Source: an uncultured Candidatus Saccharibacteria bacterium
GTDB lineage: Bacteria; Patescibacteriota; Minisyncoccia; Phycocordibacterales; UBA1550
Assembly: GCA_964642305.1 (NCBI GenBank)
Contig: CAZXOE010000004.1
Span: 7,894 to 71,893 of the forward strand
Length of the DNA: 64,000 bases
Reading direction: 5' to 3'
Part shown: positions 1-64,000 of the stretch, piece after piece
Position numbering within the stretch: the stretch's first letter is position 1
Layout: each line of letters opens with the position of its first letter
The notes under the pieces: generated by a model
The model's input: only the letters and a program-made list of their open reading frames with translations
What the model was told of the DNA's origin: nothing
The model's database searches: none
Translations under genes and position numbers: made by a program

Positions 1-576
1 GATAAATACGGCGCAGACGCCCTTCGTATCGGACTTGTCATCGGCAACACGCCTGGGAATGACCTCGCACTCGCTGAAGACAAAATAAAAGGCTACAAAC
101 ATTTTTGTAATAAGATTTGGAATGCAACACGATTTGTTTTGACGAACATTGGCGACACCACACTTGATACTCCACGCCCTAAACCGTCCTCTGGACGGTC
201 GGGCGAACCATCTGAGGATGGTTTTAGCCCCGTACTCACTACTCGTGATGAAGAAATTCTTGCGGAGCTTAACAAGGCAAATGAGAGCATTACTTCTCAC
301 TACGAAAGCTTCCGCTTCCACCTCGCGGGCGAAGAACTCTATCATTATTTCTGGAATACATTTGCAGATGTGATTATTGAAGAAATGAAACCCCGTCTTA
401 TGGGGACAGACCAAGCATCAAAAAAATCTGCAGAGTGGGTGCTCCTCCAGATTCTCTCGTCAAACATAAAAATGCTTCATCCATTTATGCCGTTCATCAC
501 TGAGGAGATTTGGGGTATACTACCTAGAGAGAGCAAACAGCTCCTCCTCGTAGAACCATGGCCGAAACAATTTTAA
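1..576 (+). CDS. valS: Valyl-tRNA synthetase, C-terminal part (5' end cut by window edge)
   Basis: Frame-1 translation from nt 1 reads DKYGADALRIGL...FCNKIWNATRF, the class I aaRS region after KMSKS that is typical of ValS. The ORF track's Met at 139 is internal. Stop at 574-576. Confidence 0.85.
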   Translation, partial: DKYGADALRIGLVIGNTPGNDLALAEDKIKGYKHFCNKIWNATRFVLTNIGDTTLDTPRPKPSSGRSGEPSEDGFSPVLTTRDEEILAELNKANESITSHYESFRFHLAGEELYHYFWNTFADVIIEEMKPRLMGTDQASKKSAEWVLLQILSSNIKMLHPFMPFITEEIWGILPRESKQLLLVEPWPKQF

Positions 577-1328
577 TTTGGAAACCAGTTGCAATTGCGA
601 TTGCTGGAGGAATACTCCCGTCGCTAGTGTGGCTTTGGTTTTGGCTAAAACAGGACAGCAAATCCCCGGAGCCAACAGGTCTCATAGCGCTCTCATTTTT
701 TGTTGGAATGGCAATTGTGTATTTTGTGCTTCCGCTACAAAAACTTGTACTTTCAAATATCGTTTCAATTGTTGATATGGTAAACGCAGTAGCTTCAAAA
801 ATATCATTGACAGCGCCGAGCGAAGAGGTAATCAGAACAACACTTTGGGCATTTATAGAGGAATTTGCAAAATATGCCACTGTGTTTTTTATAGCATTTA
901 AAAGTAGATTTTTTGACGAGCCAATGGACGCAGTAATTTACATAATTACTGCAGCGCTTGGTTTTTCTGCAATGGAAAACACGCTTTATATTTTCAAGGA
1001 CCTAGCAACCAGCGGAGCTTTTGAAGTATTTGGGAACGGAAATATGCGATTCCTTGGAGCTACTATTGTACACATCGTTTCATCAGCCTTTATAGGCCTA
1101 GCGATAGCGTTTTCCTTCTATGCGCCAAAATACATTAAGTTTATTTCAGTAATATTAGGGATTTCAACAGCTACACTATTGCATGCATACTTTAATTTAT
1201 CTATAATGGTTAGTGATGGAACGGTGAAGACACTTTTGGTATTTTCTCAGTTCTGGGGAGCTATCATCGTCATCATTATATTGCTTGCGCTCGTAAGGCG
1301 CATTCAAAGACCTAAACCTATTAACTAA
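558..1328 (+). CDS. PrsW-family intramembrane protease-like membrane protein
   Basis: Multi-TM protein with an EEFAKY (EExxK) motif and a GFSAMENTLY (FxxxE) motif, as in PrsW/CAAX-like proteases. Overlaps the valS end by 19 nt. Confidence 0.6.
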   Translation: MAETILIWKPVAIAIAGGILPSLVWLWFWLKQDSKSPEPTGLIALSFFVGMAIVYFVLPLQKLVLSNIVSIVDMVNAVASKISLTAPSEEVIRTTLWAFIEEFAKYATVFFIAFKSRFFDEPMDAVIYIITAALGFSAMENTLYIFKDLATSGAFEVFGNGNMRFLGATIVHIVSSAFIGLAIAFSFYAPKYIKFISVILGISTATLLHAYFNLSIMVSDGTVKTLLVFSQFWGAIIVIIILLALVRRIQRPKPIN

Positions 1329-1334
1329 TTTATT

Positions 1335-1799
1335 ATGAAACGATCTTTTTTTGAACGACTTACTGGAACAATTTCTCTCAAGGACCGCTCATCGGATTTT
1401 GAAGAGGATGTAGCTATTGAACAAGCGCCACAAAGCACATTTAGCCAATGGGAAGAAGAGGCAGCCCCTGAAGGCGAGCTTGCGGTAGATGTGTACCAGA
1501 CAAATGATTCAGTTGTCATTCAAGCAATGGTCGCAGGTGTTGCTTCCGAGGACCTCTCAGTATCTGTAACGCGCGAAATGGTGACCATCAAAGGCAAGAG
1601 AGAGTCCCCGAAAGGTATTTCTGCTGAGAACTATTTTTACCAGGAGCTCTACTGGGGAGCATTTTCTCGTGTAATCCTTCTTCCTTCTGAGGTTGAGACC
1701 GAGGAAGTGGAAGCCACGGAAAAGCATGGGCTTCTAACTATCAAGCTTCCAAAAATAGACAAAGACAGGAAGCAGACGATTAAGATTAAGTCGTTGTAG
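1335..1799 (+). CDS. Hsp20/alpha-crystallin small heat-shock protein
   Basis: VDVYQT...GLLTIKLPK alpha-crystallin domain pattern, about 150 aa. Confidence 0.85.
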   Translation: MKRSFFERLTGTISLKDRSSDFEEDVAIEQAPQSTFSQWEEEAAPEGELAVDVYQTNDSVVIQAMVAGVASEDLSVSVTREMVTIKGKRESPKGISAENYFYQELYWGAFSRVILLPSEVETEEVEATEKHGLLTIKLPKIDKDRKQTIKIKSL

Positions 1800-1810
1800 G
1801 GGTATACAAA

Positions 1811-1842
1811 AGAGAGCCACACTTCGTGTGGCTCTCTTTTTC
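1811..1842 (+). terminator. Rho-independent terminator after hsp20
   Basis: agagagccacac-ttcg-tgtggctctct hairpin followed by a T-run. Confidence 0.7.
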
Positions 1843-1858
1843 TGGTGCCGAGGACCCA
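1843..1858. repeat. 14-15 nt copy of the tRNA-Phe 3' end (tggtgccgaggacc)
   Basis: Identical to 2094-2107 in the same orientation, about 250 bp away. Confidence 0.5.
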
Positions 1859-2045
1859 GGCGAATTAGCAAATTCGGGGCTTGGCCCAAGACGTCACAAC
1901 CCTATAAGTACTCTCGATCCCGGCTCAGCGACCTAGTGAGTACACTAGGTGCCCGCTTGCGCCCCCAGCTCGTGGTTTTGCCTCCCAGTGGGTCGGCAAA
2001 ACATCACTGCGCCTTTCAACCCTTTAAATATGCTTCGCATATTTA

Positions 2046-2105
2046 TCCTCGGCACCATAATAAAACACCGCACAATCGTGCGGTGTTTTATTATGGTGCC
2101 GAGGA
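2046..2105. repeat. Perfect 28-bp inverted repeat (4-nt loop) whose right arm is the tRNA-Phe 3' acceptor strand plus CCA
   Basis: tcctcggcaccataataaaacaccgcac-aatc-gtgcggtgttttattatggtgccgagga. The reverse complement of the left arm equals the right arm exactly. Confidence 0.9.
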
Positions 2106-2169
2106 CCAGGGTTGAACTGGTGACCCCTCGCTCTTCAGGCGAATGCTCTACCAACTGAGCTACCTCGGC
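2094..2169 (-). tRNA. tRNA-Phe (anticodon GAA), CCA encoded
   Basis: Reverse complement folds as GCCGAGG/CCTCGGC acceptor, D arm GCTCAGTTGGTAGAGC, anticodon stem TTCGC/GCGAG with loop CTGAAGA (GAA), T arm GGTCA-CCAGTTCAACC-CTGGT, 3' CCA. Confidence 0.9.
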
Positions 2170-2237
2170 AAATTCTATATACTAACCTATCAATCAAGAT
2201 AACATATTTTGTGACACCCTTATGGACCTACCAAAAC

Positions 2238-2254
2238 AGCTACCTCGGCAAATT
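2238..2254. repeat. 17-nt copy of the tRNA-Phe 5' end plus 5 nt of its upstream flank (agctacctcggcaaatt)
   Basis: Identical to 2158-2174. An exact 17-mer is unlikely by chance in 64 kb. Confidence 0.6.
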
Positions 2255-2567
2255 ATTTATTGATCAAATTTTTTACTGCTTGCACGTCTGTAGGAATTGA
2301 ACCAGCTGCCTTTTCAAAATTTTGAATAATTCCAATTGAAGTCTGGAGTGTCTTCGTATACTTCTGAATCGTTGGCTGGAAATAGTAGTAAACTCCAAAA
2401 ATGGATCCCAGAATTACCGCCAAATACACAAACCTAAACAATGAACTCCATCGCTGCGCGCGACGCATAGAGCGAAGAATTTTGTTGTTCTCGTGCGTAA
2501 GCTCTAAAAGTTCGTCAAGTTTTCGCGCGTCCAATTCCATAAAGCAAGCATAGCAAATTTGAGCCAA
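2253..2567 (-). CDS. Hypothetical small membrane protein
   Basis: ORF with a coiled N-terminus and one hydrophobic helix. No recognisable family. Confidence 0.4.
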   Translation of the reverse strand: MAQICYACFMELDARKLDELLELTHENNKILRSMRRAQRWSSLFRFVYLAVILGSIFGVYYYFQPTIQKYTKTLQTSIGIIQNFEKAAGSIPTDVQAVKNLINK

Positions 2568-2578
2568 AAATCAAATTA

Positions 2579-2606
2579 AAAAGCCCATCGTTTAAAATGG
2601 GCCTTT
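2579..2606 (-). terminator. Rho-independent terminator for the 2625-3035 gene
   Basis: gcccat/atgggc hairpin followed by a T-run on the minus strand. Confidence 0.55.
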
Positions 2607-2624
2607 AGTAGGTTGCGCTACTTG

Positions 2625-3035
2625 TTAGGTCGCGTAGGCGACTTCTTGTTGTGATTTTGCAGGTTTTGACAACATTGTCCTGGAATCACCCATAAGCGAA
2701 ATGGCCTTGAGAAACGCGCCACTGATCACAAATGCTTCCGTAGACGCCCCACACGGACATAGGCACAAATACGAACGTGCTTCATCATTCTTTGTGCTTA
2801 CTGCAACAACTGTCACGTAAGCTGTCTCGCCTAACGTCAAGCATTCGTCGCAAAAATCTGCGAGTTTCTTCGCCTTGAGCGTCCCTATTGCTTTACGCAG
2901 GGAATCAATTCGCGGAATGATTGCTTGCTTGAGATGCAAAGCATTGAGCTCCATCGCTACCGTTTGAATTGCCTTAAAGCCATGTGGTAGTGGGATCTCA
3001 ATGACTTCTGGTGCTGCAATTTTGGCTTTTGCCAT
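2625..3035 (-). CDS. Hypothetical protein (Cys-rich LCLCPCG motif)
   Basis: Clean 136-aa ORF with good codon structure. Family not recognised. Confidence 0.5.
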   Translation of the reverse strand: MAKAKIAAPEVIEIPLPHGFKAIQTVAMELNALHLKQAIIPRIDSLRKAIGTLKAKKLADFCDECLTLGETAYVTVVAVSTKNDEARSYLCLCPCGASTEAFVISGAFLKAISLMGDSRTMLSKPAKSQQEVAYAT

Positions 3036-3172
3036 AACACTTCCCCCTTAAATTGAGTTTAAAAAAACAAAAAAAGGCAAAGAACTTCTTGCCGTATATA
3101 AGCATAGCACTCTCAAAAATAGAGTCAAGTTCAATTAGGATTCAAGGCTTATCAACACTACTTTTTTAGTTG

Positions 3173-3244
3173 TGCCCTCGGCAGGAATCGAACCTACATC
3201 TACTCCTTAGGACGGAACTGTTCTATCCATTGAACTACGAGGGC
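3173..3244 (-). tRNA. tRNA-Arg (anticodon CCT)
   Basis: Reverse complement GCCCTCG-TA-GTTC-AATGGATA-GAAC-A-GTTCC-GTCCTAA-GGAGT-AGAT-GTAGG-TTCGATT-CCTGC-CGAGGGC-A. Anticodon loop gives U33, CCT, A37. Confidence 0.85.
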
Positions 3245-3296
3245 AGAAAAAGGGGCAAATGCCCCTTTAAATCTTTACTTAATACTTTACAAAATA

Positions 3297-3530
3297 CTAC
3301 AAACCAAGCATGCTTGAGAGTTTTGATTTATCAAAACCAACAGCCATTTCATCTCCTACAAAGATTACCGGGACTCCCATTTGCCCGCTCTTCTCAATCA
3401 TCTCCTTTCGTTTTTCAAGATCTGTGCCCACGTTATACTCAGTGTAGTTCACATTATTTTCTGTAAAGAACTCCTTTGCCATTTTACAATATCCGCATGT
3501 TGGCGTTGTATAAATTGTTACTTCTTTCAT
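3297..3530 (-). CDS. Glutaredoxin-like (NrdH/Grx) small redox protein
   Basis: TCGYCKMAKEF CxxC motif, then VPVIFVGD. Start taken at MKEVTIY; the ORF extends to 3569. Confidence 0.7.
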   Translation of the reverse strand: MKEVTIYTTPTCGYCKMAKEFFTENNVNYTEYNVGTDLEKRKEMIEKSGQMGVPVIFVGDEMAVGFDKSKLSSMLGL

Positions 3531-3657
3531 AAGTTTAAAATTAAATTCTATCAAAATGGGTTTCCCCAAGAACCTGTCTATTTTACCATATGGAGCGATT
3601 AGACGCCAGTCTTTTCTGTTGAGCTAATATAAGTGCGATAAACGATTACTCCATCAA

Positions 3658-3750
3658 TAAATGGTTAATTTTGGAGAGCAATGTTAGAGCGGGCGGTGTA
3701 AAATCCAGTTACCTAGAGTCATGCAGAGCCCATAAGGGTGGTGCGGCCGT
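3658..3750 (+). repeat. Copy A of a ~95-nt direct repeat flanking the peptidase gene
   Basis: Aligns to 4481-4578 with shared blocks ggttaatttt, gagagcaatg, tt.gagcg, taaaatc, tta.ctagag and cag.gccca.aag, roughly 70-75% identity. Confidence 0.6.
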
Positions 3751-3800
3751 TCCTAAGGGCTTCTGAGGCGTCAGTGGGCATATATGTTATTATTTAATAA

Positions 3801-4457
3801 ATGAAAAGAGCACTTATTACAGGTTCAGAAACTTTTGGAAAATATTTAGCTAACCCTACTAAATGGCTAGCGCTCTTTGCAGACGGTAAAATAATTGCGG
3901 ATTACGAGATTCACTCTTTAGTTTTTCCAGCCATTGTATTATTTCCCGAAGGAGCAGAGGACCCAGGAGAAGTAATAATGAAAAAAGCTCAAGAAATAAA
4001 CGTAGATGTAATTCTTTCTTTTGGTATGGCTTCAGAGGTAAAGGGATTTCGTTTGGAGCAAACGGGAATAAATTGGATTTATAATGAAAAGTACCTTTCC
4101 TCTTTTGAAAACAACAGACCAGTTGATATAACACAGCCAGAAAAAGAAAAGATCAAAACCGATCTATCACATTGGGACATAGAAAAAATGCAGGGACTTT
4201 TTACTAAAGCAAATATTCCTTTACAATCAGAAATTTCTGATGACGCAGGTCAATATGCTTGTAATGGTTGGATTTACAGAACTTTGCTTGCAATGAGAAA
4301 ACAAAAACTTAACATTCCTTATTTGTTTGTTCATTGTTCATGCACAGAAGAAGCGGTAGAGCTTATTCCAGATTTTGATAGAAAAAATAGACTACTTATT
4401 AAAAAGGAAGACACGCTGAAAGCCTTGGAAATTATTTTACAGTCATGTAAGAGTTAG
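3801..4457 (+). CDS. Pyroglutamyl-peptidase I-like (peptidase C15 family)
   Basis: N-terminal ALITGSETFG (compare Pcp VLVTGFEPFG), DAGQYACNGW (Pcp catalytic Cys region SAGTFVCN) and a downstream HCS. Confidence 0.65.
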   Translation: MKRALITGSETFGKYLANPTKWLALFADGKIIADYEIHSLVFPAIVLFPEGAEDPGEVIMKKAQEINVDVILSFGMASEVKGFRLEQTGINWIYNEKYLSSFENNRPVDITQPEKEKIKTDLSHWDIEKMQGLFTKANIPLQSEISDDAGQYACNGWIYRTLLAMRKQKLNIPYLFVHCSCTEEAVELIPDFDRKNRLLIKKEDTLKALEIILQSCKS

Positions 4458-4480
4458 AGATTATACCAAGGGGTAGTCCT

Positions 4481-4578
4481 AAATTGGTTAATTTTTGAGA
4501 GCAATGGTTGAGCGAGAAACATAAAATCTCTTTACTTAGAGCCTCACAGAAGCCCACAAGTGCATTGTGGGGCGGGTT
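4481..4578 (+). repeat. Copy B of the ~95-nt direct repeat
   Basis: See copy A. Copy B carries an internal hairpin cccacaa-gtgca-ttgtggg. Confidence 0.6.
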
Positions 4579-4671
4579 TTTGGAAAAAGTTACCTGACAC
4601 CCATACTCATTATGTGAATGACACATGAGAGAATATTATTAGAACACACAAAATTCAAAAGAATGGTGGCT

Positions 4672-4706
4672 GTCCCCATTTCCCGTCCCCATTTCCCCAT
4701 TTCCCT
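4672..4706. repeat. Short tandem repeat (gtccccatttccc x2 plus a partial unit)
   Basis: gtccccatttcccgtccccatttccccatttccc read directly from the sequence. Confidence 0.7.
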
Positions 4707-4735
4707 TCTAAACAGTGGTGTTTTTAATTAGCATT

Positions 4736-6187
4736 TTATGCAGATAAGATTTGTTGTAATCTCTCATTGAGAAATATGTCAAAGGTGTCTTCAGAATCTT
4801 TTCTTCCCTCAATCATTTTAACAATATCATTATCTCCCAAGGGCAGAACAATACATCTATGTCTCAAATAAATTTCTTTTGATTTTTTAATATCATCTTC
4901 GGTCACACCATCTCTTTGTATGAGAAAAATAAAATCTCTACCATTTTTAATGGTATAAGCGAGACTCTGATTAAATTCCTTATTGCTAACATTGGTTAAT
5001 CCATAATTTTTTGCCTCGATAATGATAAGTCCAGCTTTGATTTGTTGGTTTCTTAGGACATTGAAAAATGCTGTTGTTGAAGCGTTTAAGAAATTAAGGT
5101 CATATCTATATATCTCTCCATGAGAAGTAGTTTCAATTTTCCCTCTCAATAAATTTTCTCCATATATAACCTTAAATATCTTGAGAAGAAGCAGGCTATA
5201 TTCTCGTGACGATTTACTTCCTGTTGGAAGCGCCTTAATCTCATTAATATATGTTTGCCACACAATTTTTTGCTTACGAGGTCTTCTTTTTGAATCAAAT
5301 TGGTGCGGATTTTCAGCATACCCCTTAACCAACTCAGGTCGTTCTTGCGCAATAATTCTTGCTGCCAAGTGTACTGATCCATACTTACTTTCAAGACTTT
5401 TCTCAATGTCTTTGATTTTAACTTTTGGTTCTTTCCCAATGGTACTCAGTATCTTTTCCCTAGAAAGTTCCTCGTTCTGTAATACATACTTAAGACACCC
5501 ATTATAAAACTCACTCGTAGACAGAATGGGCATCTTCCTTGATATGTGTCTAGGTACCAACAGGCGATACCCACCATTTTCATAGTGTGGTAAATCTACT
5601 TTTATCGCAGGTACCCACTTTCTTGTATTAAAATCATACCCATTAGGAAGACTAACAGAAATTGTTTTAAGGTTAAAAGTCTTTACTTGCTCTTTTGTGT
5701 ACTCAATTAAATTAAAAAGGGCGAAATTCCCAACCAAGTCTGATAATAAATCAGGTCCAATACCCTCAATTTGGATAGAGGTTTTTGCTAGTGCCTCAAT
5801 CCCAAACTCTGCTATCTCGGTGTTGTCAAAAATTGCTTCCTTAATAAGTCCCGCCCTTTCAAGGTGCGTACCTTTGCCTTTAACGCCCTCTTTGCAATAA
5901 CCAAGACCAATTGCTTGAACTTCAGGAAAGTTGAGAGCAATGAGCAGTTGCTCCTCTGAGATTTTATTAGATCTATAATCGACTAAAAGTTGATTAAAAT
6001 AATTAAAAATATGTGCTTGAACCTCATGCCATTCTGGGTCCCTTGATTCGTACATTAAATATAAGTCTAAATACGCACGTACGTCACCCTTAGGATCTGG
6101 GGTAATAAAATCCAATTCAAATGGTTTATAATTACTGCACAGTTCATCTAGAGATATTTTTTCTTCTTGGGTTGGAGGTGTATTCAT
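4736..6187 (-). CDS. Hypothetical 483-aa protein with C-terminal PD-(D/E)xK-like nuclease motif (candidate restriction/defence nuclease)
   Basis: C-terminus ...YRYDLNFLN...GLIIIEAKNYG fits the D...ExK pattern. No P-loop. Sits 5 nt downstream of the GIY-YIG gene in an AT-rich island next to R-M genes. Confidence 0.45.
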   Translation of the reverse strand: MNTPPTQEEKISLDELCSNYKPFELDFITPDPKGDVRAYLDLYLMYESRDPEWHEVQAHIFNYFNQLLVDYRSNKISEEQLLIALNFPEVQAIGLGYCKEGVKGKGTHLERAGLIKEAIFDNTEIAEFGIEALAKTSIQIEGIGPDLLSDLVGNFALFNLIEYTKEQVKTFNLKTISVSLPNGYDFNTRKWVPAIKVDLPHYENGGYRLLVPRHISRKMPILSTSEFYNGCLKYVLQNEELSREKILSTIGKEPKVKIKDIEKSLESKYGSVHLAARIIAQERPELVKGYAENPHQFDSKRRPRKQKIVWQTYINEIKALPTGSKSSREYSLLLLKIFKVIYGENLLRGKIETTSHGEIYRYDLNFLNASTTAFFNVLRNQQIKAGLIIIEAKNYGLTNVSNKEFNQSLAYTIKNGRDFIFLIQRDGVTEDDIKKSKEIYLRHRCIVLPLGDNDIVKMIEGRKDSEDTFDIFLNERLQQILSA

Positions 6188-6192
6188 AAACT

Positions 6193-6549
6193 TTATTCAA
6201 AATTAATGTCAATTGCTCCAACGTCTGGAATTCGCTCAACGCAGGTTGGGCTATATTTTTCATAAAGTGCTACTTCTGCGCCGTCGCGATTATTTTGTGT
6301 TGATATTGCGCATGCTCTGAAAAAACATCTGTAATTTTTAAGAAGTTTATTGCAACAAGAATTTACCTCAGTGTCGAGCAAGTGTTGCCCTAAACGCTCC
6401 TTTAAGTTTTCTGCTTGTCCAACATAGTGAACATAGTATTTATTGTTGCTTGAATCAAGGTGTGATATGCGGTATACGCCAGCTGCTTCGTTTATTTTGT
6501 TTACCTCTTCAGAGTTAAGAGGGTTTAATTTCGTCCAGTTTAGTTCCAT
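6193..6549 (-). CDS. GIY-YIG nuclease domain protein
   Basis: GVYRI...(10 aa)...YYVHYVGQA...LKERLGQH gives the GIY, YIG and conserved Arg spacing of the GIY-YIG fold. 118 aa. Confidence 0.7.
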   Translation of the reverse strand: MELNWTKLNPLNSEEVNKINEAAGVYRISHLDSSNNKYYVHYVGQAENLKERLGQHLLDTEVNSCCNKLLKNYRCFFRACAISTQNNRDGAEVALYEKYSPTCVERIPDVGAIDINFE

Positions 6550-6627
6550 GTTTTTTAAAATTATGATTAATAATACTGTTGATAACTACTACTTGCATAC
6601 TTTCTATTTATTTTCTATAATAGCACC
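6550..6627. promoter_or_regulatory. Divergent promoter region between the GIY-YIG operon and the LexA-methyltransferase gene
   Basis: 78-bp AT-rich spacer containing tactgttgataactactac (a CTGT half-site at 6574-6592) and a tataat immediately before the 6628 start. Confidence 0.4.
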
Positions 6628-8493
6628 ATGATAACAAAAAAGCAAACACAAGTCCTTGATTTCATAAAAACCTACAGAGCAAAAAACAGTTACTCCCCAT
6701 CTCTTGAAGAAATAAAGAAAAAGTTTAAGTTTGCTTCTGTTTCAACTGCGCATTACTACATTTGCAAGTTGCAGAATGCAGGTTTTTTGAATAAAGAGCA
6801 TAACCAACCGCGTGCTGTTTCGACAGTTGAAGCCAAACAGACAATAGAAATTCCTATTTTGGGTGCTATTGCGGCTGGTCAGCCGATTGAGGCAATAGAA
6901 ATCCCAGACGAAATGATAACGATCACAAGAGACGAGATTGGGAGACAAGGCAAGCACTATGCTTTACGTGTTCAGGGCAGTAGTATGATTGATGAGGGCA
7001 TTTTCGATGGTGATATTGTGGTTATACGAAAACAAGAAGTAGCAGAAAACGGGCAGACTGTTGTCGCTGTGATTGACGACAACGAAGCGACTCTCAAAAA
7101 ATTGTATCGTGAAAATGGAAGGTTTAGATTGCAACCCGCAAACCCGACCTTATTCCCAATCTATCGAGACGAGGTAGAGGTGAGGGGTGTAGTTGTTAAA
7201 ATTATTCGCAATCTTGAATCACAACTGGATCAAGGGCAATCGAGGAATGAAAAGTATGTGCGGAAAATAGACTACTCGTGGGATTATAGAGGAGAAAAAA
7301 CAAAAGCACACACACACGGAATTCATACCTATCCGGCAATGTTTATTCCTCAAGTGGGACGAAGATTGTTAGAAACATACAGCAAAGAAGGTGACACTAT
7401 CTGCGATATTTTTTGTGGCTCTGGCTCAGCATTAGTTGAAAGCAGATTGATAGGGAGAAATGCCTACGGCATCGATCTTAATCCTCTGGCTATTTTCCTT
7501 GCACATGCGAAAACAACCCCAATTAATCCGCAAAAACTAACAAAAGAGTATCTCGCATTGCTTAACAGGGTTGAAAAAATAAAGGATAGCGAAGTACAAA
7601 GACCAGATTTTAAAAATATTGATTTTTGGTTTAAAGATATAGCAATCGTTAAGCTTACCAAGTTGAAAAAAGCTATACGAGAAATAAAAGACGACGCAAT
7701 TCAGAATTTTTTGATGGTTGCCTTTAGCGAGACGGTTCGTTATTCCTCAAACACAAAAACTGGCGAATTTAAATTGGTACGTGTTAAAGGCGACAAATTG
7801 GAAAAACACAATCCTGATGTTATTGGTATCTTTCGCAAACACGCGGAGAAAAACATTGCGGGGATGACTGATTTTTACAAAGATGCAAAAAAAGGTGTGT
7901 GGACGAAAATAATCTATGGTGATTCATCAAAAGATAACGGTATTAAAGCAAGTTCCATTGATTGCATCATTACTTCTCCGCCGTATGGCGATAGTCGAAC
8001 AACAGTTGCTTACGGGCAATTTTCTCGACTCTCGGCTCAATGGATTGATATGTTTGAAAACCCAAATGACGCCTCTGGACTAGACAATGAGCTTCTTGGT
8101 GGCAGGGCAACCAAGCATTTAGCTCATACGCTTTCATCTGAGTATCTCAAAGAATCATTGGAGAAAATTGCGAAACAGGACGAAGCAAGGGCGAAGGACG
8201 TACTGAGTTTCAATATTGGTTTGAATGAATGTTTGAAACAAGCGCACAGGATACTTAAGCCAGGAAAATATTTTTGTCTTGTTATTGGGAATAGGTTAGT
8301 TAAGCAGGTGAGAATCCCCACCGACTTTATTATTGCCGAGTTAGCAGAAAAAATTGGATTTACTTGTGAAGATATTATCGTACGAAATATTCCAGGGAAA
8401 AGAATGCCTATAAAAAATTCTCCAACAAATATTGTCGGGGCTCTTGAAGAAACGATGAACAAAGAGAGTATTGTGGTGTTAAGGAAAAACTAA
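6628..8493 (+). CDS. Fusion protein: complete LexA repressor (wHTH + S24 peptidase) joined to an N4/N6 DNA methyltransferase (probable m4C MTase of the adjacent R-M system)
   Basis: aa 1-195 align with LexA throughout: QTQVLDFI, IPILGAIAAGQP (Ala-Gly cleavage site), RVQGSSM (catalytic Ser), GDIVVI, GQTVVAVIDDNEATLKKL (catalytic Lys), GVVVKIIRN. aa ~230-621 carry HTYPAMFIPQ + DIFCGSGS (motif X/I, AdoMet binding) and IDCIITSPPYGD (motif IV, SPPY). One uninterrupted 621-codon ORF. Confidence 0.85.
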   Translation: MITKKQTQVLDFIKTYRAKNSYSPSLEEIKKKFKFASVSTAHYYICKLQNAGFLNKEHNQPRAVSTVEAKQTIEIPILGAIAAGQPIEAIEIPDEMITITRDEIGRQGKHYALRVQGSSMIDEGIFDGDIVVIRKQEVAENGQTVVAVIDDNEATLKKLYRENGRFRLQPANPTLFPIYRDEVEVRGVVVKIIRNLESQLDQGQSRNEKYVRKIDYSWDYRGEKTKAHTHGIHTYPAMFIPQVGRRLLETYSKEGDTICDIFCGSGSALVESRLIGRNAYGIDLNPLAIFLAHAKTTPINPQKLTKEYLALLNRVEKIKDSEVQRPDFKNIDFWFKDIAIVKLTKLKKAIREIKDDAIQNFLMVAFSETVRYSSNTKTGEFKLVRVKGDKLEKHNPDVIGIFRKHAEKNIAGMTDFYKDAKKGVWTKIIYGDSSKDNGIKASSIDCIITSPPYGDSRTTVAYGQFSRLSAQWIDMFENPNDASGLDNELLGGRATKHLAHTLSSEYLKESLEKIAKQDEARAKDVLSFNIGLNECLKQAHRILKPGKYFCLVIGNRLVKQVRIPTDFIIAELAEKIGFTCEDIIVRNIPGKRMPIKNSPTNIVGALEETMNKESIVVLRKN

Positions 8494-9191
8494 ATTAGCC
8501 CAACTTTTGTATCAAAGCAGTTGTAAAGTTGCTTTATCTTTACTCTAAAGCCGGTGCCATGATTACGAACGGAACCATCTGGACGATAGTACATTCTGAA
8601 ATCTACAACAAGATAATCTTTTCTTACCATATTTTTGAAGTGCTCAAAATCAAAGCCTTCTAAAAAATATGCTTCGTTGAAATGAAAATGTTCAACGCCC
8701 TTTATCTCTTTGCAGTCCGCTAACACATACACGAGAGCCGGAAGTTTTGCTTCAAACTTTTGTTTTAAGTCTTCCATATCCCAGTAGATGTTTAGTCGTT
8801 TACCCTTGCCAACAACTCGGACCTTGCCTTTCTCTACTTTAAGTTTTAATCCTTGATTATTGTACCGTTTACACGAAAGAGTGCTGTGTAATTCCTTGGC
8901 ACGTCCGTTATCCCTTTTTGAGTACCCAAAACCATCAAGCAGTGTTCTGTCTCGATCGCCACCTTTTGGTTGTGGCTCCAATGTAAAGAGCGTCAGCATA
9001 GAGACCGCATTTTTTCGGTACGCCTTAAGTTCAGCTATTTCACCAATATCTGGAAGTGGAATATTATTTTCTTTTATTCCCAGTAAGTCTTCAAGTGTTT
9101 TTCCAATACCCGTATCGCCCTTGCGGTGAGTTTTAATAAACCCTAGAGCTTTTATACTTTTAAGTTTTTTCTTGAGTTCTTGGAGTGTCAT
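8490..9191 (-). CDS. Type II restriction endonuclease, MutH/MvaI-BcnI-like
   Basis: N-terminal KGDTGIGKTLEDLLGIKENNIPLPDIGEIAELKA matches the MutH-fold REase signature (KG..G..LE.LLG...N...PD...ELK). Start MTLQELK at 9191 sits 1 nt after the C-gene stop. 3' end overlaps the MTase stop by 4 nt, so the genes are convergent. Confidence 0.7.
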   Translation of the reverse strand: MTLQELKKKLKSIKALGFIKTHRKGDTGIGKTLEDLLGIKENNIPLPDIGEIAELKAYRKNAVSMLTLFTLEPQPKGGDRDRTLLDGFGYSKRDNGRAKELHSTLSCKRYNNQGLKLKVEKGKVRVVGKGKRLNIYWDMEDLKQKFEAKLPALVYVLADCKEIKGVEHFHFNEAYFLEGFDFEHFKNMVRKDYLVVDFRMYYRPDGSVRNHGTGFRVKIKQLYNCFDTKVGLI

Positions 9192-9192
9192 A

Positions 9193-9429
9193 TTATTTAA
9201 TGAAAAATAAAACGTCTTTTTTATAGATATTTGCAAACTTTTTAATCTCGACGACATCAAGTCGTCTTTCACCAGACTCAATTTTTGATATATAGGATTG
9301 TGGCTTACCGAGTTTATCGGCAACCTCTTGCTGTGCAAGCCCAGCCTCAATCCGCGCCGTTTTTAAGCGTTCTATGATTTCCTTATAGTCTTTTGCGTAA
9401 ACGGATCTGTTCATAAGTATTTCAATCAT
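9193..9429 (-). CDS. Controller (C) protein, XRE-family HTH regulator of the R-M system
   Basis: 78 aa. LAQQEVADKLGKPQSYISKIESGERRLDVVEI is a Cro/C1-type HTH. Start MIEILMNR has an AAGGA SD 5 nt upstream. The stop abuts the REase start, the classic C-R arrangement. Confidence 0.75.
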   Translation of the reverse strand: MIEILMNRSVYAKDYKEIIERLKTARIEAGLAQQEVADKLGKPQSYISKIESGERRLDVVEIKKFANIYKKDVLFFIK

Positions 9430-9441
9430 ATATCCTTTTAT

Positions 9442-9469
9442 GGTATAATCCCAAAATGGGATTATACCC
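9442..9469. promoter_or_regulatory. Candidate C-box operator: 28-bp dyad ggtataatccca-aaat-gggattatacc just upstream of the C gene
   Basis: Perfect 12-bp arms containing TATAAT on both strands, 12 nt upstream of the C start codon. Confidence 0.55.
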
Positions 9470-9638
9470 AAACCAGCCCTCGCCACCATCGCCAATACTT
9501 TTCATTAAGCCCACGTCCAAGACGCGCTTCCGGCTTTCGATTCTGATTTTTGCATCTCAAAAATCATGTCGCAAGATTTCCACAACAAAGTTGTGTGAAA
9601 TTTAGGACCCGACGCAAGGCGCGCAGACGTCTTGCTCT

Positions 9639-9687
9639 ACCCGCACAATTTTAAAGCCCCTTTCGGGGCTCAAAATTGTGCGGGTAC
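9639..9687. repeat. Large compound hairpin (13-bp outer stem cccgcacaatttt/aaaattgtgcggg, inner agcccc-tttc-ggggct)
   Basis: Read directly. No flanking T-run on either strand. Confidence 0.7.
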
Positions 9688-9841
9688 CGGGACTCTTCGC
9701 TATCTCACTCGGAGCTAAAGCTCCTCTTTAGAAACCCACGGTTTCTAACACTCACTTCGTTCGCTGTTTTCCTCCACGGGAAAACAGGTGTTTTCCCGAC
9801 CCCTTTCCCGTTCGATTCTCGTCCCATCACTAGCAGACAAA

Positions 9842-9876
9842 AGAAAAACACTCGCAAGGAGTGTTTTTCTTTTGTC
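9842..9876. terminator. Bidirectional intrinsic terminator (12-bp stem agaaaaacactc/gagtgtttttct) next to the tRNA-Gly 3' end
   Basis: Perfect stem with loop gcaagg and T-runs on both strands. Confidence 0.7.
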
Positions 9877-9878
9877 TG

Positions 9879-9949
9879 TGCGGGTAGCGAGAATCGAACT
9901 CGCGTCTCAACCTTGGGAAGGTCGCATCATACCACTAAACTATACCCGC
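9879..9949 (-). tRNA. tRNA-Gly (anticodon CCC)
   Basis: Reverse complement GCGGGTATAGTTTAGTGGTATGATGCGACCTTCCCAAGGTTGAGACGCGAGTTCGATTCTCGCTACCCGCA. Anticodon stem CGACC/GGTTG, loop TTCCCAA. Closely resembles E. coli tRNA-Gly. Confidence 0.85.
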
Positions 9950-10037
9950 AAGTGAGTGACAAAGCGAAAATGTTCACATTTTCATTTTTCGCGAACGCCG
10001 CGGATATAAGTACCCTTATACCCGCGGGATTTAATTT

Positions 10038-10421
10038 TTAGAAACCGAAAAGAGAGACGAAGTATTGCCAAGGATTTTTATTATCCATGGCTTCACTATT
10101 CTCGCCTTTTTTTACGCTATCGTCAACAATAATTACAACCTCTTCTCCTGGGCGCGCGACTGTATATTTTTGCCTAACTTCCTCTTCTATTCCACGATCA
10201 CTTTTGAGACGTATCAGGCTCGCCTGTAGCTCGGAGGATCGTGATTCCATCTCCGTGAAGGCGCGTTCCGCAATATCACGCTCTGAGCGCGCTATTTGGG
10301 CCTTTTGGTGAGTGTTCCACGCTCCCCTTCCAACAAAAAATACCAGAACAGCAAGCACCAAAAGCGTTATCCTTGAATATAAAATTTTCCTTAATTTTTG
10401 ACGTCCTTGAAATGGAATCAT
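10038..10421 (-). CDS. Septum formation initiator (FtsB/DivIC-like) protein
   Basis: N-terminal TM, a coiled coil, then ...YTVARPGEEVVII typical of the FtsB/DivIC C-terminus. Confidence 0.55.
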   Translation of the reverse strand: MIPFQGRQKLRKILYSRITLLVLAVLVFFVGRGAWNTHQKAQIARSERDIAERAFTEMESRSSELQASLIRLKSDRGIEEEVRQKYTVARPGEEVVIIVDDSVKKGENSEAMDNKNPWQYFVSLFGF

Positions 10422-10781
10422 GTTAATAGCCTAATTATAGTCTAATGTCTAGCAAAAATCTCCAAATTTCTAGCGAAAAACGCAAAGCTTGAGGAGGAAT
10501 ATAGAGATATGCCGACGAAGGGTTGGTGTTTTACAGCAGAAATTTGAAGATTTTGGCAGACAAGCCTGCATATATGCAGTTCCCCTTGCCAGCGATTAGA
10601 CTTTATTTAGGCTATGATGTAGTATACGAGAATATTAGTTAACTTTACACCCCCATCTTTATGATGTTTGACAAAAAATACAAAAGATATTGGAATACGT
10701 TTGGAGTTGTTGTCGCGGTTCTCGTAATTGTGAGCATGGTTCTTCTGTACGCAGCACCTTCGCTATCTAGCTAGAACTTTT

Positions 10782-10931
10782 CTAGCTCAAAAACAAAAAC
10801 CCAGCAATAGAACGCTATATAACTAGGTACAATATCTCCTGCGTTCGCTCGGAAATACAAACTCCATGTTTGTGTTTCTCTCGCTCTCTTGGAGATAGCG
10901 TTCTATTGCTGGGTTTTTGTTTTTGAGCTAG
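10782..10931. repeat. 37-bp perfect inverted repeat separated by 76 nt, abutting the lepA stop codon
   Basis: Left arm ctagctcaaaaacaaaaacccagcaatagaacgctat (10782-10818); right arm is its exact reverse complement (10895-10931). A nested atctcc/ggagat pair lies inside. Confidence 0.85.
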
Positions 10932-12733
10932 TTCTCCCCTCCCCTCACCATTTTCAAAAATACCTCATGAGGAATATCTACAGTGCCGCGCGCCTGCATT
11001 TTTTTCTTTCCTTTCTTCTGTTTCTCCCACAATTTCTTTTTACGAGAAATATCTCCGCCATACAAATACCCCGTCACATCTTTTTTCATCGCTGTTAGAG
11101 AACGTGACGAAATTATTCGCCCAAGTCCGTATCCTTGAATCTTCACATTAAAAAGTTGTCGTGGAAGAATCCCATGAAGCTTTTCCACCATATCCTCAGC
11201 TTCTCGCTCTATACGACGCCTCGAAACTACTTTTGAAAATGCTGGCACCACCTCCTCTGCTACCAAAATATCCAGGCGCGCCACATCTGCCTCACGAAGA
11301 GTTGTAAGCTCGTACGCTAAAGACGCAAAACCAGACGAGACGCTTTTTAAATCATCAAAAAAGTTCCTCATAAGCTCACGAAGTGGCATCTCCACCTCAA
11401 TAGCCGTGCGATTATCTCCAAAAAGCTCTGTAGCGCCAACAATTGCCTCGTGGTCATAAAGAAGCGTCATAATAGGGCTTACATATGCAGGCGGAGTAAT
11501 GATTTTCACCTTGACCCATTGTTCAAAAATTTTACTAGTAGAGCCATAGTCAGGAAAAAGGTGCGCTGAGTAAATAACTTTTCTTTCTCCATTGTTCCTC
11601 ATCTCCACTTCATACGTAATAGAAGGTGTTGTAACAATAATCTCAAGAGTAAACTCGCGACGCAAACGCTCCGTTACGATTTCCATATGAAGCATTCCAA
11701 GAAAACCACAACGAAATCCACGCCCAAGCACACCAGAAACTTCTTCCTCAAAAGAAAGCGACGAATCAGAAAGTTGCAAAATCTCAAGAGACTGCCTAAG
11801 CACAGTAAAGTCGTCCGCGCTTTCAGGATACACAGATGCCCACACCACAGGACGAGGCTTCATATACCCTTCCAGTGGCGAAGCTGATGCTTTTTGTGTC
11901 GTGATAGTATCGCCCACTGTTGCGATGCCTGGCTTCTTTATCCCTGTGAGGATGTACCCGATTTCGCCAGCGGAAAGAGTGTCGGTGTCCACCATGTCGG
12001 GATGAAAAATTCCAACACCTAGCGCGCCAAACTTTTCTCTAGCTTGTGAAAAAAGTAGCGTGTCGTTCTTGCGTGCCTGTCCATCCAAAACACGCACGTA
12101 CACAATAATTCCTTTGTGACTTGAATATCCAAAATCAAAAACGAGAGCGCGAAATGGGCCGTCTACACCACCTTCAGAAACCGGCGCTTTGATACGCTCA
12201 ATAATTGCGCCAAGAATTTCTGGTACCCCCTGCCCTGTTTTTCCAGACACCTCAAGCACCTCACTTGCTGAAATATCCAAAAGTTTTGCCAGTTCGTCCT
12301 TCACCTCTTCTACGCGCGCTATTGGAGAATCAACTTTTGAAACAGCTGGAATAACCACTAGCCCCTCCTCGCGCGCCATCGCAAGAACTGAAAGCGTTTG
12401 CGCTTGTACTCCCTGTGTGGAGTCTACAAGAAGAATTGTCCCTTCTACCGCTTTCATTGCGCGCGAAACCTCGTACGCAAAGTCAATGTGCCCAGGGGTA
12501 TCAATAAGGTTCAAAACATATTTCTCACCCTTGTACATATGCTCCATACGCACAGGTTGCATTTTGATGGTGATACCTCTCTCGCGCTCAAGCTCCATAG
12601 AGTCCAGAACTTGCTCTTTCATTTTGCGCGCCTCTACAGTACCTGTCACTTCAAGCATGCGGTCCGCGAGCGTGGACTTACCATGATCAATATGGGCGAT
12701 AATAGAAAAGTTTCGGAGGTGCTTCAAATCCAT
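10928..12733 (-). CDS. lepA: Elongation factor 4 (LepA)
   Basis: MDLKHLRNFSIIAHIDHGKSTLADRMLE... translational GTPase, about 600 aa. Start taken at MDLKH. Confidence 0.95.
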   Translation of the reverse strand: MDLKHLRNFSIIAHIDHGKSTLADRMLEVTGTVEARKMKEQVLDSMELERERGITIKMQPVRMEHMYKGEKYVLNLIDTPGHIDFAYEVSRAMKAVEGTILLVDSTQGVQAQTLSVLAMAREEGLVVIPAVSKVDSPIARVEEVKDELAKLLDISASEVLEVSGKTGQGVPEILGAIIERIKAPVSEGGVDGPFRALVFDFGYSSHKGIIVYVRVLDGQARKNDTLLFSQAREKFGALGVGIFHPDMVDTDTLSAGEIGYILTGIKKPGIATVGDTITTQKASASPLEGYMKPRPVVWASVYPESADDFTVLRQSLEILQLSDSSLSFEEEVSGVLGRGFRCGFLGMLHMEIVTERLRREFTLEIIVTTPSITYEVEMRNNGERKVIYSAHLFPDYGSTSKIFEQWVKVKIITPPAYVSPIMTLLYDHEAIVGATELFGDNRTAIEVEMPLRELMRNFFDDLKSVSSGFASLAYELTTLREADVARLDILVAEEVVPAFSKVVSRRRIEREAEDMVEKLHGILPRQLFNVKIQGYGLGRIISSRSLTAMKKDVTGYLYGGDISRKKKLWEKQKKGKKKMQARGTVDIPHEVFLKMVRGGEN

Positions 12734-12782
12734 AGTGAGGTGACTATACCACAAAATCCTTGAAATTCAAAGGGTTTTAAGA

Positions 12783-12819
12783 AAAAACAAAACAGCCGCC
12801 GGAGAAACCGGTCGGCTGC
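12783..12819 (-). terminator. Intrinsic terminator
   Basis: cagccg-ccggagaaaccgg-tcggctg hairpin followed by a T-run on the minus strand. Confidence 0.6.
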
Positions 12820-12845
12820 TGAAGAAGCGATGAGAATCAAGCCCT

Positions 12846-13343
12846 TTATCCCCATCCCATTTCAAGTTGATGAAGCCCCACGTCATTCATCCTTTTCATA
12901 GAAAACTCTACCATTGCATGGAAAAGCCCATCACTTCCTTTGAACACCCATATCTCGGAAACAGGATGTGCCCTGAGAACGCATCGGGTACTTTCATCCT
13001 GTTTTTTCTCCCACTCTGATAAAGCTGTAGAGAAATTGCTTATAAACAACGGTGGATTGTCCAAAAAACAGTCTGATGAAAAGTGGAGAAAGAAACAAAA
13101 GTACCCGCCCCCTTTAAACGAAACAACAGGAAGCCCTCTCTGTACAAGATCTGTATCCCTCGTGATTGAGGGTGGAATTTCTGACCAGAGACGCACGGTT
13201 TGCCCATAATCAGAATGGGGTAACCCCATGGCAATTTCAAATCCATTGATACTGGGGATGACGTTAATATCCAGCATTTTAACAACTTTATAAATAACAT
13301 CCGCTGGGGTTCCTTGCCGAGAATACATCACAATTTCATCCAT
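12846..13343 (-). CDS. Hypothetical protein
   Basis: 165-aa ORF. No family recognised. Confidence 0.45.
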   Translation of the reverse strand: MDEIVMYSRQGTPADVIYKVVKMLDINVIPSINGFEIAMGLPHSDYGQTVRLWSEIPPSITRDTDLVQRGLPVVSFKGGGYFCFFLHFSSDCFLDNPPLFISNFSTALSEWEKKQDESTRCVLRAHPVSEIWVFKGSDGLFHAMVEFSMKRMNDVGLHQLEMGWG

Positions 13344-13481
13344 CTTTATTCCCTCCTAACATAAAACTTATTACAAACCAGAGACACCAAAAATATCCCT
13401 GATGCCTAAACAAAATGTTATCATACCGAATACAATCTGTCAAATTTTTTCCTCGTATAGTCTACTGCTATCCGCATCTCC

Positions 13482-15158
13482 CTAGATCTCCTCCTTGTCT
13501 GGCATCACCACGCTTGTCTTCCAGAATTTGCGATGGAGCGCTGTGCGCACATCGCGAATTTCCTCGTTCCCCATTAGCTCTAAAATAAGCCACCACGTGA
13601 GGAGACCCGCAACACCTGCCACGAGTCCTTGTGTGAAAATACCGAGGAATGTGTTGAGGTCAAGATAAAGCCCAAGAATTTCCAAAAATTCATACGCGAC
13701 TACTCCTGCGATTATTGCCGAGAATGCTCCGTGCATCAAAGTGTCTTTAACTGGCGAAAGGAATCTGCCGAATTGACGCCTAAAGAAATAAATAAGAAGC
13801 ACGGTGTTGAGAAGCATGCCCACTGTATATGCGAGTGGCAACATGAGCACCTCAGCTCCTGGAAGACCTTCCACGCGAAGGAGCGACCCGACAAAGTCTT
13901 GAATAAACGGTGATCCTGCGTATGCAACAAGAAAATAATAGCCGGTAACCCCTATCACTAGTGCCGACAAAATATTTGTAATGAACGGAATACTGTTGTT
14001 TCCTGTCGCGTAAAAACCGCGCGCAAAAAGATGCCCAGTGGATTGAGCAACAGCTGACACAGTAAAGATTGCAAGACATGCAGCGGTCAGGCGCGTAGCA
14101 GTCCAATCAAAAGAGCCAGAGCCAAGTATTGTGCGCACGATTTGAGCGCGAAGAACTATCATAAGCACAAGCACTGGAAGCGACCAGAACACAATATGTC
14201 GCGCAGCGGTCAATATTTTTTCAAGAAATTTCTTGATTTCTTCATCTGCAAAATGCCTTGAAAGCCCTGGAAACGCTGCGGTTGCATAACTGACACCAAT
14301 AATTGCAATGGGCACTGATTGAAGATTGAGAGCAAAGTTAAATACCGTAATGGAACCGTGAGGAAGACTTGCAGCAAAGACTACCAAAGCAAAAAGCGCA
14401 AGCTGGTTTGCGGACAAGGCGATAGTGCGCGGAAATGACACACGTATTACCTCCCAAATATCTGCAAATGCAGGTAGGAATGAAATACTTAATGTAAAAC
14501 CGTTTCGCGAACTTATGTAGAAGTGTACAAAGAAATGCAGAAACGCACCAAGCACGACTCCCCACCCGAGCCCTATTACACCAAATGTAGGATAGAAAAA
14601 TAATGCGCCTGATATTATGCCTATGTTATATAGAATTGGCGCAAGGGCGAACGCGAAAAATTTGTGGAGCATTTGTGTCACGCTTCCAAGAAGGTTTGAG
14701 AGTCCGAGAAGGATTGGTGAAAGGAGTAGCAGGCGTGACATCATGACTAGCTCGTTTAATGCATCTCCGGAAAATGAAGGAAAAAGCGCGTGCACGAGCG
14801 CAGGTGTTGCTATATATATTCCCACAGATACTGCGACGAGTATTGAGAAAAACACTGTAAATGTATCGTTCAAAAACTTCTGCGCGCGCGCATCACTATC
14901 GTTTGCCTTTTTAGTGAGGATTGGAATAAGTACCAACGCCGAAATAAACGAAGCAACCCCTGCGAATACAAAATCCGGTATTCGGAACGCCGCGTAATAA
15001 ATATCAAGCGTTTGACTAGCTCCAAATGAATGAGCAAGCAACCTATCGCGAACGAGCGCGAGAACTTGCGAAAGAATCGCAAAAAGTCCGAGGAGAAATG
15101 CTGCTTCATGGAGACCGTTCCATTCGCGAGAAAAAAGTGAGAGAAGTTTCTTTACCAT
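13482..15158 (-). CDS. murJ: Lipid II flippase MurJ/MviN
   Basis: 14-TM protein with ...LDIYYAAFRIPDFVF... characteristic of MurJ/MviN. Confidence 0.9.
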   Translation of the reverse strand: MVKKLLSLFSREWNGLHEAAFLLGLFAILSQVLALVRDRLLAHSFGASQTLDIYYAAFRIPDFVFAGVASFISALVLIPILTKKANDSDARAQKFLNDTFTVFFSILVAVSVGIYIATPALVHALFPSFSGDALNELVMMSRLLLLSPILLGLSNLLGSVTQMLHKFFAFALAPILYNIGIISGALFFYPTFGVIGLGWGVVLGAFLHFFVHFYISSRNGFTLSISFLPAFADIWEVIRVSFPRTIALSANQLALFALVVFAASLPHGSITVFNFALNLQSVPIAIIGVSYATAAFPGLSRHFADEEIKKFLEKILTAARHIVFWSLPVLVLMIVLRAQIVRTILGSGSFDWTATRLTAACLAIFTVSAVAQSTGHLFARGFYATGNNSIPFITNILSALVIGVTGYYFLVAYAGSPFIQDFVGSLLRVEGLPGAEVLMLPLAYTVGMLLNTVLLIYFFRRQFGRFLSPVKDTLMHGAFSAIIAGVVAYEFLEILGLYLDLNTFLGIFTQGLVAGVAGLLTWWLILELMGNEEIRDVRTALHRKFWKTSVVMPDKEEI

Positions 15159-15212
15159 AAAATGAGTTTATATTTGTAGAGTATACTCGGAAAATATAAA
15201 CTCTGCAAAAAT

Positions 15213-15262
15213 CCCACTATCTACTTATACGGTACTATAGTACCGTATAAGTAGATAGTGGG
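15213..15262. repeat. 50-bp perfect palindrome with no loop, between the murJ start and the rnpB terminator
   Basis: cccactatctacttatacggtacta|tagtaccgtataagtagatagtggg. The two halves are exact reverse complements. Confidence 0.9.
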
Positions 15263-15283
15263 TGGTTTTAGCTTAATATAATT

Positions 15284-15315
15284 AAAAAGACCGCGGTTTT
15301 AACCACGGTCTTTTT
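15284..15315 (-). terminator. Intrinsic terminator of rnpB
   Basis: aaaagaccgtgg-ttaaaa-ccgcggtcttttt on the minus strand, immediately 3' of the RNase P RNA. Confidence 0.7.
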
Positions 15316-15320
15316 ATGTA

Positions 15321-15692
15321 CTCATATCGATAAGCCGAATTCTGTCCCAGCCCCAGTTTTGAAATATCGAAAATTCAATTTCTCAAAACTGGAGCTGGGG
15401 ATGATCATTTATCTGGGAGTGCGATTACTCGCACCCTCGAGCGGCACCCTGCGCTTACGCGCAGTACGGCCTTGCACCCAGGTAAGGATTTAGCCGTTTC
15501 ACCCCGCATGTTGCCATGCGGACTTACCCACAAGGGGTATCTCTTTCTTTCGTTAGAGACGTCTCTGCTCGCACCTCTGAAATTACTTTCGACGGGCGTT
15601 ACCCGCTACCCTGCTCCGAGCATCATTTCTGATACTTGGGAGTGTTCGGACTTTCCTCCCCCACTTGCGTGGGAGCAACCATCTGATATGGG
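15321..15692 (-). ncRNA. rnpB: RNase P RNA (bacterial type A)
   Basis: The minus strand contains GGGGAGGAAAGTCCGAAC (P4 5' strand; E. coli GGGGAGGAAAGUCCGGGC), GCAGGGTAGCGGGTAACGCCCG (E. coli GCAGGGUGCCAGGUAACGCCUGG), GGGTGAAACGG, GCAAGGCC and the 3' ACAGAATTCGGCTTATCGATATGAG (E. coli ACAGAACCCGGCUUAUCGGUCAG). P1 pairs cccatatcaga with tcgatatgag. A TATAAT lies about 7 nt upstream of the 5' end. Confidence 0.9.
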
Positions 15693-15723
15693 TATAACAA
15701 TTATACCACTATATTACTAAAAA

Positions 15724-15758
15724 TGCAATACCCATTGGCCACAGGCCAATGGGTATTG
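15724..15758 (-). terminator. Intrinsic terminator (16-bp stem gcaatacccattggcc/ggccaatgggtattgc) for the DUF192 operon
   Basis: Perfect hairpin followed by a T-run on the minus strand. Confidence 0.7.
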
Positions 15759-15967
15759 CTGGATACTAATACTAGCAAGAACACCTTCAAATATCGTCTA
15801 GCTATTTCTTTGCTGCCTTCTTTGGCTTCTTTTTTTCCTTATGCGCGTCTCTTCCTTTTGCCATGGTTAATTTTAACATCAAGCTGTTGCGAGACTTACA
15901 CCTCGCTTCGCTCTGTATATTATTTAAATTATTTTCGACCTCTTACACGTACATTATATCCTGTTGA

Positions 15968-16432
15968 TTATTTGAGTTCAAGAACATCACCAATTTTAAG
16001 TGAGTGTTTCGCAAAAAAACCTGCTTCAACCTCAAGCACATACTTCCCTTCCTTTGAGGGAACATATGTTCTAGGGTACGAATTTGGGGTTGCATTTTCC
16101 CAGACATCTACAATTTTTCGTTCTGCATCAAACCAAATTATATCTATTGGAATTTTCATGTTCTTCATCCAGAATCCGTGAAAGCCTGGTGCTGGAAAAA
16201 CAAATAGCATACCTTCACTTGGTCCTAAACTTTTGATCCCAGAGAGTCCTTTTGTCTGAGCAGTCTGCGTATCTGCAATTGTTACATTTATCTCGTTACC
16301 GCCAAGAATAACCTTCCGTTCAGTTGTTGCAGGACTAGGTACAACAAGCATCGCAGTGACCACAATGGCCACTGCGATGCTTGCATACAGCGCTCCTAAT
16401 AGGAGCCTCCCTGTTGACGTCTTTTGTGTCAT
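15968..16432 (-). CDS. DUF192 (COG1430) family protein
   Basis: MLFVFP...HGFWMKNMKIPIDIIWFD...VLEVEAGFF pattern. Confidence 0.75.
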   Translation of the reverse strand: MTQKTSTGRLLLGALYASIAVAIVVTAMLVVPSPATTERKVILGGNEINVTIADTQTAQTKGLSGIKSLGPSEGMLFVFPAPGFHGFWMKNMKIPIDIIWFDAERKIVDVWENATPNSYPRTYVPSKEGKYVLEVEAGFFAKHSLKIGDVLELK

Positions 16433-16437
16433 TCAAA

Positions 16438-17406
<969 letters not shown>

Positions 17407-17545
17407 TTTTTGTTATTAAAACTATTAATTTCTTCTAATAATAGTACCACTTTATGCAAACCATTCACAATAGATGACTGTGTACAACTAAAAATCTTAC
17501 CTACTGCACAGGAAAGGTTTGTTTTTCTATAGTACACAAACAGCA

Positions 17546-17584
17546 AAACTCGCCGAGCACCAGTATTGGCGCTCGGCGAGTTTT
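17546..17584. terminator. Bidirectional terminator (14-bp stem aaaactcgccgagc/gctcggcgagtttt)
   Basis: Perfect stem downstream of the RRM gene. Confidence 0.65.
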
Positions 17585-17596
17585 GCTGTTTAAATA

Positions 17597-17893
17597 TTAC
17601 ATGCGACGGTTTCCACCACCAAACTCACGACGTGGAGCACGCTCCTCTAGAGGACGCGCTTCATTCACTGTAAGTGTTCGGCCTTGGAAATCCTTGCCAT
17701 TCATCTCTGCTACTGCTTTGTCAGCATCAGCATCGTTGGCCATTTCAATGAATCCGAAACCCTTTGAGCGACCAGTCATCTTGTCGATGATGATTGCTGA
17801 AGAAGTAACTTCACCGATTTCTGCAAACGCTGCTTTGAGCTCATCCTCAGTTGTTGAGTAAGGAATCCCTCCTACATACAATTTCTTTGCCAT
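17597..17893 (-). CDS. RRM-type RNA-binding protein
   Basis: RNP-2 LYVGGI and RNP-1 KGFGFIEM, with a Gly/Arg-rich tail. Confidence 0.85.
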   Translation of the reverse strand: MAKKLYVGGIPYSTTEDELKAAFAEIGEVTSSAIIIDKMTGRSKGFGFIEMANDADADKAVAEMNGKDFQGRTLTVNEARPLEERAPRREFGGGNRRM

Positions 17894-18058
17894 ATTCTTT
17901 TACTTATTGCTTAATTGCTTAATTTCATTGTAAGTGACCTGTTTTCCTCGCCCTCTCACCTCGGCTAAAACCAAGCAGTCAAGCAAGCACTGAGTGAAAA
18001 CTCTTACTTAATAAGGGTACCATGAGAAGGCAAAAAGCACAATATTAGGAAATAAAAC

Positions 18059-18067
18059 TGTGGATAA
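18059..18067. promoter_or_regulatory. DnaA-box-like 9-mer (tgtggataa = TTATCCACA) inside a 17-nt motif repeated at 49695-49711
   Basis: aactgtggataactttt is identical at both sites. Confidence 0.4.
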
Positions 18068-18104
18068 CTTTTATATATGGTAACCCTATGTAAATCGAGC
18101 AAAA

Positions 18105-18132
18105 GAAAAACGCCCGACAGGCGGGCGTTTTA
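18105..18132 (-). terminator. Intrinsic terminator
   Basis: aaaacgcccg-acag-gcgggcgtttt. Confidence 0.6.
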
Positions 18133-18150
18133 GTGCTACTATTTTGGAAA

Positions 18151-18351
18151 TCACGACCAAAAGAGTGCTGCATGATGCTTATTGGCCCTATCTTTCCAAG
18201 CAAGGAGTTCAATGGCTGACCAGATGCTAAATCCGGCACCAAAGATTAAAGAGGAAATCATTCCCCAGGAAAGGCCGTCTGCTTTAAACAAATAGCCACC
18301 TGTGAAGAAAAAAACGATCGAGCATATTGCGATAGTAATAATTTTGAGCAT
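18151..18351 (-). CDS. Hypothetical small membrane protein (66 aa)
   Basis: Two hydrophobic helices. Flanked by terminators on both sides. Confidence 0.35.
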   Translation of the reverse strand: MLKIITIAICSIVFFFTGGYLFKADGLSWGMISSLIFGAGFSIWSAIELLAWKDRANKHHAALFWS

Positions 18352-18434
18352 TTTCCTCTCCTCGAATGGATTGTCTTAGGAACTTCTATGACCTGCCCAA
18401 AATCTACCAAAATTTTGTGGGTTCGTCAATTAGT

Positions 18435-18478
18435 AAAAAGGACTGGCCATTTGCATAAATGACCAGTCCTTTTTTTGT
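18435..18478. terminator. Bidirectional terminator after typA
   Basis: aggactggccat-ttgcataa-atgaccagtcct flanked by an A-run and a T-run. Confidence 0.65.
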
Positions 18479-18480
18479 TT

Positions 18481-20265
18481 TTAGTTCTTCCTAAACGCCT
18501 TTACCCTATCTGCGTCAGTCAAATACTGCTTGCGGAGACGCACCGATTTTGGAGTAATTTCCAAATATTCCTCTTCTGTCATTGTTTCAAGCCCGCGCTC
18601 AATTGTGAGGTCAAATGGAGGAGTGAGTGTGATAGCCTCATCTGTACCAGACGAACGCATATTTGAGAGCTGCTTCCCTTTTGTAGGGTTCACAGTCATT
18701 TCATCGCCCTTTGATGTATTGCCGATAACTTGACCCTCATACACCTCAACAGCAGGCCCGATGTAAAGCGTCCCGCGATCTTGGAGATTATAGAGTGAAA
18801 AACCGAGCGCTTTACCTGACGCCATTGAAACCATTGAGCCAGCCGCACGCTTTACAATCTCGCCTGCATGAGGGCGAAATTCAACAAAACGAGACGATAG
18901 AATGCCGTCCCCTTTTGTGTCCACAACAAACTGCCCACGGTAACCAAGAAGCCCGCGCGTAGGAATATCAAAAGTAAGACGCGTTATGCCATTCTCATCT
19001 TTCATGTTCGTCATCATTGCTTTTCTCTTATTGAGTTTTTCAATTACACCACCCGAAAGAGCAGATGGAACGTCAATAATAAGCTCCTCATATGGCTCAA
19101 GCTTCACACCGTTTTCTTCTTTAATAATAACCTGCGGTTGTGACACCTGAAGTTCAAAACCTTCACGACGCATTTGCTCAAGAAGAATAGAGATGTGCAT
19201 TTCTCCGCGACCATACACCTTGAATGAATCGTTTGCGGAAAAATCCACACGAAGTCCCACGTTCACCTCTAGCTCGCGTTCTAGGCGGTCACGAATCTGG
19301 CGAATAGTGACAAACTTCCCCTCACGACCTGCAAATGGCGAGTCGTTCACAAAAAAGTTGAGCGAGATAGTTGGTTCATCCACCTTGATAGCAGGAAGTG
19401 GCTCCTGGCTCGCGTTTGCGCAAAGCGTTTCTCCGATGTACACGTCTGGAAGCCCAGCAACCATTACAATATCGCCTGCAACTGCTTCCTCTACTTCTTT
19501 TCGTTCTGTTCCTTCAAAAGTGCAGAGCTTTGTTATGCGTCCATTTCGTGAAGTCCCATCCACATTTTTAATAATTACATTCTCCCCCGCGTGAAGTGTA
19601 CCTTCATAAATACGCCCGATAGCAAGACGTCCTAGGAAGTTGTCGTATCCCAAGTTGAATGGTTGCATACGCACAGGAGCGTGTATGTCAGACTTTACGG
19701 CAGGAACCTTTTCCAAAACGACATCAAGAAGCGGGGTGAGATTCTTTGAATCCTCATCAAGAGTACGCTTTGCAATACCATCACGTCCAATAGCATAAAC
19801 AGTTGTAAAATCTAGCTGTTCGTCTGTCGCGCCTAGTTCAAAGAAAAGCTCAAACACTTCGTCGTGCACTTCTTGCGGACGAGCTGCTGGCTTGTCAATT
19901 TTATTCAAAACAACAATCGGCTTCAAACCGAGCTCAAGCGACTTCTTGAGCACAAAGCGTGTCTGAGGCATTGGACCTTCCTGCGCGTCTACAAGAAGAA
20001 GCACGGTATCAATAGAGCGAAGCACACGCTCAACCTCAGAACCAAAGTCCGCGTGACCAGGAGTGTCCACAATGTTGATTTTCGTGTCTTTGTAGAAAAC
20101 AGATGTGTTTTTTGCGTAAATGGTGATACCGCGCTCAAGCTCGAGGGCATTCGAATCCATCGTAACCCCTTCTTTCGTCATTCCAGTCTGGCGCATTAAA
20201 GCATCGGTAAGAGTGGTCTTGCCGTGGTCAACGTGAGCGATAATTGCTATGTTTCTTATTTCCAT
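18481..20265 (-). CDS. typA: Translational GTPase TypA/BipA
   Basis: MEIRNIAIIAHVDHGKTTLTDALMRQTG... EF-G-like domain order, 594 aa. Confidence 0.95.
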   Translation of the reverse strand: MEIRNIAIIAHVDHGKTTLTDALMRQTGMTKEGVTMDSNALELERGITIYAKNTSVFYKDTKINIVDTPGHADFGSEVERVLRSIDTVLLLVDAQEGPMPQTRFVLKKSLELGLKPIVVLNKIDKPAARPQEVHDEVFELFFELGATDEQLDFTTVYAIGRDGIAKRTLDEDSKNLTPLLDVVLEKVPAVKSDIHAPVRMQPFNLGYDNFLGRLAIGRIYEGTLHAGENVIIKNVDGTSRNGRITKLCTFEGTERKEVEEAVAGDIVMVAGLPDVYIGETLCANASQEPLPAIKVDEPTISLNFFVNDSPFAGREGKFVTIRQIRDRLERELEVNVGLRVDFSANDSFKVYGRGEMHISILLEQMRREGFELQVSQPQVIIKEENGVKLEPYEELIIDVPSALSGGVIEKLNKRKAMMTNMKDENGITRLTFDIPTRGLLGYRGQFVVDTKGDGILSSRFVEFRPHAGEIVKRAAGSMVSMASGKALGFSLYNLQDRGTLYIGPAVEVYEGQVIGNTSKGDEMTVNPTKGKQLSNMRSSGTDEAITLTPPFDLTIERGLETMTEEEYLEITPKSVRLRKQYLTDADRVKAFRKN

Positions 20266-20375
20266 GCTATTTTTAAATTGTCTTTAAATAAAAAATCCGC
20301 CGATGCGGGGTATATAATTAGTAACTATACCAAAAATAACTTTACGGGTCAAGGCTATATTGATATACTTTATAA

Positions 20376-20849
20376 ATGAAACGCGTTGTATTTTTTCTTG
20401 TAATTGTTTACATAATATCCGCTTTTGGCGCTTGGATATTTCTTTCAAAAACTATAGGAGCAAATATAGCGCTCAACCAGGAAGTTGCTGCCGTAAAAAC
20501 AGAACTTGCTAATACAAAAAATGAATTGGATGCAGAAAAACTCGCGCGAGAAACAGCAGAGAAAAAAATTGTAGATGCTCAAATAAATGTATCTTTTCTT
20601 GCGAATGCGCTCTGTCCCACATTAGAGGCGACAAACAAGGAAGCTCTTTGCGTAAAAAACAGCACTGAGTGGCTTTCGCAAACGATACTCTCTGGCACCG
20701 CTCTCACAGACGCTCAAGCCAAAACAAAAATGGATGAACTTCTTGTCGCTCTAGGCAAAAAAACTAAACCCACGGCAAAGCAACTTTACGAAATGCTAAG
20801 GCCAATTGAAGTCGCTTCTCTTAATGATTTAGTAGAGGTACTCAAGTAG
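20376..20849 (+). CDS. Hypothetical membrane-anchored protein
   Basis: N-terminal TM plus a coiled coil. Confidence 0.5.
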   Translation: MKRVVFFLVIVYIISAFGAWIFLSKTIGANIALNQEVAAVKTELANTKNELDAEKLARETAEKKIVDAQINVSFLANALCPTLEATNKEALCVKNSTEWLSQTILSGTALTDAQAKTKMDELLVALGKKTKPTAKQLYEMLRPIEVASLNDLVEVLK

Positions 20850-20991
20850 TTTAATTTAGAAAACTTATCGAGTGTGATGCCCCTCAAAATTTTTAATTTC
20901 AAATTATTAATTTTTAGATAATGTTCTAATTCTTTAATTTTAAAATTAGGAAATTAAGATTTATTTAAAAATTTGAAATTTGAAATTTTTA

Positions 20992-22386
20992 TCATGAGTT
21001 CTCAATCGGATCAATCATTGTAGATTGTATCGTCTCAGCTTTTTGCATAACCTGTGTCCCGTAGGTTGACGCCCATGATGACTTTGAACACCTTGACCCT
21101 GAGAAGTACTTGCATGCTGCATCACGCTCAGCGCTATATGAACCAGCCCTAGCGCCATTATCTTTAAGTAAAAAACCAGCCGCCATAAATGCATCACGCG
21201 CGCGCCATGGATCTGCGTCCTTGATGCCAAGCGCTTTTGTAATAAGCTCCTCATAAAGCACCCATGTAGAAGGGATGAACTGCGCAGGCCCCATTGCCCC
21301 ACCGAACCCAACAGACTGAGGACAGGAAACTGGGGTCACAAATGGATCTCGACCAAGGCGACTCATTAAATCTAAAAATGGCTTTACATCACCTTTGTTT
21401 GGATCTCCCCCTCGCGTTACGGCCATCACTTTTGCAAACGGAGTCCCTGTATTCTTGCCAACACCAGCACCTGTATTTACGTCCTTCAGATAGCACGACC
21501 CCTGATTCTTGCCAAAACCAGACTCTTGCATAAAAATGGCGAGAAGGAATGCAGGGCGTATGCCAGTTTTTTGTGAGACGATTTTTGAATAATCATATGC
21601 AACACCAAATGGAATCTCTCCTGTGTCACGCAATGCAAAAAGAGCAGAACGAATCGACGCGGCTTTTACTTGTTTGTCTTTTAAAACTTTTTGATAAGCC
21701 ACTTCTTGTCCTTTTGTTACTTTCAAAACTTGCGCCTTCTCTTTTTCCTTCGATGCGAGAGATTTTTGTTCAATTTGCTTCTGATAACGAAGGTCTATTT
21801 CTTTATTCTTTTTTTCTTCAAGTGTTGCCTTGGCTTCTTCGGTTATTTTTTTTGCCACCCCAATTTCTTCAAGAGACTTCGCTATAGCATCTTCAATATA
21901 CTCAAAATTATCAAGATCGCTAAAGAAATCAGACACTTCTTTGTCAGAAAGCATAACTTCAATAATCGAATATGTATCAAGTTCGTTTGTGCGACGCATA
22001 AGCCCAGAAAGAGACTCCCGTGCAAGTTCAATCTTATTAGAATATTTTGTTATAGTGCGATTTTTTACACCAATATCATCAGTGAGTTTTGAAATAGAAA
22101 GATTTTGCGCCTTAATAGAGAGCTTTGCCTTTTCTATTTGCGCTGACAAGATTGCCATATCCCGCTCAAGAGAAACGCCTTCGCGTTGTTTACTTTCAAC
22201 AAGCTCTGCCTGAGCGCTAATTTCTTTTTCAACAGCCTCGAGCTCGGATTCAAGTTTTATACGACAAGCAGTATCATCTGGATTACACGACACTGTTTGC
22301 GCATTTGCAACAAGAGAAAACCCTTCAAATAAGAGAGTGAGAAAAAATAGCGCGACGAGTGATTTTCCTAAAAAACTTTTGGGCAT
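20992..22386 (-). CDS. Secreted lytic transglycosylase (MltB/SLT_2-like) with N-terminal coiled coil
   Basis: Signal peptide. C-terminal FMQESGFG and GAMGPAQFIPSTW motifs resemble the MltB AMGPMQFMPST. Confidence 0.65.
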   Translation of the reverse strand: MPKSFLGKSLVALFFLTLLFEGFSLVANAQTVSCNPDDTACRIKLESELEAVEKEISAQAELVESKQREGVSLERDMAILSAQIEKAKLSIKAQNLSISKLTDDIGVKNRTITKYSNKIELARESLSGLMRRTNELDTYSIIEVMLSDKEVSDFFSDLDNFEYIEDAIAKSLEEIGVAKKITEEAKATLEEKKNKEIDLRYQKQIEQKSLASKEKEKAQVLKVTKGQEVAYQKVLKDKQVKAASIRSALFALRDTGEIPFGVAYDYSKIVSQKTGIRPAFLLAIFMQESGFGKNQGSCYLKDVNTGAGVGKNTGTPFAKVMAVTRGGDPNKGDVKPFLDLMSRLGRDPFVTPVSCPQSVGFGGAMGPAQFIPSTWVLYEELITKALGIKDADPWRARDAFMAAGFLLKDNGARAGSYSAERDAACKYFSGSRCSKSSWASTYGTQVMQKAETIQSTMIDPIENS

Positions 22387-22403
22387 ATATGCGAACAGTA
22401 TAG

Positions 22404-22446
22404 CAAAAAATACCCGGTCTCTCTAGAGAGACCGGGTATTTTTTGC
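22404..22446. terminator. Bidirectional terminator (about 20-bp stem)
   Basis: caaaaaatacccggtctctc-taga-gagagaccgggtattttttg. Confidence 0.75.
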
Positions 22447-22452
22447 TATAAA

Positions 22453-23097
22453 CTACTTCTCTGCTTCTGCGGGCGCCTCTTCCTCCTTCTTACCCTTCTT
22501 TTCTACTTCAATAGCTGAGAGATCCATCACTGGCGCTTCTATTGGCTCATCTTTTGCGACCGCGATTGCAGCAACGACATCTGTTCCGTGAGTAACAAGT
22601 GTGATTCCTTTTGGAAGAACGATGCTCTCTGCGAGAATCTGACTATCAAGCGCCTCAAGTGCTGAAATATCAATAACAAAATTGTGTGGAAGATTTTCTG
22701 GCTGACCCTTTACTTCAACTTCGTGAAGAACCTTTACAAGAGAGCCGCCAAGATCCTTTACGGCAACAGACACGCCAGTAAACTCAAGTGGGATGTTCAC
22801 CGAAACTTCCTGACCTTTTTCTAGAGCGTAAAAATCAACGTGGATTGGGTGACCTTTGATAGGATCAACCTGAACCTCGTGAATTAGCGCTGAAACCTTG
22901 CCTTTTGGCATTTCAAGAGTAACAACGGTTGACTCTCCTGCTGCCTTCCAAACCTTTTTAAAGGCAACTGCTGGAAAAACACACGGAGTAGCGGCCTCCT
23001 TGTGTCCATAATAAACCCCAGGAACAAAGCCCTCCGCGCGAATAGCTGAAAGTTTTGTCTTTGGATCCCTTATTTCTCCTTTTAGTGTGATATTCAT
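22453..23097 (-). CDS. rplY: Ribosomal protein L25 / general stress protein Ctc
   Basis: MNITLKGEIRD...GFVPGVYYG... L25/Ctc pattern with an acidic C-terminal tail. Confidence 0.85.
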   Translation of the reverse strand: MNITLKGEIRDPKTKLSAIRAEGFVPGVYYGHKEAATPCVFPAVAFKKVWKAAGESTVVTLEMPKGKVSALIHEVQVDPIKGHPIHVDFYALEKGQEVSVNIPLEFTGVSVAVKDLGGSLVKVLHEVEVKGQPENLPHNFVIDISALEALDSQILAESIVLPKGITLVTHGTDVVAAIAVAKDEPIEAPVMDLSAIEVEKKGKKEEEAPAEAEK

Positions 23098-23223
23098 CCC
23101 GTTAGAGGTAGGAAATTATTGAAATTTCCGTAGTTAACTAATAAATCGCTGATATTAATACCTTTATCCTAAATTCCCCGCCGGTTTCCCTTCCTAAACT
23201 ATGGGACCTCTAACGGGATTCAT
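23098..23223 (-). mobile_element. MITE-like element, copy 1 (11-bp TIR cccgttagagg/cctctaacggg), abutting the rplY start codon
   Basis: Shares the first 38 nt and last 16 nt with the 36496-36619 copy; the middle differs. Flanked by atgaat on both sides. Confidence 0.6.
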
Positions 23224-23364
23224 ATCGGGTAAGTATACGGATTTTCTAAATAAATGCAAATTTATTTACCCGCCAAACTTTTCCAATAAAGCACGGCTCG
23301 TCGAAAAAGAAAGAAAAAGTGCCACAAAAATTCATTTATCTGTTCAAACCATTTGGGAGAAAAG

Positions 23365-24240
23365 TTAGGCGGGCAAGCCTGAAAAGAGCCTCAACCGTGC
23401 CTCAATCACCTTTTGCATTGCTTCTGTTGGTTCTTTCATTATTTTATATGGAGCAACCTCGTCTGGGTGCGCTGTGAGGTACTCGGCGAGTGTTTTTACA
23501 AATGCAACGCGGATTTCTGTATTTATGTGAACAAGGCTAATCCCCGCTTTGATCGCCTCACGAAAATCCTCGTCACTCGTCCCTGAGCCACCGTGGAGAA
23601 CGAGAGGCACTCCTGAGGCAGCACGGAGCTTTGCAATACGCTCTATGTCCAACTTAGGAGACGCGTGTCCTCGAATCATACCGTGCATGTTTCCAACTGC
23701 GGGAGCAAATAAGTCTACTCCTGTTTCTCTTACAAAACGCTCTGCCTGTTCTGGCGTAGTCAAATTCTCTGGACCAACTCCCTCAGGAATCTCATCCATT
23801 ACTTTTGATGACGTGCCAATGTATCCCACTTCTGCTTCCACAAGGACATCTCTCCCTGATGTGCGCGCGTAGTCCACGCACTCTTTCGCCTTTGCGATAT
23901 TTTCTTCAAATGAAAGTTTCGCTCCGTCAAAAATTACCGCATCAAAACCAGCGTCAATTGCTTCTTTCACTCGCTCCACTGTATATGTGTGGTCCGCGTT
24001 TATAAAAATTGGATAGTTGTATTCCTCGCGGATACTTTTTACGAGTGCTACCGCCTGCTTCACTCCCACAAAGTCACGCTCTCCCTCTGAGAGTCCGACA
24101 ATGACCGGTAAATTGAGTGACTTTGCTGCGCGAAAAATGGCCCACAAAGCCTCAAGATTTGAAATATTAAAATGCCCAACCGCGATGTGCTTTAGCTCTG
24201 CGTCTGCGATAACCTCTCGTAATGTTGGAATGTTTGCCAT
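23365..24240 (-). CDS. fba: Class II fructose-bisphosphate aldolase
   Basis: IAVGHFNISNLE...GGSG... class II FBA family. Confidence 0.9.
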   Translation of the reverse strand: MANIPTLREVIADAELKHIAVGHFNISNLEALWAIFRAAKSLNLPVIVGLSEGERDFVGVKQAVALVKSIREEYNYPIFINADHTYTVERVKEAIDAGFDAVIFDGAKLSFEENIAKAKECVDYARTSGRDVLVEAEVGYIGTSSKVMDEIPEGVGPENLTTPEQAERFVRETGVDLFAPAVGNMHGMIRGHASPKLDIERIAKLRAASGVPLVLHGGSGTSDEDFREAIKAGISLVHINTEIRVAFVKTLAEYLTAHPDEVAPYKIMKEPTEAMQKVIEARLRLFSGLPA

Positions 24241-24249
24241 AAAATATAT

Positions 24250-24492
24250 TTAATTACCTTTTAAAATTGATGTGCCTGTTTCGTAGTTCGTCTTTACCCA
24301 CTCTATTTTCCCAAACACTGGCCCGAGTATACCGAGCACGATTGTCGCTATTATTGCTGAGCCAATAAAAAAGCCAATTCCATAGATTACGCCTGTAAGC
24401 AAGATGTTCTTGATAGAAATTTGCTTAGCAAGTTTTACGTTAAGCGCCTCAAGTTGCTCAATTATTTTGTCTCTCTGATTTTCTATTTCCAT
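24250..24492 (-). CDS. Hypothetical small membrane protein
   Basis: 80 aa with one TM. Confidence 0.4.
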   Translation of the reverse strand: MEIENQRDKIIEQLEALNVKLAKQISIKNILLTGVIYGIGFFIGSAIIATIVLGILGPVFGKIEWVKTNYETGTSILKGN

Positions 24493-24585
24493 ATAATTTA
24501 ATCAAAATTTGTCTAGTCGCCAGATGAATCCCCTCCTGACGAGCCATCCGACGAATCGCTTTACTGGTCATTCTTGATGTTTGTC

Positions 24586-24819
24586 TTACCTGTCCTGCGT
24601 TTCGTAAAAGTCATTAATCTTGTTTGCAACCTGATTTTTTGGCGCATTCGCTCCTTTTTTCTTGAATAGTTTGAATCCTAAAAAAATAACCAACGCTCCA
24701 GCTACTATTGCGCCCCCGTATAAATAAATATCTGTTCTATCCATCATTTTTACAAAACTTACTACCCGATAATATGAAAAGTATACCATATTAGGGAAAA
24801 TATATGATAGAATAGTCAC
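24586..24819 (-). CDS. Hypothetical small membrane protein
   Basis: One TM plus a basic tail. Start possibly at the internal MMDRTD. Confidence 0.35.
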   Translation of the reverse strand: MTILSYIFPNMVYFSYYRVVSFVKMMDRTDIYLYGGAIVAGALVIFLGFKLFKKKGANAPKNQVANKINDFYETQDR

Positions 24820-24822
24820 ATT

Positions 24823-25836
24823 ATGGAAAAATCAGATCAGTTGGATTTCGTGGGCATTGGCGACACAGTTGTTGATGCATTTATTAGACTTAAAGAGGAC
24901 CAGGCGCACACTTCAGTTTGTAAAATTGATGCAGGCGCGTCTGAGATTTGTATGCCATTTGGCGCAAAGGTTCCTTTTGACTTTGTCACGGTATGCTACG
25001 CAGTGGGCAACAGTGCAAACGCCTGTGTGTCTGCATCTCGTCTTGGACTCAAGAGCGCGCTTATCACCAATCTCGGTAATGATGACGACGGAAAGAAGTG
25101 CCTCGCATCTCTCAAGAATGACGGTGTAGGAACGCAGTTCATCAAGGAATACGACGGTATCAAGACGAACTACCACTACGTGCTCTGGTATGACAGTGAG
25201 CGCACGATTCTTATCAAGCACGAGGATTTTCCGTACACACTTCCGCTAGGAGATGTTGGTCCTCGCTGGCTCTACCTTTCATCTCTTAACGAAAAATCAC
25301 TAGCGTTCCACCACGAAATTGCAGAATATCTCGCAAAACACCCTGAAACAAAACTTTCCTTTCAGCCAGGTGGTTTCCAAATCAAACTCGGTGTCGAGGC
25401 TCTCAAGGACTTGTACGCGCATACGGAAGTATTTTTCTGCAACGTTGAAGAAGCTCGTCTAATTCTAAAAGACAAAGGCTCTGAGCCAAAGGATTTAGCA
25501 AAAAAAGTTGCAGAGCTCGGACCAAAAATTGTGGTAATCACCGACGGACCAAAGGGCGCGTATGTATTTGATGGCGTGGATTCATGGTTCATGCCAATCT
25601 ACCCAGACCCAGCGCCTCCATACGAGCGCACTGGCGCAGGAGATTCATTTGCGTCAGCATTCATTTCCGCCCTCGCTCTTGGCAAAACTCCAAGCGAAGC
25701 AATCACATGGGCGCCAATCAACTCCATGTCAGTAGTTCAAAAAGTCGGCGCGCAAGAAGGGCTTCTCACGCGCGAACAACTTGAAAAACTCCTCGCAGAG
25801 GCGCCAGAGGATTATAAGGCGGTGAAGTTGGACTAA
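24823..25836 (+). CDS. PfkB-family carbohydrate kinase
   Basis: GGxxxN region and C-terminal TGAGDSF motif. Confidence 0.8.
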   Translation: MEKSDQLDFVGIGDTVVDAFIRLKEDQAHTSVCKIDAGASEICMPFGAKVPFDFVTVCYAVGNSANACVSASRLGLKSALITNLGNDDDGKKCLASLKNDGVGTQFIKEYDGIKTNYHYVLWYDSERTILIKHEDFPYTLPLGDVGPRWLYLSSLNEKSLAFHHEIAEYLAKHPETKLSFQPGGFQIKLGVEALKDLYAHTEVFFCNVEEARLILKDKGSEPKDLAKKVAELGPKIVVITDGPKGAYVFDGVDSWFMPIYPDPAPPYERTGAGDSFASAFISALALGKTPSEAITWAPINSMSVVQKVGAQEGLLTREQLEKLLAEAPEDYKAVKLD

Positions 25837-25848
25837 ACAATAAGACCT

Positions 25849-25902
25849 AGCTCAGAAAAAATACCCAGCCATTCTAAAATGGCTGGGTATTTTTTCTGAG
25901 CT
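25849..25902. terminator. Bidirectional terminator (22-bp stem)
   Basis: agctcagaaaaaatacccagcc-attctaaaat-ggctgggtattttttctgagct. Confidence 0.8.
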
Positions 25903-25909
25903 ATGCCCC

Positions 25910-27592
25910 CTAGAACTGCCAGAAGCGAGTTTTTACTGCGCTAGCTGTACAATTCTGTTTATCATATGTTCCGCTACCACTAAGTACGCCCTCTGTACAC
26001 GTACGGCTTTGTGACACAGATGCGCAAGTTGCTGGAGATACCACTGAGGAAGCTTGATACGCAGTAACACTTTCTCCACTTGCGATGGTACCACCCCAAG
26101 GGAGATCGCAAGATGTGTCAACACTGCAAAAGGTGTATTGGTATGCCCCACTTAATGTTCCATTGGTACAGTTGCGTGTTTCAGACACTGAGACACAAGT
26201 GTTTGGTGAAGAAACTGAAGAAAATTGATATGCAGTGATATTACCGCCACTTGGAATGGTAGTTAATTCTAGTGTGCACGGGGCGGATATGCTTACACAA
26301 CTACTCCCATTCCAACTTGTTCCACCAACACAGCTCCCTCCCACTATTACCGACCTGAGTACCGTATTACTGTTTCTTGCATGTACAGTGTTCCAGCCAT
26401 TTGTGATTGCATAGGATAATCCAGTACCTGAAGCTAATGTTGAATATTGAATTGCTCTTGTTGCGTTGTAGATGTTTGGAGTTGTTGTATTAATTATGTT
26501 CCAAGTGAAGGGAATATTGCAAGTGCTTGCTCCCAATGCAATAACGCAAGTGCTTGGCGAAGCAGAAATGCTAGCTGTAGGAGAAGAGGATACTCTTATA
26601 AGACGCGTTGGCTGATTAGATGACCAGTTACTGTTTGAATCCTTCACTTGAAGATAAACATTCCAGTTACCAGCCGAAGGAAAATTTAGGGAAAAACTTG
26701 TCCCTGTATTTACTAATTGTGGAAAACCACCACCACTAGCTGGGTAACGACGCCAGGTATACTGTGTAATAGTATCTCCTACATCTGGGTCTATGCCATA
26801 CCCTGAAAAGGAAACCGAGTTCCCTGGCGCAACCACCACTGTAGAAGCTGGGTCTGTGATCACTGCTAATGGTGTACCATTATCAGAAATAACAACAGTA
26901 GCAGATGGGCAATTTGTAGACCATGTACCAGATGAGTCTCTCACGCGCAAATAAATAGTATGTGAGCCTACTGTAAAATTATTTTTTTGAAACGACATTG
27001 AGGAAGCCAGTATTGTACCGCTACTACAATTGCCCTCTCTCCACTCATACACATTAAGGCCATCTGATGAATTCCCACCTACTGCATTTCCACTAAAAAA
27101 AATATTTGAGCCACTTCCAAATACAGTAGGACCGACAGATGGAGTAAATATTGTTGCAGTAAGTGGAGTAACTGTAAAAGTTTGAACTGGGTAGCTTTCG
27201 ATATCAAAGAACCCAGAGGGCCAGCCGCCCCAAACCAAAACCTTAAACTGTATTGTGTAAATTCCTTGAGCAAGTGGCCCTATTGAAAATGAGTAGTTCT
27301 GCCCGCAACATGGGTGGGGGGGATCCATGTACCAGCTAGTTCCTCCAGCATTTCCTCCACCATCCAGTGAAAAAAGCTTATAAAAAATTACCATTTGACC
27401 TGCTTTGGCAACAGAATAATGCTTATGGATATCAATGACCCCCTCCACAAGGATTGACACACCAGGTGTAAATGTATTTCCTGAAAAGCTAGGGCTCATT
27501 GATTGAATCGCAGCTGCCTCTATATAATTAACAGAAGTAAAAAATATAACCGTTGTAAAAAAGAAAATTATTTGTAGTCGTTTTAGTGTCAT
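25910..27592 (-). CDS. Secreted Cys-rich repeat protein (surface/adhesin-like)
   Basis: Signal peptide. C-terminal tandem repeats G.I.(S/A)GESVTAYQ.SSV.SP.TC.SVS..R.CT.G.LSG. Confidence 0.55.
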   Translation of the reverse strand: MTLKRLQIIFFFTTVIFFTSVNYIEAAAIQSMSPSFSGNTFTPGVSILVEGVIDIHKHYSVAKAGQMVIFYKLFSLDGGGNAGGTSWYMDPPHPCCGQNYSFSIGPLAQGIYTIQFKVLVWGGWPSGFFDIESYPVQTFTVTPLTATIFTPSVGPTVFGSGSNIFFSGNAVGGNSSDGLNVYEWREGNCSSGTILASSMSFQKNNFTVGSHTIYLRVRDSSGTWSTNCPSATVVISDNGTPLAVITDPASTVVVAPGNSVSFSGYGIDPDVGDTITQYTWRRYPASGGGFPQLVNTGTSFSLNFPSAGNWNVYLQVKDSNSNWSSNQPTRLIRVSSSPTASISASPSTCVIALGASTCNIPFTWNIINTTTPNIYNATRAIQYSTLASGTGLSYAITNGWNTVHARNSNTVLRSVIVGGSCVGGTSWNGSSCVSISAPCTLELTTIPSGGNITAYQFSSVSSPNTCVSVSETRNCTNGTLSGAYQYTFCSVDTSCDLPWGGTIASGESVTAYQASSVVSPATCASVSQSRTCTEGVLSGSGTYDKQNCTASAVKTRFWQF

Positions 27593-27611
27593 TTAGGTGT
27601 TTTTAAATATT

Positions 27612-27974
27612 CTACTGGACTCTTGGTGGGAGTTTTTTAAAAATATCTTCCGCTTCTTCTTCTGTCAAAATTTTTGTCTCAACAACGTTTAACTCAGACT
27701 GAGCGGTAGTAGTCGCAATCCTTGCTGAATTAAAAAAGGTCTCACATCCAAGGCGGTACTGTTCATTGTTCAAAGTCTTGCAATCTGCTACGTTTCCATA
27801 TTTAAAAATTTCCTGAATTTGCATCTGAAGTAGTTGCTCATCTTCATTTGAAATCAACCCCGCACGAGAAACAGATTCTGACACACCCACCTTTTGCTTA
27901 TACACAGCAAAACCAACCACTCCAGTAATAACGAGAATACTGACGACAATGATTGTGAGTTTTTTATAATCCAT
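27612..27974 (-). CDS. Hypothetical membrane-anchored protein
   Basis: N-terminal TM, 120 aa. Confidence 0.5.
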   Translation of the reverse strand: MDYKKLTIIVVSILVITGVVGFAVYKQKVGVSESVSRAGLISNEDEQLLQMQIQEIFKYGNVADCKTLNNEQYRLGCETFFNSARIATTTAQSELNVVETKILTEEEAEDIFKKLPPRVQ

Positions 27975-27992
27975 CTATTTATTATGCCATAC

Positions 27993-29345
27993 TTACTTTG
28001 CAATTGGAAACGAAATTATAAAATCTGTCCCCTTCCCCTTGATAGATTCCACGGAGATTTTTCCATCCATATTTGAGACGATCTGAGCGACAATCCAGAG
28101 GCCTAACCCAGAGCCATTAATATCTTCTGTCTCTTTTGACTTCACGCGAAAGAACTTTCCAAATAGCTTTTGCTGATCCTCAGCAGAAATACCGATACCT
28201 GTATCTCGCACGCGCATAGAAACCATCTCGCCTGACACCTCGGCAAAAACTTTTACCGAACCTTCCGGAGTGTATTTTATTGAATTACCCATAATATTCA
28301 CTAGCACTTGGCGTAATTTTTCCTCGTCTACAAAGATTTTTGGAACATCATTTTTTTCATACGAAATCTCGAGACCTTTTTGACGAGCTACGACAGAAAA
28401 CGAATCTACAATTTCTGGAATAATAGATGAAATATCTATATTTTGTTTATTAAAGCTCATCTTCCCTTGCCCAATACGAATCACATCGAGCATATCATTA
28501 ATAAAAGCATTCAGCTGATTTATCGACACTGTGATGCGCGAGACATCTTCCTTGTCCTCTTCATTTAAATTTTTAGACTTGGCGAGCATCTCAGCATGTC
28601 CTTTTACAACGGTAAGCGGAGTACGGAGCTCATGTGCTGCCATAGAAATGAAATCGTCTTTCATTTGGTCAACTTCTTTGAGCTTCCGATAGAGCACAGT
28701 ATAGTCGATGATTTTTGCTTGACGTAAGAGCAAGAACGAAATTGCGAGTACTATAAAAAATAGAAAAGTATACGCGCTCTTTATGTTTTGCGTCGCCACC
28801 TCATCAATCACTTTCATGGAGATATCCATGAACACGATGCCGAGGATTGCTCCATTTTCCCCGTCTGGAATAGCGCGCACAACATTCCAATGTCTTTCGC
28901 CATATAGTGAAACAGGAAATATTTTTGATACATCGGTCCGCGCCCCAGCCTCTCTATAAAAAAACGCGTTCTCTTCATCATTGGTCCCTATTTCACTTTT
29001 ATCCAGAGAGGCAATGACCTTTTGTTGTGCTCCCTCAAATACCACTACTTTAAACTCACTAATCGATTCTTTGTTCTGATCCTTTATTCTCTCGATGATA
29101 CTTTGCAATGATGACGGGTCGTTAATTTTGAGAGTAGCAAGCTCAATAAAAATATCTTGCATTACTCCGACACGCTCCTTTTCGAGACGTTCCTGATTTT
29201 CCTTGGCAACTGATAGAAATTTTTGTCCGCTTGCAATAAACGCAAGTGGGATGAAGACGACCAAAAAGATCGTGTAGATGATCTGAGGATTATTTTTTAC
29301 GAATAATAATCCTTTTGAAAAATAGTCAGCGAGATCCTTGAGCAT
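27993..29345 (-). CDS. Sensor histidine kinase
   Basis: HisKA H-box MAAHELRTPL and HATPase_c (DTGIGI, GSGLGLWIV) after two TM segments. No adjacent response regulator. Confidence 0.85.
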   Translation of the reverse strand: MLKDLADYFSKGLLFVKNNPQIIYTIFLVVFIPLAFIASGQKFLSVAKENQERLEKERVGVMQDIFIELATLKINDPSSLQSIIERIKDQNKESISEFKVVVFEGAQQKVIASLDKSEIGTNDEENAFFYREAGARTDVSKIFPVSLYGERHWNVVRAIPDGENGAILGIVFMDISMKVIDEVATQNIKSAYTFLFFIVLAISFLLLRQAKIIDYTVLYRKLKEVDQMKDDFISMAAHELRTPLTVVKGHAEMLAKSKNLNEEDKEDVSRITVSINQLNAFINDMLDVIRIGQGKMSFNKQNIDISSIIPEIVDSFSVVARQKGLEISYEKNDVPKIFVDEEKLRQVLVNIMGNSIKYTPEGSVKVFAEVSGEMVSMRVRDTGIGISAEDQQKLFGKFFRVKSKETEDINGSGLGLWIVAQIVSNMDGKISVESIKGKGTDFIISFPIAK

Positions 29346-29360
29346 TTTTGTTAATGTGTA

Positions 29361-30923
29361 TTATTCCTGTGGAGTATTCCTCATTTTAAAACCAAGCAGA
29401 ATAAAGATTGTAATCACAATGAGTATGATCGCAATGATGCTTCCGTAAAAATACTCATCCTCGACGAAGCTCGGGGAACTGCCGGCATCCGGGACTATTT
29501 GAGGAACGGTGATAGCGAATGCTTCCTTTACGAACGGCACAGGGTTACTTCTCGCAACCACACTCCCCTTCACATCCGTAATAGCCACGAACACTTTGTG
29601 ATCACCATTCTCAAGCTCTTTGTCGAGTATGTAACTCCAATTTCCATCGTTGTCGGTCTTTACTGTAACAACAATAGGCATGCTAAAAATATAGAGTGTT
29701 GCAAAACTGTTTGGGAGAGCCTTTCCTTTAAATGAAATCTTGCTTGCTGTCTTTGTACCATCAGTATTAGTAACAATCTCAGCAACAGCGACCGCCTCAA
29801 CTGCGAAGTTTTTCTCGTCAACAATCCCGCTTTGCTGTTCTATCGCCACCTGCTCAAGTTTTGCGACCCCTTCTTCAATCTTTTTCGCTAGAGCATCCTC
29901 TTCTGCAATATTTTCAGGTTTATTATTCTCTACTGCTAATGAGACGTCGCTTTGTACTCTCCGCGTAGTATCCACGATTTCTTTGACGATCTCTTTCTTT
30001 TTGTCATCATCACCTCTCTTTACGGCGTCCTTGAGATCCTCTGCTTTCTCGGCAACTACCTTTTCAAAATCAGGTGATGGCTTTTGTGGCTGTACAGAAA
30101 CTTTGCGAGTGTCACTAATGGCGTCTGTCTTCGTGGACGCTGGTTCAACCACAATACTTTTCACTACTTTTTTCCTTTCTTTATTTTCTGAAAATGTTTT
30201 TAGAGTATTTGTTATCTCTTTTTTTATTTTCTCCTCTTTTACTATCTGCGTACTCTTGATATCTTCAACAAATTTTTCAGCGATAAATTGTCGAGAAACT
30301 TCTCGCACTCCACTATTACCAATATTGGGTGCATCTTTGGTATTTATCCATTTTTTCTCTTCATTATTCACAACAACTTGAACACTGTCTCCATGAAACA
30401 CCTCACCATCTTGCTTTGTAATCAACGTAGTTAACTCATAGGAACCATCTGGTGTGTTCTCTGACTTCCAGGAAACAACTCCATGTATTTCATTTGAATC
30501 AAAATGCGTTTTCCCGATATATAGTGAATCACCTCCATCCTTCCGTGTCAGGTTTACCTCTACAGCAGATACTTTTTCTTCTTTTTCAACTTTTACTGAT
30601 ACTTTTGTGTCACCTGACACCTTATCACTATGCTCCTTATCTTTGTCATCATTCATGACATCTTTAGACTCAGTTTGCTTGTGTGAAGAAGATACGCTAG
30701 TTTGCGACGATGCCTTTTTTTCTTTTGTCTTCTTTTCTGACAAAGAAGACGTCTCAGCTACTAAAACTCCTGAAGTGGTTGCCACAGCGCCAAATGCATT
30801 TCCCATAGTTGGCATCTCTGATAATTCCGCAAATACCGAATGGGCTCCAAAACCTAGCAAACCTGCGAGGAGCGTCACGCCAACTATTTTTTTAAAACTG
30901 CTCCCGCTATTAAAATAATCCAT
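29361..30923 (-). CDS. Secreted Lys/Ser-rich protein with C-terminal TM anchor
   Basis: Signal peptide, low-complexity K/E/S-rich centre, C-terminal hydrophobic helix. Confidence 0.5.
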   Translation of the reverse strand: MDYFNSGSSFKKIVGVTLLAGLLGFGAHSVFAELSEMPTMGNAFGAVATTSGVLVAETSSLSEKKTKEKKASSQTSVSSSHKQTESKDVMNDDKDKEHSDKVSGDTKVSVKVEKEEKVSAVEVNLTRKDGGDSLYIGKTHFDSNEIHGVVSWKSENTPDGSYELTTLITKQDGEVFHGDSVQVVVNNEEKKWINTKDAPNIGNSGVREVSRQFIAEKFVEDIKSTQIVKEEKIKKEITNTLKTFSENKERKKVVKSIVVEPASTKTDAISDTRKVSVQPQKPSPDFEKVVAEKAEDLKDAVKRGDDDKKKEIVKEIVDTTRRVQSDVSLAVENNKPENIAEEDALAKKIEEGVAKLEQVAIEQQSGIVDEKNFAVEAVAVAEIVTNTDGTKTASKISFKGKALPNSFATLYIFSMPIVVTVKTDNDGNWSYILDKELENGDHKVFVAITDVKGSVVARSNPVPFVKEAFAITVPQIVPDAGSSPSFVEDEYFYGSIIAIILIVITIFILLGFKMRNTPQE

Positions 30924-31000
30924 ATTAAAATATATATTTTTTTATTAAATAAGCCCACTGTCTGGCTTGCCGACAAAACTTTTAGCGTATAACGCAGTTA

Positions 31001-31975
31001 TTATATCACATTCCGCACGGCCTCCTTAATATGACCAATACCCATACCATAATGTTCCAAAAGTTCGGCGGGTGAACCTGATTGCCCGAACAAATCCTTT
31101 ACTCCGATGAATGCCATCTTTGTTGGATGTTCTTCCGCAAGAATTTCAGCAACAGCCGAGCCCATGCCTCCAGCGATTTGGTGCTCCTCTACTGTAACAA
31201 TTCTTCCACACTCTTTTGCGAGGGCAACCACCGCTTCGCGATCCATCGGCTTCACGGTTCCAATATTTAAAACAACAGAACCAATTCCCTCACCTTCAAG
31301 CTCTTTTCCTGCCATTATCGCATTGTAAACAAGCGAACCGCACGCAATGATACCGACTTTTGGCGCAGTTACCGAGCGAAAAAATTCTTGCGCTTTGCCA
31401 ATTTCGAACGGCGTATCTTCGGTCGTAATAATAGGAGTTTTTTCACGAGCGAGACGAATATACGTCGGAGAATTTGTTTTTGCCATTGCGATGGTTGCCT
31501 TTCGCGCTTCAATGCTATCGCAAGGCGTAATCACTACCATATTTGGAATGACGCGTGTAATGGCAATATCCTCTATCGCCTGATGTGTACCGCCGTCAGG
31601 ACCCACGGAAACTCCAGCGTGCGAGCCAACAATTTTCACGGGGCGGTCATTGTAACAAATGTTTGTGCGAATCTGCTCCCAGCTTCTCCCTGGAGAAAAC
31701 ATCGCGTACGATGAAACGAAAGGAATCTTGCCCATCGCTGCCATTCCCGAAGCAACTGACGCAGATGACTGCTCCATGATCCCCATTTCAAAAAATCGTT
31801 TTGGAAACTCTTTTGCGAATGCGTCCATCTTTGTGGACTCTGTAAGGTCGCAACACATCGCCACCACGCGCTCGTCCGCGCGCCCAGCAAGCACGAGCCC
31901 CTCGCCAAAGCCCGCGCGAATCGGCGCTTGTTGTACATCAGTATCAAATAGTTTTGGATTGAGAGAAATTTGCAT
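31001..31975 (-). CDS. Transketolase, C-terminal (pyrimidine-binding) subunit
   Basis: ...MGIMEQSSASVASGMA...GPDGGTHQAIEDIA... covers Tkt domains II and III. Confidence 0.9.
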   Translation of the reverse strand: MQISLNPKLFDTDVQQAPIRAGFGEGLVLAGRADERVVAMCCDLTESTKMDAFAKEFPKRFFEMGIMEQSSASVASGMAAMGKIPFVSSYAMFSPGRSWEQIRTNICYNDRPVKIVGSHAGVSVGPDGGTHQAIEDIAITRVIPNMVVITPCDSIEARKATIAMAKTNSPTYIRLAREKTPIITTEDTPFEIGKAQEFFRSVTAPKVGIIACGSLVYNAIMAGKELEGEGIGSVVLNIGTVKPMDREAVVALAKECGRIVTVEEHQIAGGMGSAVAEILAEEHPTKMAFIGVKDLFGQSGSPAELLEHYGMGIGHIKEAVRNVI

Positions 31976-31979
31976 GATT

Positions 31980-32252
31980 CTATTTTACCGTTAATCGCAG
32001 CCCAAGACCAGTAGTAACTTTTTGAATGAACGAAAATGTAGGGTTCCCGCGCCCAGACTCAAAGCGAGCGAGGGCTGATTGTGTAATACCGATTTCTGCA
32101 GCAAGCGCTTTTTGTGTAAGGTTTTTCTGTGCGCGCTTTTTTATAATCGCCTCAATAAGGTCAAACTCGACATCGGACTCCGCCATTGCCTTTTTGACTC
32201 CAGGGCGTTTCATGGACTCCTTTTTAAATTGTGCAAATGTTTTCATTTTCAT
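31980..32252 (-). CDS. HTH XRE-family antitoxin (HigA-like)
   Basis: LTQKALAAEIGITQSALARFESGRGNPT HTH, directly downstream of the toxin-like gene. Confidence 0.7.
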   Translation of the reverse strand: MKMKTFAQFKKESMKRPGVKKAMAESDVEFDLIEAIIKKRAQKNLTQKALAAEIGITQSALARFESGRGNPTFSFIQKVTTGLGLRLTVK

Positions 32253-32279
32253 AATATTATGTATACCATATATGGTATA

Positions 32280-32588
32280 TTATTGCAACTTGTTTTTCAA
32301 ACGATATACATAATCAATATCCTTTTGTGAGAGTTTTTGTGTCTTTTTTATGATTGCGTGCAATATAATCGCTTCTCCGTTTTTAAAAATGAAAAATATC
32401 CTTATATTACTTATGCCAATCACTCGCAGTTCAAAAATCCCCTCAGAAATATATTTTGTATGCGGATAACGAATTGTGTGACCATATTCCTCTAAAAGCC
32501 CGACTGACTTATTTATTTTTCCCACAGAAACATCATCAAGACCATAAAGAAAGTCGTATGTCTCTGAAAAAAGAAAATTGATTTTCAT
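32280..32588 (-). CDS. HigB/Gp49-like toxin (RelE/ParE superfamily)
   Basis: ...YDFLYGLDD...KI...GLLEEYG...ISEGIFELRV...RIFFIF..G.AIILHAIIKKTQKLSQKDIDYV matches the Gp49/HigB pattern. Start taken at MKINFLF. Confidence 0.65.
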   Translation of the reverse strand: MKINFLFSETYDFLYGLDDVSVGKINKSVGLLEEYGHTIRYPHTKYISEGIFELRVIGISNIRIFFIFKNGEAIILHAIIKKTQKLSQKDIDYVYRLKNKLQ

Positions 32589-32642
32589 ATTACTACACTT
32601 TGCCAAAGCCCGCTGCGTCCAAGACGTGAATCTTCTGATGTT

Positions 32643-32732
32643 TATGGCCAAGCCACGAAATCAGCTGATTCGGAATCGGCGCTTGCTCTATAGTTGGGTC
32701 TATGGCCGAGCCACGAACCAGCTGATTCGAAA
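32643..32732. promoter_or_regulatory. Two ~33-nt direct repeats, each with a CAGCTG-centred palindrome, upstream of the toxin gene (candidate operator)
   Basis: tatggccaagccacgaaatcagctgattcggaa and tatggccgagccacgaaccagctgattcgaaa, with a 58-nt period. Confidence 0.55.
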
Positions 32733-32759
32733 GTTTTGGATTGAGTTGAATGTTCATAT

Positions 32760-33026
32760 TTACTGCGAGTATTTACTACGATTATATAGAAAATATACAA
32801 TGCTCACAATAATCCCCAACAAAAGGGCTTGTCCTCCCCTTACGAAAATAAACACATAACCATCATCTTTAAAAAGATTTACTCCTCCAAAAAGAATGAC
32901 AATGGTTGCAAAGAAAATCATAGCGCCCATTGGGAAAATGACAGTCGTCATAAAAAAGACTTTTCTAATTTTTTTGTTTGTCTCCTCGTTTTGTTGTGAT
33001 GTGTTTTTTTGATTCATACTATTCAT
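32760..33026 (-). CDS. Hypothetical small membrane protein
   Basis: 88 aa, two TM helices. Overlaps the tkt N-subunit stop by 8 nt. Confidence 0.4.
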   Translation of the reverse strand: MNSMNQKNTSQQNEETNKKIRKVFFMTTVIFPMGAMIFFATIVILFGGVNLFKDDGYVFIFVRGGQALLLGIIVSIVYFLYNRSKYSQ

Positions 33027-33888
33027 GCTCGCTCATAATCTGCCCTCCGAGAGTGCGGAGCTCTGCGAGCGCATTATCTCCCTGCTCCACATTTGGTGGA
33101 TTGCCATGCCACTTGTAGTCGTTCTCAAACATTTCTACGCCTTTGCCGGGAATAGTGTGCGCAATGATGACGGACGGCTTTTCAAAAATCGCGCGCGCCG
33201 TATCCACTGCATCCACAATAGCCTCCATATTGTGCCCGTCAATCTCAAGCACATGCCAGCCAAATGCTCTCCACTTATCCGCAAGCGGTTCCAACGGCAT
33301 TACGTTTTCTGTGAATCCATCAATTTGAATATTGTTGCGGTCTACAATGGCGACAAGGTTGTGAAGTTTCTCTTTTCCTGCAAGCATCGCCGCTTCCCAA
33401 ATCTGCCCTTCGTTCAACTCTCCATCACCCAAGAAACAATAAACTGTTCTGTTTGAATTGTGTCCCCTATCTAATCGGTCTACTATTGCCATACCAACCG
33501 CTTGCGAAAGTCCCTGCCCGAGTGGACCGGAGCTTGTCTCAAGCATTGGCAAATATTCGCGGTGTGGATGCCCCTGAAGTCGTGTTCCAAATTTGCGAAG
33601 CGTTTTTAATTCTTCAATAGGGAAATACCCTACATGTGCCATCGTCGCATACATGACTGGGCAAATGTGTCCGTTTGAAAGCACCACGCGGTCACGGTCT
33701 TCCCACGAAGGGTTCTTTGGGTCGTGTTTTAATATATGAAAATAGAACGCAGTAAAAATATCCGCCATACCAAGTGGCCCCGCGGTGTGACCAGACTTTG
33801 CTTCTACAAGCATCTCAATAATAGACTTGCGAACTTCAAGCGCTTTCTCTTCTAGAAATTTAATTTTGTCATCATGGAGATGAGTCAT
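33019..33888 (-). CDS. Transketolase, N-terminal (TPP-binding) subunit
   Basis: ...SGHTAGPLGMADI...GDGELNEGQIWEA... covers Tkt domain I. Confidence 0.9.
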   Translation of the reverse strand: MTHLHDDKIKFLEEKALEVRKSIIEMLVEAKSGHTAGPLGMADIFTAFYFHILKHDPKNPSWEDRDRVVLSNGHICPVMYATMAHVGYFPIEELKTLRKFGTRLQGHPHREYLPMLETSSGPLGQGLSQAVGMAIVDRLDRGHNSNRTVYCFLGDGELNEGQIWEAAMLAGKEKLHNLVAIVDRNNIQIDGFTENVMPLEPLADKWRAFGWHVLEIDGHNMEAIVDAVDTARAIFEKPSVIIAHTIPGKGVEMFENDYKWHGNPPNVEQGDNALAELRTLGGQIMSEHE

Positions 33889-33892
33889 AAGA

Positions 33893-34600
33893 CTATGATA
33901 CTAAATTTTTCATTTCTGCGATAGCAGAAACAAAGTCATCTGCTTCCAAAATTGCTGATCCAGAGACCAAGCGTGTCGCGCCAGCGTCTACAAGACTTCG
34001 CGCTGTATCCATATTGACAGAGCCGTCAATACTAATTGGCAGTTCAGGATATTTTGCGCGGAGCGCTCGCACATGATCAAGCACGCGCTCATCAAAGGGT
34101 TGCCCTTGAAACCCTATACGCTCGATACCCATACACTGCACAAAATCAACTTGATCAAGGTACGGCTCTATAGACGATAGCGGTGTTGTCGTATTGAGAG
34201 CAATTCCGAGTTCTATAAAGCCATCTGGGATAGCGTCGCGAATAGCGTTAAAATCACTCACACTTTCAACATGAACAATGATACGCTGCGCTCCTGCGGT
34301 GACCCATTGTGAGATGACATCCTCAGGATTCTCCACCATCAGATCAACTTCAAAATCAATATCTTCCCACAATGGCATTCCCTCTTCCTCTGCAACGATA
34401 GCGTCGAAATGAGCATCCTTTGGATACGGCCATGTACGAGCAGGCACAAATTTCCCATCCATAATATCTAGCTGAACCATTGGAACCACACCCACAAAAA
34501 GGCTCATCATCTCATCAAGATGCTCGTAGTCTTTTGGCATTATTGCAGGGATGATTTCGATCATGGGATTTAATGTTAAATGATAAATTTTAAATTTCAA
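33893..34600 (-). CDS. rpe: Ribulose-phosphate 3-epimerase-like
   Basis: QLDIMDGKFVP and DGSVN motifs on a TIM-barrel scaffold. Confidence 0.75.
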   Translation of the reverse strand: MKFKIYHLTLNPMIEIIPAIMPKDYEHLDEMMSLFVGVVPMVQLDIMDGKFVPARTWPYPKDAHFDAIVAEEEGMPLWEDIDFEVDLMVENPEDVISQWVTAGAQRIIVHVESVSDFNAIRDAIPDGFIELGIALNTTTPLSSIEPYLDQVDFVQCMGIERIGFQGQPFDERVLDHVRALRAKYPELPISIDGSVNMDTARSLVDAGATRLVSGSAILEADDFVSAIAEMKNLVS

Positions 34601-34674
34601 AATAAATCTTAATTTTTATAATTTTTAATTCATTTTTAGATTATTTAGAAATTAAAAATTTGAAATTAGAAATT

Positions 34675-35118
34675 TTAAAAAATGTCTAATTTTTTAATTC
34701 TCCTCTCATGGCGCTCGTCGCCAGTAAATTTAGTCTCAAGCCACACACGCACAACCTCGCGGGCTTCATCTTCTTCAATAAATCGCGCACCGAGAGAAAG
34801 TATATTCGCGTCATTATGCTCGCGCGAGAGTACCGCAACATCAAAGGGTCCACCGTAGTAAACCGCCGCTCGCGCGCCTTTCACACGGTTTGCGCACATT
34901 GCCTCGCCTTGCCCTGAACCGCCAAGAATAATTCCACGTGACTCTGGGTCACGAGCAACCGCCTCTGCAACAGGGCGAATAAAATCTGGATAATCATCAA
35001 GCGGTTCAAGCGAATGCGCGCCCATGTCTTCTATATCGTGTCCGTGCGCGCGAAGAAATGGAAGGAGGTTTTCCTTGAGCTCAAACCCAGCGTGATCTGT
35101 ACCGATGTAAATTTTCAT
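34675..35118 (-). CDS. rpiB: Ribose-5-phosphate isomerase B
   Basis: MKIYIGTDHAGFELK...ILGGSGQGEAM... RpiB/LacAB family. Confidence 0.9.
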   Translation of the reverse strand: MKIYIGTDHAGFELKENLLPFLRAHGHDIEDMGAHSLEPLDDYPDFIRPVAEAVARDPESRGIILGGSGQGEAMCANRVKGARAAVYYGGPFDVAVLSREHNDANILSLGARFIEEDEAREVVRVWLETKFTGDERHERRIKKLDIF

Positions 35119-35139
35119 ACTTAATTTATTACTACAATA

Positions 35140-35442
35140 TTATTTCTGTCCTTTTAGAATTATCCTTTCTTCAAAACCCCCTCTCTCTTCTCGCTTCCTA
35201 TCTCGAATTTTTTCAACATTCTCATATTCAGGAAGTTTTTTAATGGCCTCAATGACTTCAAGGACATCAGCAAGCTCTTCAGTATCTCCTTCCACTAAAA
35301 ATTCCTGAGTTTCCTCCCCGAGCTTCTTTATAAGTTCAGCTCTATACTCTTCTGCAGAGGCAATTCGTTTTTCATACAAAACTCCCTTCTGGTCAAGAAT
35401 TTCAGGAATTTTATCTCTAACTAATTTATTATAATCTTCCAT
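35140..35442 (-). CDS. MazG-like nucleotide pyrophosphohydrolase domain protein
   Basis: LVRDKIPEI...EEYRAELIKKLGEETQEF... resembles the MazG/HisE-like all-alpha NTP-PPase fold. Confidence 0.55.
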   Translation of the reverse strand: MEDYNKLVRDKIPEILDQKGVLYEKRIASAEEYRAELIKKLGEETQEFLVEGDTEELADVLEVIEAIKKLPEYENVEKIRDRKREERGGFEERIILKGQK

Positions 35443-35451
35443 GAATTTTAA

Positions 35452-36495
35452 TTAGAGGAAGCTCGCCACCTTAACCACGTGCTTCACAAGCGTATTCGTG
35501 TACCCCATTTCGTTATCGTACCATGCCATCACTTTCACTAGGTTGCCGTCTACTACACGCGTAAGGTCGAGGTCGGCAATAGAACCATAAAGTTCGCCGA
35601 CAATATCAGAAGAAACAATAGGCTCTTCGCTTACTTTAAAAATACCCTGCCAACGAGAATCGCGCGCAGCGTCGCGAAGAATTTGATTCACCTCCTCTAC
35701 GCTCGTATTTCTTTTTGCGATGAATGTCACATCGGCAATAGAGCCCGCAATGACCGGCACGCGGATAGAGATGCCATCAAACTTCCCTTTGAGATCCTGA
35801 ACCACTTCCGTCACTGAGATCGCAGCACCTGTTGAAGCTGGGACCATATTTGCAGCGCCTGCGCGCCCACCACGAAGGTCCTTTCCTCCAGGCCCGTCAA
35901 CAATCCTTTGAGTACCAGTGTATGCGTGCGTGGTATTCAAGATCGCCTTTTCAATTCCAATCGTCTCATTCAAAATGCAAACTACTGGACTAGCTGCGTT
36001 TGTGGTGCATGATGCATTTGATGAAATTTTTGCGCCAGAGAGCTTGTCGTCATTGATACCCATGAGAGCGGTAATACATGGAACCTCGGGAAGTGCTTCG
36101 CCTTTCATTGGCGCAGTGATCACCACACGCTTTGCGCCCTGTGTGAGATGCACATTTGCTTTTTCTGGGCTTGTAAAAAACCCTGTTGATTCAACCACGA
36201 TATCAATGTCGTACTTTGCCCAAGGGAGATTGGTTGGCTCTTTTTCCTGCACGAGAATTACTTTTTTACCATCCACAATAAAGCCAGGCTCCTCGCCACT
36301 CCCTGGTGCAACTACTGTCACATCAAAATCCGCCTTGCCGTAAGCTGTGTCGTACTTGAGAAGGTACGCCATGTTCTCTGGGTCTCCAAGGTCATTCACG
36401 GCAACAATCTCGAGCTCTGGCTGTGTCCTTGCCAATTTATAAAACGCGCGTCCAATGCGCCCAAACCCGTTAATTGCTACTCGTACTTTTTTCAT
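35452..36495 (-). CDS. gap: Glyceraldehyde-3-phosphate dehydrogenase
   Basis: VAINGFGRIGR...SNASCTTNA... Confidence 0.95.
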   Translation of the reverse strand: MKKVRVAINGFGRIGRAFYKLARTQPELEIVAVNDLGDPENMAYLLKYDTAYGKADFDVTVVAPGSGEEPGFIVDGKKVILVQEKEPTNLPWAKYDIDIVVESTGFFTSPEKANVHLTQGAKRVVITAPMKGEALPEVPCITALMGINDDKLSGAKISSNASCTTNAASPVVCILNETIGIEKAILNTTHAYTGTQRIVDGPGGKDLRGGRAGAANMVPASTGAAISVTEVVQDLKGKFDGISIRVPVIAGSIADVTFIAKRNTSVEEVNQILRDAARDSRWQGIFKVSEEPIVSSDIVGELYGSIADLDLTRVVDGNLVKVMAWYDNEMGYTNTLVKHVVKVASFL

Positions 36496-36619
36496 CCCGT
36501 TAGAGATAGGAAATTATTAAATTTCCGTATCATAATTATATTAAACTGCTAATAATAGTAATATCAGTATAACCTATTGACCACAGAAACATAACTGAGT
36601 TATCTCTAACGGGATTCAT
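36496..36619 (-). mobile_element. MITE-like element, copy 2 (TIR cccgttagaga/tctctaacggg), abutting the gap start codon
   Basis: Same ends as copy 1. Begins on the nucleotide right after the gap ATG, in the 5' UTR position. Confidence 0.6.
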
Positions 36620-36671
36620 CTGTTATGGTGGTTAAATGGTTAAAACTATCTCGTTATTTTATCATAACTAA

Positions 36672-36702
36672 CAAAAAAGCACACATTTGTGCGCTTTTTT
36701 TG
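36672..36702 (-). terminator. Intrinsic terminator after gatB
   Basis: aaaaaagcacaca-ttt-gtgcgctttttt. Confidence 0.6.
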
Positions 36703-36707
36703 ATTCA

Positions 36708-38132
36708 TTACTTCATCGCCTCCTCAAAAAGAGTCTTAAGTGTGCCTGGATTCCCTGAACCTTTTGACGCCTTCATCCCTTGTCCGACGAAAAATTGAAT
36801 TAGTGCAACCTTGCCGGATTTGTAATCAGCGACAACAGTTGGGTTTGCGAAAATAATTTCTTCAACGATTTTTTTGAGCGCCTCAATATCATTTTTCTGA
36901 ATGAAACCGTTTTTCTCGGCGATTATTTGTGGGTCGCCACCTTCATCAAACATAATTTTGAGCGTGTCTTTTGCGCCTCGAGAAGAAACTTTTCCATCAA
37001 CTATCATTATCATTAATTTTGCAAAATTTTCTGGAGTTATTGAAACAAATTTAGGTAAATCTAAACCTGACACAGAAACTAATCCAGCAATATCTGACGA
37101 TATATAATTCGCAGCCAAACGAACTGCTTCTTCATTCTTATTTAGGTTCCTAAATACAAGATCAAAAAAACTCCCGTATAAATCATTTGATACAAATAAT
37201 TCAATCTGCTCTTTCTGGATATTTAATTTACTAAGCCTCTCTCTCTTATTCCAAGGCAACTCAGGCATTGAGTCCTCTAATTCATCTTTAGAAAATTCTG
37301 GGATCTCTGAAATTTTTAATTTTGGTAAATCTGGGTCTGGGAAATAGCGATAGTCGTGCGCGCTTTCTTTTTTACGCTGTGAAAATGTTTTTTGACCTCC
37401 TTCGTCCCATCCACGAGTCTCTTGCACAATCTCACCAGGACCGCCATCTAAAATTTTTGTCATGCGCTCTACCTCGTACGCGATAGCACGCTCTACAGAA
37501 CGAAACGAATTTAAGTTTTTCACTTCTACTTTTGTGCCTAGCGTATCCGTCTTTGATATTGAAATATTCGCTTCCACGCGCATCTCGCCCTTTTCCATAT
37601 TTGCATCGGATACGCCAAGTGTCCGCAAAAGTAACTGTAGCTCGCGTGCAAATGCGCCTGCTTCCTCTGCAGTGTGTATCACAGGCTTTGTGACGAGCTC
37701 CATGAGGGGCACGCCTGCGCGGTTGTAGTCTACCAAGCTTCCTTCGCTTCCCTCGTGTGACGAGCTCGCAGTGTCCTCCTCCAAATGCACGCGCTCTATA
37801 GCGACGCCATTTAGCATTCCGTTTGAAACGAGCGGATATTTGTACTGGCTAATCTGATACCCTTTCGGGATGTCGGGATAAAAATAGTTCTTGCGGTCAA
37901 ACTCGGTAAAGTCTGCGAGATTGGAGCCGAGCGCTGTCCCTACACGAAGCACATGGTGCACGGCTTGTTTATTGATAACCGGCAAAGTCCCCGGGTGCGC
38001 CATGCACACAGGGCAAATATTCACATTCGGCTCCGAATTAAACGGATCATTCGCCGAATTGCAGAACATTTTTGTCTTTGTTTTTAGCTCGGCGTGGACC
38101 TCGAGGCCGACGGTTAGTTTATATTCGTTCAT
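36708..38132 (-). CDS. gatB: Asp/Glu-tRNA amidotransferase subunit B
   Basis: MNEYKLTVGLEVHAELKTKTKMFC... GatB family, 474 aa. Confidence 0.95.
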   Translation of the reverse strand: MNEYKLTVGLEVHAELKTKTKMFCNSANDPFNSEPNVNICPVCMAHPGTLPVINKQAVHHVLRVGTALGSNLADFTEFDRKNYFYPDIPKGYQISQYKYPLVSNGMLNGVAIERVHLEEDTASSSHEGSEGSLVDYNRAGVPLMELVTKPVIHTAEEAGAFARELQLLLRTLGVSDANMEKGEMRVEANISISKTDTLGTKVEVKNLNSFRSVERAIAYEVERMTKILDGGPGEIVQETRGWDEGGQKTFSQRKKESAHDYRYFPDPDLPKLKISEIPEFSKDELEDSMPELPWNKRERLSKLNIQKEQIELFVSNDLYGSFFDLVFRNLNKNEEAVRLAANYISSDIAGLVSVSGLDLPKFVSITPENFAKLMIMIVDGKVSSRGAKDTLKIMFDEGGDPQIIAEKNGFIQKNDIEALKKIVEEIIFANPTVVADYKSGKVALIQFFVGQGMKASKGSGNPGTLKTLFEEAMK

Positions 38133-38136
38133 ATTA

Positions 38137-38373
38137 TTATTTCTTGCCTAACCACAATTCTTGCGGAATCCCCGACTGGACAATGACCGCCTTAAGCGTT
38201 CGTGGATGAATTGATTTTTGCCCATGGTATTGAATATGTGTTTGTCTTACTTTTCCACCATAATGACCAACATAGAAAAAATGGCTTCCGGTCGTATGTG
38301 AATGCTGAAACCCATGCTCCTTCAAAAAATCGACAACGCCCTTGAATGTCCAGTTGTTGAGACCACGTGGCAT
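38137..38373 (-). CDS. HicA-like mRNA interferase toxin
   Basis: 78 aa with ...LKEHGFQHSHTTGSHFFY...HPRTLKAVIVQSGI resembling the HicA pattern. Confidence 0.55.
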   Translation of the reverse strand: MPRGLNNWTFKGVVDFLKEHGFQHSHTTGSHFFYVGHYGGKVRQTHIQYHGQKSIHPRTLKAVIVQSGIPQELWLGKK

Positions 38374-38379
38374 AGTTCG

Positions 38380-38712
38380 TTATGCAAACGCGAGATTAAG
38401 CTGACCAGAGCTCAGTACGTACGGAGATTTTGTCGATTGAGCGACAGGCTTTTTGCCACTTTGAATCTCTTTCCACATTTTTTCATACTCAACATCAACA
38501 ACCTGATTGAGCACCTGTGGTCGCAATTTAAATTTGCGCGCTGACTCAAGGTACCCGCGAACGGCTTCATTAAGAAGCACGATCGCTTCTATCTGAGACG
38601 ACGCCTCAACAACAATATTAAACTCAAGCGCCACGCCAAAAAAAGTATCTTTTTCCTTAAATACCACGTATCGCACTGACCCCTTTTGCAAATTATTTTT
38701 AAATGCTTTCAT
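38380..38712 (-). CDS. HicB-like antitoxin (UPF0150-like)
   Basis: RYVVFKEKDTFFGVALEFNIVVEASSQIEAIVLLNEAVRGYLE resembles the HicB N-domain. Immediately upstream of the HicA-like gene. Confidence 0.45.
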   Translation of the reverse strand: MKAFKNNLQKGSVRYVVFKEKDTFFGVALEFNIVVEASSQIEAIVLLNEAVRGYLESARKFKLRPQVLNQVVDVEYEKMWKEIQSGKKPVAQSTKSPYVLSSGQLNLAFA

Positions 38713-38744
38713 AAATCAATACTATCACGACCGCTCTCAGGCGT

Positions 38745-39725
38745 CTACGCCACTGCCTTCAAAAATTTGAGGAGTTCGTCTTGGAATGTTTTCATACCTA
38801 CATCGTCTAAAATTGTGATTGAGAAAATCTCCGAATGCGGATACGTCTTCTTCATCGCGAGCTCCACTTCTTTTACATGCTCTGGAGTAACCATGTCTGT
38901 CTTTGTGAGAATAATAATTTCGTGTTTCGCAGCTAGGTCTTTATCAAAAGCCGAAAGTTCATTACGAACTGTTTCGTACACTGCGAGCGGATCTTCGTTT
39001 TCAAGCGACACCAAATGCGCGAGCATTTTTGTGCGCTTCACATGGCGGAGAAATTTATGCCCGAGCCCGCGACCCTCTGATGCTCCTTCAATAAGCCCTG
39101 GGATATCTGCAATTATAAACCCATAGCACTCCCCCAAGTTTGGCTCAAGCGTTGTAAACGCATAATCAGCTGTCTTTGCGCTCGCGCGAGTGAGCGCGTT
39201 TAGGAGCGATGACTTCCCTGCGTTTGGCAAGCCAACCAGACCAATATCTGCAACGATCTGAAGCTCAACTTTAAAGTCTGCTTCTTGCCCCTTCATCCCA
39301 GGCACGTGCTCTTTTGGTGTGCGATTGGTAGAAGTTTTAAAATGTTCATTGCCATATCCACCACGACCGCCTTTAAGAACTAGAATTTTTTGATCCTCAT
39401 GAAGTAGCTCATATGTTTCGCCTGTATCTACATTCGTAACAATAGATCCAATAGGCAAATCTAAAACAAAATCATTGCCATTGCGACCATGCATACTATC
39501 GTTGCCACCATCCTCTGCACGCTCGGCTGCATATTCTTTTTCGTGGCGATACTTCACTAGAATATGCACATCACGAACAGCGCGAATGTATACATCCCCA
39601 CCTTTGCCACCATCACCACCAGAAGGACCGGCAAATTCTTTGCCTTTCTCGTGTTTCAAACGCATAACGCCGTTACCGCCGTTACCCGCCTTCATATGCA
39701 TTGTCATTTCATCAATAAAAGCCAT
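38745..39725 (-). CDS. obg: GTPase Obg/CgtA
   Basis: Obg fold KAGNGGNG...GGDGGKGG plus G-domain GLVGLPNAGKSSLL. Confidence 0.95.
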   Translation of the reverse strand: MAFIDEMTMHMKAGNGGNGVMRLKHEKGKEFAGPSGGDGGKGGDVYIRAVRDVHILVKYRHEKEYAAERAEDGGNDSMHGRNGNDFVLDLPIGSIVTNVDTGETYELLHEDQKILVLKGGRGGYGNEHFKTSTNRTPKEHVPGMKGQEADFKVELQIVADIGLVGLPNAGKSSLLNALTRASAKTADYAFTTLEPNLGECYGFIIADIPGLIEGASEGRGLGHKFLRHVKRTKMLAHLVSLENEDPLAVYETVRNELSAFDKDLAAKHEIIILTKTDMVTPEHVKEVELAMKKTYPHSEIFSITILDDVGMKTFQDELLKFLKAVA

Positions 39726-39873
39726 GATTGATTTTTAAGGAGCAACGCGACTATAAAAATCATCACCCCGTTAAATGATTTCTGAAAGAAATCCCTGCGA
39801 AGCAGGATTTAACTGGGGTAAGTAACTCGATATTGCCTAGCTCACTATAATTGTTTTGACTATATCACAAAAA

Positions 39874-40779
39874 TTACTCAGCGTCCACCGCGAGTTGCGC
39901 GAGCTTGAGTGCTCCTTCTCTTGAACCAGCGACAGCTATAAAAAGTTTATTGTGACAAAAAAGAGCATCAGGAACTCCAGAAATCTCTGCGAGTTCGGCC
40001 CCTGTTTTGCCCGCCCATGCGCTCGGCAAATTTTTTCTATTTTTAAATGAATGCACATCGCTTCGCACAGCTTCTATTTTCCATTTTCCCATATTTCCAC
40101 GATCTGGCTTTACCACAAAAAGTGGTTCTGGCTTTGTACCAAGCGCTTCATACCATGGATAATGATCTTCCAAAATTATGATTCGCTTATCATCTGCCTT
40201 GATATAAGCTTCCCCTGCATGGCGCTTTCCTTCTTCTTCTGTCTGCGCGCGAATTATTTCACGGCGAAGAATTTTTTCTGCAAAAGGTACTGCTTCAAAA
40301 AATCCCTCATCTTCAGTGCGAGATTCATTCCATCCCGGACGAAATGAGCTAATTGCATCCTGAAGAATATACGGCACAACCTCGCCCCTTACACCAAAAG
40401 TTTCAAACCCATTGTCTCCAGCATCAACAGGTTGAACAATGCGTTCGTCAATTATGCGCGCCACATACGATGACCCAGATATTTTTTCTCCAAACTCCTT
40501 CCACACTAAACCAAAAGATGAATATGGTATTCCATTTTCTCTCATGCCTGCTCCACCTTCTTGATGATGATCAAAACGCCCACGCGTTACGTCATACTCT
40601 CCTCCAACATCCACCACATAGTCCCCTGTAGCCCAAACTTCTTTCTCACGACTTCGCACTATTTCTACATTACCGTTGTTCAATAAGGAAAGCACTGCGC
40701 ATGCAAAAACCTCGTCGGTGTGAAAATTACCGCTGTGTGTTATTATTTTTTTCATTGTTCCCGTGCTTTTTTCGCTCAT
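39874..40779 (-). CDS. MYG1/UPF0160 family metal-dependent hydrolase
   Basis: ITHSGNFHTDEVFA... and DHHQ motifs. Confidence 0.8.
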   Translation of the reverse strand: MSEKSTGTMKKIITHSGNFHTDEVFACAVLSLLNNGNVEIVRSREKEVWATGDYVVDVGGEYDVTRGRFDHHQEGGAGMRENGIPYSSFGLVWKEFGEKISGSSYVARIIDERIVQPVDAGDNGFETFGVRGEVVPYILQDAISSFRPGWNESRTEDEGFFEAVPFAEKILRREIIRAQTEEEGKRHAGEAYIKADDKRIIILEDHYPWYEALGTKPEPLFVVKPDRGNMGKWKIEAVRSDVHSFKNRKNLPSAWAGKTGAELAEISGVPDALFCHNKLFIAVAGSREGALKLAQLAVDAE

Positions 40780-41362
40780 AACGTTCGTACTGATGTGTAA
40801 TAAGTTTTTGAATCAAAATGAATGCTACCATAAAAAGGAGCACCATCAAAGCAAGCTCTCCCGCCTTGTGCGTTGTGCTGACGGCCGCAAAACCAAAAAA
40901 ATATCCAATTATAAAATACAAAAGAACCCATACAATTGATGCAAAAAATTCCGCCTTAAAAAAAAGTTTGAATGGGATATGCAGTACTCCAGACATAATT
41001 ACAGTTGCGCGATTTGCGCCATAAATAAACTTAGAAAAGAAAATTGACTTAAATGGATTCTCACGAAACTCGGGTAGAAAAAATATCATTATTCTTTCTG
41101 CCCGCCTTAATATTCTCCTTGTCAGCCTAGCATCCTTAAGTTTTGAGCCAAGGTTGTACCACATTACATTACCCAAAACCACGCCAGCAAAAGAAATCCA
41201 TAGAACATCCTTCCAATCAAAAGCCTCAAGTGACACAAGCATCCCAGCGGCAATTAGAAACATTTCTCCTTCAAGCACCATCGCAATAAACAAAATCACA
41301 TACCCCCAAAAACGGTGATCATGCACAAGTTGAACAAATACATCAATAGACTGCTCCATCAT
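40727..41362 (-). CDS. DedA-family membrane protein
   Basis: DedA/SNARE-associated pattern ...VLEGEMFLIAAG...VWISFAGVVLGNVMWYNLG. Confidence 0.8.
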   Translation of the reverse strand: MMEQSIDVFVQLVHDHRFWGYVILFIAMVLEGEMFLIAAGMLVSLEAFDWKDVLWISFAGVVLGNVMWYNLGSKLKDARLTRRILRRAERIMIFFLPEFRENPFKSIFFSKFIYGANRATVIMSGVLHIPFKLFFKAEFFASIVWVLLYFIIGYFFGFAAVSTTHKAGELALMVLLFMVAFILIQKLITHQYERYERKKHGNNEKNNNTQR

Positions 41363-41364
41363 GG

Positions 41365-41748
41365 CTAGTTATCTGAAAGCAACTTATCTACTATAAACGC
41401 TGTTACCGACACAACAAGCGAGCCGAGAAGCGCAGGCACAAAGCCAGCAACATAAAATCCTTTCACGAACGAGCCAATCCACCAAAAGAGCCCAGCATTC
41501 ACGACAAAAGAAAAAAGTCCGAGTGTGATAATTGTGATTGGAAAAGCAAGAAGTAGGATAATCGGGCGAACTACTGCATTTAATATTGCAAAAAATACAG
41601 CGACTAATATTGCCGTTCCAAACGCATCTGATGCAATTTCTATTCCTGGCACAAACGAAGGGAGCGCAAGAATAACAACAGCAATAATAATTAATTTAGC
41701 AATAAGTTTCATGATTTGATTGTAACCCATCACGCGCCTCGGATACAA
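41365..41748 (-). CDS. YvlD/phage-holin-family-4-like membrane protein
   Basis: Four TM with ...AILNAVVRPIILLLAFPITIITLGLFSFVVNA... typical of the Phage_holin_4_2/YvlD family. Confidence 0.55.
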   Translation of the reverse strand: MYPRRVMGYNQIMKLIAKLIIIAVVILALPSFVPGIEIASDAFGTAILVAVFFAILNAVVRPIILLLAFPITIITLGLFSFVVNAGLFWWIGSFVKGFYVAGFVPALLGSLVVSVTAFIVDKLLSDN

Positions 41749-41880
41749 GGCGCAATCATTTAATTTTTTTGAGCCGTAAGTCGCGCCTCAACGGACACTG
41801 CGCGACCCGATTTTGCAAAATCGACGGTGAATAAAAATTATATGATTGCAACGAAGTAGCCGAGGATGAGTGGTGGGTTG

Positions 41881-42867
41881 CTAGGCGACAGCGTTTGGAG
41901 CAGTACGCCCCTCAAGCACCTCTATAATATTCCCCGCGACCATCTCTGCCATCTTTGTGCGTGTCTCCTCTGTCGCAGAAGCGAGATGCGGGTTCATTAC
42001 CACATTAGGAAGATTGAAAAGCTCAGGGGTAACTTTTGGCTCAAATTCAAACACATCAAGCGCTGCTCCGCGAATAGTTCCGTCTTTTAACGCTTGCGCG
42101 AGTGCTATTTCATCTATGACAGGTCCGCGAGAAGTGTTTACAAGAAGAGCAGTTTTTTTCATACGCGCAAGACGACTTGCATTTATGAGGTGTTGTGTAG
42201 TTGGAAGAAGTGGCACATGGATGCTTACAATATCAGCCTCCGCAAGCACCTCCTCGTGCATAGAATAAAAACTTGCATTGCAGGAGGACTTTAGCGCTTC
42301 ATTTTCTTTCATATCGCAATAAATCACTTTCATTCCGAAACCTTTATGCAAAATATTTGCCACTTCAAAACCAATGCGTCCCGCACCGATAAGGCCAAGT
42401 GTTTTCCCTTTGATATCAGTGCCGAGAAGCAGGAGCGGGTCCCATCCAACAAACTTTCCTTCGCGGATAAACCTGTCCCCTTCTGCCGTGCGTGAGGCGA
42501 GAGTAAGGATAAGCGCGACTGTATGTTCGGCTACTGTGGAAGTGAGAACATCAGGAGTATTCGTTACAACCATTCCACGCTCGTGTGCTTTTGGAACATC
42601 AATGTTGTTATACCCTACTGCATAATTCGCAATGATTTTTACAGACGCAGGCATTGCAGAAATCATTTCAGCATCAAGCGCGTCAGTGAGGAGCGACGCA
42701 ACAGCATCGTATTCTGCATTAGCGAGCGCGCTTTTCAATTCCTCACGTGTAAGTACTCCGTCCTTTTCACTCACGGTCACCTCATACCCTTTCTCACGAA
42801 GCATTTCCTCCGCGCGAACAGGAATACGACGTGTCATAAATATTTTTTTTGTCATAAGTAACAACAT
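41881..42867 (-). CDS. D-isomer-specific 2-hydroxyacid dehydrogenase (glycerate/phosphoglycerate DH-like)
   Basis: GLIGAGRIGFEVA NAD-binding motif, catalytic R/E/H context, 328 aa. Confidence 0.85.
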   Translation of the reverse strand: MLLLMTKKIFMTRRIPVRAEEMLREKGYEVTVSEKDGVLTREELKSALANAEYDAVASLLTDALDAEMISAMPASVKIIANYAVGYNNIDVPKAHERGMVVTNTPDVLTSTVAEHTVALILTLASRTAEGDRFIREGKFVGWDPLLLLGTDIKGKTLGLIGAGRIGFEVANILHKGFGMKVIYCDMKENEALKSSCNASFYSMHEEVLAEADIVSIHVPLLPTTQHLINASRLARMKKTALLVNTSRGPVIDEIALAQALKDGTIRGAALDVFEFEPKVTPELFNLPNVVMNPHLASATEETRTKMAEMVAGNIIEVLEGRTAPNAVA

Positions 42868-43150
42868 TGTACCATGTTAGTGTTTGCTAGTGTACCCTTG
42901 CGGGTTCACGTTAAATTTGGTATAGTTGTCATATCGAGAGCCCGTATCATCGGGCTATATTATACCATCCCAATTAGTCTCTTCGTGTTTCACCAACAAT
43001 CTTGGCTGTGCCTTTGTAAAAATCCTTCAACATATCTCGATATGCTTCAGTATTTTTACATCGGCTCTCATTCAGCAGAATGACTCTTGGAGAATTCAAG
43101 ATTTTTGGCGAAACTACACGAAGACCTTAATTGGGGATGGTATTACAACT

Positions 43151-44392
43151 ATGTTTGAGATATTTTTTGATAGTATTCTTTATGTATTTCTTTTTCTAAC
43201 ACTGTATCTTGAGGTGTTTTTTCTTATCACTTTTTTCGAGGAAAGACAAAAACTCGCCGCAAAAAGCACGGGCGACAAACTCTCATACTATCCTTCCGTC
43301 ACTATTATTGTCCCATGCTGGAATGAAGAAAAAACTGTTTTAAAAACGATTCATTCAATTCTTAATCTTGAATATCCAAAAGACAAACTGGAAATTTTTA
43401 TCGTGGACGACGGCTCTACAGACAATACATGGAAAGTTGTCCAAGAATTCACAAATAATCCTCGAGTAAAACTCTTCCAAAAGGAAAACGGTGGCAAACA
43501 TACTGCGGTCAATTTGGGAATCGAAAAATCCAAATCGGAGCTTATTGGATGTTTAGACGCAGACTCATTTGTGGAAAAAAACGCTATGAGTGAAATAGCG
43601 AGCGCTTTCAACGAGGACCCACAAATGATGGCTGGAATTCCAACAATTATCATACACGAACCAAAAACTATTCTCCAAAAGATGCAGAAGACTGAGTATC
43701 ATAACATTGCGTTTTTTAAGCGTATGCTTTCTCCATTAGACGCGATTCACATCACTCCTGGGCCGTTTTCTTTTTTCCGAAGAGAGGTTTTTAAAAAAAT
43801 AGGGCTATTCAAAAAAGCTCACAACACAGAGGATATGGAGTTTGCTCTTCGCATGCAGTCAAACCATATGCGTATTAGAAATGTACACACAGCTCGTGTA
43901 TACACAACAGCTCCAGAAGGTCTTTATAAACTTTATCGCCAAAGACTCCGATGGGCATATGGTGGTATTAAAAATACGCTTGACTACCGCTTCATGCTTT
44001 TTCGTCGCGAGTATGGCATTTTAGGAGTGATTACTCTTCCTCTTTCCTTATTTGCAGTTATCATATTTCTATACAATTTTAGTTTTATTGCATTTCACGC
44101 AATTCAAATTGCAATAGAAAAAATGGTGGAAATTAGCACAGTGGGTATTATTTTTACTTTTTCTGGCGCAAGTCCTTTCTTTATTAATACAGAATTCATG
44201 GCAATACTTTCATATATTTTCATTGGACTAGGGTTTGTTATTATGTGGAATGGTATTAAATTAGCAGAAGGACGTTTCCGCCCTAGTATGGGGATTCTTT
44301 ACTTCATCGCTCTTTATGGTATTGTGGCGCCTATCTGGTTCGCGCGCGCATTTGTGAATGTTCTTCTCTCGCGCAGAACCTCATGGCGTTAA
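43151..44392 (+). CDS. Processive family-2 glycosyltransferase (PgaC/NodC/cellulose-synthase-like, QxxRW)
   Basis: VTIIVPCWNEE, DDGSTD and QRLRWAYG motifs; N-terminal and C-terminal TM. The ORF opens at 42926; start taken at MFEIFF. Confidence 0.8.
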   Translation: MFEIFFDSILYVFLFLTLYLEVFFLITFFEERQKLAAKSTGDKLSYYPSVTIIVPCWNEEKTVLKTIHSILNLEYPKDKLEIFIVDDGSTDNTWKVVQEFTNNPRVKLFQKENGGKHTAVNLGIEKSKSELIGCLDADSFVEKNAMSEIASAFNEDPQMMAGIPTIIIHEPKTILQKMQKTEYHNIAFFKRMLSPLDAIHITPGPFSFFRREVFKKIGLFKKAHNTEDMEFALRMQSNHMRIRNVHTARVYTTAPEGLYKLYRQRLRWAYGGIKNTLDYRFMLFRREYGILGVITLPLSLFAVIIFLYNFSFIAFHAIQIAIEKMVEISTVGIIFTFSGASPFFINTEFMAILSYIFIGLGFVIMWNGIKLAEGRFRPSMGILYFIALYGIVAPIWFARAFVNVLLSRRTSWR

Positions 44393-44408
44393 GAATCTAT
44401 CCATTATT

Positions 44409-45134
44409 ATGAAAAATATTCGCTCACAAATAGAAACTAAAAAATATGTATTTGCTTTTGTTATAACAACAGTAGTTTTTTTTAGCGCGCTCCTAATAAG
44501 TAATTCTTTTTCTAAAAATCGCATTGAAGAAATAAGATCCATTGAAGATAAAATAGCTATGGACATCCTCTCCTCGGAAACTCAGTTTGCGCTTCTTAAG
44601 GAGTCATCGTGCAAATCAATAGACCATGGAAATACCGCTTTCTCTGAGGAGCTTGGGGTATTGGCGGCAAGGCTTTCGTATATGGAAGAAAAACTTGGGA
44701 TCACCAACAATGAGGTGGTAAGTTTAAAAAAATACTACTCACTTTTACAAATAAAGGACTATCTTTTGGTGGAAGAAATTAGAAAGAAATGTGGGGTAAA
44801 ACCTATTACTATCATTTACTTCTATTCAAATCTTGGCGATTGCGAGGATTGCAAGCGCACTGGATACGTTTTAAACAAACTTCGCGATGAATTCCCAGAG
44901 CTTCGCATATATTCATTTGACTACAACCTAGACCTTTCTGCCATAAAAACACTAAAATCACTCCACGGACTACTTAACAAACTTCCAGCGCTTGTTATTT
45001 GGGATGAAAATTACTATGGCTTCAAGAGTGAGGACGACATTGAAAAAATAATCCCACAACTAAAACGCCTTCGCGCAGAACATAAAAAAGCAGAGGCTAC
45101 AAAGAGTGCTACAAGCTCAACAAAAAATAATTGA
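44409..45134 (+). CDS. Hypothetical membrane-anchored protein (CxxC motif)
   Basis: TM, then a soluble domain with GDCEDC. Start taken at MKNIRSQ. Confidence 0.5.
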   Translation: MKNIRSQIETKKYVFAFVITTVVFFSALLISNSFSKNRIEEIRSIEDKIAMDILSSETQFALLKESSCKSIDHGNTAFSEELGVLAARLSYMEEKLGITNNEVVSLKKYYSLLQIKDYLLVEEIRKKCGVKPITIIYFYSNLGDCEDCKRTGYVLNKLRDEFPELRIYSFDYNLDLSAIKTLKSLHGLLNKLPALVIWDENYYGFKSEDDIEKIIPQLKRLRAEHKKAEATKSATSSTKNN

Positions 45135-45177
45135 CGTTTGACTGTCAACTAGATTCCAGCATAGTATGTAACATAGC

Positions 45178-45217
45178 AAAAGGCCCGCGAGCTTCGCTCG
45201 CGGGCCTTTTGTGTTTT
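45178..45217. terminator. Intrinsic terminator (14-bp GC stem)
   Basis: aaaggcccgcgagc-ttcg-gctcgcgggccttt followed by a T-run. Confidence 0.8.
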
Positions 45218-45372
45218 TCCTCAGAGCGAGCTGAATTATTTTTTAGGGGGTTTTGAGCGCGACGGCGCGAGAACTTCTGATTCCGCAGAATCACGTCGCG
45301 CAGTGTCCTTTGAAGCGCGACGCTTTAAGCTTCAAAAAAGTCGTACCCTAAAAAGAATTTAGCGAGCGGTTT

Positions 45373-45897
45373 CTACGCTCCCCTCTCAATGAGCTCCATA
45401 AATGCTAGAATTTCGCCTGTGTATGTTGGGACCACCGAGTTGTTGTAGTGATGAAGAATTTCCGTAACAGTCGCGTCTTTATAGTATTGCTCCGTATTCG
45501 GGTTCTTTCCACCAAGGTTCATGCCAACTGTTTCAATTGCAGAATTAAAATCCTTAAACTTAATCTTACACGAACCCCATCCAAATGGGTTGTTGTGACA
45601 AGCAAATTTCCCGCCAGTTGATTCCTTGATCGCAATCGCTGGTAGTAAACGCCAGTCAAGATTATTCTCTTCTGAAACCTTCATGAACTTTGCCCCATAC
45701 CCCTCAAGTGGCATTCCACGCTTTGCATAATAAGCATCAATCTTTTTTGCGCGTTCGTCCGTAACTGACGTATAGAATCCTTGTTTAAGGTTCTTTAATG
45801 AGAAATTAGTATTAAATGTAGCAAGTGGTGAGGCGCTTGTTGCCAAAAATGGCATTAGAACTAGACCACGCATAAATTGTATTGTTTGTTTTTTCAT
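45373..45897 (-). CDS. Secreted glucosaminidase/FlgJ-like (GH73-like) peptidoglycan hydrolase candidate
   Basis: Signal peptide. AIAIKESTGGKF...NNPFGWG resembles the GH73 ..ESGWG..NNLFG motif. Confidence 0.5.
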   Translation of the reverse strand: MKKQTIQFMRGLVLMPFLATSASPLATFNTNFSLKNLKQGFYTSVTDERAKKIDAYYAKRGMPLEGYGAKFMKVSEENNLDWRLLPAIAIKESTGGKFACHNNPFGWGSCKIKFKDFNSAIETVGMNLGGKNPNTEQYYKDATVTEILHHYNNSVVPTYTGEILAFMELIERGA

Positions 45898-46160
45898 ATA
45901 ATGGCGGTGTGTGCTCCGCCAACCAGTGCCTGTCCAGTCTTTAACAAAAATGCACCTAACTAAAGGTGCATTTGAGCCTGACTGAAGATAAATCAAGTGT
46001 ATCATACCCAGCCCAAAAAGTCAAGGATTTTTGTTGAGTTTTGGCATGGTTTTAAGGCTAAAATTTCCAGAATATCCTTATTTTCCAATGGTTTTTATAC
46101 AACAGCCTTTACGCCCTGTCAAACCTGTATTTTCATTACTTTTTCGCTTGACCGCTTAAT

Positions 46161-46631
46161 TTACTCAAACTCAGACACTTCTTTAATATCCATCTCAAGA
46201 ATACTATCCCCTTCTCCAAAAAGAATCTTACCTCGGAATTTTTTCTCTGCAAAAAAGAGTGGCATCCAGTGAGGATCGTCTGGCCACATCTCTGAAAATG
46301 GTATTTCGTCTTGGTGAAACCACTGCGGTAGCATCTCCTCGCTCTCTTTAGGATCGCCAACATGCTCGCGCGCGCGGAAAATGTGAACCTCAAGAACCTC
46401 TGGATTGCCTTGAAACTCAAAATCCATAAGCCCTGCCTTTTCAAGAACAGGAATTTGGAGCCCTGCCTCCTCCCGAAACTCTCTCCGCGCCGCCTCTTCT
46501 ATCGTCTCTCCTTTTTCCACCTTTCCACCAAAGCCATTCCATCTCCCTGCTCCAAATCCACGCTTTTTCATACCTAAAAGCACATGGGTGTCTGTATGCA
46601 ATAGGCACAAGGTTAAAACTTTTTTAGTCAT
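46161..46631 (-). CDS. NUDIX hydrolase (MutT/MTH1-like)
   Basis: Nudix box GFGGKVEKGETIEEAARREFREEAGL. Confidence 0.85.
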   Translation of the reverse strand: MTKKVLTLCLLHTDTHVLLGMKKRGFGAGRWNGFGGKVEKGETIEEAARREFREEAGLQIPVLEKAGLMDFEFQGNPEVLEVHIFRAREHVGDPKESEEMLPQWFHQDEIPFSEMWPDDPHWMPLFFAEKKFRGKILFGEGDSILEMDIKEVSEFE

Positions 46632-46842
46632 TTAAAAATTTAAAACGAGGAGTACTCTTTCCACCAATGATAACATCTTCCACAAACATCTCAAGTGGGC
46701 GCACATATAGCCCCCCATTTTCATATAGAGCCTCATAAACTACCATATCCTCAAGTGTTTCAGAGTGCCTTGCGACCCCAATTACACGGTATTTATTACC
46801 TTTGTAGTGTTCGTAGATACCGAGAGTGATTTTACGCTCCAT
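46624..46842 (-). CDS. DUF1653 family protein
   Basis: YEHYKGNKYRVIGVARHSETLEDMVVYEALY...YVRPLEMF pattern. Confidence 0.7.
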   Translation of the reverse strand: MERKITLGIYEHYKGNKYRVIGVARHSETLEDMVVYEALYENGGLYVRPLEMFVEDVIIGGKSTPRFKFLND

Positions 46843-49294
46843 GGCACTTTTTGTATTTCTTGCCGGAACCGCAAGGACATAGGTCGTTGCGACCAGTCTT
46901 GTCGGAGTGGATTGGTTCTGCTACTTTCGCCTCTTCTTCTCCACCGCCTATTTCAATAGCGTGCTTTACCACCTCGCGCGCTTTTTCTTCTTCTTTTACA
47001 AACGCGCCAGCGCCGATTGCAGGCACAAGTCTTAGGATTTCGTTTTGTACCGACTCCTTCATCTCGCGGAAAAGGCGAAGCCCCTCCTTCTTATATTCAA
47101 CCAGTGGGTCACGCTGTCCGTACGCGCGGAGGTTCACCGACGATTTCAAATATTCCATCGCATCCAAATGCTCCATCCACATCATATCCACGACCTGCAA
47201 AATGAGACGCTTCACTGCGCTGTAAAATTCTACTTCTCCAAGTACAGCGACTTTTTCAGCAATATTTTTCTCAAGAGTAGGATCTCCGGCTACAATTTCA
47301 GAGAGGTATGCTTTTGCTCCATCTGTATTACCCATAAGAACGTCTCGTCGCATTCCGTACACATATTGACGCTGTCTGGTCATCACGTCGTCATACGAGA
47401 GCACATGCTTGCGTGAATCAAAATGAAAACCCTCAATTTTTTCCTGTGCTGTTTCAAGCGAGCGAGAAATCATTTTGTTTTGAATTGCCTCGTCTTCTGG
47501 GATACCGAGCTTGCCCATCATATTTTTTACAACATCAGACGCAAAGACACGCATCAAACTATCCTCCATTGATACAAAAAACTGCGTCTCACCAGGATCG
47601 CCCTGTCGCCCTGCGCGTCCGCGAAGCTGGTTATCTATGCGACGTGCTTCATGACGTTCTGTTCCAAGTACAAAAAGTCCACCTATAGATTTGATTTCCT
47701 CATAAAGTTCAGGCGTCGATGGGTTTCCTCCAAGTTTGATGTCCACTCCGCGACCTGCCATGTTTGTAGCGATAACCACACTTCCCTTGCGACCTGCTTG
47801 CGCGACTATTTCACCTTCACGTTCGTGATTTTTCGCGTTCAAAACCTCGTGTGGCACACCCTCCTTTTTTAAATATTCTGAAAGGAGCTCGTTTTTTTCA
47901 ATGGATACAGTGCCAATAAGCACGGGTTGACCCTTTTCGTTGAGCTCTTTTACTTTGCGAGCAATGGCTTTAAATTTGCCATTTTCGGTTTGAAAAATAA
48001 GGTCGGTACGGTCTATGCGAGAAACTTTTCGGTTGGTAGGGATTGGCGTTACCTCCAAGCCATACACCTTATAGAACTCCTCGCTTGAAGTTTCTGCTGT
48101 ACCTGTCATTCCAGCAAGCTTTCCGTAAAGGCGGAAGTAGTTCTGAAATGTAATTGACGCAAAAGTGCGAGACTCCTGCTGTATTTTTACGCCTTCTTTT
48201 GCCTCCACTGCTTGATGAAGACCCTCCGACCAACGACGCCCTGGTTGCATACGACCTGTGAACTCATCCACGATGATCACCTCGCCATCACGCACGACAT
48301 ACTCCTTGTCACGCATAAAAATAGCCTGCGCGCGCACTGCTGTTTCCAAATGATGCACATACTTTACTCCTCTCTCTGTATAAATATTATCAACACCCAA
48401 AAGCTCCTCCGCGCGGTTGATACCCTCATCGGTGAGCTGAATAGCTTTTAGTTTTTCATCTACTGTGTAGTGCTCTGGTGATTTAAGTTTCGAAGCAATG
48501 CCCGCAAAAACAGTGTACAGATTCTCCGCGTCCCCTGATGGCGCGGAAATAATTAGCGGGGTTCGCGCTTCGTCTATCAAAATAGAGTCTATCTCGTCCA
48601 CTATTGCAAAATGGTAATCGCGCTGAGCGAGATCTTCTGGACGATACGCTACATTGTCACGCAAATAATCAAAACCATATTCATTGTTTGTTCCGTATGT
48701 AATATCCGCGCGATACGCTTCTTGTTTCCCGCATGGACGCATAAATTCGTGAATAACCTTGAATGAACCTAATTCATCGCGTGTAGTGTCCAAGTCTTGA
48801 TGATTTGGGTCATAGAGGTATGATGCGCTGTGATTGAGAACTCCAACAGAAAGACCTAGAAAAGAATAAATTTGTCCCATCCATGTCGCATCGCGACGAG
48901 AGAGGTAGTCGTTCACCGTGACAACGTGTACGCCTTTGGAACTCAAGGCGTTTAGATACGCCGGAAGTGTGGCAACAAGAGTTTTTCCTTCTCCGGTCAT
49001 CATCTCAGCAATTTTGCCCTGATGAAGAGCGATACCTCCCAAAAGCTGCACATCGTAGTGTCTTTGACCTAGAGTTCGGCGAGAAGCCTCTCTCACCACA
49101 GCGAAAGCTTCTGGCAAAATATCGTCCAATGAAACGCCAGAGGACAAGCGAGAGCGAAATTCCACAGTTTTTGCGCGAAGTTCTTCGTCAGAGAGGGCCA
49201 TTGTTGCAGGCTCAAATTCGTTGATTTTCTTTACGAGTGGCGCGTATTTTCCAGCTACCCCGCTTCCAGCAAAAATGTTTTTCAGAAATGACAT
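46832..49294 (-). CDS. secA: Preprotein translocase ATPase SecA
   Basis: DEAD-like motor domains and a C-terminal zinc finger CPCGSGKKYKKCHG. 820 aa. Confidence 0.95.
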   Translation of the reverse strand: MSFLKNIFAGSGVAGKYAPLVKKINEFEPATMALSDEELRAKTVEFRSRLSSGVSLDDILPEAFAVVREASRRTLGQRHYDVQLLGGIALHQGKIAEMMTGEGKTLVATLPAYLNALSSKGVHVVTVNDYLSRRDATWMGQIYSFLGLSVGVLNHSASYLYDPNHQDLDTTRDELGSFKVIHEFMRPCGKQEAYRADITYGTNNEYGFDYLRDNVAYRPEDLAQRDYHFAIVDEIDSILIDEARTPLIISAPSGDAENLYTVFAGIASKLKSPEHYTVDEKLKAIQLTDEGINRAEELLGVDNIYTERGVKYVHHLETAVRAQAIFMRDKEYVVRDGEVIIVDEFTGRMQPGRRWSEGLHQAVEAKEGVKIQQESRTFASITFQNYFRLYGKLAGMTGTAETSSEEFYKVYGLEVTPIPTNRKVSRIDRTDLIFQTENGKFKAIARKVKELNEKGQPVLIGTVSIEKNELLSEYLKKEGVPHEVLNAKNHEREGEIVAQAGRKGSVVIATNMAGRGVDIKLGGNPSTPELYEEIKSIGGLFVLGTERHEARRIDNQLRGRAGRQGDPGETQFFVSMEDSLMRVFASDVVKNMMGKLGIPEDEAIQNKMISRSLETAQEKIEGFHFDSRKHVLSYDDVMTRQRQYVYGMRRDVLMGNTDGAKAYLSEIVAGDPTLEKNIAEKVAVLGEVEFYSAVKRLILQVVDMMWMEHLDAMEYLKSSVNLRAYGQRDPLVEYKKEGLRLFREMKESVQNEILRLVPAIGAGAFVKEEEKAREVVKHAIEIGGGEEEAKVAEPIHSDKTGRNDLCPCGSGKKYKKCHGA

Positions 49295-49368
49295 TTATAT
49301 ACTCTAGCACAAAAACCACCTCTACTAAAGAGGCCACCCTCTGGGCGCCCAGAGGGTGGCCTAAAAAC

Positions 49369-49394
49369 AAAAATCCCTCGCGTGAGGGATTTTT
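49369..49394 (-). terminator. Intrinsic terminator downstream of a tiny Lys-rich ORF
   Basis: aaatccctc-gcgt-gagggattt followed by a T-run on the minus strand. Confidence 0.6.
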
Positions 49395-49406
49395 GTGAAA
49401 GGTAAT

Positions 49407-49481
49407 TTACTTACGCTTTGCAGTCTTCTTCTTTGCTACCTTCTTCTTTGCTACTTTCTTAGCCTTTTTCTTTGCTGCCAT
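49407..49481 (-). CDS. Tiny Lys/Ala-rich basic ORF (MAAKKKAKKVAKKKVAKKKTAKRK), candidate only
   Basis: 24 codons with ATG start, TAA stop and its own terminator. Missed by the track's 60-aa cut-off. Confidence 0.3.
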   Translation of the reverse strand: MAAKKKAKKVAKKKVAKKKTAKRK

Positions 49482-49766
49482 TTTTTTATGTGCTGTTTCA
49501 AAATCTACTTAGTAAATCTTAAAACAATGTATGCAAATTATTCTACAGCAATGTTCGACCTGATAAGAAAATTAATTTTTTTATCACGTACAATTGCTGG
49601 ATCATCTTTGTGTAAAATTTCTTTCACACGCTGTACAGTGATCTACTAATATTATCTCGCATAAAAAAAACATTCGCAAGAGATTTTGAAATTTAACTGT
49701 GGATAACTTTTTTTTCTTTTTTACAAAGTAAAATTATTTTTTTATTTATTTTTAAGAAATTTATTT

Positions 49767-50771
49767 TTATATCATCACAACTTCTTCTTCAAGCGTCACT
49801 CCTGTTTTTTCTTTTATGTCGTTCTTAATATTGTCAGAGAGTTTAAATATTTCATCAGCAGTTGCATTGCCGTAGTTTACTAAAATGAGTGCCTGCTTTT
49901 CATGTACTCCAGCGTCACCTTGGCGTATTCCTCGCCACTTTCCTGCGTGGTCAATGAGCCACGCCGCAGAGAGCTTCACATTTCCATCCCCTTGCGGATA
50001 CGCCTTAATTTCTGGAAACTTTATTTTCAATACCTCATACTGCTCCGCGGAAACAACTGGGTTCTTAAAAAATGATCCTGCCGTACCAAGAGGAGGAGCT
50101 GGCATCTTTTCTGTGCGAATAGCGATAATCGCTCTACGAATATCCTCTAGCAGTGGCGCATTAATCCCATTCTCATCAAAATATTTTTTTACATCCTCGT
50201 AGTTAGTACGTGGAGTAATATTTTTCTCTAGCAAAAAAGTTGCTCGGATTAAAATAAGGTTTTTGTTTTTTTTAAAAATACTTTCGCGATAGCCAAACTC
50301 GCATTCATCACGAGTAAAAATTTTAATTTTCATTTTTTCCATATCAAACGCTTCCACAGAAAAAATTGTCTCACTCGCTTCCACTCCATACGCGCCGATA
50401 TTTTGCGCGACAGCTCCGCCTACTGTTCCAGGAACGAGTGACAGATTTTCTACTCCCCACAAATCGCGCGAAACAATATTTTGCACGACATCATCCCATA
50501 TCTCCCCCGCGCTTGCAGTAACATGGTTGCCGTCGTATGCGATTCCTTTAATTTCAATTTTTATTACAAGTCCTAAAAATCCATTTTCAGAAACAAGAGT
50601 GTTTGAACCGCCACCAAGAATAAATATCGGCAGTGATTTTTCACGAGCAAACAATATCGCTTCTGAAAGTTCGTCAGTGTTTTTAACGCGCACAAAAAAA
50701 CGCGCGTTGCCTCCGACACGCATGGTTGTCAGCGAGGCGAGTGGTACTTGTTCCTCAATAGCTATTCTCAT
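49767..50771 (-). CDS. murB: UDP-N-acetylenolpyruvoylglucosamine reductase
   Basis: FAD-binding ...RVGGNARFF...ILGGGSNTL... and MurB C-domain. Start taken at MRIAIEE; the ORF extends to 50978. Confidence 0.85.
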   Translation of the reverse strand: MRIAIEEQVPLASLTTMRVGGNARFFVRVKNTDELSEAILFAREKSLPIFILGGGSNTLVSENGFLGLVIKIEIKGIAYDGNHVTASAGEIWDDVVQNIVSRDLWGVENLSLVPGTVGGAVAQNIGAYGVEASETIFSVEAFDMEKMKIKIFTRDECEFGYRESIFKKNKNLILIRATFLLEKNITPRTNYEDVKKYFDENGINAPLLEDIRRAIIAIRTEKMPAPPLGTAGSFFKNPVVSAEQYEVLKIKFPEIKAYPQGDGNVKLSAAWLIDHAGKWRGIRQGDAGVHEKQALILVNYGNATADEIFKLSDNIKNDIKEKTGVTLEEEVVMI

Positions 50772-50786
50772 AATATATTTGCTTCT

Positions 50787-50839
50787 GAAACCACCACACC
50801 CGACCTTAAGAATTAAAAAAGGTCGGGTGTGGTGGTTTC
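50787..50839. repeat. 19-bp perfect-stem hairpin 16 nt upstream of the murB start codon
   Basis: gaaaccaccacacccgacc-(15 nt)-ggtcgggtgtggtggtttc. Confidence 0.85.
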
Positions 50840-51122
50840 TTTCTCCTGTACTCTTTTGGCCAGCGAGTGCGAACTCCAACAAATGTCTAATATGTGAGTG
50901 CTTCGCTGGCCAAAGGAAAACAGGAACTACCTGTATAGTATATAACATAATACAATATAATCTGCATTCGCTCGGCAATTAAAACTTGCTAGTTTTCATT
51001 TCTCTCACTCACTTGATTATAAAAGATTTTCAATTAAATACCACCCGCCAAAATTTCGAATTAGTAAACTCGTGGCTTTGCCATAAACTCTTATTTAGAA
51101 AACTTAAGCGGGTAAGAACAAA

Positions 51123-51150
51123 AAACCCCGCTTTCGCGGGGCTTTTTGTA
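51123..51150 (-). terminator. Intrinsic terminator of the O-antigen-ligase-like gene
   Basis: aaaaccccgc-tttc-gcggggtttt followed by a T-run on the minus strand. Confidence 0.8.
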
Positions 51151-51236
51151 GACTTTCGTTGGATGAATCGCATGAGAGTTTCCTCCCACGCACTCACATA
51201 CAACAAGTATAGCAGATTTGAGAATAATGTCAAGGA

Positions 51237-53237
51237 TTAGAGACTCACGCCCTCTATTGGGTAGTCTTTTAAAATCTTTTCTGCTTCTTTACGTTTGCCG
51301 TTTGTCATCAAGATCTGCAAATAATACTTCTCTGCAGTGACAAACTCTGGCGCGAGTTCAAATGCTCGCTTGAACAGTTCCTCAGCTTTTACTGTGTCCT
51401 TCTTCGTATAGTACGCGCTTGCGAGCTCAAAGATAATAGTTTGCTTTGTTGGAGAAAGTTCCACAGCTTTTTCCAAATACGCAATGCCCTTGTCTATGTC
51501 TCCAGTTTTCGCATGATACGAACCTGCAAAGAGTTGGTAGCGAGCATCGCTTGGAAGCTCCTCGGACTGCTTTATAAGCTCACTTTTCGCAAGATCAATA
51601 AACTTCTTTTGCATCTCTGATATTCCCTTTGATGAATCAAAAGCATTTGTTGAAAATGATGCAAGTTGTTCACGAGCCTCGGCTGTTCCAAGCGAATTAT
51701 AGGCAATGGTTTTTTTCATTAGATCAAGATTGTGAACAGCGCCTTTATCTGAACGTTCGGATAGAGCTCGAATGAGAGTCGTATTCTGCATATAGCTGTT
51801 GTAGTTCACAGCGTAGATGAGTACTACAGCAAGCACAACTGCGCCTCCTGAGACAAAAATTGTTAGATCCTCGCCTCCTACATTCTTCTTTGGTACTTTT
51901 AGCTTTGTATCTGCATTCTTGTCAGTTGTCCGCGTAGCGGTGTCAGTTGTCAGTTGTCCCGAACTCATGCTTTCTATGTAAGCAAGTATTGTTCCAAAAT
52001 AAATAAGCGACGAAATACTATCAAACACAAATAGGTTCTGGAAAAAATACCCGCCTAATAGCCCCGTTAGTACGCTTTTCTCTAGGACTGTCAGCTCGTC
52101 CGCGCGACGCCATATACAGTACACAGCGCATACAAAGAGCGACACATAACCAATAGCTCCCAGAATACCCCCTGCTACCAGCCAATCAAGAAAAACGTTG
52201 TGCGCTCTATCAAACCACTGCTCCTGTCCCCACATATTTGGATCATAGTATTTGTTAAAGACAAAGTTAAAGTTCTCTATTCCCCATCCTAGAATTGGTC
52301 GCTCCTTGAACCCCTCTATTGCCATCCCCCATACCATCAAGCGAGCCTTTCCTGTGCCCTCGCTTGGAGAAATAGCAGCGAGGCGAGAAAGAACTGGACT
52401 CTCTTGTATAAATGACGCATCGCGGATGGCGATAAACCCACCGACAACAATAAATATCGCGAGCAAAAGCCCAATCGCTCCATTTCGCACTGCTTTGTTA
52501 CTTCTCTCAAAAATAGCGACGAGTAATGTAACGAGTCCAAGCCCTGCGATAAATCCGAGCATCGCGCCACGTGTGCCAGAATGGTAAAGCACGAATGTCT
52601 GCAGTACAATAATAAGACTATATGTCGTTATTAGCGCGCTACCAAAGTTTGTTTTAATATTTTCACGGGCTAATAGAAATATCGCTAGAAAAATATTGAT
52701 GAGCGCGTATGTACTCATATATTCCGCATTACCTAGAGTTCCGTTGATACGAATGCCGTCTTGTACAACCTTGAGCACTCCAGCCCATTGCATCACACCA
52801 TAGAGTGCCATAATTACACCGACACCAAGGTGGAAGTTTAAATATGGACGCCATAGGTCACGCACCGAAAGCACAGTAGATGCAACAATAAAATATGCAA
52901 AGAGGTGGAAGTATGTGACGAGCCCCTCCATTCGCTCAAAGTTGGACCAGAAACTCTTTGTTGGATTTTCTCCCAAAATTCCAGAGAGTGTGATGACCGC
53001 CAAAAACGCCACGAACGCGCCGATAATCCAGCTTTTCTTCGGGCGATACGCAGGATCAATAAACGCGAGAACAATCCACGCGGAGAACATTATTTCAACA
53101 ATAATGCGGAACGCGAAGTTTTTCCCCACAATAAAAGGAAAGAACGTAGACTGCGAAAGAATGACGAACGGAATAAACGGAACCAATATAAATCCCGTCA
53201 AAACAACCGCATTCGCCAAAATTTTGTGTATGTTCAT
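51237..53237 (-). CDS. O-antigen ligase (Wzy_C)-like polytopic membrane protein with C-terminal TPR repeats
   Basis: About 12 TM with a Wzy_C-type loop, then TPR-like repeats (...AYYTKKDTVKAEELFKRAFEL...). Confidence 0.7.
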   Translation of the reverse strand: MNIHKILANAVVLTGFILVPFIPFVILSQSTFFPFIVGKNFAFRIIVEIMFSAWIVLAFIDPAYRPKKSWIIGAFVAFLAVITLSGILGENPTKSFWSNFERMEGLVTYFHLFAYFIVASTVLSVRDLWRPYLNFHLGVGVIMALYGVMQWAGVLKVVQDGIRINGTLGNAEYMSTYALINIFLAIFLLARENIKTNFGSALITTYSLIIVLQTFVLYHSGTRGAMLGFIAGLGLVTLLVAIFERSNKAVRNGAIGLLLAIFIVVGGFIAIRDASFIQESPVLSRLAAISPSEGTGKARLMVWGMAIEGFKERPILGWGIENFNFVFNKYYDPNMWGQEQWFDRAHNVFLDWLVAGGILGAIGYVSLFVCAVYCIWRRADELTVLEKSVLTGLLGGYFFQNLFVFDSISSLIYFGTILAYIESMSSGQLTTDTATRTTDKNADTKLKVPKKNVGGEDLTIFVSGGAVVLAVVLIYAVNYNSYMQNTTLIRALSERSDKGAVHNLDLMKKTIAYNSLGTAEAREQLASFSTNAFDSSKGISEMQKKFIDLAKSELIKQSEELPSDARYQLFAGSYHAKTGDIDKGIAYLEKAVELSPTKQTIIFELASAYYTKKDTVKAEELFKRAFELAPEFVTAEKYYLQILMTNGKRKEAEKILKDYPIEGVSL

Positions 53238-53303
53238 AGTGCCACTATCGTACCATAGTTAATAAAACTCATCAAAATAGAGCGTAACAAAGGGTTCTTA
53301 TTA

Positions 53304-53987
53304 CTACTTATCCACACCGCCTTCCTCGTGCCTCTTTAAAAGCCACGAACTAGACTGTACTTTCCCACCACCAACATTAAACACCATCTCCACGCCAAGT
53401 TCTTTGCATATTTTTGCCTCAGGGATATCTGTTTCTGCTTTGCGGTCGCCACCATTCGCAAAAACCTGTGGTCGAATTTTCTCAATAGCCTCTCCAACAT
53501 CATCGCGGTATGTCTCAAGAATAAACACATCGTCAACACAACTAAATCCGCGAATAATTCCAGCGCGTTCCTCCTGGTTCATAAAGTTTTTTCCTTTCTT
53601 GCGGATGAGCCACTTGTCGCAATTTAGCACTACAACTAATTTGTCGCCGAGTTTCTTAGCCTCCTCAAACATTTGCAAGTGGCCAATATGAACAGGGTCA
53701 AACCCGCCACTCACCATAACCACCCGCTTTACAGTTTCGCGCCCATAATCATCTTCGTATCGGATAATGTCATCCTCGCGCGGGTTACCACGCACAAATT
53801 CAAAATACAAACCAGGAAGCAACCTGTGTTTTTGCATCGGTTCTACTTTATAAAAACCAAAATGCCATTCGGTGCGCTGACTATGTGACTGAAGACTGGT
53901 CCGCCCGCGTACCATAATAAATTTAAGCCATGTGTGTTTTGTGCTAAAAATTTTCCACATTGCCCCCCACGGCCGTACAATTTTCAT
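53304..53987 (-). CDS. HxGH-motif nucleotidyltransferase (cytidylyl/adenylyltransferase family) with N-terminal cupin-like fragment
   Basis: VMVSGGFDPVHIGHLQMF (HIGH) plus the C-terminal RfaE-II/TagD-like region. The N-terminal KIVRPWG...SLQSH..R.E.W resembles a partial cupin motif. Confidence 0.6.
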   Translation of the reverse strand: MKIVRPWGAMWKIFSTKHTWLKFIMVRGRTSLQSHSQRTEWHFGFYKVEPMQKHRLLPGLYFEFVRGNPREDDIIRYEDDYGRETVKRVVMVSGGFDPVHIGHLQMFEEAKKLGDKLVVVLNCDKWLIRKKGKNFMNQEERAGIIRGFSCVDDVFILETYRDDVGEAIEKIRPQVFANGGDRKAETDIPEAKICKELGVEMVFNVGGGKVQSSSWLLKRHEEGGVDK

Positions 53988-54059
53988 AAAAAATACTGTA
54001 ACATATTAAAGAAATACAAACTACACAATGTAAATAAAATAGTATAATATACACATATT

Positions 54060-55100
54060 ATGAAAAAAGCACTCATTACCGGCATCACCGGACAAGACGG
54101 ATCATATCTCGCAGAGCTTCTACTAGAGAAAGGGTACGAAGTTCATGGCATTATTAGACGCGCAAGCACATTTAACACATCACGAATAGACCATCTCTAT
54201 CAAGACCCACATATCAATGGCGTAAGATTATTTCTGCATTATGGCGACCTCTCTGATGGAAGCAACATTAGCAGACTTCTCGCGCAAATAAAACCGGATG
54301 AAATTTATCATCTTGGCGCGCAGAGTCACGTGCGTGTCAGCTTCGACATACCGGAATACACTGCAGATATTACAGGTCTCGGAACAGTCCGCATTCTTGA
54401 AGCCATACGAGATACTGGAATCAAAACAAAATTCTACCAAGCTTCATCAAGCGAGATGTTTGGAAAAGCGCTTGAAATTCCGCTTAAAGAAACGACTCCT
54501 TTTTACCCACGCTCCCCTTATGGTTGCGCAAAAGTATATGCATATTGGATAACAAAAAATTACCGAGAGGCATACGGAATGTTTGCGTCAAACGGCATTC
54601 TATTTAACCATGAGTCTCCTCGCCGCGGAGAAACATTTGTGACAAAAAAAATCACCCGCGGGCTTGCGCGCATCAAACTTGGAAAGGAAGAGAGGCTTTA
54701 CTTGGGCAACCTCGACGCAAAAAGGGATTGGGGGTACGCAAAAGATTATGTTTACGGCATGTGGCTAATGCTTCAACATACAGAACCTGACGATTTCATC
54801 CTCGCCACAAACGAAACTCACAGTGTCCGCGAATTCATCGAAGAAACATGCAGGAATATAGGTTTTGACCTTGAATGGAGCGGTGCAGGAGTAGACGAAA
54901 AAGGTATCGATAAGAAAACAGGAAGAACTATTATCGAAATAGACCCGAAGTACTTTAGGCCCGCAGAAGTTGACATCCTTCTAGGCGACTATTCAAAAGC
55001 AAAAAATAAGCTAGGTTGGGAGCCAGAAACAAAATTTAAGGACTTGATAAAGCTTATGGCTGAAGAAGATCTTAAAGAAGAAAGCAACAAAAAAGATTAG
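54060..55100 (+). CDS. gmd: GDP-mannose 4,6-dehydratase
   Basis: [34 protein letters not shown]..., canonical GMD. Confidence 0.95.
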
Positions 55101-55115
55101 ACTAAAACCCCAGCT

Positions 55116-55586
55116 ATGCAAAATTTTCTTCCTATTGAAAAATACAGAGAGATTCTCGACATCACTCCAGTTTGTTGTGTTGATGTATTATTCTTCAATA
55201 ATGATAAAACAAAGACTCTTCTGTTTAAGAGAAACAATGAGCCACTGAAGGATTCTTACTTTTCTGCTGGTGGGCGACTCCTTAAAAATGAAAAATTTGA
55301 GGATTGCGCAATTCGACAGGCATTTAGAGAGGTTGGTATTAATATAAAAAGGGACAAGCTCACATTTGGTGGAGTTTTGGAAGAATTTCATACTAATTCT
55401 GTGTTTGAAGATATTTCCTACCATGCAGTTGTTATTTATTATGGCTATATATTTAATGATGAAGACATAAAGCTTGATAACCAGCACAGCGACCTCAAAT
55501 GGTTTTCTGTGTCTGATGACTCAATCAATCCATTCATTAAATCAAGAATTACAAGTTTATTAAAAACATATGGACAAAAACTCTAA
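55116..55586 (+). CDS. NUDIX-like hydrolase (GDP-mannose mannosyl hydrolase-like)
   Basis: Degenerate Nudix box [25 protein letters not shown]. Lies between gmd and fcl, as gmm does in E. coli. Confidence 0.55.
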
Positions 55587-56505
55587 GATTTTTATTGCAG
55601 GCCACCGTGGGCTCGTTGGGTCTGCGATAGTGCGCGCGCTTCAAAAGGAAGGTTTTACAAACCTTATTCTCAGGACGCACAAAGAATTGGATCTCACGAA
55701 TCAACACGCCGTTTCAGAATTCTTTGCAAAGGAAAAACCAGAGTACGTCTTTCTTTCTGCTGCAAAGGTTGGTGGTATTATGGCAAACAAAAACTACCCC
55801 GCTGATTTTATTTATAATAATCTCACCATCCAAACAAATGTTATTCACGGCTCCTATGTACATGGGGTGAAGAAGCTGTTGTTCCTGGGGAGCTCATGCA
55901 TCTACCCAAAGCTTTGTCCTCAGCCAATAAAGGAAGAATATCTGCTAACAAGCGAGCTTGAGCCATCCAATAAAGCGTATGCTGTGGCAAAGATTACAGG
56001 AATCATTATGTGTCAATCATACAATGAGCAATATGACACAAACTTTATTTCATTGATGCCGACCAATCTCTATGGACCTAATGATAACTTTGATCTCGAA
56101 AACTCTCATGTGCTACCCGCAATGATTCGAAAATTTCATGAGGCGAAGGTGGCAGGGAGTCCTAGTGTTACCCTGTGGGGCACAGGAGGCGCTATGCGCG
56201 AGTTTCTCCACGTTGACGACCTTGCAGAGGCAAGCTTATTTTTAATGCAAAATTACAATGATTCCTCTATTATAAACGTTGGCACAGGAGAAGATGTAAC
56301 TATAAAAGAGCTCGCTGAAAAAATAAAGGAAGTTGTTAGGTATGAAGGAGAAATTGTTTGGGACACAACCAAACCTGATGGGACCCCCCGCAAACTCCTT
56401 GATGTTAGCAAGATTCATTCTCTTGGGTGGAAACATAAAATCGCGCTTAATAAAGGCATTGACTCAACATACGAATGGTTTAAGAATAATAGTAAAACAT
56501 CATGA
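55570..56505 (+). CDS. fcl: GDP-L-fucose synthase
   Basis: [14 protein letters not shown]...SAAKVGGI...[18 protein letters not shown]... Confidence 0.95.
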
Positions 56506-57200
56506 TTCCAAAAATTATTCATTATTGCTGGTTTGGCAAAAACCCAAAAAGCACTGAAATTCTTGAGTGTATTAAGAGTTGGAAAGAAACTTGTCCAGAT
56601 TTTGAGATTAAAGAGTGGAACGAAGACAATTTTCCTATTGAAAACTTCCCTTTTGCAAAGCGAATGTACGACGAAAAGAAATGGGCGTTTGTTGCGGATT
56701 ATGCGCGCCTACATATTCTAGAAGAACATGGTGGTTTCTATCTTGATACCGATATGCTTCTGCTTCAGTCACTTGAACCTCTTACCATGAATGCATGCGT
56801 GCTCGGCGAAGAGTCTCCGGGTATAATTAGCGCTGGTATGATTGGCGCCGAAGCGCACAATCAATTTATTTATGCATGCAAAAAATTCTACGATGAACAT
56901 CCGTCGGAAATCGTCACCATCCCCCGTGTTCTCACGCAGGCATTTAAAACATACCCAGACAGGTCAAACATAAAAATATATCCACCCAAAACTTTTTATC
57001 CTTTTGACAGCAACCACATCAAGGAATTTCATGGACAGGGTCTCGGCCCTGATGTTATAGGTGTGCATCTATGGCACTATTCTTGGGGCCATCCGCTCAA
57101 CAAATTCTTCAAAAAACTGGGAGTATATCGTTTCGGAAAAGAAGCGATGGAAATGCTCGGCATAAAAAAACTGCTAAAAAAGCTTTTTGGATTTGTTTAA
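56502..57200 (+). CDS. Glycosyltransferase with DXD sugar-binding region (GT32-like)
   Basis: [11 protein letters not shown]...[26 protein letters not shown] matches the Gly_transf_sug pattern. Confidence 0.7.
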
Positions 57201-57215
57201 GGTAATATTAACATC

Positions 57216-57986
57216 ATGAAATTCAGTATCATAACCCCAACATATAAAAGGAGCGACTTCCTCACCAGAGCAGTTGAGTCTGTTATTCATCAAACTTACA
57301 TTGACTGGGAAATGATTATTGTTAACGACTCCCCTGATGACTCCTCATACGACAGTTTTGAAAAGAGAATACGGGACTACAGAATAAAATATTTCAAAAA
57401 TAAGAACAATTTGGGAGTAAATTATTCTCGTAATTTTGCGCTGGATAGGATATCGCCTGATTCTGATTTTGTGATTTTTCTTGACGATGATGACTGGTTT
57501 GCAAATAATGCATTGGAAAATTTCGTTAGCTTGATTAGTGCTAATCGAAACGACAACTGGTTTGTAACAAATCGCGAGCTCAAAAGTGGAGGTCCATTAA
57601 CCTACGCGCCAGAAAACAATAAGCATTATTCCTACGCGCGGGACTACTTAATACTAAAAAATATTAAAGGCGACGCAACTCATTGCATAAAAACAGACTT
57701 AATAAAAAACATCAGGTTTGCAAAATCAATTAAACAGGGAGAGGAATGGTTTTTCTTTTACCAAATCGGCCTAAAAAGCAAGTTCTTTTATAGCAACCAC
57801 GATTCAACAATTACCGAAGGGTACAATCGAGTACACGGACTCAATTTCCGTAATAGAACGCGTAGCGAACAATTTAGAACATTAATAGAATTAGTTAAGA
57901 ATGGCTCTCAACTCAACTTAATATATCACCCGACATTTCTTATTTATCTTCTTGTAAGATTTGTCCGTATCCTTGTAAAATCATAA
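57216..57986 (+). CDS. Family-2 glycosyltransferase
   Basis: FSIITPTYKR...DDDD GT-A fold. Confidence 0.85.
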   Translation: MKFSIITPTYKRSDFLTRAVESVIHQTYIDWEMIIVNDSPDDSSYDSFEKRIRDYRIKYFKNKNNLGVNYSRNFALDRISPDSDFVIFLDDDDWFANNALENFVSLISANRNDNWFVTNRELKSGGPLTYAPENNKHYSYARDYLILKNIKGDATHCIKTDLIKNIRFAKSIKQGEEWFFFYQIGLKSKFFYSNHDSTITEGYNRVHGLNFRNRTRSEQFRTLIELVKNGSQLNLIYHPTFLIYLLVRFVRILVKS

Positions 57987-58045
57987 ATTAATATGACATA
58001 TCTACCTTTAAAAGTTCGTATCAAACCTTTATTAAAGAAACTATT

Positions 58046-58717
58046 ATGCAATTAAAAACATTCAATGAATTTCGGGAACAATTCCACGATTTCTATAATT
58101 CAATAAAAAGAGCTCATGAGGATACAAAAAAACAAAGCCATGGCGGGCATGGCATAGACCACGACATCACCGTGGCCATGCTTGCTGTAAAAATTTCAAC
58201 AAACGAACGCGTTGGCCAAAAAGCTTGGTGTACTGCAATGCTTCACTCAACAGATCGAGTTGTTGAAGCATCAGATGTTATGGACACAATGATTAAACAC
58301 GCATATCACTTAAAATCATTCTTTAATCAAAATGAAATAGACGAAATAGTAGAGTCAGCATTTCGCCACTCAGAGTTAAATCAGCTAAACCAAAGCGAAA
58401 CTCAAATCACATTGATGGATGCGGACAGGTTGGCTAATATGCAATCAGCTGTAATTATCCGTTCGGGACAATTCAGACCAGATATGCCAGTTTTTGATTT
58501 TAAATATCTAGAAGGTAAAGCAAACCCTCTATCAACATACGAGGATCCAAAAAGTGTTCTTGATGATCTACGAATAACAATAAGAAACTATATACCACAG
58601 CTAAGAAACAGTGAGGCAAAACGGTTAGGAGCTATATACGCCTCAAAACTTGATGTTTTCATTAACGACATAGAAGTTGATTACGAAGACCTTGGGCTAT
58701 TAAACATAGAAATATAA
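58046..58717 (+). CDS. HD-domain protein
   Basis: HGGHGIDHD...LHSTD metal-binding motifs. Confidence 0.55.
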   Translation: MQLKTFNEFREQFHDFYNSIKRAHEDTKKQSHGGHGIDHDITVAMLAVKISTNERVGQKAWCTAMLHSTDRVVEASDVMDTMIKHAYHLKSFFNQNEIDEIVESAFRHSELNQLNQSETQITLMDADRLANMQSAVIIRSGQFRPDMPVFDFKYLEGKANPLSTYEDPKSVLDDLRITIRNYIPQLRNSEAKRLGAIYASKLDVFINDIEVDYEDLGLLNIEI

Positions 58718-58722
58718 AGTAA

Positions 58723-59652
58723 CTAAATATTCATTTTATCGATTTCATGCTCTATCCCACTTAGAGAACTGAACTTTGGTGAATATCCAATTCTCTCGGC
58801 TTTTTTATTTTTTGAATAATATATATTTTTTGATAGATTATTTATGCTTTTTGGCGCCTTTTTGATCAAATATTTTAACCCATATTTTTTTTCTAAAAAA
58901 ACAAGGAGGTCGAATTTTGATATCGGCTTCAAACTATATACGTCAAAAAAATCATTGATCCTGCCTTTTTTTATTACTTTTTTTACAATAGAAAGCAAAT
59001 CATTTGGGCAAACATAATCCCTGATAATATTGTTATCATCTGTTTTAAAAATCTTTTTGTTTTTTATACAATCAACGACCTCTGACATCATAAATTTTGG
59101 ACTGACGTCTGAAAATCGACTAAAGAAAGCAAACACGCGCAGATCTACAATATTAAGGTCTGGTATTGCACGGTGCTTCGCCTCGGAGTTAATTTTTGCG
59201 ATAGCATAATATTCAGCTGGGCTAATATCGTTAATATTTATAGTTGCTCTAGTTTCACTATTTATCTCTTTATTAGAATTCCCATAATTTCCATATACGC
59301 CGCCACTACTTAAATTGATGTAAAGTGTTTTTGGGCTTTTCTCAAGATAGCCAATAATCATACTGTCCATTTCTTCGGTTACCTTAAACACCTCATATGG
59401 ATTTTCTTTTAATAAGGAGAGACTCTTAATGCCAGTGCAGTTTATTACTACATCATAATTATGTTTGTTGAATTCACTGATTACGCACGCCTTGATGCTG
59501 TCGTTTTTAATCTTATTTTTTATGAGTCCATTGATTTTACTCTTTGACCTAGAAAATAGAAACAAATGGAATTTTTCTTTATCATCAAAAAACTCCTGGA
59601 GTAACGACCTTCCGATGTATCCCGTCGCGCCAAGTAGAGCTATTTTTTTCAT
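58723..59652 (-). CDS. NAD-dependent epimerase/reductase (extended SDR)
   Basis: N-terminal LLGATGYIGRSL Rossmann motif. Confidence 0.8.
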   Translation of the reverse strand: MKKIALLGATGYIGRSLLQEFFDDKEKFHLFLFSRSKSKINGLIKNKIKNDSIKACVISEFNKHNYDVVINCTGIKSLSLLKENPYEVFKVTEEMDSMIIGYLEKSPKTLYINLSSGGVYGNYGNSNKEINSETRATININDISPAEYYAIAKINSEAKHRAIPDLNIVDLRVFAFFSRFSDVSPKFMMSEVVDCIKNKKIFKTDDNNIIRDYVCPNDLLSIVKKVIKKGRINDFFDVYSLKPISKFDLLVFLEKKYGLKYLIKKAPKSINNLSKNIYYSKNKKAERIGYSPKFSSLSGIEHEIDKMNI

Positions 59653-59702
59653 ATTAGGAGGCTGTTCGATTATTATATGACAATATGATTTATTTGAACA
59701 AA

Positions 59703-60341
59703 TTAATGTTTCTTTATAAAATATATAATTTCGTTAGGACTAACCGCAAGCAAATCGGGTTTTTCAGTCATGAGCAACTCAACTTTATGGAACCCCCACG
59801 ACACAGCCAGGGTAAGTATATTTAAATTTACCTTACTGGCTTCCTTGATGTCACCTGTTGTATCAGTAATAAAAAAAACTTCACCTTTCTTTTTACCCTG
59901 TAGCGCAGTTTGAAAAAACAAATTTTTGGGCTGACTATTCTGTCCAATTATTTTTGTAAAATAACTTTCTAATCCATAAGGCTCCAGGATTTTTATTATC
60001 AGCTCCCTGGGGGAAGAACTTACTATCCATAGCTCACCAAGACCACTTGCTTTCACAATTAGCTCTTTAGAAAAATCAAAAAACCTTACGTCTCGTGGCT
60101 GGTAATACTTAGGGAAGAGATCTGCCTTAATTTCAATAAGTTGCTGTTTTTGCTCCTCATTCAGACCCAACAAAACTGCCAAACGCTGATTAATGTGCCC
60201 TTCAAAACAAGACAGGTACTCACCCATGTTTAACGTTTTGTTTATCCTAGAGACTGCTTCCTTGTTCATCTTGAAGACAGTGTCAAGAGAATCCACTAAT
60301 ACCCCATCGAAATCAAAGATGATTACTTTGCTCATGTTCAA
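59703..60341 (-). CDS. HAD-superfamily hydrolase
   Basis: FDFDGVLVDS motif I and C-terminal Asp motifs. Confidence 0.8.
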   Translation of the reverse strand: MNMSKVIIFDFDGVLVDSLDTVFKMNKEAVSRINKTLNMGEYLSCFEGHINQRLAVLLGLNEEQKQQLIEIKADLFPKYYQPRDVRFFDFSKELIVKASGLGELWIVSSSPRELIIKILEPYGLESYFTKIIGQNSQPKNLFFQTALQGKKKGEVFFITDTTGDIKEASKVNLNILTLAVSWGFHKVELLMTEKPDLLAVSPNEIIYFIKKH

Positions 60342-60344
60342 AAC

Positions 60345-60878
60345 CTAAAATTCAGCTATTAAAGTTTTCATAAATTGACCTATATCACGTGGGTGACGAG
60401 AGGTAATGATATTGCCATCAATTACCACAGGCTGGTCTACATATTCTGCTCCCGCATTTTGAATATCATCCTTTATTCCAATATATCCTGTTGCCTTTTT
60501 ACCTTTAAGCAGCCCAGCTGAAATCAAAATCCATGGTCCATGACAAAAAGCGGCCACAATTTTCTTTTCTTTATGCATCTTTTGCACAAATTCCAAGACC
60601 TCTTTTATTTGACGGACACGGTCCGGGGCCTCAAAACCTCCAGGTAATAATACTAAGTCATAGTCCTCTGTGTTTAATTTTTTTGCATCAACCAACCTGC
60701 CGTAATATCTAACCATAAGCTCTAAAGGAAAGTTCATCCGCCCAACAACCAATTTTGCGTCCTTTGTGGCAATGTCCACACTAAAACCCTCCTCGTGTAA
60801 GCGCATAATTGGATACATAACCTCCTCATCTTCAAACGCCTCTGCGGTAATAATTACAACTCTTATATTTTTTTTCAT
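60345..60878 (-). CDS. DJ-1/PfpI family protein
   Basis: ...VAAFCHGPWIL... nucleophile elbow. Confidence 0.85.
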   Translation of the reverse strand: MKKNIRVVIITAEAFEDEEVMYPIMRLHEEGFSVDIATKDAKLVVGRMNFPLELMVRYYGRLVDAKKLNTEDYDLVLLPGGFEAPDRVRQIKEVLEFVQKMHKEKKIVAAFCHGPWILISAGLLKGKKATGYIGIKDDIQNAGAEYVDQPVVIDGNIITSRHPRDIGQFMKTLIAEF

Positions 60879-60925
60879 ATTTTAGTATCTTTATCTTATT
60901 AATTAGTGTCTTGAACCTACGGGGT

Positions 60926-62743
60926 TTATTCTTTCCATGGCTCAATAAACATATTGTCCAAAAATTCCTGACGATCTAAGAATGGGTACATATCCTCCAG
61001 TGGTTTACTAACCATCGTGCCATCTTCTAGTTTTTCAGAAAAAACTTTAGGCAAGAGTGGTTGGGTTGGCGCCATTTTGATATCGCAAATCACAGGTCCA
61101 TCGCAACTCAAGGTTTGGAGGATTTTTTTGTTAATATCGTCATGATTTTCCAATTTTACGTAAGAAAGAGCAAAGGTGTCTGCCACTTTTTCAAAAGAAG
61201 GAAAACTTACTCCCGAAGATGGATCCACTGCCACAAGATTACCACCGAAAAAGGAATTCTGGGTATTTTTAATTGCTAAATAACCATTATTATTAAGCAG
61301 GAAAATTTTTACAGGAATTTTGTAATGTGAAATAGTCTGCAATTCCTGAAGATTCAGCATGATGCTCCCCTCTCCTGTAATAAGTATTATACGTTTTTTG
61401 CCAGTTGCAAACCAGGCTCCAATCGCCGATGGCAAATCATAGCCCATGGAGGCACAGCCAATACTTGAATATAATCTCTGTCCTTTTTTGATTTTAAAGG
61501 ACTGCAGTGTGCAGGTAAAAGAAGTTCCAACCCCAGTCATAATAATATCTCCTTCTTCTAAAGTATCCGAAAGAACTTTGGTAAAATAATAAGAATTTAC
61601 ATAATCCTTTTCATTTTTATATTCTGGAAGAACTACTGGATATTTTTTCTTCCAATTTTGACAGCACTCAATCCACTCTTTTGATACTATTACTGACGAT
61701 GCCTGTTTATACATTTCTTCAATAAATACTTTTGCGTCTGCATTAATCGGCAAATCAGGAACAACTGTTTTTTTCTTTAATTCCTCAGAATCAATGTCCA
61801 CAACAACCTTCCTGGCCCCACGAGCAAATGCTATAAAAGCGTACCCAATGTTCCATAAGTGATGGCGAGCGCCGATACTAATTAGCAAATCTGCGTTTTG
61901 GATAGCAAAGTTACCAGCTCGGTCACCAAAAACTCCAGGCCGACCTATAAACAACGGGCTTTCTGAGGGGATTAGGTCGTGGGCCGACATGGAAGTAAGC
62001 ACCGGGATTTGCAGTTTTTCGGCAAGTTCCAAAAATTCCTTCTCAGCCTTTGCCAAATGAATACCTTTACCAGCAAAGATAACTGGTCGCTTTGCCTGCT
62101 TAATCCAGCTTACAAGGGTAGCTACTTGTGATTGTAAATTATTGCAATCTATCAAGGTAAACCCTTTTTCCTTTGCGTTAAATTCCCTAAGTTCACTCTC
62201 CTCAACCTCCATAGCTTGAATATCTGATGGTATGTCTAGCAAGACTGGTCCGGGTCGCCCATTTTTTGCTAAATAAAGAGCTTTCTGAAGATGATACTTA
62301 ATATCCGCAACGTTCAGTACGACTTCTGAATACTTAGTTATGGGTCGTGCTATGTCAGCAATATTAATTTCTTGCACGCCCAACTGCCTCAGGTGGGTTC
62401 CTGTTATCATATTGTCACGCTTAACTTGACCACAAATATAGAGTGTGGCTATGGAATCTGTCCAAGCACCCATAATGCCAGTCAGGGTATTGGTTGCCGC
62501 TGGACCTACTGTTGTAATACAGACACCAATATTACCACTCACCCTCCCGTAACTTTCAGCAGCCATCGCACATGCTTGCTCATGATGATTGCATACATAT
62601 TTCAACTTTGGGCTATTCGCAACAGAGTTAACAAGGTGCATATTAGCACCTCCAGGCATCAAAAAAACATGCTTAACACCAAGCGAAGCTATATAATCAA
62701 CTATAAAATCCGATGCTTTTATTTTCATAAAAAAATTAGCCAA
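60926..62743 (-). CDS. Thiamine-pyrophosphate enzyme, acetolactate-synthase-like (YerE-like candidate)
   Basis: N-terminal TPP-pyrimidine domain, central domain and a C-terminal TPP domain with GDGS. 605 aa. Confidence 0.8.
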   Translation of the reverse strand: MANFFMKIKASDFIVDYIASLGVKHVFLMPGGANMHLVNSVANSPKLKYVCNHHEQACAMAAESYGRVSGNIGVCITTVGPAATNTLTGIMGAWTDSIATLYICGQVKRDNMITGTHLRQLGVQEINIADIARPITKYSEVVLNVADIKYHLQKALYLAKNGRPGPVLLDIPSDIQAMEVEESELREFNAKEKGFTLIDCNNLQSQVATLVSWIKQAKRPVIFAGKGIHLAKAEKEFLELAEKLQIPVLTSMSAHDLIPSESPLFIGRPGVFGDRAGNFAIQNADLLISIGARHHLWNIGYAFIAFARGARKVVVDIDSEELKKKTVVPDLPINADAKVFIEEMYKQASSVIVSKEWIECCQNWKKKYPVVLPEYKNEKDYVNSYYFTKVLSDTLEEGDIIMTGVGTSFTCTLQSFKIKKGQRLYSSIGCASMGYDLPSAIGAWFATGKKRIILITGEGSIMLNLQELQTISHYKIPVKIFLLNNNGYLAIKNTQNSFFGGNLVAVDPSSGVSFPSFEKVADTFALSYVKLENHDDINKKILQTLSCDGPVICDIKMAPTQPLLPKVFSEKLEDGTMVSKPLEDMYPFLDRQEFLDNMFIEPWKE

Positions 62744-63500
62744 TGATTAAACTAATGAGACCTTCTTTGGGAATAAAACTCAGTTTAAAAGATTCGTGCA
62801 GATCTTTTGCTTCTATTATCTCACCAATATCTACTAATATTTGTCCTTCATTATTTATTAGTTTATAATTTAAGGGGCAAATTATTTTTTTATTTTCTTT
62901 GTCTAGTTTTTTATGTAACTGTCTGAGGGAGGTAAAATTGCAAATTTTTATAACTCTATCCTTAATCAACTTCTCAACTTCCTCAGCTTCATCTGACTCA
63001 TCATGAAAATCACAATAATGATAATTCTCAAGATTGCGTGAGATTGCCACCCCGCTTTCATACCCTAGGCTCTCTCTTCCGTATACATCTTTTAGGCGAA
63101 CCAAATCACTTTTATTTACAGGCGTTTCTATTTCCATAACAAATGATCCATGAGCGCACGCGGACCTTGTAGAGTGAAAAACACCGCGCTCAATTATTAT
63201 ACCATCCATACTCTTAAGCTTAAAAAGTGAATCTAGTGATGAAGTTTCAACTTGACCATCCAAAACCAAAAGGGACGTTTTCTTTTTAGGGTGGCAGTGA
63301 ATTGAAGTTTTTGCTTTATGCTTCAAATGCAATACCCACACAGCAACATCCTTATTTTCAAACATCAAATACTCGTAACCCCATGGCTTGTCCACTACCA
63401 CACACTTATAATCAACCTTTTCTTCTGGCTCAGCGACAGACGTGCGCTCCATGGACATATTAAAAAGGTCTAATTCATTGGGAAAAATTTTTTTAATCAT
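62736..63500 (-). CDS. Cupin-domain protein (type-II PMI-like cupin) with extra C-terminal domain
   Basis: VVVDKPWGYEYLMF...IHCHPKKKTSLLVLDG cupin motifs. Start taken at MIKKIF, 4 nt after the upstream stop. Confidence 0.6.
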   Translation of the reverse strand: MIKKIFPNELDLFNMSMERTSVAEPEEKVDYKCVVVDKPWGYEYLMFENKDVAVWVLHLKHKAKTSIHCHPKKKTSLLVLDGQVETSSLDSLFKLKSMDGIIIERGVFHSTRSACAHGSFVMEIETPVNKSDLVRLKDVYGRESLGYESGVAISRNLENYHYCDFHDESDEAEEVEKLIKDRVIKICNFTSLRQLHKKLDKENKKIICPLNYKLINNEGQILVDIGEIIEAKDLHESFKLSFIPKEGLISLIIG

Positions 63501-64000
63501 TGTTTTTTTTGAATAACCAAAATTCAGAATTTTCCGCAAAAGATTTGTTCAACCATTTACGATCCCTATCGTTATCAATGCATTGCCAAAAGCCGTTATG
63601 TTCAAATATGTTAATTTTATTATCCTTAACTAGGTTTTCAAAAACTTCATTTTCTAAAATACACTCATTATATGGAGTAAGGTAATCAAATATTTTATTT
63701 TTTAAAACCATAAAACCGCCATTTACTAATCCATTCTGGCTATGTAGCTTAGATATTCTTTTGTAACTAATTGGTTTACCCTCCTCCATAATAAACTCGC
63801 CGTATCTAAAAGGTGGGAATACGCCACTAACTGTTGCTATTCTGTTTTGTGTTTTATGAAAACTAACTAACTTTTCGATATCTATGTCTGCTAGGCAATC
63901 AGAATAGGCGAGCAAAAAATCCTCGGTATCTAAATATTTTTGGCATCTAAATAAACGAGCGCCTGTGCCACTTTCTTCTCCAGTCTCTACGAAAGTAATC
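63493..64000 (-). CDS. Glucose-1-phosphate cytidylyltransferase (RfbF/DdhA-like), 3' part; 5' end beyond window
   Basis: ...GGFMVL...HNGFWQCIDNDRDRKWLNKSF matches the RfbF C-terminus. The ORF stays open upstream to nt 64000. Confidence 0.75.
   Translation of the reverse strand, partial: ITFVETGEESGTGARLFRCQKYLDTEDFLLAYSDCLADIDIEKLVSFHKTQNRIATVSGVFPPFRYGEFIMEEGKPISYKRISKLHSQNGLVNGGFMVLKNKIFDYLTPYNECILENEVFENLVKDNKINIFEHNGFWQCIDNDRDRKWLNKSFAENSEFWLFKKNND

Follow-up and report, generated by a model that had tools for sequence, protein, structure and literature searches.

Results

We consider it somewhat probable that the two direct repeats (copies A and B) flanking a pyroglutamyl-peptidase-like gene, pcp, in the 64,000-nt stretch of DNA analysed here (the window) are paralogs of a lineage-specific small RNA (sRNA) gene of Minisyncoccia/Paceibacteria (CPR), the unit extending from a -10 box to a U-run and the module acting as a homologous anchor for foreign cassettes. 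Membership in a family, conservation, genomic context, covariation within a terminator and a strand bias are directly supported by the data described below. The original prediction had left a choice between cassette boundaries (recombination sites), a duplicated small-RNA gene and terminator/UTR modules. As a whole this set is partly borne out, the duplicated small-RNA gene being the best fit: each copy is a self-contained unit of a -10 box, ~100 nt of conserved noncoding sequence and a 3' hairpin, and the family is conserved across genomes whose orthologous proteins are 60-69% identical.

Two diverged copies of one element flank pcp

The predicted repeat pair, placed at 3658-3750 and 4481-4578 in the same orientation, is confirmed. 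Copy A (3659-3727) and copy B (4482-4550) align without gaps over 69 nt with 74% identity, 823 nt apart, and a 21-nt block, GGTTAATTTTNGAGAGCAATG, occurs exactly twice in the 64 kb, where 0.03 occurrences are expected. Both copies are also recovered by R2, a covariance model built from 11 copies of other contigs with the window sequences left out (copy B, 4486-4585, 98.4 bits, E 2e-21; copy A, 3663-3759, 57 bits, E 1e-11). R2 gives no third match in the 64-kb window, the next-best score being 16 bits. In blastn against the canonical copies, i.e. those standing beside a wHTH gene, homology spans 4455-4583 for B and 3655-3740 for A (Table 1).

Over 89 alignment columns, A and B are 70% identical. 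Identity with the remaining copies is 63-76% for A, B is 74-82% identical to the canonical copies, and each of the two is closer to the consensus (70-82%) and to copies of other genomes than to its partner. Hence, the pair is neither a fresh tandem duplication nor an att pair, and A and B are best regarded as old paralogs or separately acquired copies.

The -10 box of copy B aligns with the GATTAT conserved in all canonical copies, and an inner alternative hairpin is found at 4553-4571. On the opposite strand, the wHTH promoter remnant is followed by a mere 4-codon ORF. Having retained promoter, full motif and terminator, copy B is probably functional, with its RNA still being made. In copy A, C replaces T at the last position of the -10 hexamer, and the sequence downstream of the hairpin, GGCCGTTCCTAAGGG, is without a T-run. 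The GATTAC box, the lost U-run and the lowest score in the family indicate that copy A is probably decaying.

As predicted, pcp is the only gene between the two copies. Its GC is low (0.32-0.37, like that of the island on its right), the residues aligning with the Glu/Cys/His triad are kept (by eye), and it has no PADLOC match. Copy A ends ~40 nt upstream. The box TGTTATTAT ahead of pcp was not picked up by a -35-dependent promoter scan; by analogy with the TGGTATAAT-8 nt-ATG arrangement of the wHTH gene described below, it suggests that pcp may have a promoter of its own and a near-leaderless mRNA.

Other features of the surroundings are as follows. To the left, positions 2625-3569 hold a 136-aa ORF without a Pfam match, a tRNA-Arg(CCT) and a glutaredoxin gene (Grx 3297-3554). 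This trio, which separates a conserved 104-aa ORF from copy A, is missing in the syntenic locus L009, so that the variable region may start left of copy A. To the right, the 150-nt spacer between the copy B terminator and the stop codon of the PDC-M36A-like gene (4586-4735) contains three tandem TCCCCATTTCCC units (4673-4708), followed by a small AAACA/TGTTT hairpin and a T-run, and gives a weak LhrC-like match (E 7.9); this TCCCCATTTCCC spacer may correspond to a terminator region or to an sRNA rich in C and U. On the minus strand, 15315-15694 encodes an RNase P RNA of bacterial class A (111.8 bits, gathering score 100), with the long insertions and shortened helices typical of the divergent CPR version. 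Together with three tRNAs, RNase P makes up the whole of the Rfam matches in the window at the gathering threshold.

Table 1 Features of the window around the two copies and the adjoining island
Feature	Position	Strand	Basis and remarks
Degenerate -10 remnant GATTAC of copy A	3644-3649	+	Shared -10; aligned with GGGATTATACCAA in canonical copies
Copy A	3659-3761	+	Diverged paralog, probably decaying; R1 78 bits, R2 57 bits
Copy A 3' hairpin	3722-3745	+	TGCA/TGCG outer stem, CCC-ATAA-GGG tip; alignment columns 66-90
Extended -10-like box TGTTATTAT	3785-3793	+	7 nt before the pcp ATG; read from sequence
pcp, pyroglutamyl-peptidase-like gene (Peptidase_C15)	3801-4457	+	Pfam E 3.3e-12
Copy B promoter-like site TTTACA-17-GATTAT	4436-4464	+	Promoter scan; predicted start near 4471
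Extended -10 TGGTATAAT	4460-4468	-	Putative wHTH promoter remnant, facing the 3' end of pcp
Copy B	4482-4585	+	Apparently intact; R1 109 bits, R2 98.4 bits
Copy B predicted intrinsic terminator	4541-4581	+	Hairpin 4541-4573, T-run 4577-4581; terminator scan, RNAalifold
Defence island, variable, right of copy B	4736-9350	mixed	Pfam, PADLOC
PDC-M36A-like/DUF8370 gene	4736-6187	-	Convergent with copy B
GIY-YIG gene	6193-6549	-	Island gene
LexA-S24-MTase fusion gene	6628-8493	+	First plus-strand gene after copy B
MvaI/BcnI REase gene	8490-9350	-	Island gene
tRNA-Gly	9878-9949	-	After the island, with an HTH_3 gene

The element belongs to a family conserved in CPR assemblies

The family comprises 14 copies, A and B included, on 10 contigs, with a unit of ~105-125 nt. 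Every copy comes from a CPR (Minisyncoccia/Paceibacteria) assembly, and the MAGs of the related loci are labelled Minisyncoccia/Paceibacterota. A search for additional copies, which had been put forward as a check on the repeat pair, yielded 12 beyond A and B, on contigs that include the window's own. A pattern scan of GTDB species genomes gave three of them (L007, L008 and L009). Homologs of the wHTH protein were collected and their contigs read, which gave copies in L011, L015, L016, L017, L018, L023 and L024/25, and the covariance model R1 added one further full copy, in L015.

The window's own contig (L011, 131 kb, ENA assembly ERZ27247837) carries copy C at 5868-5971 on the minus strand, ~9.5 kb left of window position 1 and in the orientation opposite to A and B. 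Copy C adjoins the wHTH gene P0007, and past the terminator of copy C comes a type III R-M island (Mtase, ResIII, HTH). The window's genome has three copies, and two other assemblies have at least two each.

At the gathering threshold, no Rfam 15 family covers the copies (window; L007-L009), and at E<=10 none matches over the element (window 3500-4800; L023/L024). Neither scans of viral_contigs with two patterns nor a phage blastn gave a match. A metagenome scan with GGTTANTTTTNGAGAGCAATG returned solely a chance match within a coding gene (L010); this pattern was too strict, since copy C reads GAGAAC.

Locus L009 shares its gene order with the window (valS-PrsW-HSP20-tRNA-Phe-98/104-aa ORF) and, having one element copy and no pcp, is the closest stand-in for a pcp-less variant of the window locus. 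Its HSP20 and its small ORF are 69% and 60% identical to the window proteins, and its element is 90% identical at the nucleotide level to copy C, 81% to copy B and 74% to copy A. More generally, copies at the same position in different genomes are 80-93% identical, and copies within one genome 70-80%. The comparison of ~90% identity for the element with 60-69% for the proteins points to strong purifying selection on the canonical copies.

Variable defence islands lie beyond the terminator

Beyond the terminator of the element, different and mostly convergent defence genes are found in nearly every genome: HsdR in L008, L009 and L017, type III R-M genes in L011, AAA_13 and HEPN_AbiV in L015, Ymh in L016, DUF2130/DUF2779 in L018 and PDDEXK in L023. 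R-M types I, II and III and AbiV are all represented among the modules beyond the canonical copy. In the window, the island that follows copy B gives PADLOC matches with E values of 1e-24, 7e-131 and 3e-23. GC is 0.30-0.40 in pcp and this island and 0.40-0.50 leftward, a drop which suggests that copy A is the left edge of foreign DNA and that copy B stands between two blocks.

Within the island, the LexA-S24-MTase gene encodes one 621-aa protein made of a LexA DNA-binding domain, an S24 self-cleaving peptidase and a type II N6/N4 DNA methyltransferase. It adjoins the MvaI/BcnI enzyme and the HTH_3 controller, an unusual architecture of SOS-style R-M control.

A second bracketed cassette is found in L015, where two copies in the same orientation (970-1073 and 2868-2971, both on the minus strand) surround two genes for membrane proteins (198 and 310 aa), neither of which matches Pfam or PADLOC. 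The order is wHTH gene, copy, two-gene cassette, remnant wHTH start (MPNETASNP…), copy, AbiV island, and the remnant start belongs to the outer copy (L015b). The edges of homology vary from locus to locus: copy B ends at the -10 box, whereas the wHTH gene is kept over ~35 nt in L015b and over ~147 nt in L009 (a remnant of 49 codons). In L017, an inverted fragment of the element 5' end (17/17 nt, ~2785-2801; AAATTGGTTAATTTTT), with the TTGGTATATT box, lies ~90 nt beyond the intact copy and next to HsdR; it is probably the scar of an earlier recombination.

Such layouts could mean that the element is a DNA-level recombination site, an att- or attC-like boundary where cassettes such as pcp would be inserted and cut out by a recombinase. 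The bracketing of cassettes in two genomes, the different islands abutting one and the same element end in every genome and the truncated inverted fragment of L017 fit this idea, and the hairpin could fold as single-stranded DNA, like attC. However, A and B, at merely 70% identity and each nearer to copies of other genomes, are far from near-identical, and the edges of homology differ among B, L015b and L009. The unit lacks complementarity between its 5' and 3' ends, RYYYAAC/GTTRRRY cores are absent, and the T-run after the hairpin indicates transcription termination. No integrase or recombinase gene was found among the Pfam calls in the 10-kb flanks of the window locus and the 3-6 kb flanks of 10 other loci, and inspection by eye of the island's left edge (4586-4735) revealed no repeat of the tRNA-Gly 3' end. 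Overall, a recombination site is unlikely. What stands of the proposed cassette boundaries is the position of the copies at the edges of variable blocks, in L015 as in the window; att/attC sites in the strict sense they are not.

Canonical copies share a -10 box with a divergent wHTH gene

The canonical copy stands head-to-head with a minus-strand wHTH gene, and one -10 box, GATTAT on the plus strand and TATAAT on the minus strand, is common to both. In L007, L008 and L009, ~45 nt separate the element from the start of a minus-strand ORF whose product opens with MPDETT…, and the extended -10 TGGTATAAT, identical in these three loci and L011, is positioned 8 nt ahead of the wHTH ATG. Such a short distance suggests a near-leaderless wHTH mRNA. 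The stretch …SSGIYRDYTK*, which could be read as the conserved C-terminus of an upstream protein, is in fact the reverse complement of the 5' end of this gene (MPDETT…).

On the plus strand, the canonical copies have TTGTTT-17-GATTAT upstream, a match to the consensus and a predicted promoter; the conservation of the -10 is accounted for equally well by the wHTH promoter on the opposite strand. In more distant wHTH orthologs (L019-L022), the -10 and the ATG are kept and the element is absent upstream, which makes the element separable from the wHTH promoter.

The wHTH ORF of L007 (2225-2974, minus strand) encodes 249 aa with a C-terminal winged-helix domain. Across the protein family (L007; P0001-P0014; L011 6001-6642), a conserved, proline-rich N-terminus (MPDETTSNPAP…PETPISTPPEA) is followed by a hypervariable P/T/E/V linker carrying a GQMGGNEP motif, and the C-terminal winged helix resembles that of Fic proteins. 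One MAG, JBARNW01, has two copies of the module. Contigs L011 and L012 have the R-M island, copy C, the wHTH gene and an 80-aa ORF in common and diverge beyond ~6930 (NorB side in one case, DoxX/Mur ligase/RuvA in the other), through either a strain rearrangement or an assembly join just beyond the wHTH gene. Many other contigs end less than 1 kb from the wHTH gene.

A covarying terminator hairpin points to a plus-strand transcript

The unit is made, in this order, of the GATTAT box, ~18 nt of variable sequence, a near-invariant block (GGTTA-N-TTTT-N-GAGAGCAATGTTAGAGCGGGAGGCATAAAATCTC), a short linker, a 33-nt hairpin (GCC-A-CRCAG-AG-CCC-ACAA-GGG-CA-TTGTG-G-GGC) and a T-run. Hairpin and T-run are found together in 11 of the 14 copies (B and 10 of the 12 elsewhere), the T-run being missing in A and in L015b and weak in L016. 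An RNAalifold model comprising the P2 stem and the 3' hairpin is 92.6% paired over the 11 non-window copies, against 22-54% in slid controls. Four hairpin pairs are altered on both sides (7 cells), a result matched by 0 of 500 shuffles; with 13-14 related sequences in all, shared ancestry can inflate such tests. In L015, the stem has been rebuilt by three consecutive compensatory pairs (GCC-TTGTAG / TTACAGGC). In addition, G-U cells outnumber A-C cells by 26 to 4 in favour of the plus strand, and the alifold energy is -12.2 kcal/mol on the plus strand as compared to -8.8 kcal/mol on the minus strand. The G-U excess and the better energy indicate a plus-strand transcript ending at this terminator.

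The alignment and covariance analysis suggested for the two copies thus yielded 70-74% identity and, in the 3' hairpin, the four double-changed pairs. As to the terminator/UTR module, the 3' part does correspond to an intrinsic terminator; the rest of that option did not hold.

For the 5' two-thirds of the element, three competing folds were compared: a GAGC/GAGC hairpin with GGGA/UCUC, a GAGA/UCUC helix enclosing AUGUU/GGCAU, and a long UUAG-GCG-GAGG hairpin. Double-sided covariation was found in none of them, and single-sequence MFEs disagree. Single-sequence folding of the copies is no better than that of shuffles (z +0.9, -0.3).

The element is not protein-coding. Recurrent frames are interrupted, the only recurrent frame having an in-frame stop in copy B (...ESNG*); substitutions between L007 and L009 fall mostly on codon positions 1-2 rather than concentrating on the third; and gene callers placed no gene over the element. 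On neither strand did a small-ORF reading hold, given the interrupted frames and substitutions that are not synonymous-like. Known RNA classes were rejected as well. The stretch AAGGGTGGTGCGG of copy A is T-box-like, but it has no model match and is unconserved in the other copies; tracrRNA, SRP RNA and 5S have neither a model match nor their diagnostic motifs in the element; and neither ARAGORN nor the Rfam tRNA model detected a tRNA/tmRNA cloverleaf, the diagnostic motifs being missing here too.

These features also bear on the idea that the element is regulatory DNA of the wHTH gene, with an array of AGAGC operators bound by the wHTH protein, the hairpin as an insulator and A and B as relics. 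The four AGAGC-like direct repeats that can be read in the element could be protein-binding DNA. In L015, however, the first two of them changed in a complementary manner (GCACAA/TTGTGC), not in parallel, and the G-U excess affects one strand. In 10 loci, the element abuts the wHTH promoter, and the adjacent gene encodes a DNA-binding wHTH protein, but orphan copies deprived of this gene (B, L009) retain promoter and terminator, and L019-L022 do without the element. We hold such an operator array to be quite unlikely.

A cis-acting leader (riboswitch or attenuator) controlling the downstream gene, pcp in the case of copy A, is highly improbable. Copy A does lie 40 nt ahead of pcp and lacks a terminator, so that read-through is possible, and the 3' arm can adopt two alternative hairpins; both of them, however, precede one U-run, which leaves no on/off logic, pcp has an extended -10 of its own, and no Rfam riboswitch matches. 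Moreover, at least 10 of the 14 copies are followed by a convergent gene (e.g. B, L008, L009, L011, L015-L018), L007 being an exception with a plus-strand gene ~220 nt past the element. The original prediction had rightly set aside a leader for both copies, on the correct observation that copy B is upstream of no plus-strand gene: the PDC-M36A-like gene that follows it is convergent, and the next plus-strand gene starts at 6628.

We give as little credence to a small non-autonomous (MITE-like) mobile element copying itself around the genome, since, despite three copies in one genome and at least two in each of two other assemblies, terminal inverted repeats and target-site duplications are not visible, copies from one genome diverged long ago (70-80% identity, against 80-93% between genomes at the same position), the position beside the wHTH gene is conserved and 64 kb contain only two matches.

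Discussion

The sRNA gene is the reading that we favour. Its transcript, of ~110-120 nt, would run from the -10 box through ~60 nt of highly conserved sequence to the hairpin and U-run. A single box would work on two strands, as GATTAT for the RNA and as TATAAT for the divergent wHTH gene. Divergent transcription from symmetric -10 elements was reportedly described by Warman et al. in 2021 (Nat Microbiol); here, one TATAAT/ATTATA box would serve both the wHTH gene and the RNA, whose plus-strand start is predicted. With its 5' half conserved in sequence and its 3' terminator structured, the RNA may be, as a working guess, a trans-acting or protein-binding sRNA. Pairing of the RNA with the start of the wHTH mRNA (GGUUAGUUU with AAACAACC) was dropped as a candidate, being unconserved in copy C. 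Overall, that the element is transcribed, that it has served as a recombination anchor and that its RNA may regulate in trans are inferences.

Trans-encoded bacterial sRNA genes have their own promoter and a Rho-independent terminator, and some of them (Qrr, LhrC, PrrF) are multicopy paralogs. The predicted RNA gene is similar in size (~110 nt), in its self-contained organization from a -10 to a hairpin and U-run, in its conserved 5' part and structured 3' terminator, and in the presence of several diverged paralogs per genome. It differs in being restricted to CPR, in having no Rfam match and in its -10 common with a divergent protein gene.

The genomic context can also be compared to known systems. 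A 2008 study (J Bacteriol 190:4075) is said to have described, in Salmonella, a conserved sRNA locus with different foreign DNA segments alongside in different strains. The element is comparable in that differing foreign DNA lies beside a conserved, putative sRNA; in Salmonella, an enterobacterium, however, the segments derive from prophages or islands and bear the signatures of integrases, whereas here no integrase was seen, the cargo is defence genes and the sRNA module itself is duplicated. tRNA and tmRNA genes are integration targets of islands, where a site-specific integrase gives rise to short near-identical repeats of the 3' end. Here too, the 3' side borders variable islands, and extra partial copies would correspond to old events. 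In contrast, what is repeated here is the entire unit with its promoter, at 70% identity and with ragged edges, and there is no tRNA-like fold. Finally, integron arrays have attC sites (e.g. the VCR repeats of Vibrio) with R''/R' cores and the tyrosine recombinase IntI. The layout is alike, with a divergent gene and a promoter, then ~100-nt structured repeats between cassettes, but the divergent gene is wHTH and not IntI, there is neither a long imperfect palindrome nor R''/R' core sites, and the element-flanked cassettes are multi-gene and of mixed orientation.

For the sRNA gene, the following history can be proposed. The very conserved module (wHTH 5' end, shared promoter, RNA and terminator) would offer a homologous anchor to incoming foreign cassettes. 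Recombination at this anchor, combined with an illegitimate join at the opposite end, would bring in a cassette together with an extra module and leave older copies behind. With one extra copy per event, the bracketed cassettes of the window (A-pcp-B-island) and of L015 would be obtained. This anchor and duplication mechanism is suggested by homology that is one-sided with ragged edges and by the gene starts left behind; the anchor/HFIR history, drawn from two loci, the window and L015, is a narrative. A bolder proposal, which we regard as doubtful, is that in CPR the wHTH-promoter-sRNA module is dedicated to receiving defence islands, as a landing pad with an anchor of ~130-300 bp and an sRNA duplicated at each capture, where the RNA (or its pairing with wHTH) might control or recruit islands. 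Such a landing pad would play the part of tRNA/tmRNA att sites, or of an integron platform, without an integrase.

To our knowledge, almost nothing is known of regulatory RNAs in CPR/Patescibacteria, for which there are no cultured models and no classical sRNA chaperones. In this context, the element is suggestive of a small RNA family uncatalogued so far, with a link to the turnover of defence islands. Its 80-93% identity, as compared to ~60-70% for proteins, suggests an important cellular task. Its fixed position beside ever-different R-M and abortive-infection modules marks a defence-island hotspot in the phylum, and the covariance model provides a simple handle for locating defence islands in fragmented metagenome assemblies. 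If the element does take part in the capture of islands, it would represent a new route of cassette acquisition without a dedicated recombinase.

Follow-up and report, generated by a model that had tools for sequence, protein, structure and literature searches.

A two-gene operon divergent from a LexA–methyltransferase fusion in a Patescibacterial genome carries a DUF8370 gene that was probably acquired separately

In the 64,000-nt stretch of DNA analyzed here (the window), a gene for a 118-residue GIY-YIG protein and a gene for a 483-residue protein with a nuclease-type motif lie divergently to a gene that fuses LexA to a DNA methyltransferase. Are the two proteins parts of one defense system, does the larger one serve the neighboring methyltransferase, or have independent genes been joined behind a shared control region? 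A preliminary description of the locus had proposed either a second restriction or anti-phage nuclease module under SOS-linked control or an unusual two-nuclease defense system. Patescibacteria (CPR), whose genomes are tiny, for the most part do without CRISPR and are believed to depend chiefly on restriction-modification (R-M) systems. Our analysis favors, with a probability of roughly 0.65, a mosaic two-gene operon that is probably repressed by LexA and carries an independent defense-type nuclease.

Gene content of the locus

The features of the locus are collected in Table 1. Both reading frames are as first described, with 5 nt between them (6188-6192), and they are not chance reading frames because both have conserved homologues (24 and 34 homologue clusters for the two genes). 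The 78-bp divergent region that the pair was said to share with the LexA–methyltransferase gene is also present, and its layout is conserved for the GIY-YIG gene. The GC content of region 3300-9300 is 0.33-0.40, as compared to 0.42-0.48, and two tRNA genes flank the region; an Rfam scan of positions 1-12000 returned three tRNAs and nothing else. No recombinase was found in this island, and a search for att-like repeats at its borders turned up no more than 19 nt that partially copy the 3' end of tRNA-Gly, 200 nt off. Searches of the window by tblastn and blastn revealed no remnants of alternative cargo genes.

Table 1. Coordinates of genes, protein domains, and control elements in the window
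Feature	Position	Strand	Remarks
DUF8370 gene	4736-6187	-	483 aa; PF28123 / PADLOC PDC-M36A / phrog_27295; horizontally acquired cargo
Predicted C-terminal PD-(D/E)xK nuclease domain	4739-5182	-	invariant D/E/K; AF2 model; Foldseek
DUF8370 nuclease motif	D363 5099-5101, E391 5015-5017, K393 5009-5011	-	
DUF8370 N-terminal domain, residues 1-335	5183-6187	-	AF2 pLDDT 85.7, pTM 0.77
GIY-YIG gene	6193-6549	-	118 aa; UvrC/Cho-like, stand-alone, first gene of operon divergent from lexA
Divergent control region	6550-6627		78 bp, between GIY-YIG gene and LexA::methyltransferase gene
GTTATCAACA	6577-6586	-	DnaA-box-like conserved element, TTATC[CA][AC]CA type
TAGAA-N6-TAGAA direct repeat	6602-6617	-	candidate LexA operator overlapping both -10 boxes
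P(lexA::M)	TTGCAT 6593-6598 - N17 - TATAAT 6616-6621	+	putative, by eye
P(GIY)	TTGCTT 6645-6640 - N17 - TATTAT 6622-6617	-	putative, by eye
LexA::N4/N6 DNA methyltransferase fusion (LexA::M)	6628-8493	+	621 aa
MvaI/BcnI-family type II restriction endonuclease (R)	8490-9236	-	248 aa gene call; PF15515 E 3e-53
HTH controller (C) protein of R-M system	9193-9471	-	HTH_3 E 5e-14; PADLOC Control_protein matches

The fusion protein scores 171.8 bits against the lexA model TIGR00498 (cut-off 110.95) and contains Peptidase_S24, LexA_DNA_bind, and N6_N4_Mtase domains, with a PADLOC MTase_II match at E 7e-131. The autocleavage residues A83-G84, S119, and K157 can be read from its translation; by profile and by these residues, the repressor beside the operon is predicted to be a cleavable LexA. 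The MvaI/BcnI-type endonuclease is the cognate partner of the methyltransferase. Type II R-M systems controlled by C-proteins exist, as do methyltransferases that autoregulate through an N-terminal HTH. The cassette resembles them in having a C-protein, an endonuclease, and a methyltransferase with a DNA-binding, probably autoregulating N-terminus, but its DNA-binding module is a complete LexA with an S24 autoprotease. No R-M methyltransferase with a complete LexA is described in the results of our full-text literature searches or in the Erill-laboratory papers checked.

The 483-residue protein is a credible nuclease. A PF28123 (DUF8370) label is precomputed for this exact protein, which matches PADLOC PDC-M36A (PDLC04597) at E 1.2e-24, with residues 24-460 aligned to profile positions 20-431 of 457, and PHROG phrog_27295 at E 2.5e-27. 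DUF8370 comprises 3,235 family (cluster) representatives with a single-gene architecture of ~480 aa. As first described, the protein lacks a detectable NTPase domain and contains the string YRYD...IIIEAKN; D363, E391, and K393 do not vary among 19 close homologues or among 36 diverse DUF8370 members. The AF2 model puts D363 on strand 359-368 and both E391 and K393 on strand 388-393, with D...(D/E)xK on the second and third core strands. Foldseek matches of the C-terminus include FokI (E 8.7e-4, probability 0.96), MspJI (probability 0.90), EcoT38I, and Rpb5. TM-scores for FokI and MspJI are low (0.17-0.24), and all of these matches vanish when the N-terminal domain alone is the query. Structure prediction, which the preliminary description had suggested as a check, is consistent with a C-terminus of restriction-endonuclease-type fold.

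The N-terminal domain contains the invariant residues F27, D35, E89, D146, S149, D150, T164, and P212. Foldseek finds no PDB match for it (best E 0.56, probability 0.03) and in particular no SRA-like modified-base reader, and searching PDB sequences with the whole protein or its profile returned nothing significant. Proteins of ~315 aa that match just this part of DUF8370 occur on small plasmids. A tblastn search of INPHARED phage genomes gave no match, IMG/VR gave one weak partial match, and BFVD gave weak REase/Rpb5-type matches only. Literature searches for PDC-M36, PF28123, and DUF8370 also gave no match. The large family, the invariant PD-(D/E)xK site, and a well-modeled N-terminus without a Foldseek counterpart in the PDB make DUF8370 tractable for biochemistry.

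The 118-residue protein likewise appears from its sequence to be a credible nuclease. It scores 27.0 bits against Pfam GIY-YIG (PF01541), above the gathering score of 22.6, and it keeps the catalytic set Y26, Y42, R52, H56, and E92; G24-V-Y26, Y42-V-G44, R52, H56, and E92 show little or no variation among 20 homologues. The spacing is not GIY-(10)-YIG-(9)-R, as had been claimed, but GVY(24-26)-15-YVG(42-44)-7-R52, which is UvrC/Cho-like. The stretch YVGQAENLKER resembles YVGKAKSLKER of UvrC, the best PDB profile match is the UvrC N-terminal domain (1yd6; weak, E 0.03), and the best NCBIfam similarity is to PRK07883, a model of a GIY-YIG-bearing DEDD exonuclease. E. coli Cho is an SOS-induced GIY-YIG nuclease. 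The protein shares with Cho and the UvrC N-terminal domain the catalytic set, the YVGxAxxLxxR signature, and a linkage to LexA; unlike them, it has only 118 residues, without UvrB-interaction or DNA-binding regions, its similarity is weak, and its gene is part of an R-M cassette, not of a repair regulon. A homing endonuclease was considered and rejected: Pfam shows the catalytic domain alone, and the neighboring LexA is conserved.

Neighborhoods of the two genes

A lexA gene lies divergently at 71-110 nt from the GIY-YIG gene in 35 of the 49 informative loci, that is, those with enough upstream sequence, and in at least 18 of these 35 it is fused to an N6/N4 methyltransferase. A C-protein homologue lies beyond the methyltransferase in most related loci, and one locus (L028) has the layout of the window with unfused genes. 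The gene that follows GIY-YIG, at a gap of 1-5 nt, differs by locus and represents at least nine unrelated families, including a 103-aa basic protein, an SNase-like protein, Hypoth_Ymh, and SMODS+AGS_C. L050, the nearest cassette, retains C, R, and LexA::M and has an 87-aa SNase-like gene in place of DUF8370. In related elements, the slot downstream of LexA holds Shedu (SduA) or DUF8370. One GIY-YIG locus encodes ThsB_TIR further downstream.

The GIY-YIG gene adjoins DUF8370 only in the window's own contigs. None of 59 GIY-YIG loci contains DUF8370, and no DUF8370 homologue outside the window's lineage has this GIY-YIG gene upstream. Breaks in blastn homology coincide with gene boundaries: 4736-6168 matches L024, L026, and L017 within the DUF8370 ORF alone, 6194-6622 matches L030 and L031, and 6628-9119 matches L050. 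DUF8370 was probably acquired separately, and it and the GIY-YIG gene are not a conserved pair. The proposal of an unusual two-nuclease defense system fares poorly here, as the two genes co-occur solely in this lineage and the suggested survey of homologues finds no fixed pairing beyond it.

About 25 DUF8370 contexts, of the 3,235 family representatives, were examined. The homologues lie in defense islands or mobile elements, mostly packed onto another operon. They follow a PLD-SNF2 helicase and an Eco57I/MmeI-type methyltransferase in one locus, an AAA_11/AAA_12/MTES_1575 helicase in another, and LexA with a GhoS-like protein in a third, where a serine recombinase and a terminase-like gene are close by; the gaps are 4 nt after the methyltransferase, 20 nt after the helicase, and 5 nt after the GhoS-like gene. 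DUF8370 is next to xseAB in L024, and there are homologues that adjoin SIR2 and DUF3427 proteins or a serine recombinase, beyond which L015 has an MmeI/type ISP enzyme. One homologue shares its island with an NgoFVII R-M system, Vsr, and a DGR reverse transcriptase; a Bacillus plasmid has one flanked by Gabija-like genes and McrBC; in Leptolyngbya one comes after umuDC; and some have HNH and TIR-like neighbors, with HNH_2 directly upstream in L023. The closest relatives (75-80% identity) adjoin a helicase or a type IIG-like enzyme, and in L017 the divergent neighbor is a different N6_N4 methyltransferase. GIY-YIG-clan genes occur loosely near distant homologues: T5orf172 (L006), a UvrC-like 205-aa protein (Leptolyngbya), and a GIY-YIG protein (Rhodobacter). 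The preliminary description had asked whether homologues lie in non-defense settings; the contexts found are those of defense or mobile elements and, together with the nuclease-type C-terminal fold, they leave its suggestion of a defense-type nuclease standing.

PDC-M36 itself is a "guilt-by-embedding" defense candidate. The protein in the window resembles PDC-M36, DUF8370, and phrog_27295 in its full-length profile match, its length of ~480 aa, and its embedding at the end of other defense operons. The definition of PDC-M36, however, requires a cassette of three genes, FAM_01399>>FAM_00303>>FAM_00303, and no partner genes were detected here: GIY-YIG, LexA::M, R, and C in the window gave no PDC-M36B-type match, nor did 10 neighbors in related loci. 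Genes divergent from lexA are familiar from B. subtilis (yneA-yneB-ynzC), and prophages have "moron" slots beside repressor genes, such as lambda rexAB. The locus shares with these a short control region divergent from lexA and variable accessory or defense cargo beside a repressor; it differs in its repressor, which is fused to an R-M methyltransferase or shares an operon with one, and in its leader gene, which encodes a nuclease and not a division inhibitor.

The divergent control region

The preliminary description had read tactgttgataactactac at 6574-6592 as a CTGT half-site of LexA. The string is where it was placed, but a CTGT-N8-ACAG box would need ACAG where the sequence has ACTA. The promoter lacks an E. 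coli-type SOS box, and the string is instead part of a conserved TTATCCACA-like element. tactgttgataactactac is the reverse complement of GTTATCAACA, and TTATC[CA][AC]CA recurs at a distance of 26-36 nt from the ATG of the GIY-YIG gene in 24 of the 25 distinct intergenic regions that are homologous. GTTATCMMCA has three matches in the window, as compared to 0.38 expected. A cluster of DnaA boxes was rejected, with 19 one-mismatch matches against 15.9 expected indicating no enrichment.

The direct repeat TAGAA-N6-TAGAA appears to be a better candidate for the LexA operator than the CTGT string. Of 16 intergenic regions of the fusion type, 14 contain it, as opposed to none of nine stand-alone-LexA regions, seven of which carry CCTAA-N6-CCTAA; the sequence of the direct repeat changes with the LexA clade. 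The window contains two matches to TAGAA-N6-TAGAA (0.21 expected), the other being inside a glycosyltransferase gene, so that no other gene in the 64 kb has such a repeat upstream. LexA dimers usually bind inverted repeats, which speaks against this candidate, although the LexA box of Alphaproteobacteria, GTTC-N7-GTTC, is a direct repeat. Homologous TTGAC.-N17-TATAAT sequences of related intergenic regions guided the reading of the putative promoters; a promoter scan called neither because each -35 matches at three of six positions. SOS-linked control of the GIY-YIG/DUF8370 operon, as originally proposed, is plausible.

Explanations of the operon

The mosaic reading builds on the observed gene content, domain and fold assignments, conservation, neighborhood statistics, and mosaic boundaries. 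The GIY-YIG gene is the conserved leader of an operon divergent from lexA or lexA::methyltransferase, within a Patescibacteria cassette of C-protein, restriction endonuclease, LexA(::)methyltransferase, divergent GIY-YIG, and a variable gene. The slot 1-5 nt past the GIY-YIG stop codon would accept swappable cargo, here the DUF8370 / PDC-M36A gene. DUF8370 would act autonomously, its N-terminal domain presumably serving sensing or recognition and its C-terminal PD-(D/E)xK domain cleavage, an order of domains that mirrors FokI and MspJI; elsewhere it rides at the end of unrelated defense or mobile-element operons. LexA::M may bind TAGAA-N6-TAGAA over both -10 boxes and repress both promoters. 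DNA damage, from phage replication or self-restriction, would activate RecA, which would stimulate LexA::M to cleave itself at A83-G84 and so free the DNA-binding domain. Both nucleases, GIY-YIG and DUF8370, would then be produced and would back up the constitutive MvaI-like R-M system as an inducible layer. We infer this operator, SOS induction, nuclease activity, and an anti-phage role for the operon.

The recurrent CPR cassette places an R-M methyltransferase, operonic with or fused to a cleavable LexA, opposite GIY-YIG and a defense-type slot. If regulated in this way, it would compactly couple DNA-damage sensing to inducible immunity and methyltransferase homeostasis, and its slot would be a place to look for new CPR defense genes. 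As a counterpoint to mosaicism, the tight 1-5 nt coupling to GIY-YIG could mean a functional partnership rather than mere co-transcription.

An obligate two-nuclease system, in which GIY-YIG might be a shared catalytic subunit and DUF8370 a targeting or sensing partner that relatives exchange for other downstream proteins, would fit the 5-nt gap here and the 1-5 nt in nearly all LexA-linked related loci, which suggest translational coupling. The absence of a DNA-binding extension from the 118-residue protein and the small nuclease (HNH_2, L023) or GIY-YIG-clan genes near distant DUF8370 homologues point the same way. We nevertheless consider such a system improbable: this GIY-YIG gene has no DUF8370 partner outside the lineage (0 of 59 loci), DUF8370 is packed as tightly behind unrelated genes, and compactness is general in Patescibacterial genomes. 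That DUF8370 is a second restriction enzyme of LexA::M, giving two endonucleases for one methyltransferase, is very improbable. It would account for the divergent adjacency to a methyltransferase here and in L017, but the methyltransferase already has its MvaI/BcnI-type endonuclease and C-protein, and L050 keeps all three with the SNase-like gene instead of DUF8370. DUF8370 homologues also occur without a cognate methyltransferase. The closest ones, beside a helicase or type IIG-like enzyme, lack any conserved pairing with this methyltransferase family, and the methyltransferases near others belong to another subfamily (phmmer E about 1e-3).

DUF8370 could instead be a stand-alone restriction endonuclease, modification-dependent (type IV, MspJI-like) or type IIS-like, whose N-terminal domain reads modified or specific DNA independently of LexA::M. 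Like FokI (type IIS) and MspJI (type IV), its best Foldseek matches, it combines a non-catalytic N-terminus with a PD-(D/E)xK cleavage domain at the C-terminus; the single-gene architecture across the family and the methyltransferases that are often nearby, yet non-cognate, agree with this. It has no sequence similarity to either enzyme, however, and neither a FokI-recognition nor an SRA fold in its N-terminus. The low TM-scores, the invariant acidic and polar N-terminal residues, more suggestive of an active or ligand-binding site, and the plasmid proteins with the N-terminal part alone likewise make this alternative unlikely. A role in SOS DNA repair rather than defense, with GIY-YIG as a minimal Cho/UvrC-like incision nuclease and DUF8370 as a repair nuclease in the host LexA regulon, would explain the similarity of GIY-YIG to UvrC and PRK07883 and the DUF8370 genes by xseAB and umuDC. 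In Bacteroidetes, moreover, the genes with evidence of LexA regulation include a GIY-YIG-domain exonuclease (PMC8565304). Repair is a quite improbable role, as LexA of the window type is consistently tied to R-M genes and not to a repair regulon, DUF8370 is patchy, lies in a low-GC island, and accompanies recombinases and defense genes, and the window has no other TAGAA-repeat site upstream of a gene.

In a more speculative and rather doubtful extension, GIY-YIG would be the fixed subunit of a modular second line of defense that DNA damage triggers and that the R-M-linked LexA, often fused to the methyltransferase, controls. RecA, activated by phage DNA or by breaks from self-restriction, would bring about cleavage of LexA::M, at once raising methyltransferase expression and releasing GIY-YIG with an interchangeable partner for sensing or targeting. 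If true, CPR bacteria would have a new regulatory logic that ties restriction-modification to the SOS response and to swappable effectors. The interchangeable partners would be DUF8370, the SNase-like protein, SMODS-AGS_C, Hypoth_Ymh, and the basic 103-aa protein.

Layout of the locus

Both ORFs named in the preliminary description are present, encoding proteins of 118 aa (GIY-YIG) and 483 aa (DUF8370) that lie 5 nt apart. The divergent gene encodes a 621-aa protein, LexA::M, in which an entire LexA (TIGR00498, 171.8 bits; LexA_DNA_bind and Peptidase_S24 domains) is joined to an N6/N4 DNA methyltransferase; A83-G84, S119, and K157 are legible in its translation. Past it lie an MvaI/BcnI-type endonuclease (R) and an HTH C-protein, so that the three make up a full C-controlled type II restriction-modification (R-M) system. 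LepA shares at least 90% identity with proteins from Candidatus Yonathbacteria, Nomurabacteria, and the Parcubacteria group, which places the organism among the Patescibacteria. The low-GC island has a GC content of 0.33-0.40 versus 0.42-0.48 and is flanked by tRNA-Arg and tRNA-Gly. The locus is a mosaic, and blastn homology breaks at gene boundaries, giving three blocks.

Features of the window and of homologous loci (L, fetched loci)
Locus	Feature	Coordinates	Strand
window	Low-GC island	3300-9300	
window	69-nt direct repeat	3659-3727 / 4482-4550	
window	Pyroglutamyl-peptidase (Peptidase_C15) gene	3801-4457	
window	Short tandem repeat	4672-4708	
window	DUF8370 ORF	4736-6187	-
window	GIY-YIG ORF	6193-6549	-
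window	LexA::M ORF (78-bp gap to GIY-YIG)	6628-8493	+
window	blastn block, DUF8370	4736-6168	
window	blastn block, GIY-YIG and intergenic region	6194-6622	
window	blastn block, LexA::M and R	6628-9119	
window	GTTATC[CA][AC]CA	6577-6586, 18059-18068, 49698-49707	-
window	TAGAA-N6-TAGAA	6602-6617	
window	Hairpins	9638-9686, 9834-9878	
window	tRNA-Gly 3' end; partial copy	9877-9895; 9677-9695	
L026/L027	DUF8370 gene call	8001-9134	
L026	Aligned to window 4737-6168	8008-9439	
L006	T5orf172	9528-10241	
L091	UvrC-like GIY-YIG protein, 205 aa	8791-9408	
L096	Annotated GIY-YIG nuclease, 277 aa	8495-9328	
L023	HNH_2 protein	3584-4096	
L092; L093; L094; L095	DUF8370 N-terminal part only	4956-5870; 3959-4915; 3971-4915; 3959-4906	
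L031, L035, L040, L045, L046, L050, L052, L054, L055, L057-L061, L065, L069, L073-L075, L078, L081, L082, L087	LexA::methyltransferase fusion, as in window		

A 19-nt partial copy of the tRNA-Gly 3' end (84% identity) lies 200 nt within the low-GC island, close to perfect or near-perfect hairpins, and together these may be the scar of an integration; no recombinase is present at the island. An imperfect direct repeat (74% identity) occurs on either side of the pyroglutamyl-peptidase gene. Immediately past the DUF8370 stop codon is the tandem repeat TCCCCATT / GTCCCCATTTCCC (GGGAAATGGGGA, minus strand), where no intrinsic terminator is predicted on that strand.

The DUF8370 protein and its contexts

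The 483-aa protein is a new member of an already catalogued candidate family, DUF8370 (PF28123, its precomputed label) or PDC-M36A. The PADLOC PDC-M36A profile matches it over its full length (E 1.2e-24), and phrog_27295 matches it too; the local Pfam copy gives no match. A DUF8370 profile search returned 3,235 cluster representatives, with top scorers mostly of ~480 aa. Close and distant members alike keep D363, E391, and K393 without exception, and these residues occupy consecutive core strands of the AF2 model (pLDDT 81). Foldseek matched this model to FokI (E 8.7e-4, probability 0.96), MspJI, EcoT38I, and Rpb5 in the PDB, with low TM-scores because the model is multi-domain. Residues 1-335 modelled alone (pLDDT 85.7, pTM 0.77) retrieved nothing from the PDB (best E 0.56), indicating that the nuclease-type matches stem from the C-terminus. 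Invariant residues of the N-terminal domain are F27, D35, E89, D146, S149, D150, and T164. Proteins of ~305-318 aa (about 315 aa) on small Bacillus and Acinetobacter plasmids match this part only and leave the nuclease region unmatched, so the N-terminal domain looks like a self-contained module. Neighbors of these plasmid genes are rep, toxin-antitoxin genes, or an HTH-ImmA/IrrE pair. The L026/L027 gene call is 377 aa, and L026 aligns at the DNA level with the whole window ORF (78% identity); the short call probably reflects a frameshift or miscalled gene end.

Contexts were examined for close homologues (43-80% identity) and more distant ones. DUF8370 is found behind a PLD-SNF2 helicase and an Eco57I/MmeI-type methyltransferase; between an AAA_11/AAA_12/MTES_1575 helicase, which comes first, and xseAB; behind LexA and a GhoS-like protein (L019), the surrounding element also carrying genes for a methyltransferase, a serine recombinase, and a terminase-like protein; adjoining a serine recombinase, with a type ISP enzyme further on in L015; alongside an NgoFVII R-M system, Vsr, and a DGR reverse transcriptase in one island; beside HNH and TIR-like neighbors; on a B. 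mycoides plasmid, flanked by Gabija-like genes and McrBC; and, in Rhodobacter, adjoining SIR2 and DUF3427 proteins. The upstream gene is usually 4-20 nt away. Such packing is consistent with how the PDC set of 145 candidates arose, from genes lodged within other defence operons.

A small nuclease gene often lies near distant homologues, at varying distance and orientation; one encodes T5orf172, a GIY-YIG-clan domain. A recurrent Patescibacteria element backbone (L014, L017, L019, L021, L029) comprises, in order, a serine recombinase, a terminase-like protein (477-491 aa), a small protein (135-156 aa), an N6_N4 methyltransferase (~426 aa), and a LexA/S24 repressor. The slot 3' of the repressor holds GhoS-like and DUF8370 genes (L019), Shedu SduA_C (L021), or GIY-YIG and small genes (L029).

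The GIY-YIG protein and the gene that follows it

The 118-aa protein matches Pfam GIY-YIG at 27.0 bits, above the gathering score of 22.6. Its motif spacing is 15 and 7 residues rather than the 10 and 9 given earlier. Across 20 homologues (53-71% identity, all ~118 aa), G24, Y26, Y42-V43-G44, R52, and H56 are invariant and E92 nearly so. The stretch YVGQAENLKER resembles UvrC, whose N-terminal domain is the best, albeit weak, PDB profile match (E 0.03). A Cho-like processing nuclease and a general effector are both possible roles for this conserved protein.

The GIY-YIG alignment retrieved 59 metagenome loci, 49 with sufficient upstream sequence. A divergent lexA lies at 71-110 nt in 35 of the 49, and at least 18 of these 35 have one ORF uniting LexA and the N6/N4 methyltransferase; a C-protein homologue usually follows ~700 nt past the methyltransferase. 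In L028 the parts are unfused: lexA and two methyltransferase genes, one D12 and one N6/N4, lie divergent from GIY-YIG. The gene starting 1-5 nt past the GIY-YIG stop codon differs among loci: a basic 103/105-aa protein (~16 loci), an SNase-like protein of 86-87 aa (~12 loci), a Hypoth_Ymh protein (285 aa), an SMODS+AGS_C protein (459 aa), proteins of 246, 308, and 255 aa, or a TPR protein of 454 aa. One locus has a ThsB_TIR gene further downstream. DUF8370 occurs in none of the 59, and remnants of the alternative genes were not found in the window.

Control region and proposed regulation

Alignment of 25 distinct intergenic regions revealed a TTATC[CA][AC]CA element 26-36 nt upstream of the GIY-YIG ATG in 24, independent of LexA clade. 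The CTGT half-site noted earlier is not supported as a LexA site; it is the reverse complement of this element, and GTTATC[CA][AC]CA fits the DnaA-box consensus TTATCCACA. Elsewhere in the window the element recurs twice, again between genes and in the orientation of the gene downstream (an RRM protein gene and secA). Direct repeats of 11-bp period follow the LexA N-terminal clade: 14 of 16 fusion-type regions carry TAGAA-N6-TAGAA, and 7 of 9 stand-alone-LexA regions carry CCTAA-N6-CCTAA. The pattern points to LexA operators of direct-repeat type in these Patescibacteria. Read by eye, two putative divergent promoters overlap in the window (lexA::M, TTGCAT-N17-TATAAT; GIY-YIG, TTGCTT-N17-TATTAT); neither was called by the promoter scan because each -35 is weak. 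Since the TAGAA repeats overlie both -10 boxes, a single candidate operator could repress both promoters.

We infer that the R-M system, linked to SOS, has an inducible defence nuclease at its side, as the preliminary description broadly suggested. LexA::M would repress both divergent promoters until DNA damage, phage replication, or self-restriction activates RecA and sets off self-cleavage at A83-G84; expression of the methyltransferase gene and of the GIY-YIG-DUF8370 operon would then be released. DUF8370 is probably a solo DNA-cleaving effector whose N-terminal domain would serve in target sensing or recognition. A refinement, that DUF8370 is a stand-alone type IV or type IIS-like restriction enzyme, would suit the FokI and MspJI matches, yet we consider it rather unlikely.

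The two-nuclease system proposed earlier is not supported, and the two genes do not form a conserved pair. Despite the tight spacing of the two genes, every DUF8370 homologue examined outside the window's own contigs lacks this GIY-YIG gene alongside, and the converse search of GIY-YIG loci agrees; an obligate complex is thus improbable. That both are SOS repair genes would suit LexA control and the UvrC likeness; set beside the R-M and other defence neighbors of DUF8370, it is more doubtful still. DUF8370 as a second endonuclease for the LexA::M methyltransferase would explain their adjacency, but that system has its own R, and we give this very little credence.

Fusions of LexA to an N6/N4 methyltransferase, roughly 455-620 aa long, are widely distributed among metagenome contigs, and self-restriction damage could, through LexA cleavage, feed back on methyltransferase expression. 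The literature searched contains no description of C, R, and LexA(::)M facing GIY-YIG and a variable gene. Past most fusions lies a C-protein homologue, leaving space for an endonuclease of ~230 aa. Unfused lexA-methyltransferase operons occur in L028 and L048, and stand-alone 411-aa methyltransferase copies, in the 90%-identity cluster of the window enzyme, are found in other Parcubacteria.

What the first reader, a model, noticed from the sequence alone, without database searches (positions are those of the whole stretch)
8490..9495. C-protein plus MutH/MvaI-BcnI-like endonuclease form the R-M partner, with a TATAAT-containing dyad as candidate C-box
The 78-aa XRE HTH protein ends 1 nt before the REase ATG, the classic controller-REase translational coupling. 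The REase N-terminus carries the MutH-fold signature KGDTGIGKTLEDLLGIKENN...PDIGEIAELK. The 28-bp dyad ggtataatccca-aaat-gggattatacc lies 12 nt upstream of the C start and embeds -10-like hexamers in both arms. It is a plausible autoregulatory operator. With the LexA-methyltransferase fusion this would give two layers of control: C-protein on the REase and LexA on the methyltransferase.
Basis: partly seen in the sequence, partly recalled or inferred. Interest (0 to 1): 0.6.

Follow-up and report, generated by a model that had tools for sequence, protein, structure and literature searches.

The report
Controller-protein switch of a restriction-modification cassette
This is a small regulator gene, its two-part DNA operator and a MvaI/BcnI-type restriction enzyme gene, forming one end of a 2.9-kb restriction-modification cassette; the same regulator/operator end and a LexA-type repressor end recur in hundreds of Patescibacteria (CPR) genomes around swapped enzyme genes.

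Summary
The 8490-9191(-) product is a MvaI/BcnI-family endonuclease (Pfam E 1.7e-53). An XRE HTH gene ends 1 nt before it, and a perfect 12+3+12 dyad lies at 9442-9468.

Three corrections:
- The regulator is 73 aa and starts at 9414, not 9429.
- The dyad is 27 bp, not 28.
- Only its inner 15 bp (ATCCCA-TTT-TGGGAT, "OL") are conserved, and the TATAAT in the arms is not.

In 78 related loci OL is followed 1 nt later by an imperfect copy (OR), a TAnnnT -10 hexamer, then 10 nt to the ATG. This is the canonical double C-box with a near-leaderless layout, but with a new sequence. This non-coding stretch is more conserved than the coding sequence.

The same C gene and box precede nucleases of at least 7 unrelated families. 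In 59 of 64 loci a LexA-like repressor sits at the other end, either fused to the methyltransferase (as here) or encoded just upstream of it. Its cleavage and catalytic residues are intact. Direct-repeat operators in its promoter co-vary with the LexA DNA-binding-domain type.

Cassettes often lie just downstream of tRNA genes.

Verdict: a real C-controlled Type II R-M system, a new variant of a known kind. The dual C/LexA chassis is the interesting part. All regulation is inferred, not shown.

The parts
9878..9949 (-). tRNA-Gly(CCC), same orientation as the C gene, 3' end 463 nt upstream of the C start
   Evidence: ARAGORN. In 25 of 56 related loci a same-strand tRNA ends 51-745 nt upstream of C.
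9677..9695 (-). Partial copy of the tRNA-Gly 3' end (GAGTCCCGGTACCCGCACA), resembling an att scar
   Evidence: 16 of 19 match to the tRNA 3' end, against 0.01 expected. Analogous partial tRNA copies occur in L031, L037, L049 and L051.
9442..9468 (.).
   Evidence: the repeat finder I3. The outer 6 nt of the left arm are shared only with the closest relatives (L001, L002, L015).
9448..9462 (-). C-box distal operator OL: ATCCCA-TTT-TGGGAT, centre 9455
   Evidence: About 2 bits per position in 75 unique sequences. All 78 OL-type sites found in 543 kb lie upstream of C.
9432..9446 (-). C-box proximal operator OR: ATACCA-TAA-AAGGAT (family consensus ATACCA-CAA-TAGGAT), centre 9439, 16 bp from the OL centre
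   Evidence: Alignment and information content. Imperfect copy of OL, with 5 of 6 and 4 of 6 half-site matches here.
9449..9454 (-). -35-like TTGGGA inside the right half of OL
   Evidence: Promoter scan: TTGGGA-18-TATGAT.
9425..9430 (-). -10 hexamer TATGAT (family TAtnaT). 10 nt separate it from ATG 9414, which predicts a TSS near 9418 and a near-leaderless mRNA.
   Evidence: Hexamer positions 1, 2 and 6 are conserved and position 4 is free.
9193..9414 (-). C (controller) gene, 73 aa XRE/HTH_3, stop TAA 9195-9193
   Evidence: Pfam HTH_3. 911 homologues at about 80-93% identity among the best 120 listed, nearly all 73 aa. PADLOC Control_protein E 5e-6. C.BclI E 6e-6.
8490..9191 (-). Type II restriction endonuclease, MvaI/BcnI family, 233 aa, PD-ExK residues D48/E54/K56
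8422..8438 (-). Terminator-like hairpin plus T-run 52 nt after the REase stop, lying antisense inside the methyltransferase 3' end
   Evidence: Consensus scan only.
6628..8493 (+). LexA-methyltransferase fusion, 621 aa. LexA wHTH plus S24 peptidase occupy aa 1-~200 (AG cleavage site at 83-84, GSSM at 117-120, K within LKKL at 156-159). The N4/N6 methyltransferase occupies aa ~215-620 (SPPY at 450). Convergent with the REase gene, with a 4-nt 3' overlap.
   Evidence: TIGR00498 171.8 bits against a cut-off of 110.95. Pfam. PADLOC MTase_II E 7e-131 over aa 215-620. Residue check.
6593..6621 (+). lexA-M promoter: -35 TTGCAT (6593-6598), 17-nt spacer, -10 TATAAT (6616-6621), then 6 nt to ATG 6628 (leaderless). 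Direct repeats TTTCTAT at 6601-6607 and 6612-6618 are the candidate LexA operator.
   Evidence: The repeat sequence co-varies with the LexA DNA-binding-domain cluster.
6577..6586 (+). TGTTGATAAC (family TGTGGATAAC, the reverse complement of the DnaA-box consensus TTATCCACA). Marks the cassette border at the LexA end.
   Evidence: Homology with L001, L027 and L009 ends at 6573-6577.

Best explanation
Window 6577-9468 is a self-contained Type II restriction-modification cassette of about 2.9 kb with two regulators.

The C/R end. On the minus strand a 73-aa controller (C) protein gene and a MvaI/BcnI-family endonuclease gene form one operon, with 1 nt between the C stop and the REase start. C dimers most likely bind the perfect distal palindrome OL (ATCCCA-TTT-TGGGAT). 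They then bind, probably cooperatively, the imperfect proximal copy OR 16 bp downstream. Both boxes lie on the -35/spacer region of a TTGGGA-18-TATGAT promoter whose mRNA begins about 4 nt before the ATG. C therefore gates its own synthesis and that of the endonuclease. Full occupancy shuts the operon off. By analogy with AhdI, PvuII and Esp1396I, occupancy of OL alone may stimulate it.

The M end. On the plus strand the protective methyltransferase is made as a fusion to a complete LexA. This fusion most likely represses its own strong leaderless promoter through two TTTCTAT repeats 11 bp apart. On DNA damage it would cleave itself at Ala-Gly, raising methylation when the chromosome is being cut.

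What is shown: domain identities, gene order, and conservation and co-variation of the sites.

What is inferred: DNA binding, the sign of C regulation, the transcription start sites, RecA-dependent cleavage and the recognition sequence.
For: Protein identities:
- REase.
- C is HTH_3. Its nearest named relatives are R-M control proteins: C.BclI 6e-6, C.AhdI 1.6e-3, C.Esp1396I 2e-3, PADLOC Control_protein 5e-6.

C as a controller:
- 319 species genomes carry a C relative, and 80 loci were read.
- In 73 loci a nuclease gene follows C, in 61 of the 73 within -4 to +4 nt.
- The nucleases come from at least 7 unrelated Pfam families: Endonuclease_7/His-Me, MvaI_BcnI, TaqI, HindVP, Alw26IDE, HNH and DUF7687.

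The operator:
- Positions -7 to +31 around OL carry 1.5-2 bits. This exceeds the coding sequence and falls to below 0.6 bits about 11 nt upstream.
- The layout matches the published canonical one: OL perfect, OR imperfect, centres 16 bp apart, 17 nt from OR to the ATG. The canonical C-box is 35 bp with a stronger distal operator, 17-18 nt to the ATG and a leaderless mRNA (PMC2632904; AhdI, PMC2275141).
- OL-type sites occur only upstream of C (78 of 78; unique in the window).

The LexA layer:
- Present in 59 of 64 loci: 35 fused, 22 separate, 2 N-terminally cut.
- G85, S119 and K156 (E. coli numbering) are conserved in 57 of 57. A84 is Ala in 49 and Cys in 8.
- Promoter repeats co-vary with the DNA-binding-domain cluster.
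Against: - No experimental datum exists for any member of this family.
- With the predicted TSS, OL is centred near -37 and OR near -21. This is about 7 bp closer to the start than in AhdI (-44 and -29). OL covers the -35 hexamer, a geometry that fits repression better than class-II activation.
- C is no closer in sequence to characterised C proteins than to the phage 434 repressor. Its nearest solved relatives (3eus, 3f6w, 2ef8) have no assigned function.
- The C-box lacks the GACT/AGTC cores and the GTG spacer of C.PvuII-type boxes.
- The high nucleotide identity of recently exchanged cassettes inflates apparent conservation, although the non-coding stretch still exceeds the coding one.
- The candidate LexA operators are direct repeats, not the usual palindromic SOS box.
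Confidence: 0.78

Rival explanations
1. C is only an autorepressor, as Mollicutes HsdC is reported to be, and does not act as an activator-repressor switch. The TTGGGA-18-TATGAT promoter is constitutive, and C bound at OL and OR simply occludes it and caps REase levels. Protection of a new host would rest on the strong leaderless lexA-M promoter and on inefficient leaderless translation of C-R.
For: OL overlaps the -35 hexamer and OR the spacer. Predicted centres are -37 and -21, against -44 and -29 in AhdI. The core promoter matches consensus reasonably well (9 of 12). A C-type regulator acting as a repressor has been described: HsdC's site overlaps the -10 box (PMC5282649).
Against: The perfect-distal, imperfect-proximal two-site layout and the 17-nt distance to the ATG are the hallmarks of activator-repressor C switches. 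The TSS is only predicted. A start at the A of the ATG would put OL at -41, a class-II position. In PvuII the distance from box to -10 tolerates shifts of ±4 bp (PMC2175313).
Confidence: 0.35
2. The dyad is primarily the recombination or border site of a mobile cassette, like an att or attC site, and not a transcriptional operator.
For: Homology between cassettes at different genomic sites ends at or just outside the dyad (9455-9504) and, at the other end, at TGTGGATAAC (6573-6581). Cassettes lie downstream of tRNA genes with partial tRNA repeats. In L037 the cassette is flanked by 99% identical 132-bp direct repeats.
Against: The L037 repeats lie about 60 nt outside the C-box on the C side and about 180 nt beyond the lexA start on the other, so the C-box is not the crossover point. 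The conserved block continues through OR and the -10 up to the ATG with fixed spacing (41 nt in 57 of 79), as a promoter-operator would. No recombinase gene is linked. The site is paired with an invariant recognition helix in C. The two roles are not mutually exclusive.
Confidence: 0.08
3. The LexA gene is the host's housekeeping SOS repressor. R-M genes merely accumulate next to it at a hot spot, so there is no dedicated second layer of control.
For: The LexA part scores above the TIGR00498 equivalog cut-off. It is 58-63% identical to stand-alone 196-aa LexA proteins of Patescibacteria.
Against: In 35 loci LexA is translationally fused to methyltransferases of different families. Flanks outside C and outside the lexA promoter are unrelated between loci. 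The two stand-alone 196-aa LexAs that were looked up are also directly followed by a methyltransferase and a convergent gene. Operators co-vary with the LexA type inside the cassette promoter.
Confidence: 0.1
4. The TATAAT hexamers in the two arms are a pair of divergent -10 elements. In this reading the dyad is a bidirectional promoter core and not a protein-binding site.
For: TATAAT occurs in both arms in the window.
Against: In most loci the left arm reads TGTATCC, TATATCC or AATAATCC. The positions corresponding to the hexamer carry only 0.5-0.9 bits. Nothing is encoded on the plus strand beyond the dyad.
Confidence: 0.04

Closest known systems
Controller (C) proteins and C-boxes of Type II R-M systems (C.AhdI, C.PvuII, C.Esp1396I, C.BclI)
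   Same: A small single-domain XRE HTH protein. Its gene lies directly upstream of, and is coupled to, the REase gene, with a convergent M gene. There are two adjacent 15-bp palindromic operators with 3-nt AT-rich centres, the distal one perfect and the proximal one degenerate, with centres 15-16 bp apart. OR ends 17 nt before the ATG, and no Shine-Dalgarno sequence is present (leaderless).
   Different: The operator sequence is ATCCCA-N3-TGGGAT, not GACT-N3-AGTC with a GTG/TGTA inter-operator spacer. Here 1 nt separates the boxes. The boxes sit about 7 bp closer to the predicted start. Sequence similarity to characterised C proteins is only marginal (E 6e-6 to 0.2). One C/C-box module serves many unrelated R-M enzyme pairs within a single bacterial lineage.
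MvaI (CC^WGG) and BcnI (CC^SGG) restriction endonucleases with their N4-cytosine methyltransferases
   Same: PF15515 fold family with a MutH-like N-terminal motif and PD...ExK residues. The partner methyltransferase carries an SPPY motif, which from general knowledge is typical of m4C enzymes.
   Different: Similarity to R.MvaI is distant (phmmer E 1.1e-20). The specificity is unknown; CCWGG is only mildly under-represented (0.69). To my knowledge neither MvaI nor BcnI has been described with a C protein or with a LexA-fused methyltransferase.
Methyltransferases with an N-terminal regulatory HTH (M.SsoII, M.EcoRII, M.MspI, M.ScrFIA type)
   Same: A DNA-binding domain fused to the N-terminus of the methyltransferase, with a presumed operator in the R-M promoter region, gives autogenous control of M.
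   Different: Here the regulatory part is a complete LexA (winged helix plus a self-cleaving S24 domain) of about 200 aa. This adds a potential DNA-damage input. It is interchangeable with a separate lexA gene placed upstream of M.
LexA / SOS repressors, including direct-repeat LexA motifs such as that titled for Verrucomicrobia (cited in PMC7739468)
   Same: LexA_DNA_bind plus Peptidase_S24. The Ala(Cys)-Gly site and the Ser/Lys dyad are conserved. The gene is probably autoregulated.
   Different: It is dedicated to, or physically fused with, an R-M methyltransferase. Candidate operators are 7-nt direct repeats 11 bp apart between -35 and -10, and they differ between LexA subtypes.
HsdC, the lineage-specific C-protein subfamily of Mollicutes (PMC5282649)
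   Same: A lineage-restricted C-protein subfamily in reduced-genome bacteria, with its own new binding motif, serving different R-M types. Fusions to methylases occur.
   Different: HsdC binds direct GTGTTA repeats overlapping the -10 and acts as a repressor. The family here has a palindromic double box.

Membership tests
R-M controller (C) proteins | Small (about 70-100 aa) single-domain XRE/HTH_3 protein | tested here: met
   73 aa; HTH_3 E 2.4e-14; family alignment A1.
R-M controller (C) proteins | Gene immediately upstream of and co-oriented with the REase gene, usually overlapping or adjacent | tested here: met
   1-nt gap here. In 61 of 73 loci the gap is -4 to +4 nt. The downstream genes are nucleases of at least 7 families.
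R-M controller (C) proteins | C-box: two adjacent palindromic operators upstream of C, with the distal one closer to consensus | tested here: met
   OL is perfect and OR imperfect, with centres 16 bp apart; conserved in 78 loci. Architecture as described in PMC2632904.
R-M controller (C) proteins | C.PvuII-type box sequence (GACT/AGTC cores, conserved GTG/TGTA between operators) | tested here: not met
   The cores are ATCCCA/TGGGAT and a single T separates the boxes. This is a new motif, not one of the box types named in the text I read. The motif logos themselves were not available.
R-M controller (C) proteins | Short fixed distance from box to ATG (17-18 nt) and a leaderless mRNA | tested here: inconclusive
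   17 nt from OR to the ATG. The -10 hexamer ends 10 nt before the ATG and there is no SD. No TSS data.
R-M controller (C) proteins | Sequence homology to characterised C proteins | tested here: inconclusive
   C.BclI 6e-6, C.AhdI 1.6e-3, C.Esp1396I 2e-3, C.Csp231I 0.21, but the 434 repressor scores 2e-4. PADLOC Control_protein 5e-6.
R-M controller (C) proteins | Binds the C-box and activates and/or represses the CR operon | not testable with these tools
   Needs EMSA, footprinting, or reporter or in vitro transcription assays.
MvaI/BcnI restriction endonucleases (PF15515) | Profile match over the whole domain | tested here: met
   E 1.7e-53, profile positions 2-225 of 227. R.MvaI 1.1e-20 and R.BcnI 1.5e-13.
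MvaI/BcnI restriction endonucleases (PF15515) | PD-(D/E)XK catalytic residues in the MutH-like N-terminal region | tested here: met
   P47-D48...E54-L-K56 aligns with the PD...EIK of R.MvaI. The catalytic role is taken from knowledge of the family.
MvaI/BcnI restriction endonucleases (PF15515) | Recognition of CCWGG or CCSGG, with matching m4C methylation | tested here: inconclusive
   CCWGG obs/exp 0.69 and CCSGG 0.89 in the window. The methyltransferase has SPPY. There is no methylome.
LexA (S24) repressors | LexA winged-helix DNA-binding domain plus S24 peptidase domain | tested here: met
   TIGR00498 171.8 bits against a cut-off of 110.95. PF01726 and PF00717.
LexA (S24) repressors | Ala-Gly cleavage site and Ser/Lys catalytic dyad | tested here: met
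   G85, S119 and K156 in 57 of 57. A84 is Ala in 49 and Cys in 8. All four canonical residues (A84, G85, S119, K156) are present in 34 of 34 fusions aligned from the related loci, and in the window copy.
LexA (S24) repressors | Palindromic SOS box in its own promoter | tested here: not met
   There are 7-nt direct repeats 11 bp apart, which co-vary with the DNA-binding-domain cluster. From the title of a paper cited in PMC7739468 and my own recollection, a direct-repeat LexA motif has been described in Verrucomicrobia.
LexA (S24) repressors | RecA*-stimulated self-cleavage | not testable with these tools
   Needs a biochemical assay.
Methyltransferases with N-terminal autoregulatory DNA-binding domain (M.SsoII type) | DNA-binding domain fused N-terminally to an active methyltransferase domain | tested here: met
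   A continuous 621-aa ORF with LexA at aa 1-~200 and the methyltransferase at aa 215-620. 35 fusions with different methyltransferase families. The fold of the DNA-binding domain differs from that of M.SsoII.

The most novel reading that the evidence does not exclude
Patescibacteria (CPR) carry a lineage-wide, integrase-less R-M 'chassis' that is exchanged between genomes and dropped downstream of tRNA genes. Its two conserved ends are regulatory modules.

One end is a new-type C-protein/C-box switch that can drive any nuclease. The other is a self-cleaving LexA, fused to or preceding any methyltransferase. That LexA makes methylation DNA-damage-inducible, so that self-restriction breaks feed back through RecA to raise protection.

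A perfect DnaA-box motif (TGTGGATAA) upstream of the lexA-M promoter would add a host-independent input.
Probability: 0.4. Interest if true: 0.75.

Novelty: new variant of a known kind. Interest (0 to 1): 0.55.

Why it matters
C-protein control of restriction enzymes is textbook, so the core finding is a new member with a new operator sequence. What goes beyond that is the modular design. One highly conserved C/C-box module (listed homologues about 73-95% identical) and one LexA module bracket interchangeable nuclease and methyltransferase genes in at least 319 species-level genomes of a lineage whose gene regulation is almost unstudied.

If the LexA moiety is cleaved on DNA damage, this would be a built-in autoimmunity sensor for R-M systems, in which methylation rises when the chromosome is cut. 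I found no description of such a circuit in the searchable literature.

The data also give concrete, testable cis-elements for CPR bacteria: a σ70-like -35/-10 geometry, leaderless starts, C operators, and subtype-specific LexA direct repeats. They also show that R-M cassettes there behave as discrete tRNA-proximal islets.

Tried and rejected
- **78-aa ORF starting at 9429.** Rejected. Homologues are 73 aa and the extension is not conserved. That ATG lies inside the conserved -10 hexamer.
- **AAGGA at 9433-9437 as a Shine-Dalgarno sequence.** Rejected. It is the right half-site of OR (family TAGGAT).
- **TATAAT in the arms as a promoter.** Rejected as not conserved.
- **A second C operator at the M promoter, as in Esp1396I.** None found in the window at up to 3 mismatches nor in 543 kb of related loci.
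- **TGTGGATAAC as a C half-site** (it resembles TGGGAT). Rejected because the motif is also upstream of lexA in C-less LexA-M-R systems L081-L086. It is the same across LexA subtypes, so it is probably not the LexA operator either. The DnaA box remains a hypothesis.
- **The C-box containing the R-M recognition site.** Rejected. The same box serves unrelated enzymes and contains no CCWGG.
- **Known RNA between the tRNA and the C-box.** Rfam found only tRNAs and one 16S rRNA.
- **Phage origin.** No close C homologue on viral contigs; the best is 53% identity over part of the protein.
- **Literature.** Searches for LexA-linked R-M regulation or LexA-methyltransferase fusions found nothing relevant. 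The one paper on the Patescibacteria SOS network (Environ Microbiol 2017, PMID 28618189) is not held, so I could not check whether it mentions this linkage.
- **An attR-like tRNA copy beyond the LexA end in the window.** None found.

Full report
**1. What is at the coordinates**

On the minus strand an XRE-type ORF ends with TAA at 9195-9193. One T follows, then the ATG (9191) of a 233-aa ORF that runs to 8490.

The 233-aa product matches Pfam MvaI_BcnI over the whole profile (E 1.7e-53). It matches the solved enzymes R.MvaI (E 1.1e-20) and R.BcnI (E 1.5e-13).

The small ORF is an HTH_3 protein (E 2.4e-14).

The inverted repeat is exact: arms 9442-9453 and 9457-9468, with a 3-nt spacer, giving 27 bp in total.

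The convergent plus-strand ORF 6628-8493 overlaps the REase 3' end by 4 nt. It is a complete LexA fused to an N4/N6 DNA methyltransferase:
- TIGR00498 scores 171.8 bits against a cut-off of 110.95, and LexA_DNA_bind and Peptidase_S24 are both present.
- PADLOC MTase_II gives E 7e-131 over aa 215-620.
- An SPPY motif lies at aa 450.

**2. The true C gene**

A database search found 911 relatives. The 120 best listed are about 78-100% identical (the top hit being the window's own 78-aa ORF), almost all from Patescibacteria, and almost all 73 aa. In an alignment of 26 of them the conserved protein starts at the Met encoded at 9414. The five extra residues of the 78-aa reading are not conserved. 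The C gene is therefore 9193-9414.

**3. Comparative set**

Scanning one genome per species found relatives in 319 genomes, and 80 loci (L001-L080) were retrieved.

Aligning the DNA upstream of C shows a block of about 50 nt that is nearly invariant, while everything further upstream is unrelated between loci.

I use the first T of TTTGGGAT (window 9455) as position 0. Positions -7 to +31 carry mostly 1.5-2.0 bits in 75 non-identical sequences. This is more than the coding sequence that follows. Information falls below 0.6 bits from about position -11 upstream.

**4. Anatomy of the block**

- OL is ATCCCA-TTT-TGGGAT (window 9462-9448), a perfect palindrome.
- One base follows, then OR, ATACCA-CAA-TAGGAT (window ATACCA-TAA-AAGGAT, 9446-9432). 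This is an imperfect copy, with its centre 16 bp from that of OL.
- Next comes a hexamer that reads TATCAT, TATGAT, TACAAT, TATACT or TATTAT. Positions 1, 2 and 6 are conserved and position 4 is free, which is the signature of a -10 element. In the window it is TATGAT at 9430-9425.
- Ten nucleotides without a Shine-Dalgarno sequence follow, then the ATG. The distance from position 0 to the ATG is 41 nt in 57 of 79 loci.

The simple promoter scan independently reports TTGGGA-18-TATGAT at 9454-9425.

The predicted start is therefore about 9418. The mRNA is near-leaderless, OR ends 17 nt before the ATG, and the OL and OR centres lie near -37 and -21.

The outer GGTATAAT extension is shared only with the closest relatives. 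Elsewhere it reads TGTATCC, TATATCC or AATAATCC, so the TATAAT hexamers are not a conserved promoter.

The AAGGA that looks like a ribosome-binding site is the right half of OR. The ATG at 9429 lies inside the -10.

A degenerate OL pattern occurs 78 times in the 543 kb of loci, and every occurrence is directly upstream of C. In the window OL is unique at up to 3 mismatches.

**5. Comparison with published C-boxes**

Sorokin et al. describe the C.PvuII-like sites as follows (PMC2632904):
- They are 35 bp long and consist of two copies of a palindromic operator.
- The distal copy is closer to consensus.
- A sharp maximum of 17-18 nt separates the site from the start codon.
- The mRNAs are leaderless.

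In AhdI the mRNA is leaderless, the promoter is TGGACT-18-TGTAAT, and the two sites are centred at -44 and -29 (PMC2275141). In PvuII the -35 overlaps the inter-operator spacer and half-box 2A, and OR mediates repression (PMC2175313).

The present element has the same architecture, but it differs in three ways:
- The half-sites are ATCCCA/TGGGAT, not GACT/AGTC.
- There is no GTG spacer.
- The position is about 7 bp closer to the predicted start, so OL covers the -35.

That geometry leaves open whether C at OL activates or only represses. I keep the repressor-only model as a serious rival. HsdC of Mollicutes is a precedent (PMC5282649).

In sequence, C is a distinct XRE subfamily:
- Its nearest solved relatives are proteins of unknown function (3eus, 3f6w, 2ef8).
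- C.BclI scores 6e-6, C.AhdI 1.6e-3 and C.Esp1396I 2e-3, no closer than the 434 repressor.
- PADLOC Control_protein models score 5e-6 to 3e-4.

**6. One regulator, many enzymes**

In 73 loci a plus-strand ORF follows C, and in 61 of these the gap is -4 to +4 nt (14 are ATGA overlaps, 25 have a 1-nt gap as here).

These ORFs belong to unrelated nuclease families:
- Endonuclease_7/His-Me finger (12)
- MvaI_BcnI (9)
- TaqI (8)
- HindVP (3)
- Alw26IDE (2)
- HNH and DUF7687 (1 each)
- many with no Pfam match

The convergent genes are methyltransferases of the N6_N4, C5, D12 and N6_Mtase/Eco57I/TaqI_C types.

The association of this HTH protein with restriction genes is therefore independent of enzyme family. 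That is the behaviour expected of a controller, not of an enzyme-specific partner.

L006, L007, L035 and L021 carry the same LexA-methyltransferase (90-94% aa identity) and the same C as the window. Their MvaI/BcnI-family REase is only 36-39% identical. This shows module exchange inside cassettes.

**7. The LexA end**

Of 64 loci with enough sequence, 59 have a LexA-like ORF on the opposite strand at the far end of the cassette. It is fused to the methyltransferase N-terminus in 35, a separate gene of about 207 aa directly upstream of the methyltransferase in 22, and N-terminally cut in 2.

All 57 alignable domains keep Gly85, Ser119 and Lys156 (E. coli numbering). Position 84 is Ala in 49 and Cys in 8. 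They therefore look competent for self-cleavage.

Two stand-alone 196-aa Patescibacteria LexAs, picked from the homologue list, are also followed by a methyltransferase and a convergent gene, without a C gene.

The lexA(-M) promoter is conserved. In the window it reads TGTTGATAAC (6577-6586), then -35 TTGCAT (6593-6598), a 17-nt spacer, -10 TATAAT (6616-6621), and 6 nt to ATG 6628.

Between -35 and -10 lie two 7-nt direct repeats 11 bp apart, and their sequence changes with the LexA DNA-binding-domain cluster:
- TTTCTAT in the cluster of 32 that includes the window
- TTTAGGT in a cluster of 12
- TCTGTCA in a cluster of 4 (9 bp apart in this cluster)
- TTTGAAA in a cluster of 2
- CTTTCGGGT and ATTTTCG in single loci

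This co-variation is the best available evidence that these repeats are the LexA operators and that LexA autoregulates the methyltransferase.

By contrast, TGTGGATAA does not vary with LexA type. It is the reverse complement of the DnaA-box consensus. It occurs 44 times in 543 kb against about 4 expected, with at least 32 of those in lexA promoters. It also precedes lexA in C-less systems. Two exact ACTGTGGATAACTTTT copies lie in intergenic regions elsewhere in the window. It is therefore probably a site for a host factor, and DnaA is my guess, which is untested.

**8. Borders and location**

BLASTN of the window against loci with the same enzyme pair gives homology from 6573-6577 to 9455-9504 only. 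The cassette therefore runs from the TGTGGATAAC motif to the C-box and is about 2.9 kb.

It lies in a low-GC stretch (0.33-0.39 against about 0.45) between tRNA-Arg and tRNA-Gly. tRNA-Gly (9878-9949, same strand as C) ends 463 nt upstream of C, and a partial copy of its 3' end lies at 9677-9695.

In 25 of 56 loci with at least 400 nt of upstream sequence, a same-strand tRNA of one of 11 different specificities ends 51-745 nt upstream of C. My rough estimate of the chance expectation is about 2%. Several of these loci show partial tRNA 3' repeats.

In L037 the cassette is flanked by 99% identical 132-bp direct repeats. It is one of three islets separated by partial-tRNA repeats.

No integrase lies inside the cassette. 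Many contigs break 50-400 nt upstream of C, consistent with repeats or strain variation there. No close C homologue is on viral contigs.

**9. Mechanism proposed**

Shown: the gene identities, the order and coupling of the genes, and the conservation, symmetry and spacing of OL, OR, the -10 and the ATG. Also shown are the intact LexA catalytic residues and cleavage site, the co-varying repeats in the lexA-M promoter, and the cassette borders.

Inferred:
- After entry into a cell, the lexA-M promoter fires unrepressed and the genome is methylated.
- LexA-methyltransferase then represses its own promoter.
- The CR operon is read from a promoter overlapped by OL and OR, and its leaderless mRNA is translated poorly.
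- C accumulates, binds OL and then OR, and sets the level of REase, whose translation is coupled to that of C.
- If restriction outruns methylation, breaks activate RecA and LexA cleaves. The DNA-binding domain separates from the S24-methyltransferase part, and methyltransferase synthesis rises.
- The recognition site may be CCWGG. This is only a hint: MvaI is the closer relative, and CCWGG obs/exp is 0.69 against 0.89 for CCSGG.

**10. Novelty**

The core of the finding is a C-controlled Type II R-M system, which is a known kind. New here are:
- the C-box sequence and the C subfamily;
- the use of one C module with many enzyme families across a whole lineage;
- the systematic pairing with a LexA that is fused to or precedes the methyltransferase.

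Full-text searches found no description of LexA-linked R-M control or LexA-methyltransferase fusions. The one paper on the Patescibacteria SOS network could not be read, so prior mention cannot be excluded.

I rate it a new variant of a known kind, of moderate interest.

Noticed in passing
window 6577-6586; also 18056-18071 and 49695-49710; lexA promoters of L001-L086: TGTGGATAAC, the reverse complement of the DnaA-box consensus TTATCCACA, sits just upstream of the -35 of nearly all lexA(-M) promoters regardless of LexA subtype. It marks the cassette border. Two exact ACTGTGGATAACTTTT copies lie in host intergenic regions of the window, one of them next to a very AT-rich stretch between murB and secA.
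   Followed up: partly
window 9677-9949; L031, L037, L049, L051 upstream of C; L037 4806-4937 / 7636-7767: Cassettes lie 51-745 nt downstream of same-strand tRNA genes in 25 of 56 loci, with partial copies of the tRNA 3' end. In L037 the cassette is one of three islets separated by such repeats and is flanked by 99% identical 132-bp direct repeats. No integrase is linked.
   Followed up: partly
window 4736-6187 (-) and 6193-6549 (-): The neighbouring 483-aa protein matches the candidate defence family PDC-M36A (PADLOC E 1.2e-24). A 118-aa GIY-YIG protein is transcribed divergently from lexA-M. GIY-YIG homologues sit at the same position next to different cassettes in L008, L074 and L075. The whole 3600-9400 stretch has low GC, like a defence islet.
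   Followed up: partly
L006, L007, L035, L021 versus window 8493-9036: These loci have the same LexA-methyltransferase (90-94% aa) and the same C gene, but the body of the MvaI/BcnI-family REase is only 36-39% identical. Nucleotide homology resumes in the first ~50 codons of R. This looks like replacement of the R gene within a cassette.
   Followed up: partly
L081-L086: Stand-alone 196-aa Patescibacteria LexA genes are followed by an 839-aa C5+N6 methyltransferase and a convergent 390-400-aa gene, without a C gene. The LexA-R-M linkage therefore extends beyond the C-containing cassettes.
   Followed up: partly
L014 1665-5001: Here the cassette sits directly after 16S rRNA, tRNA-Ile and tRNA-Ala, inside what would normally be an rRNA operon.
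   Followed up: no
whole window: GCSGC (obs/exp 0.39), CTWAG (0.53) and GCWGC (0.54) are more strongly avoided than CCWGG (0.69). This hints at past or present pressure from other restriction systems.
   Followed up: no
window 8422-8438 (-) and 9110-9129 (+): Terminator-like hairpins with T-runs lie antisense inside the partner gene: one for the CR transcript inside the methyltransferase 3' end, and one for the M transcript inside the REase 5' end. The convergent transcripts may therefore overlap over the whole REase gene. These are consensus matches only.
   Followed up: no
L080, L034, L058, L012, L032, L076: There are exceptions to the chassis. L080 has the C gene but no C-box. L012, L032, L034, L058 and L076 lack a LexA-like gene, and L076 still has TTATCCACA upstream of its methyltransferase.
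   Followed up: no
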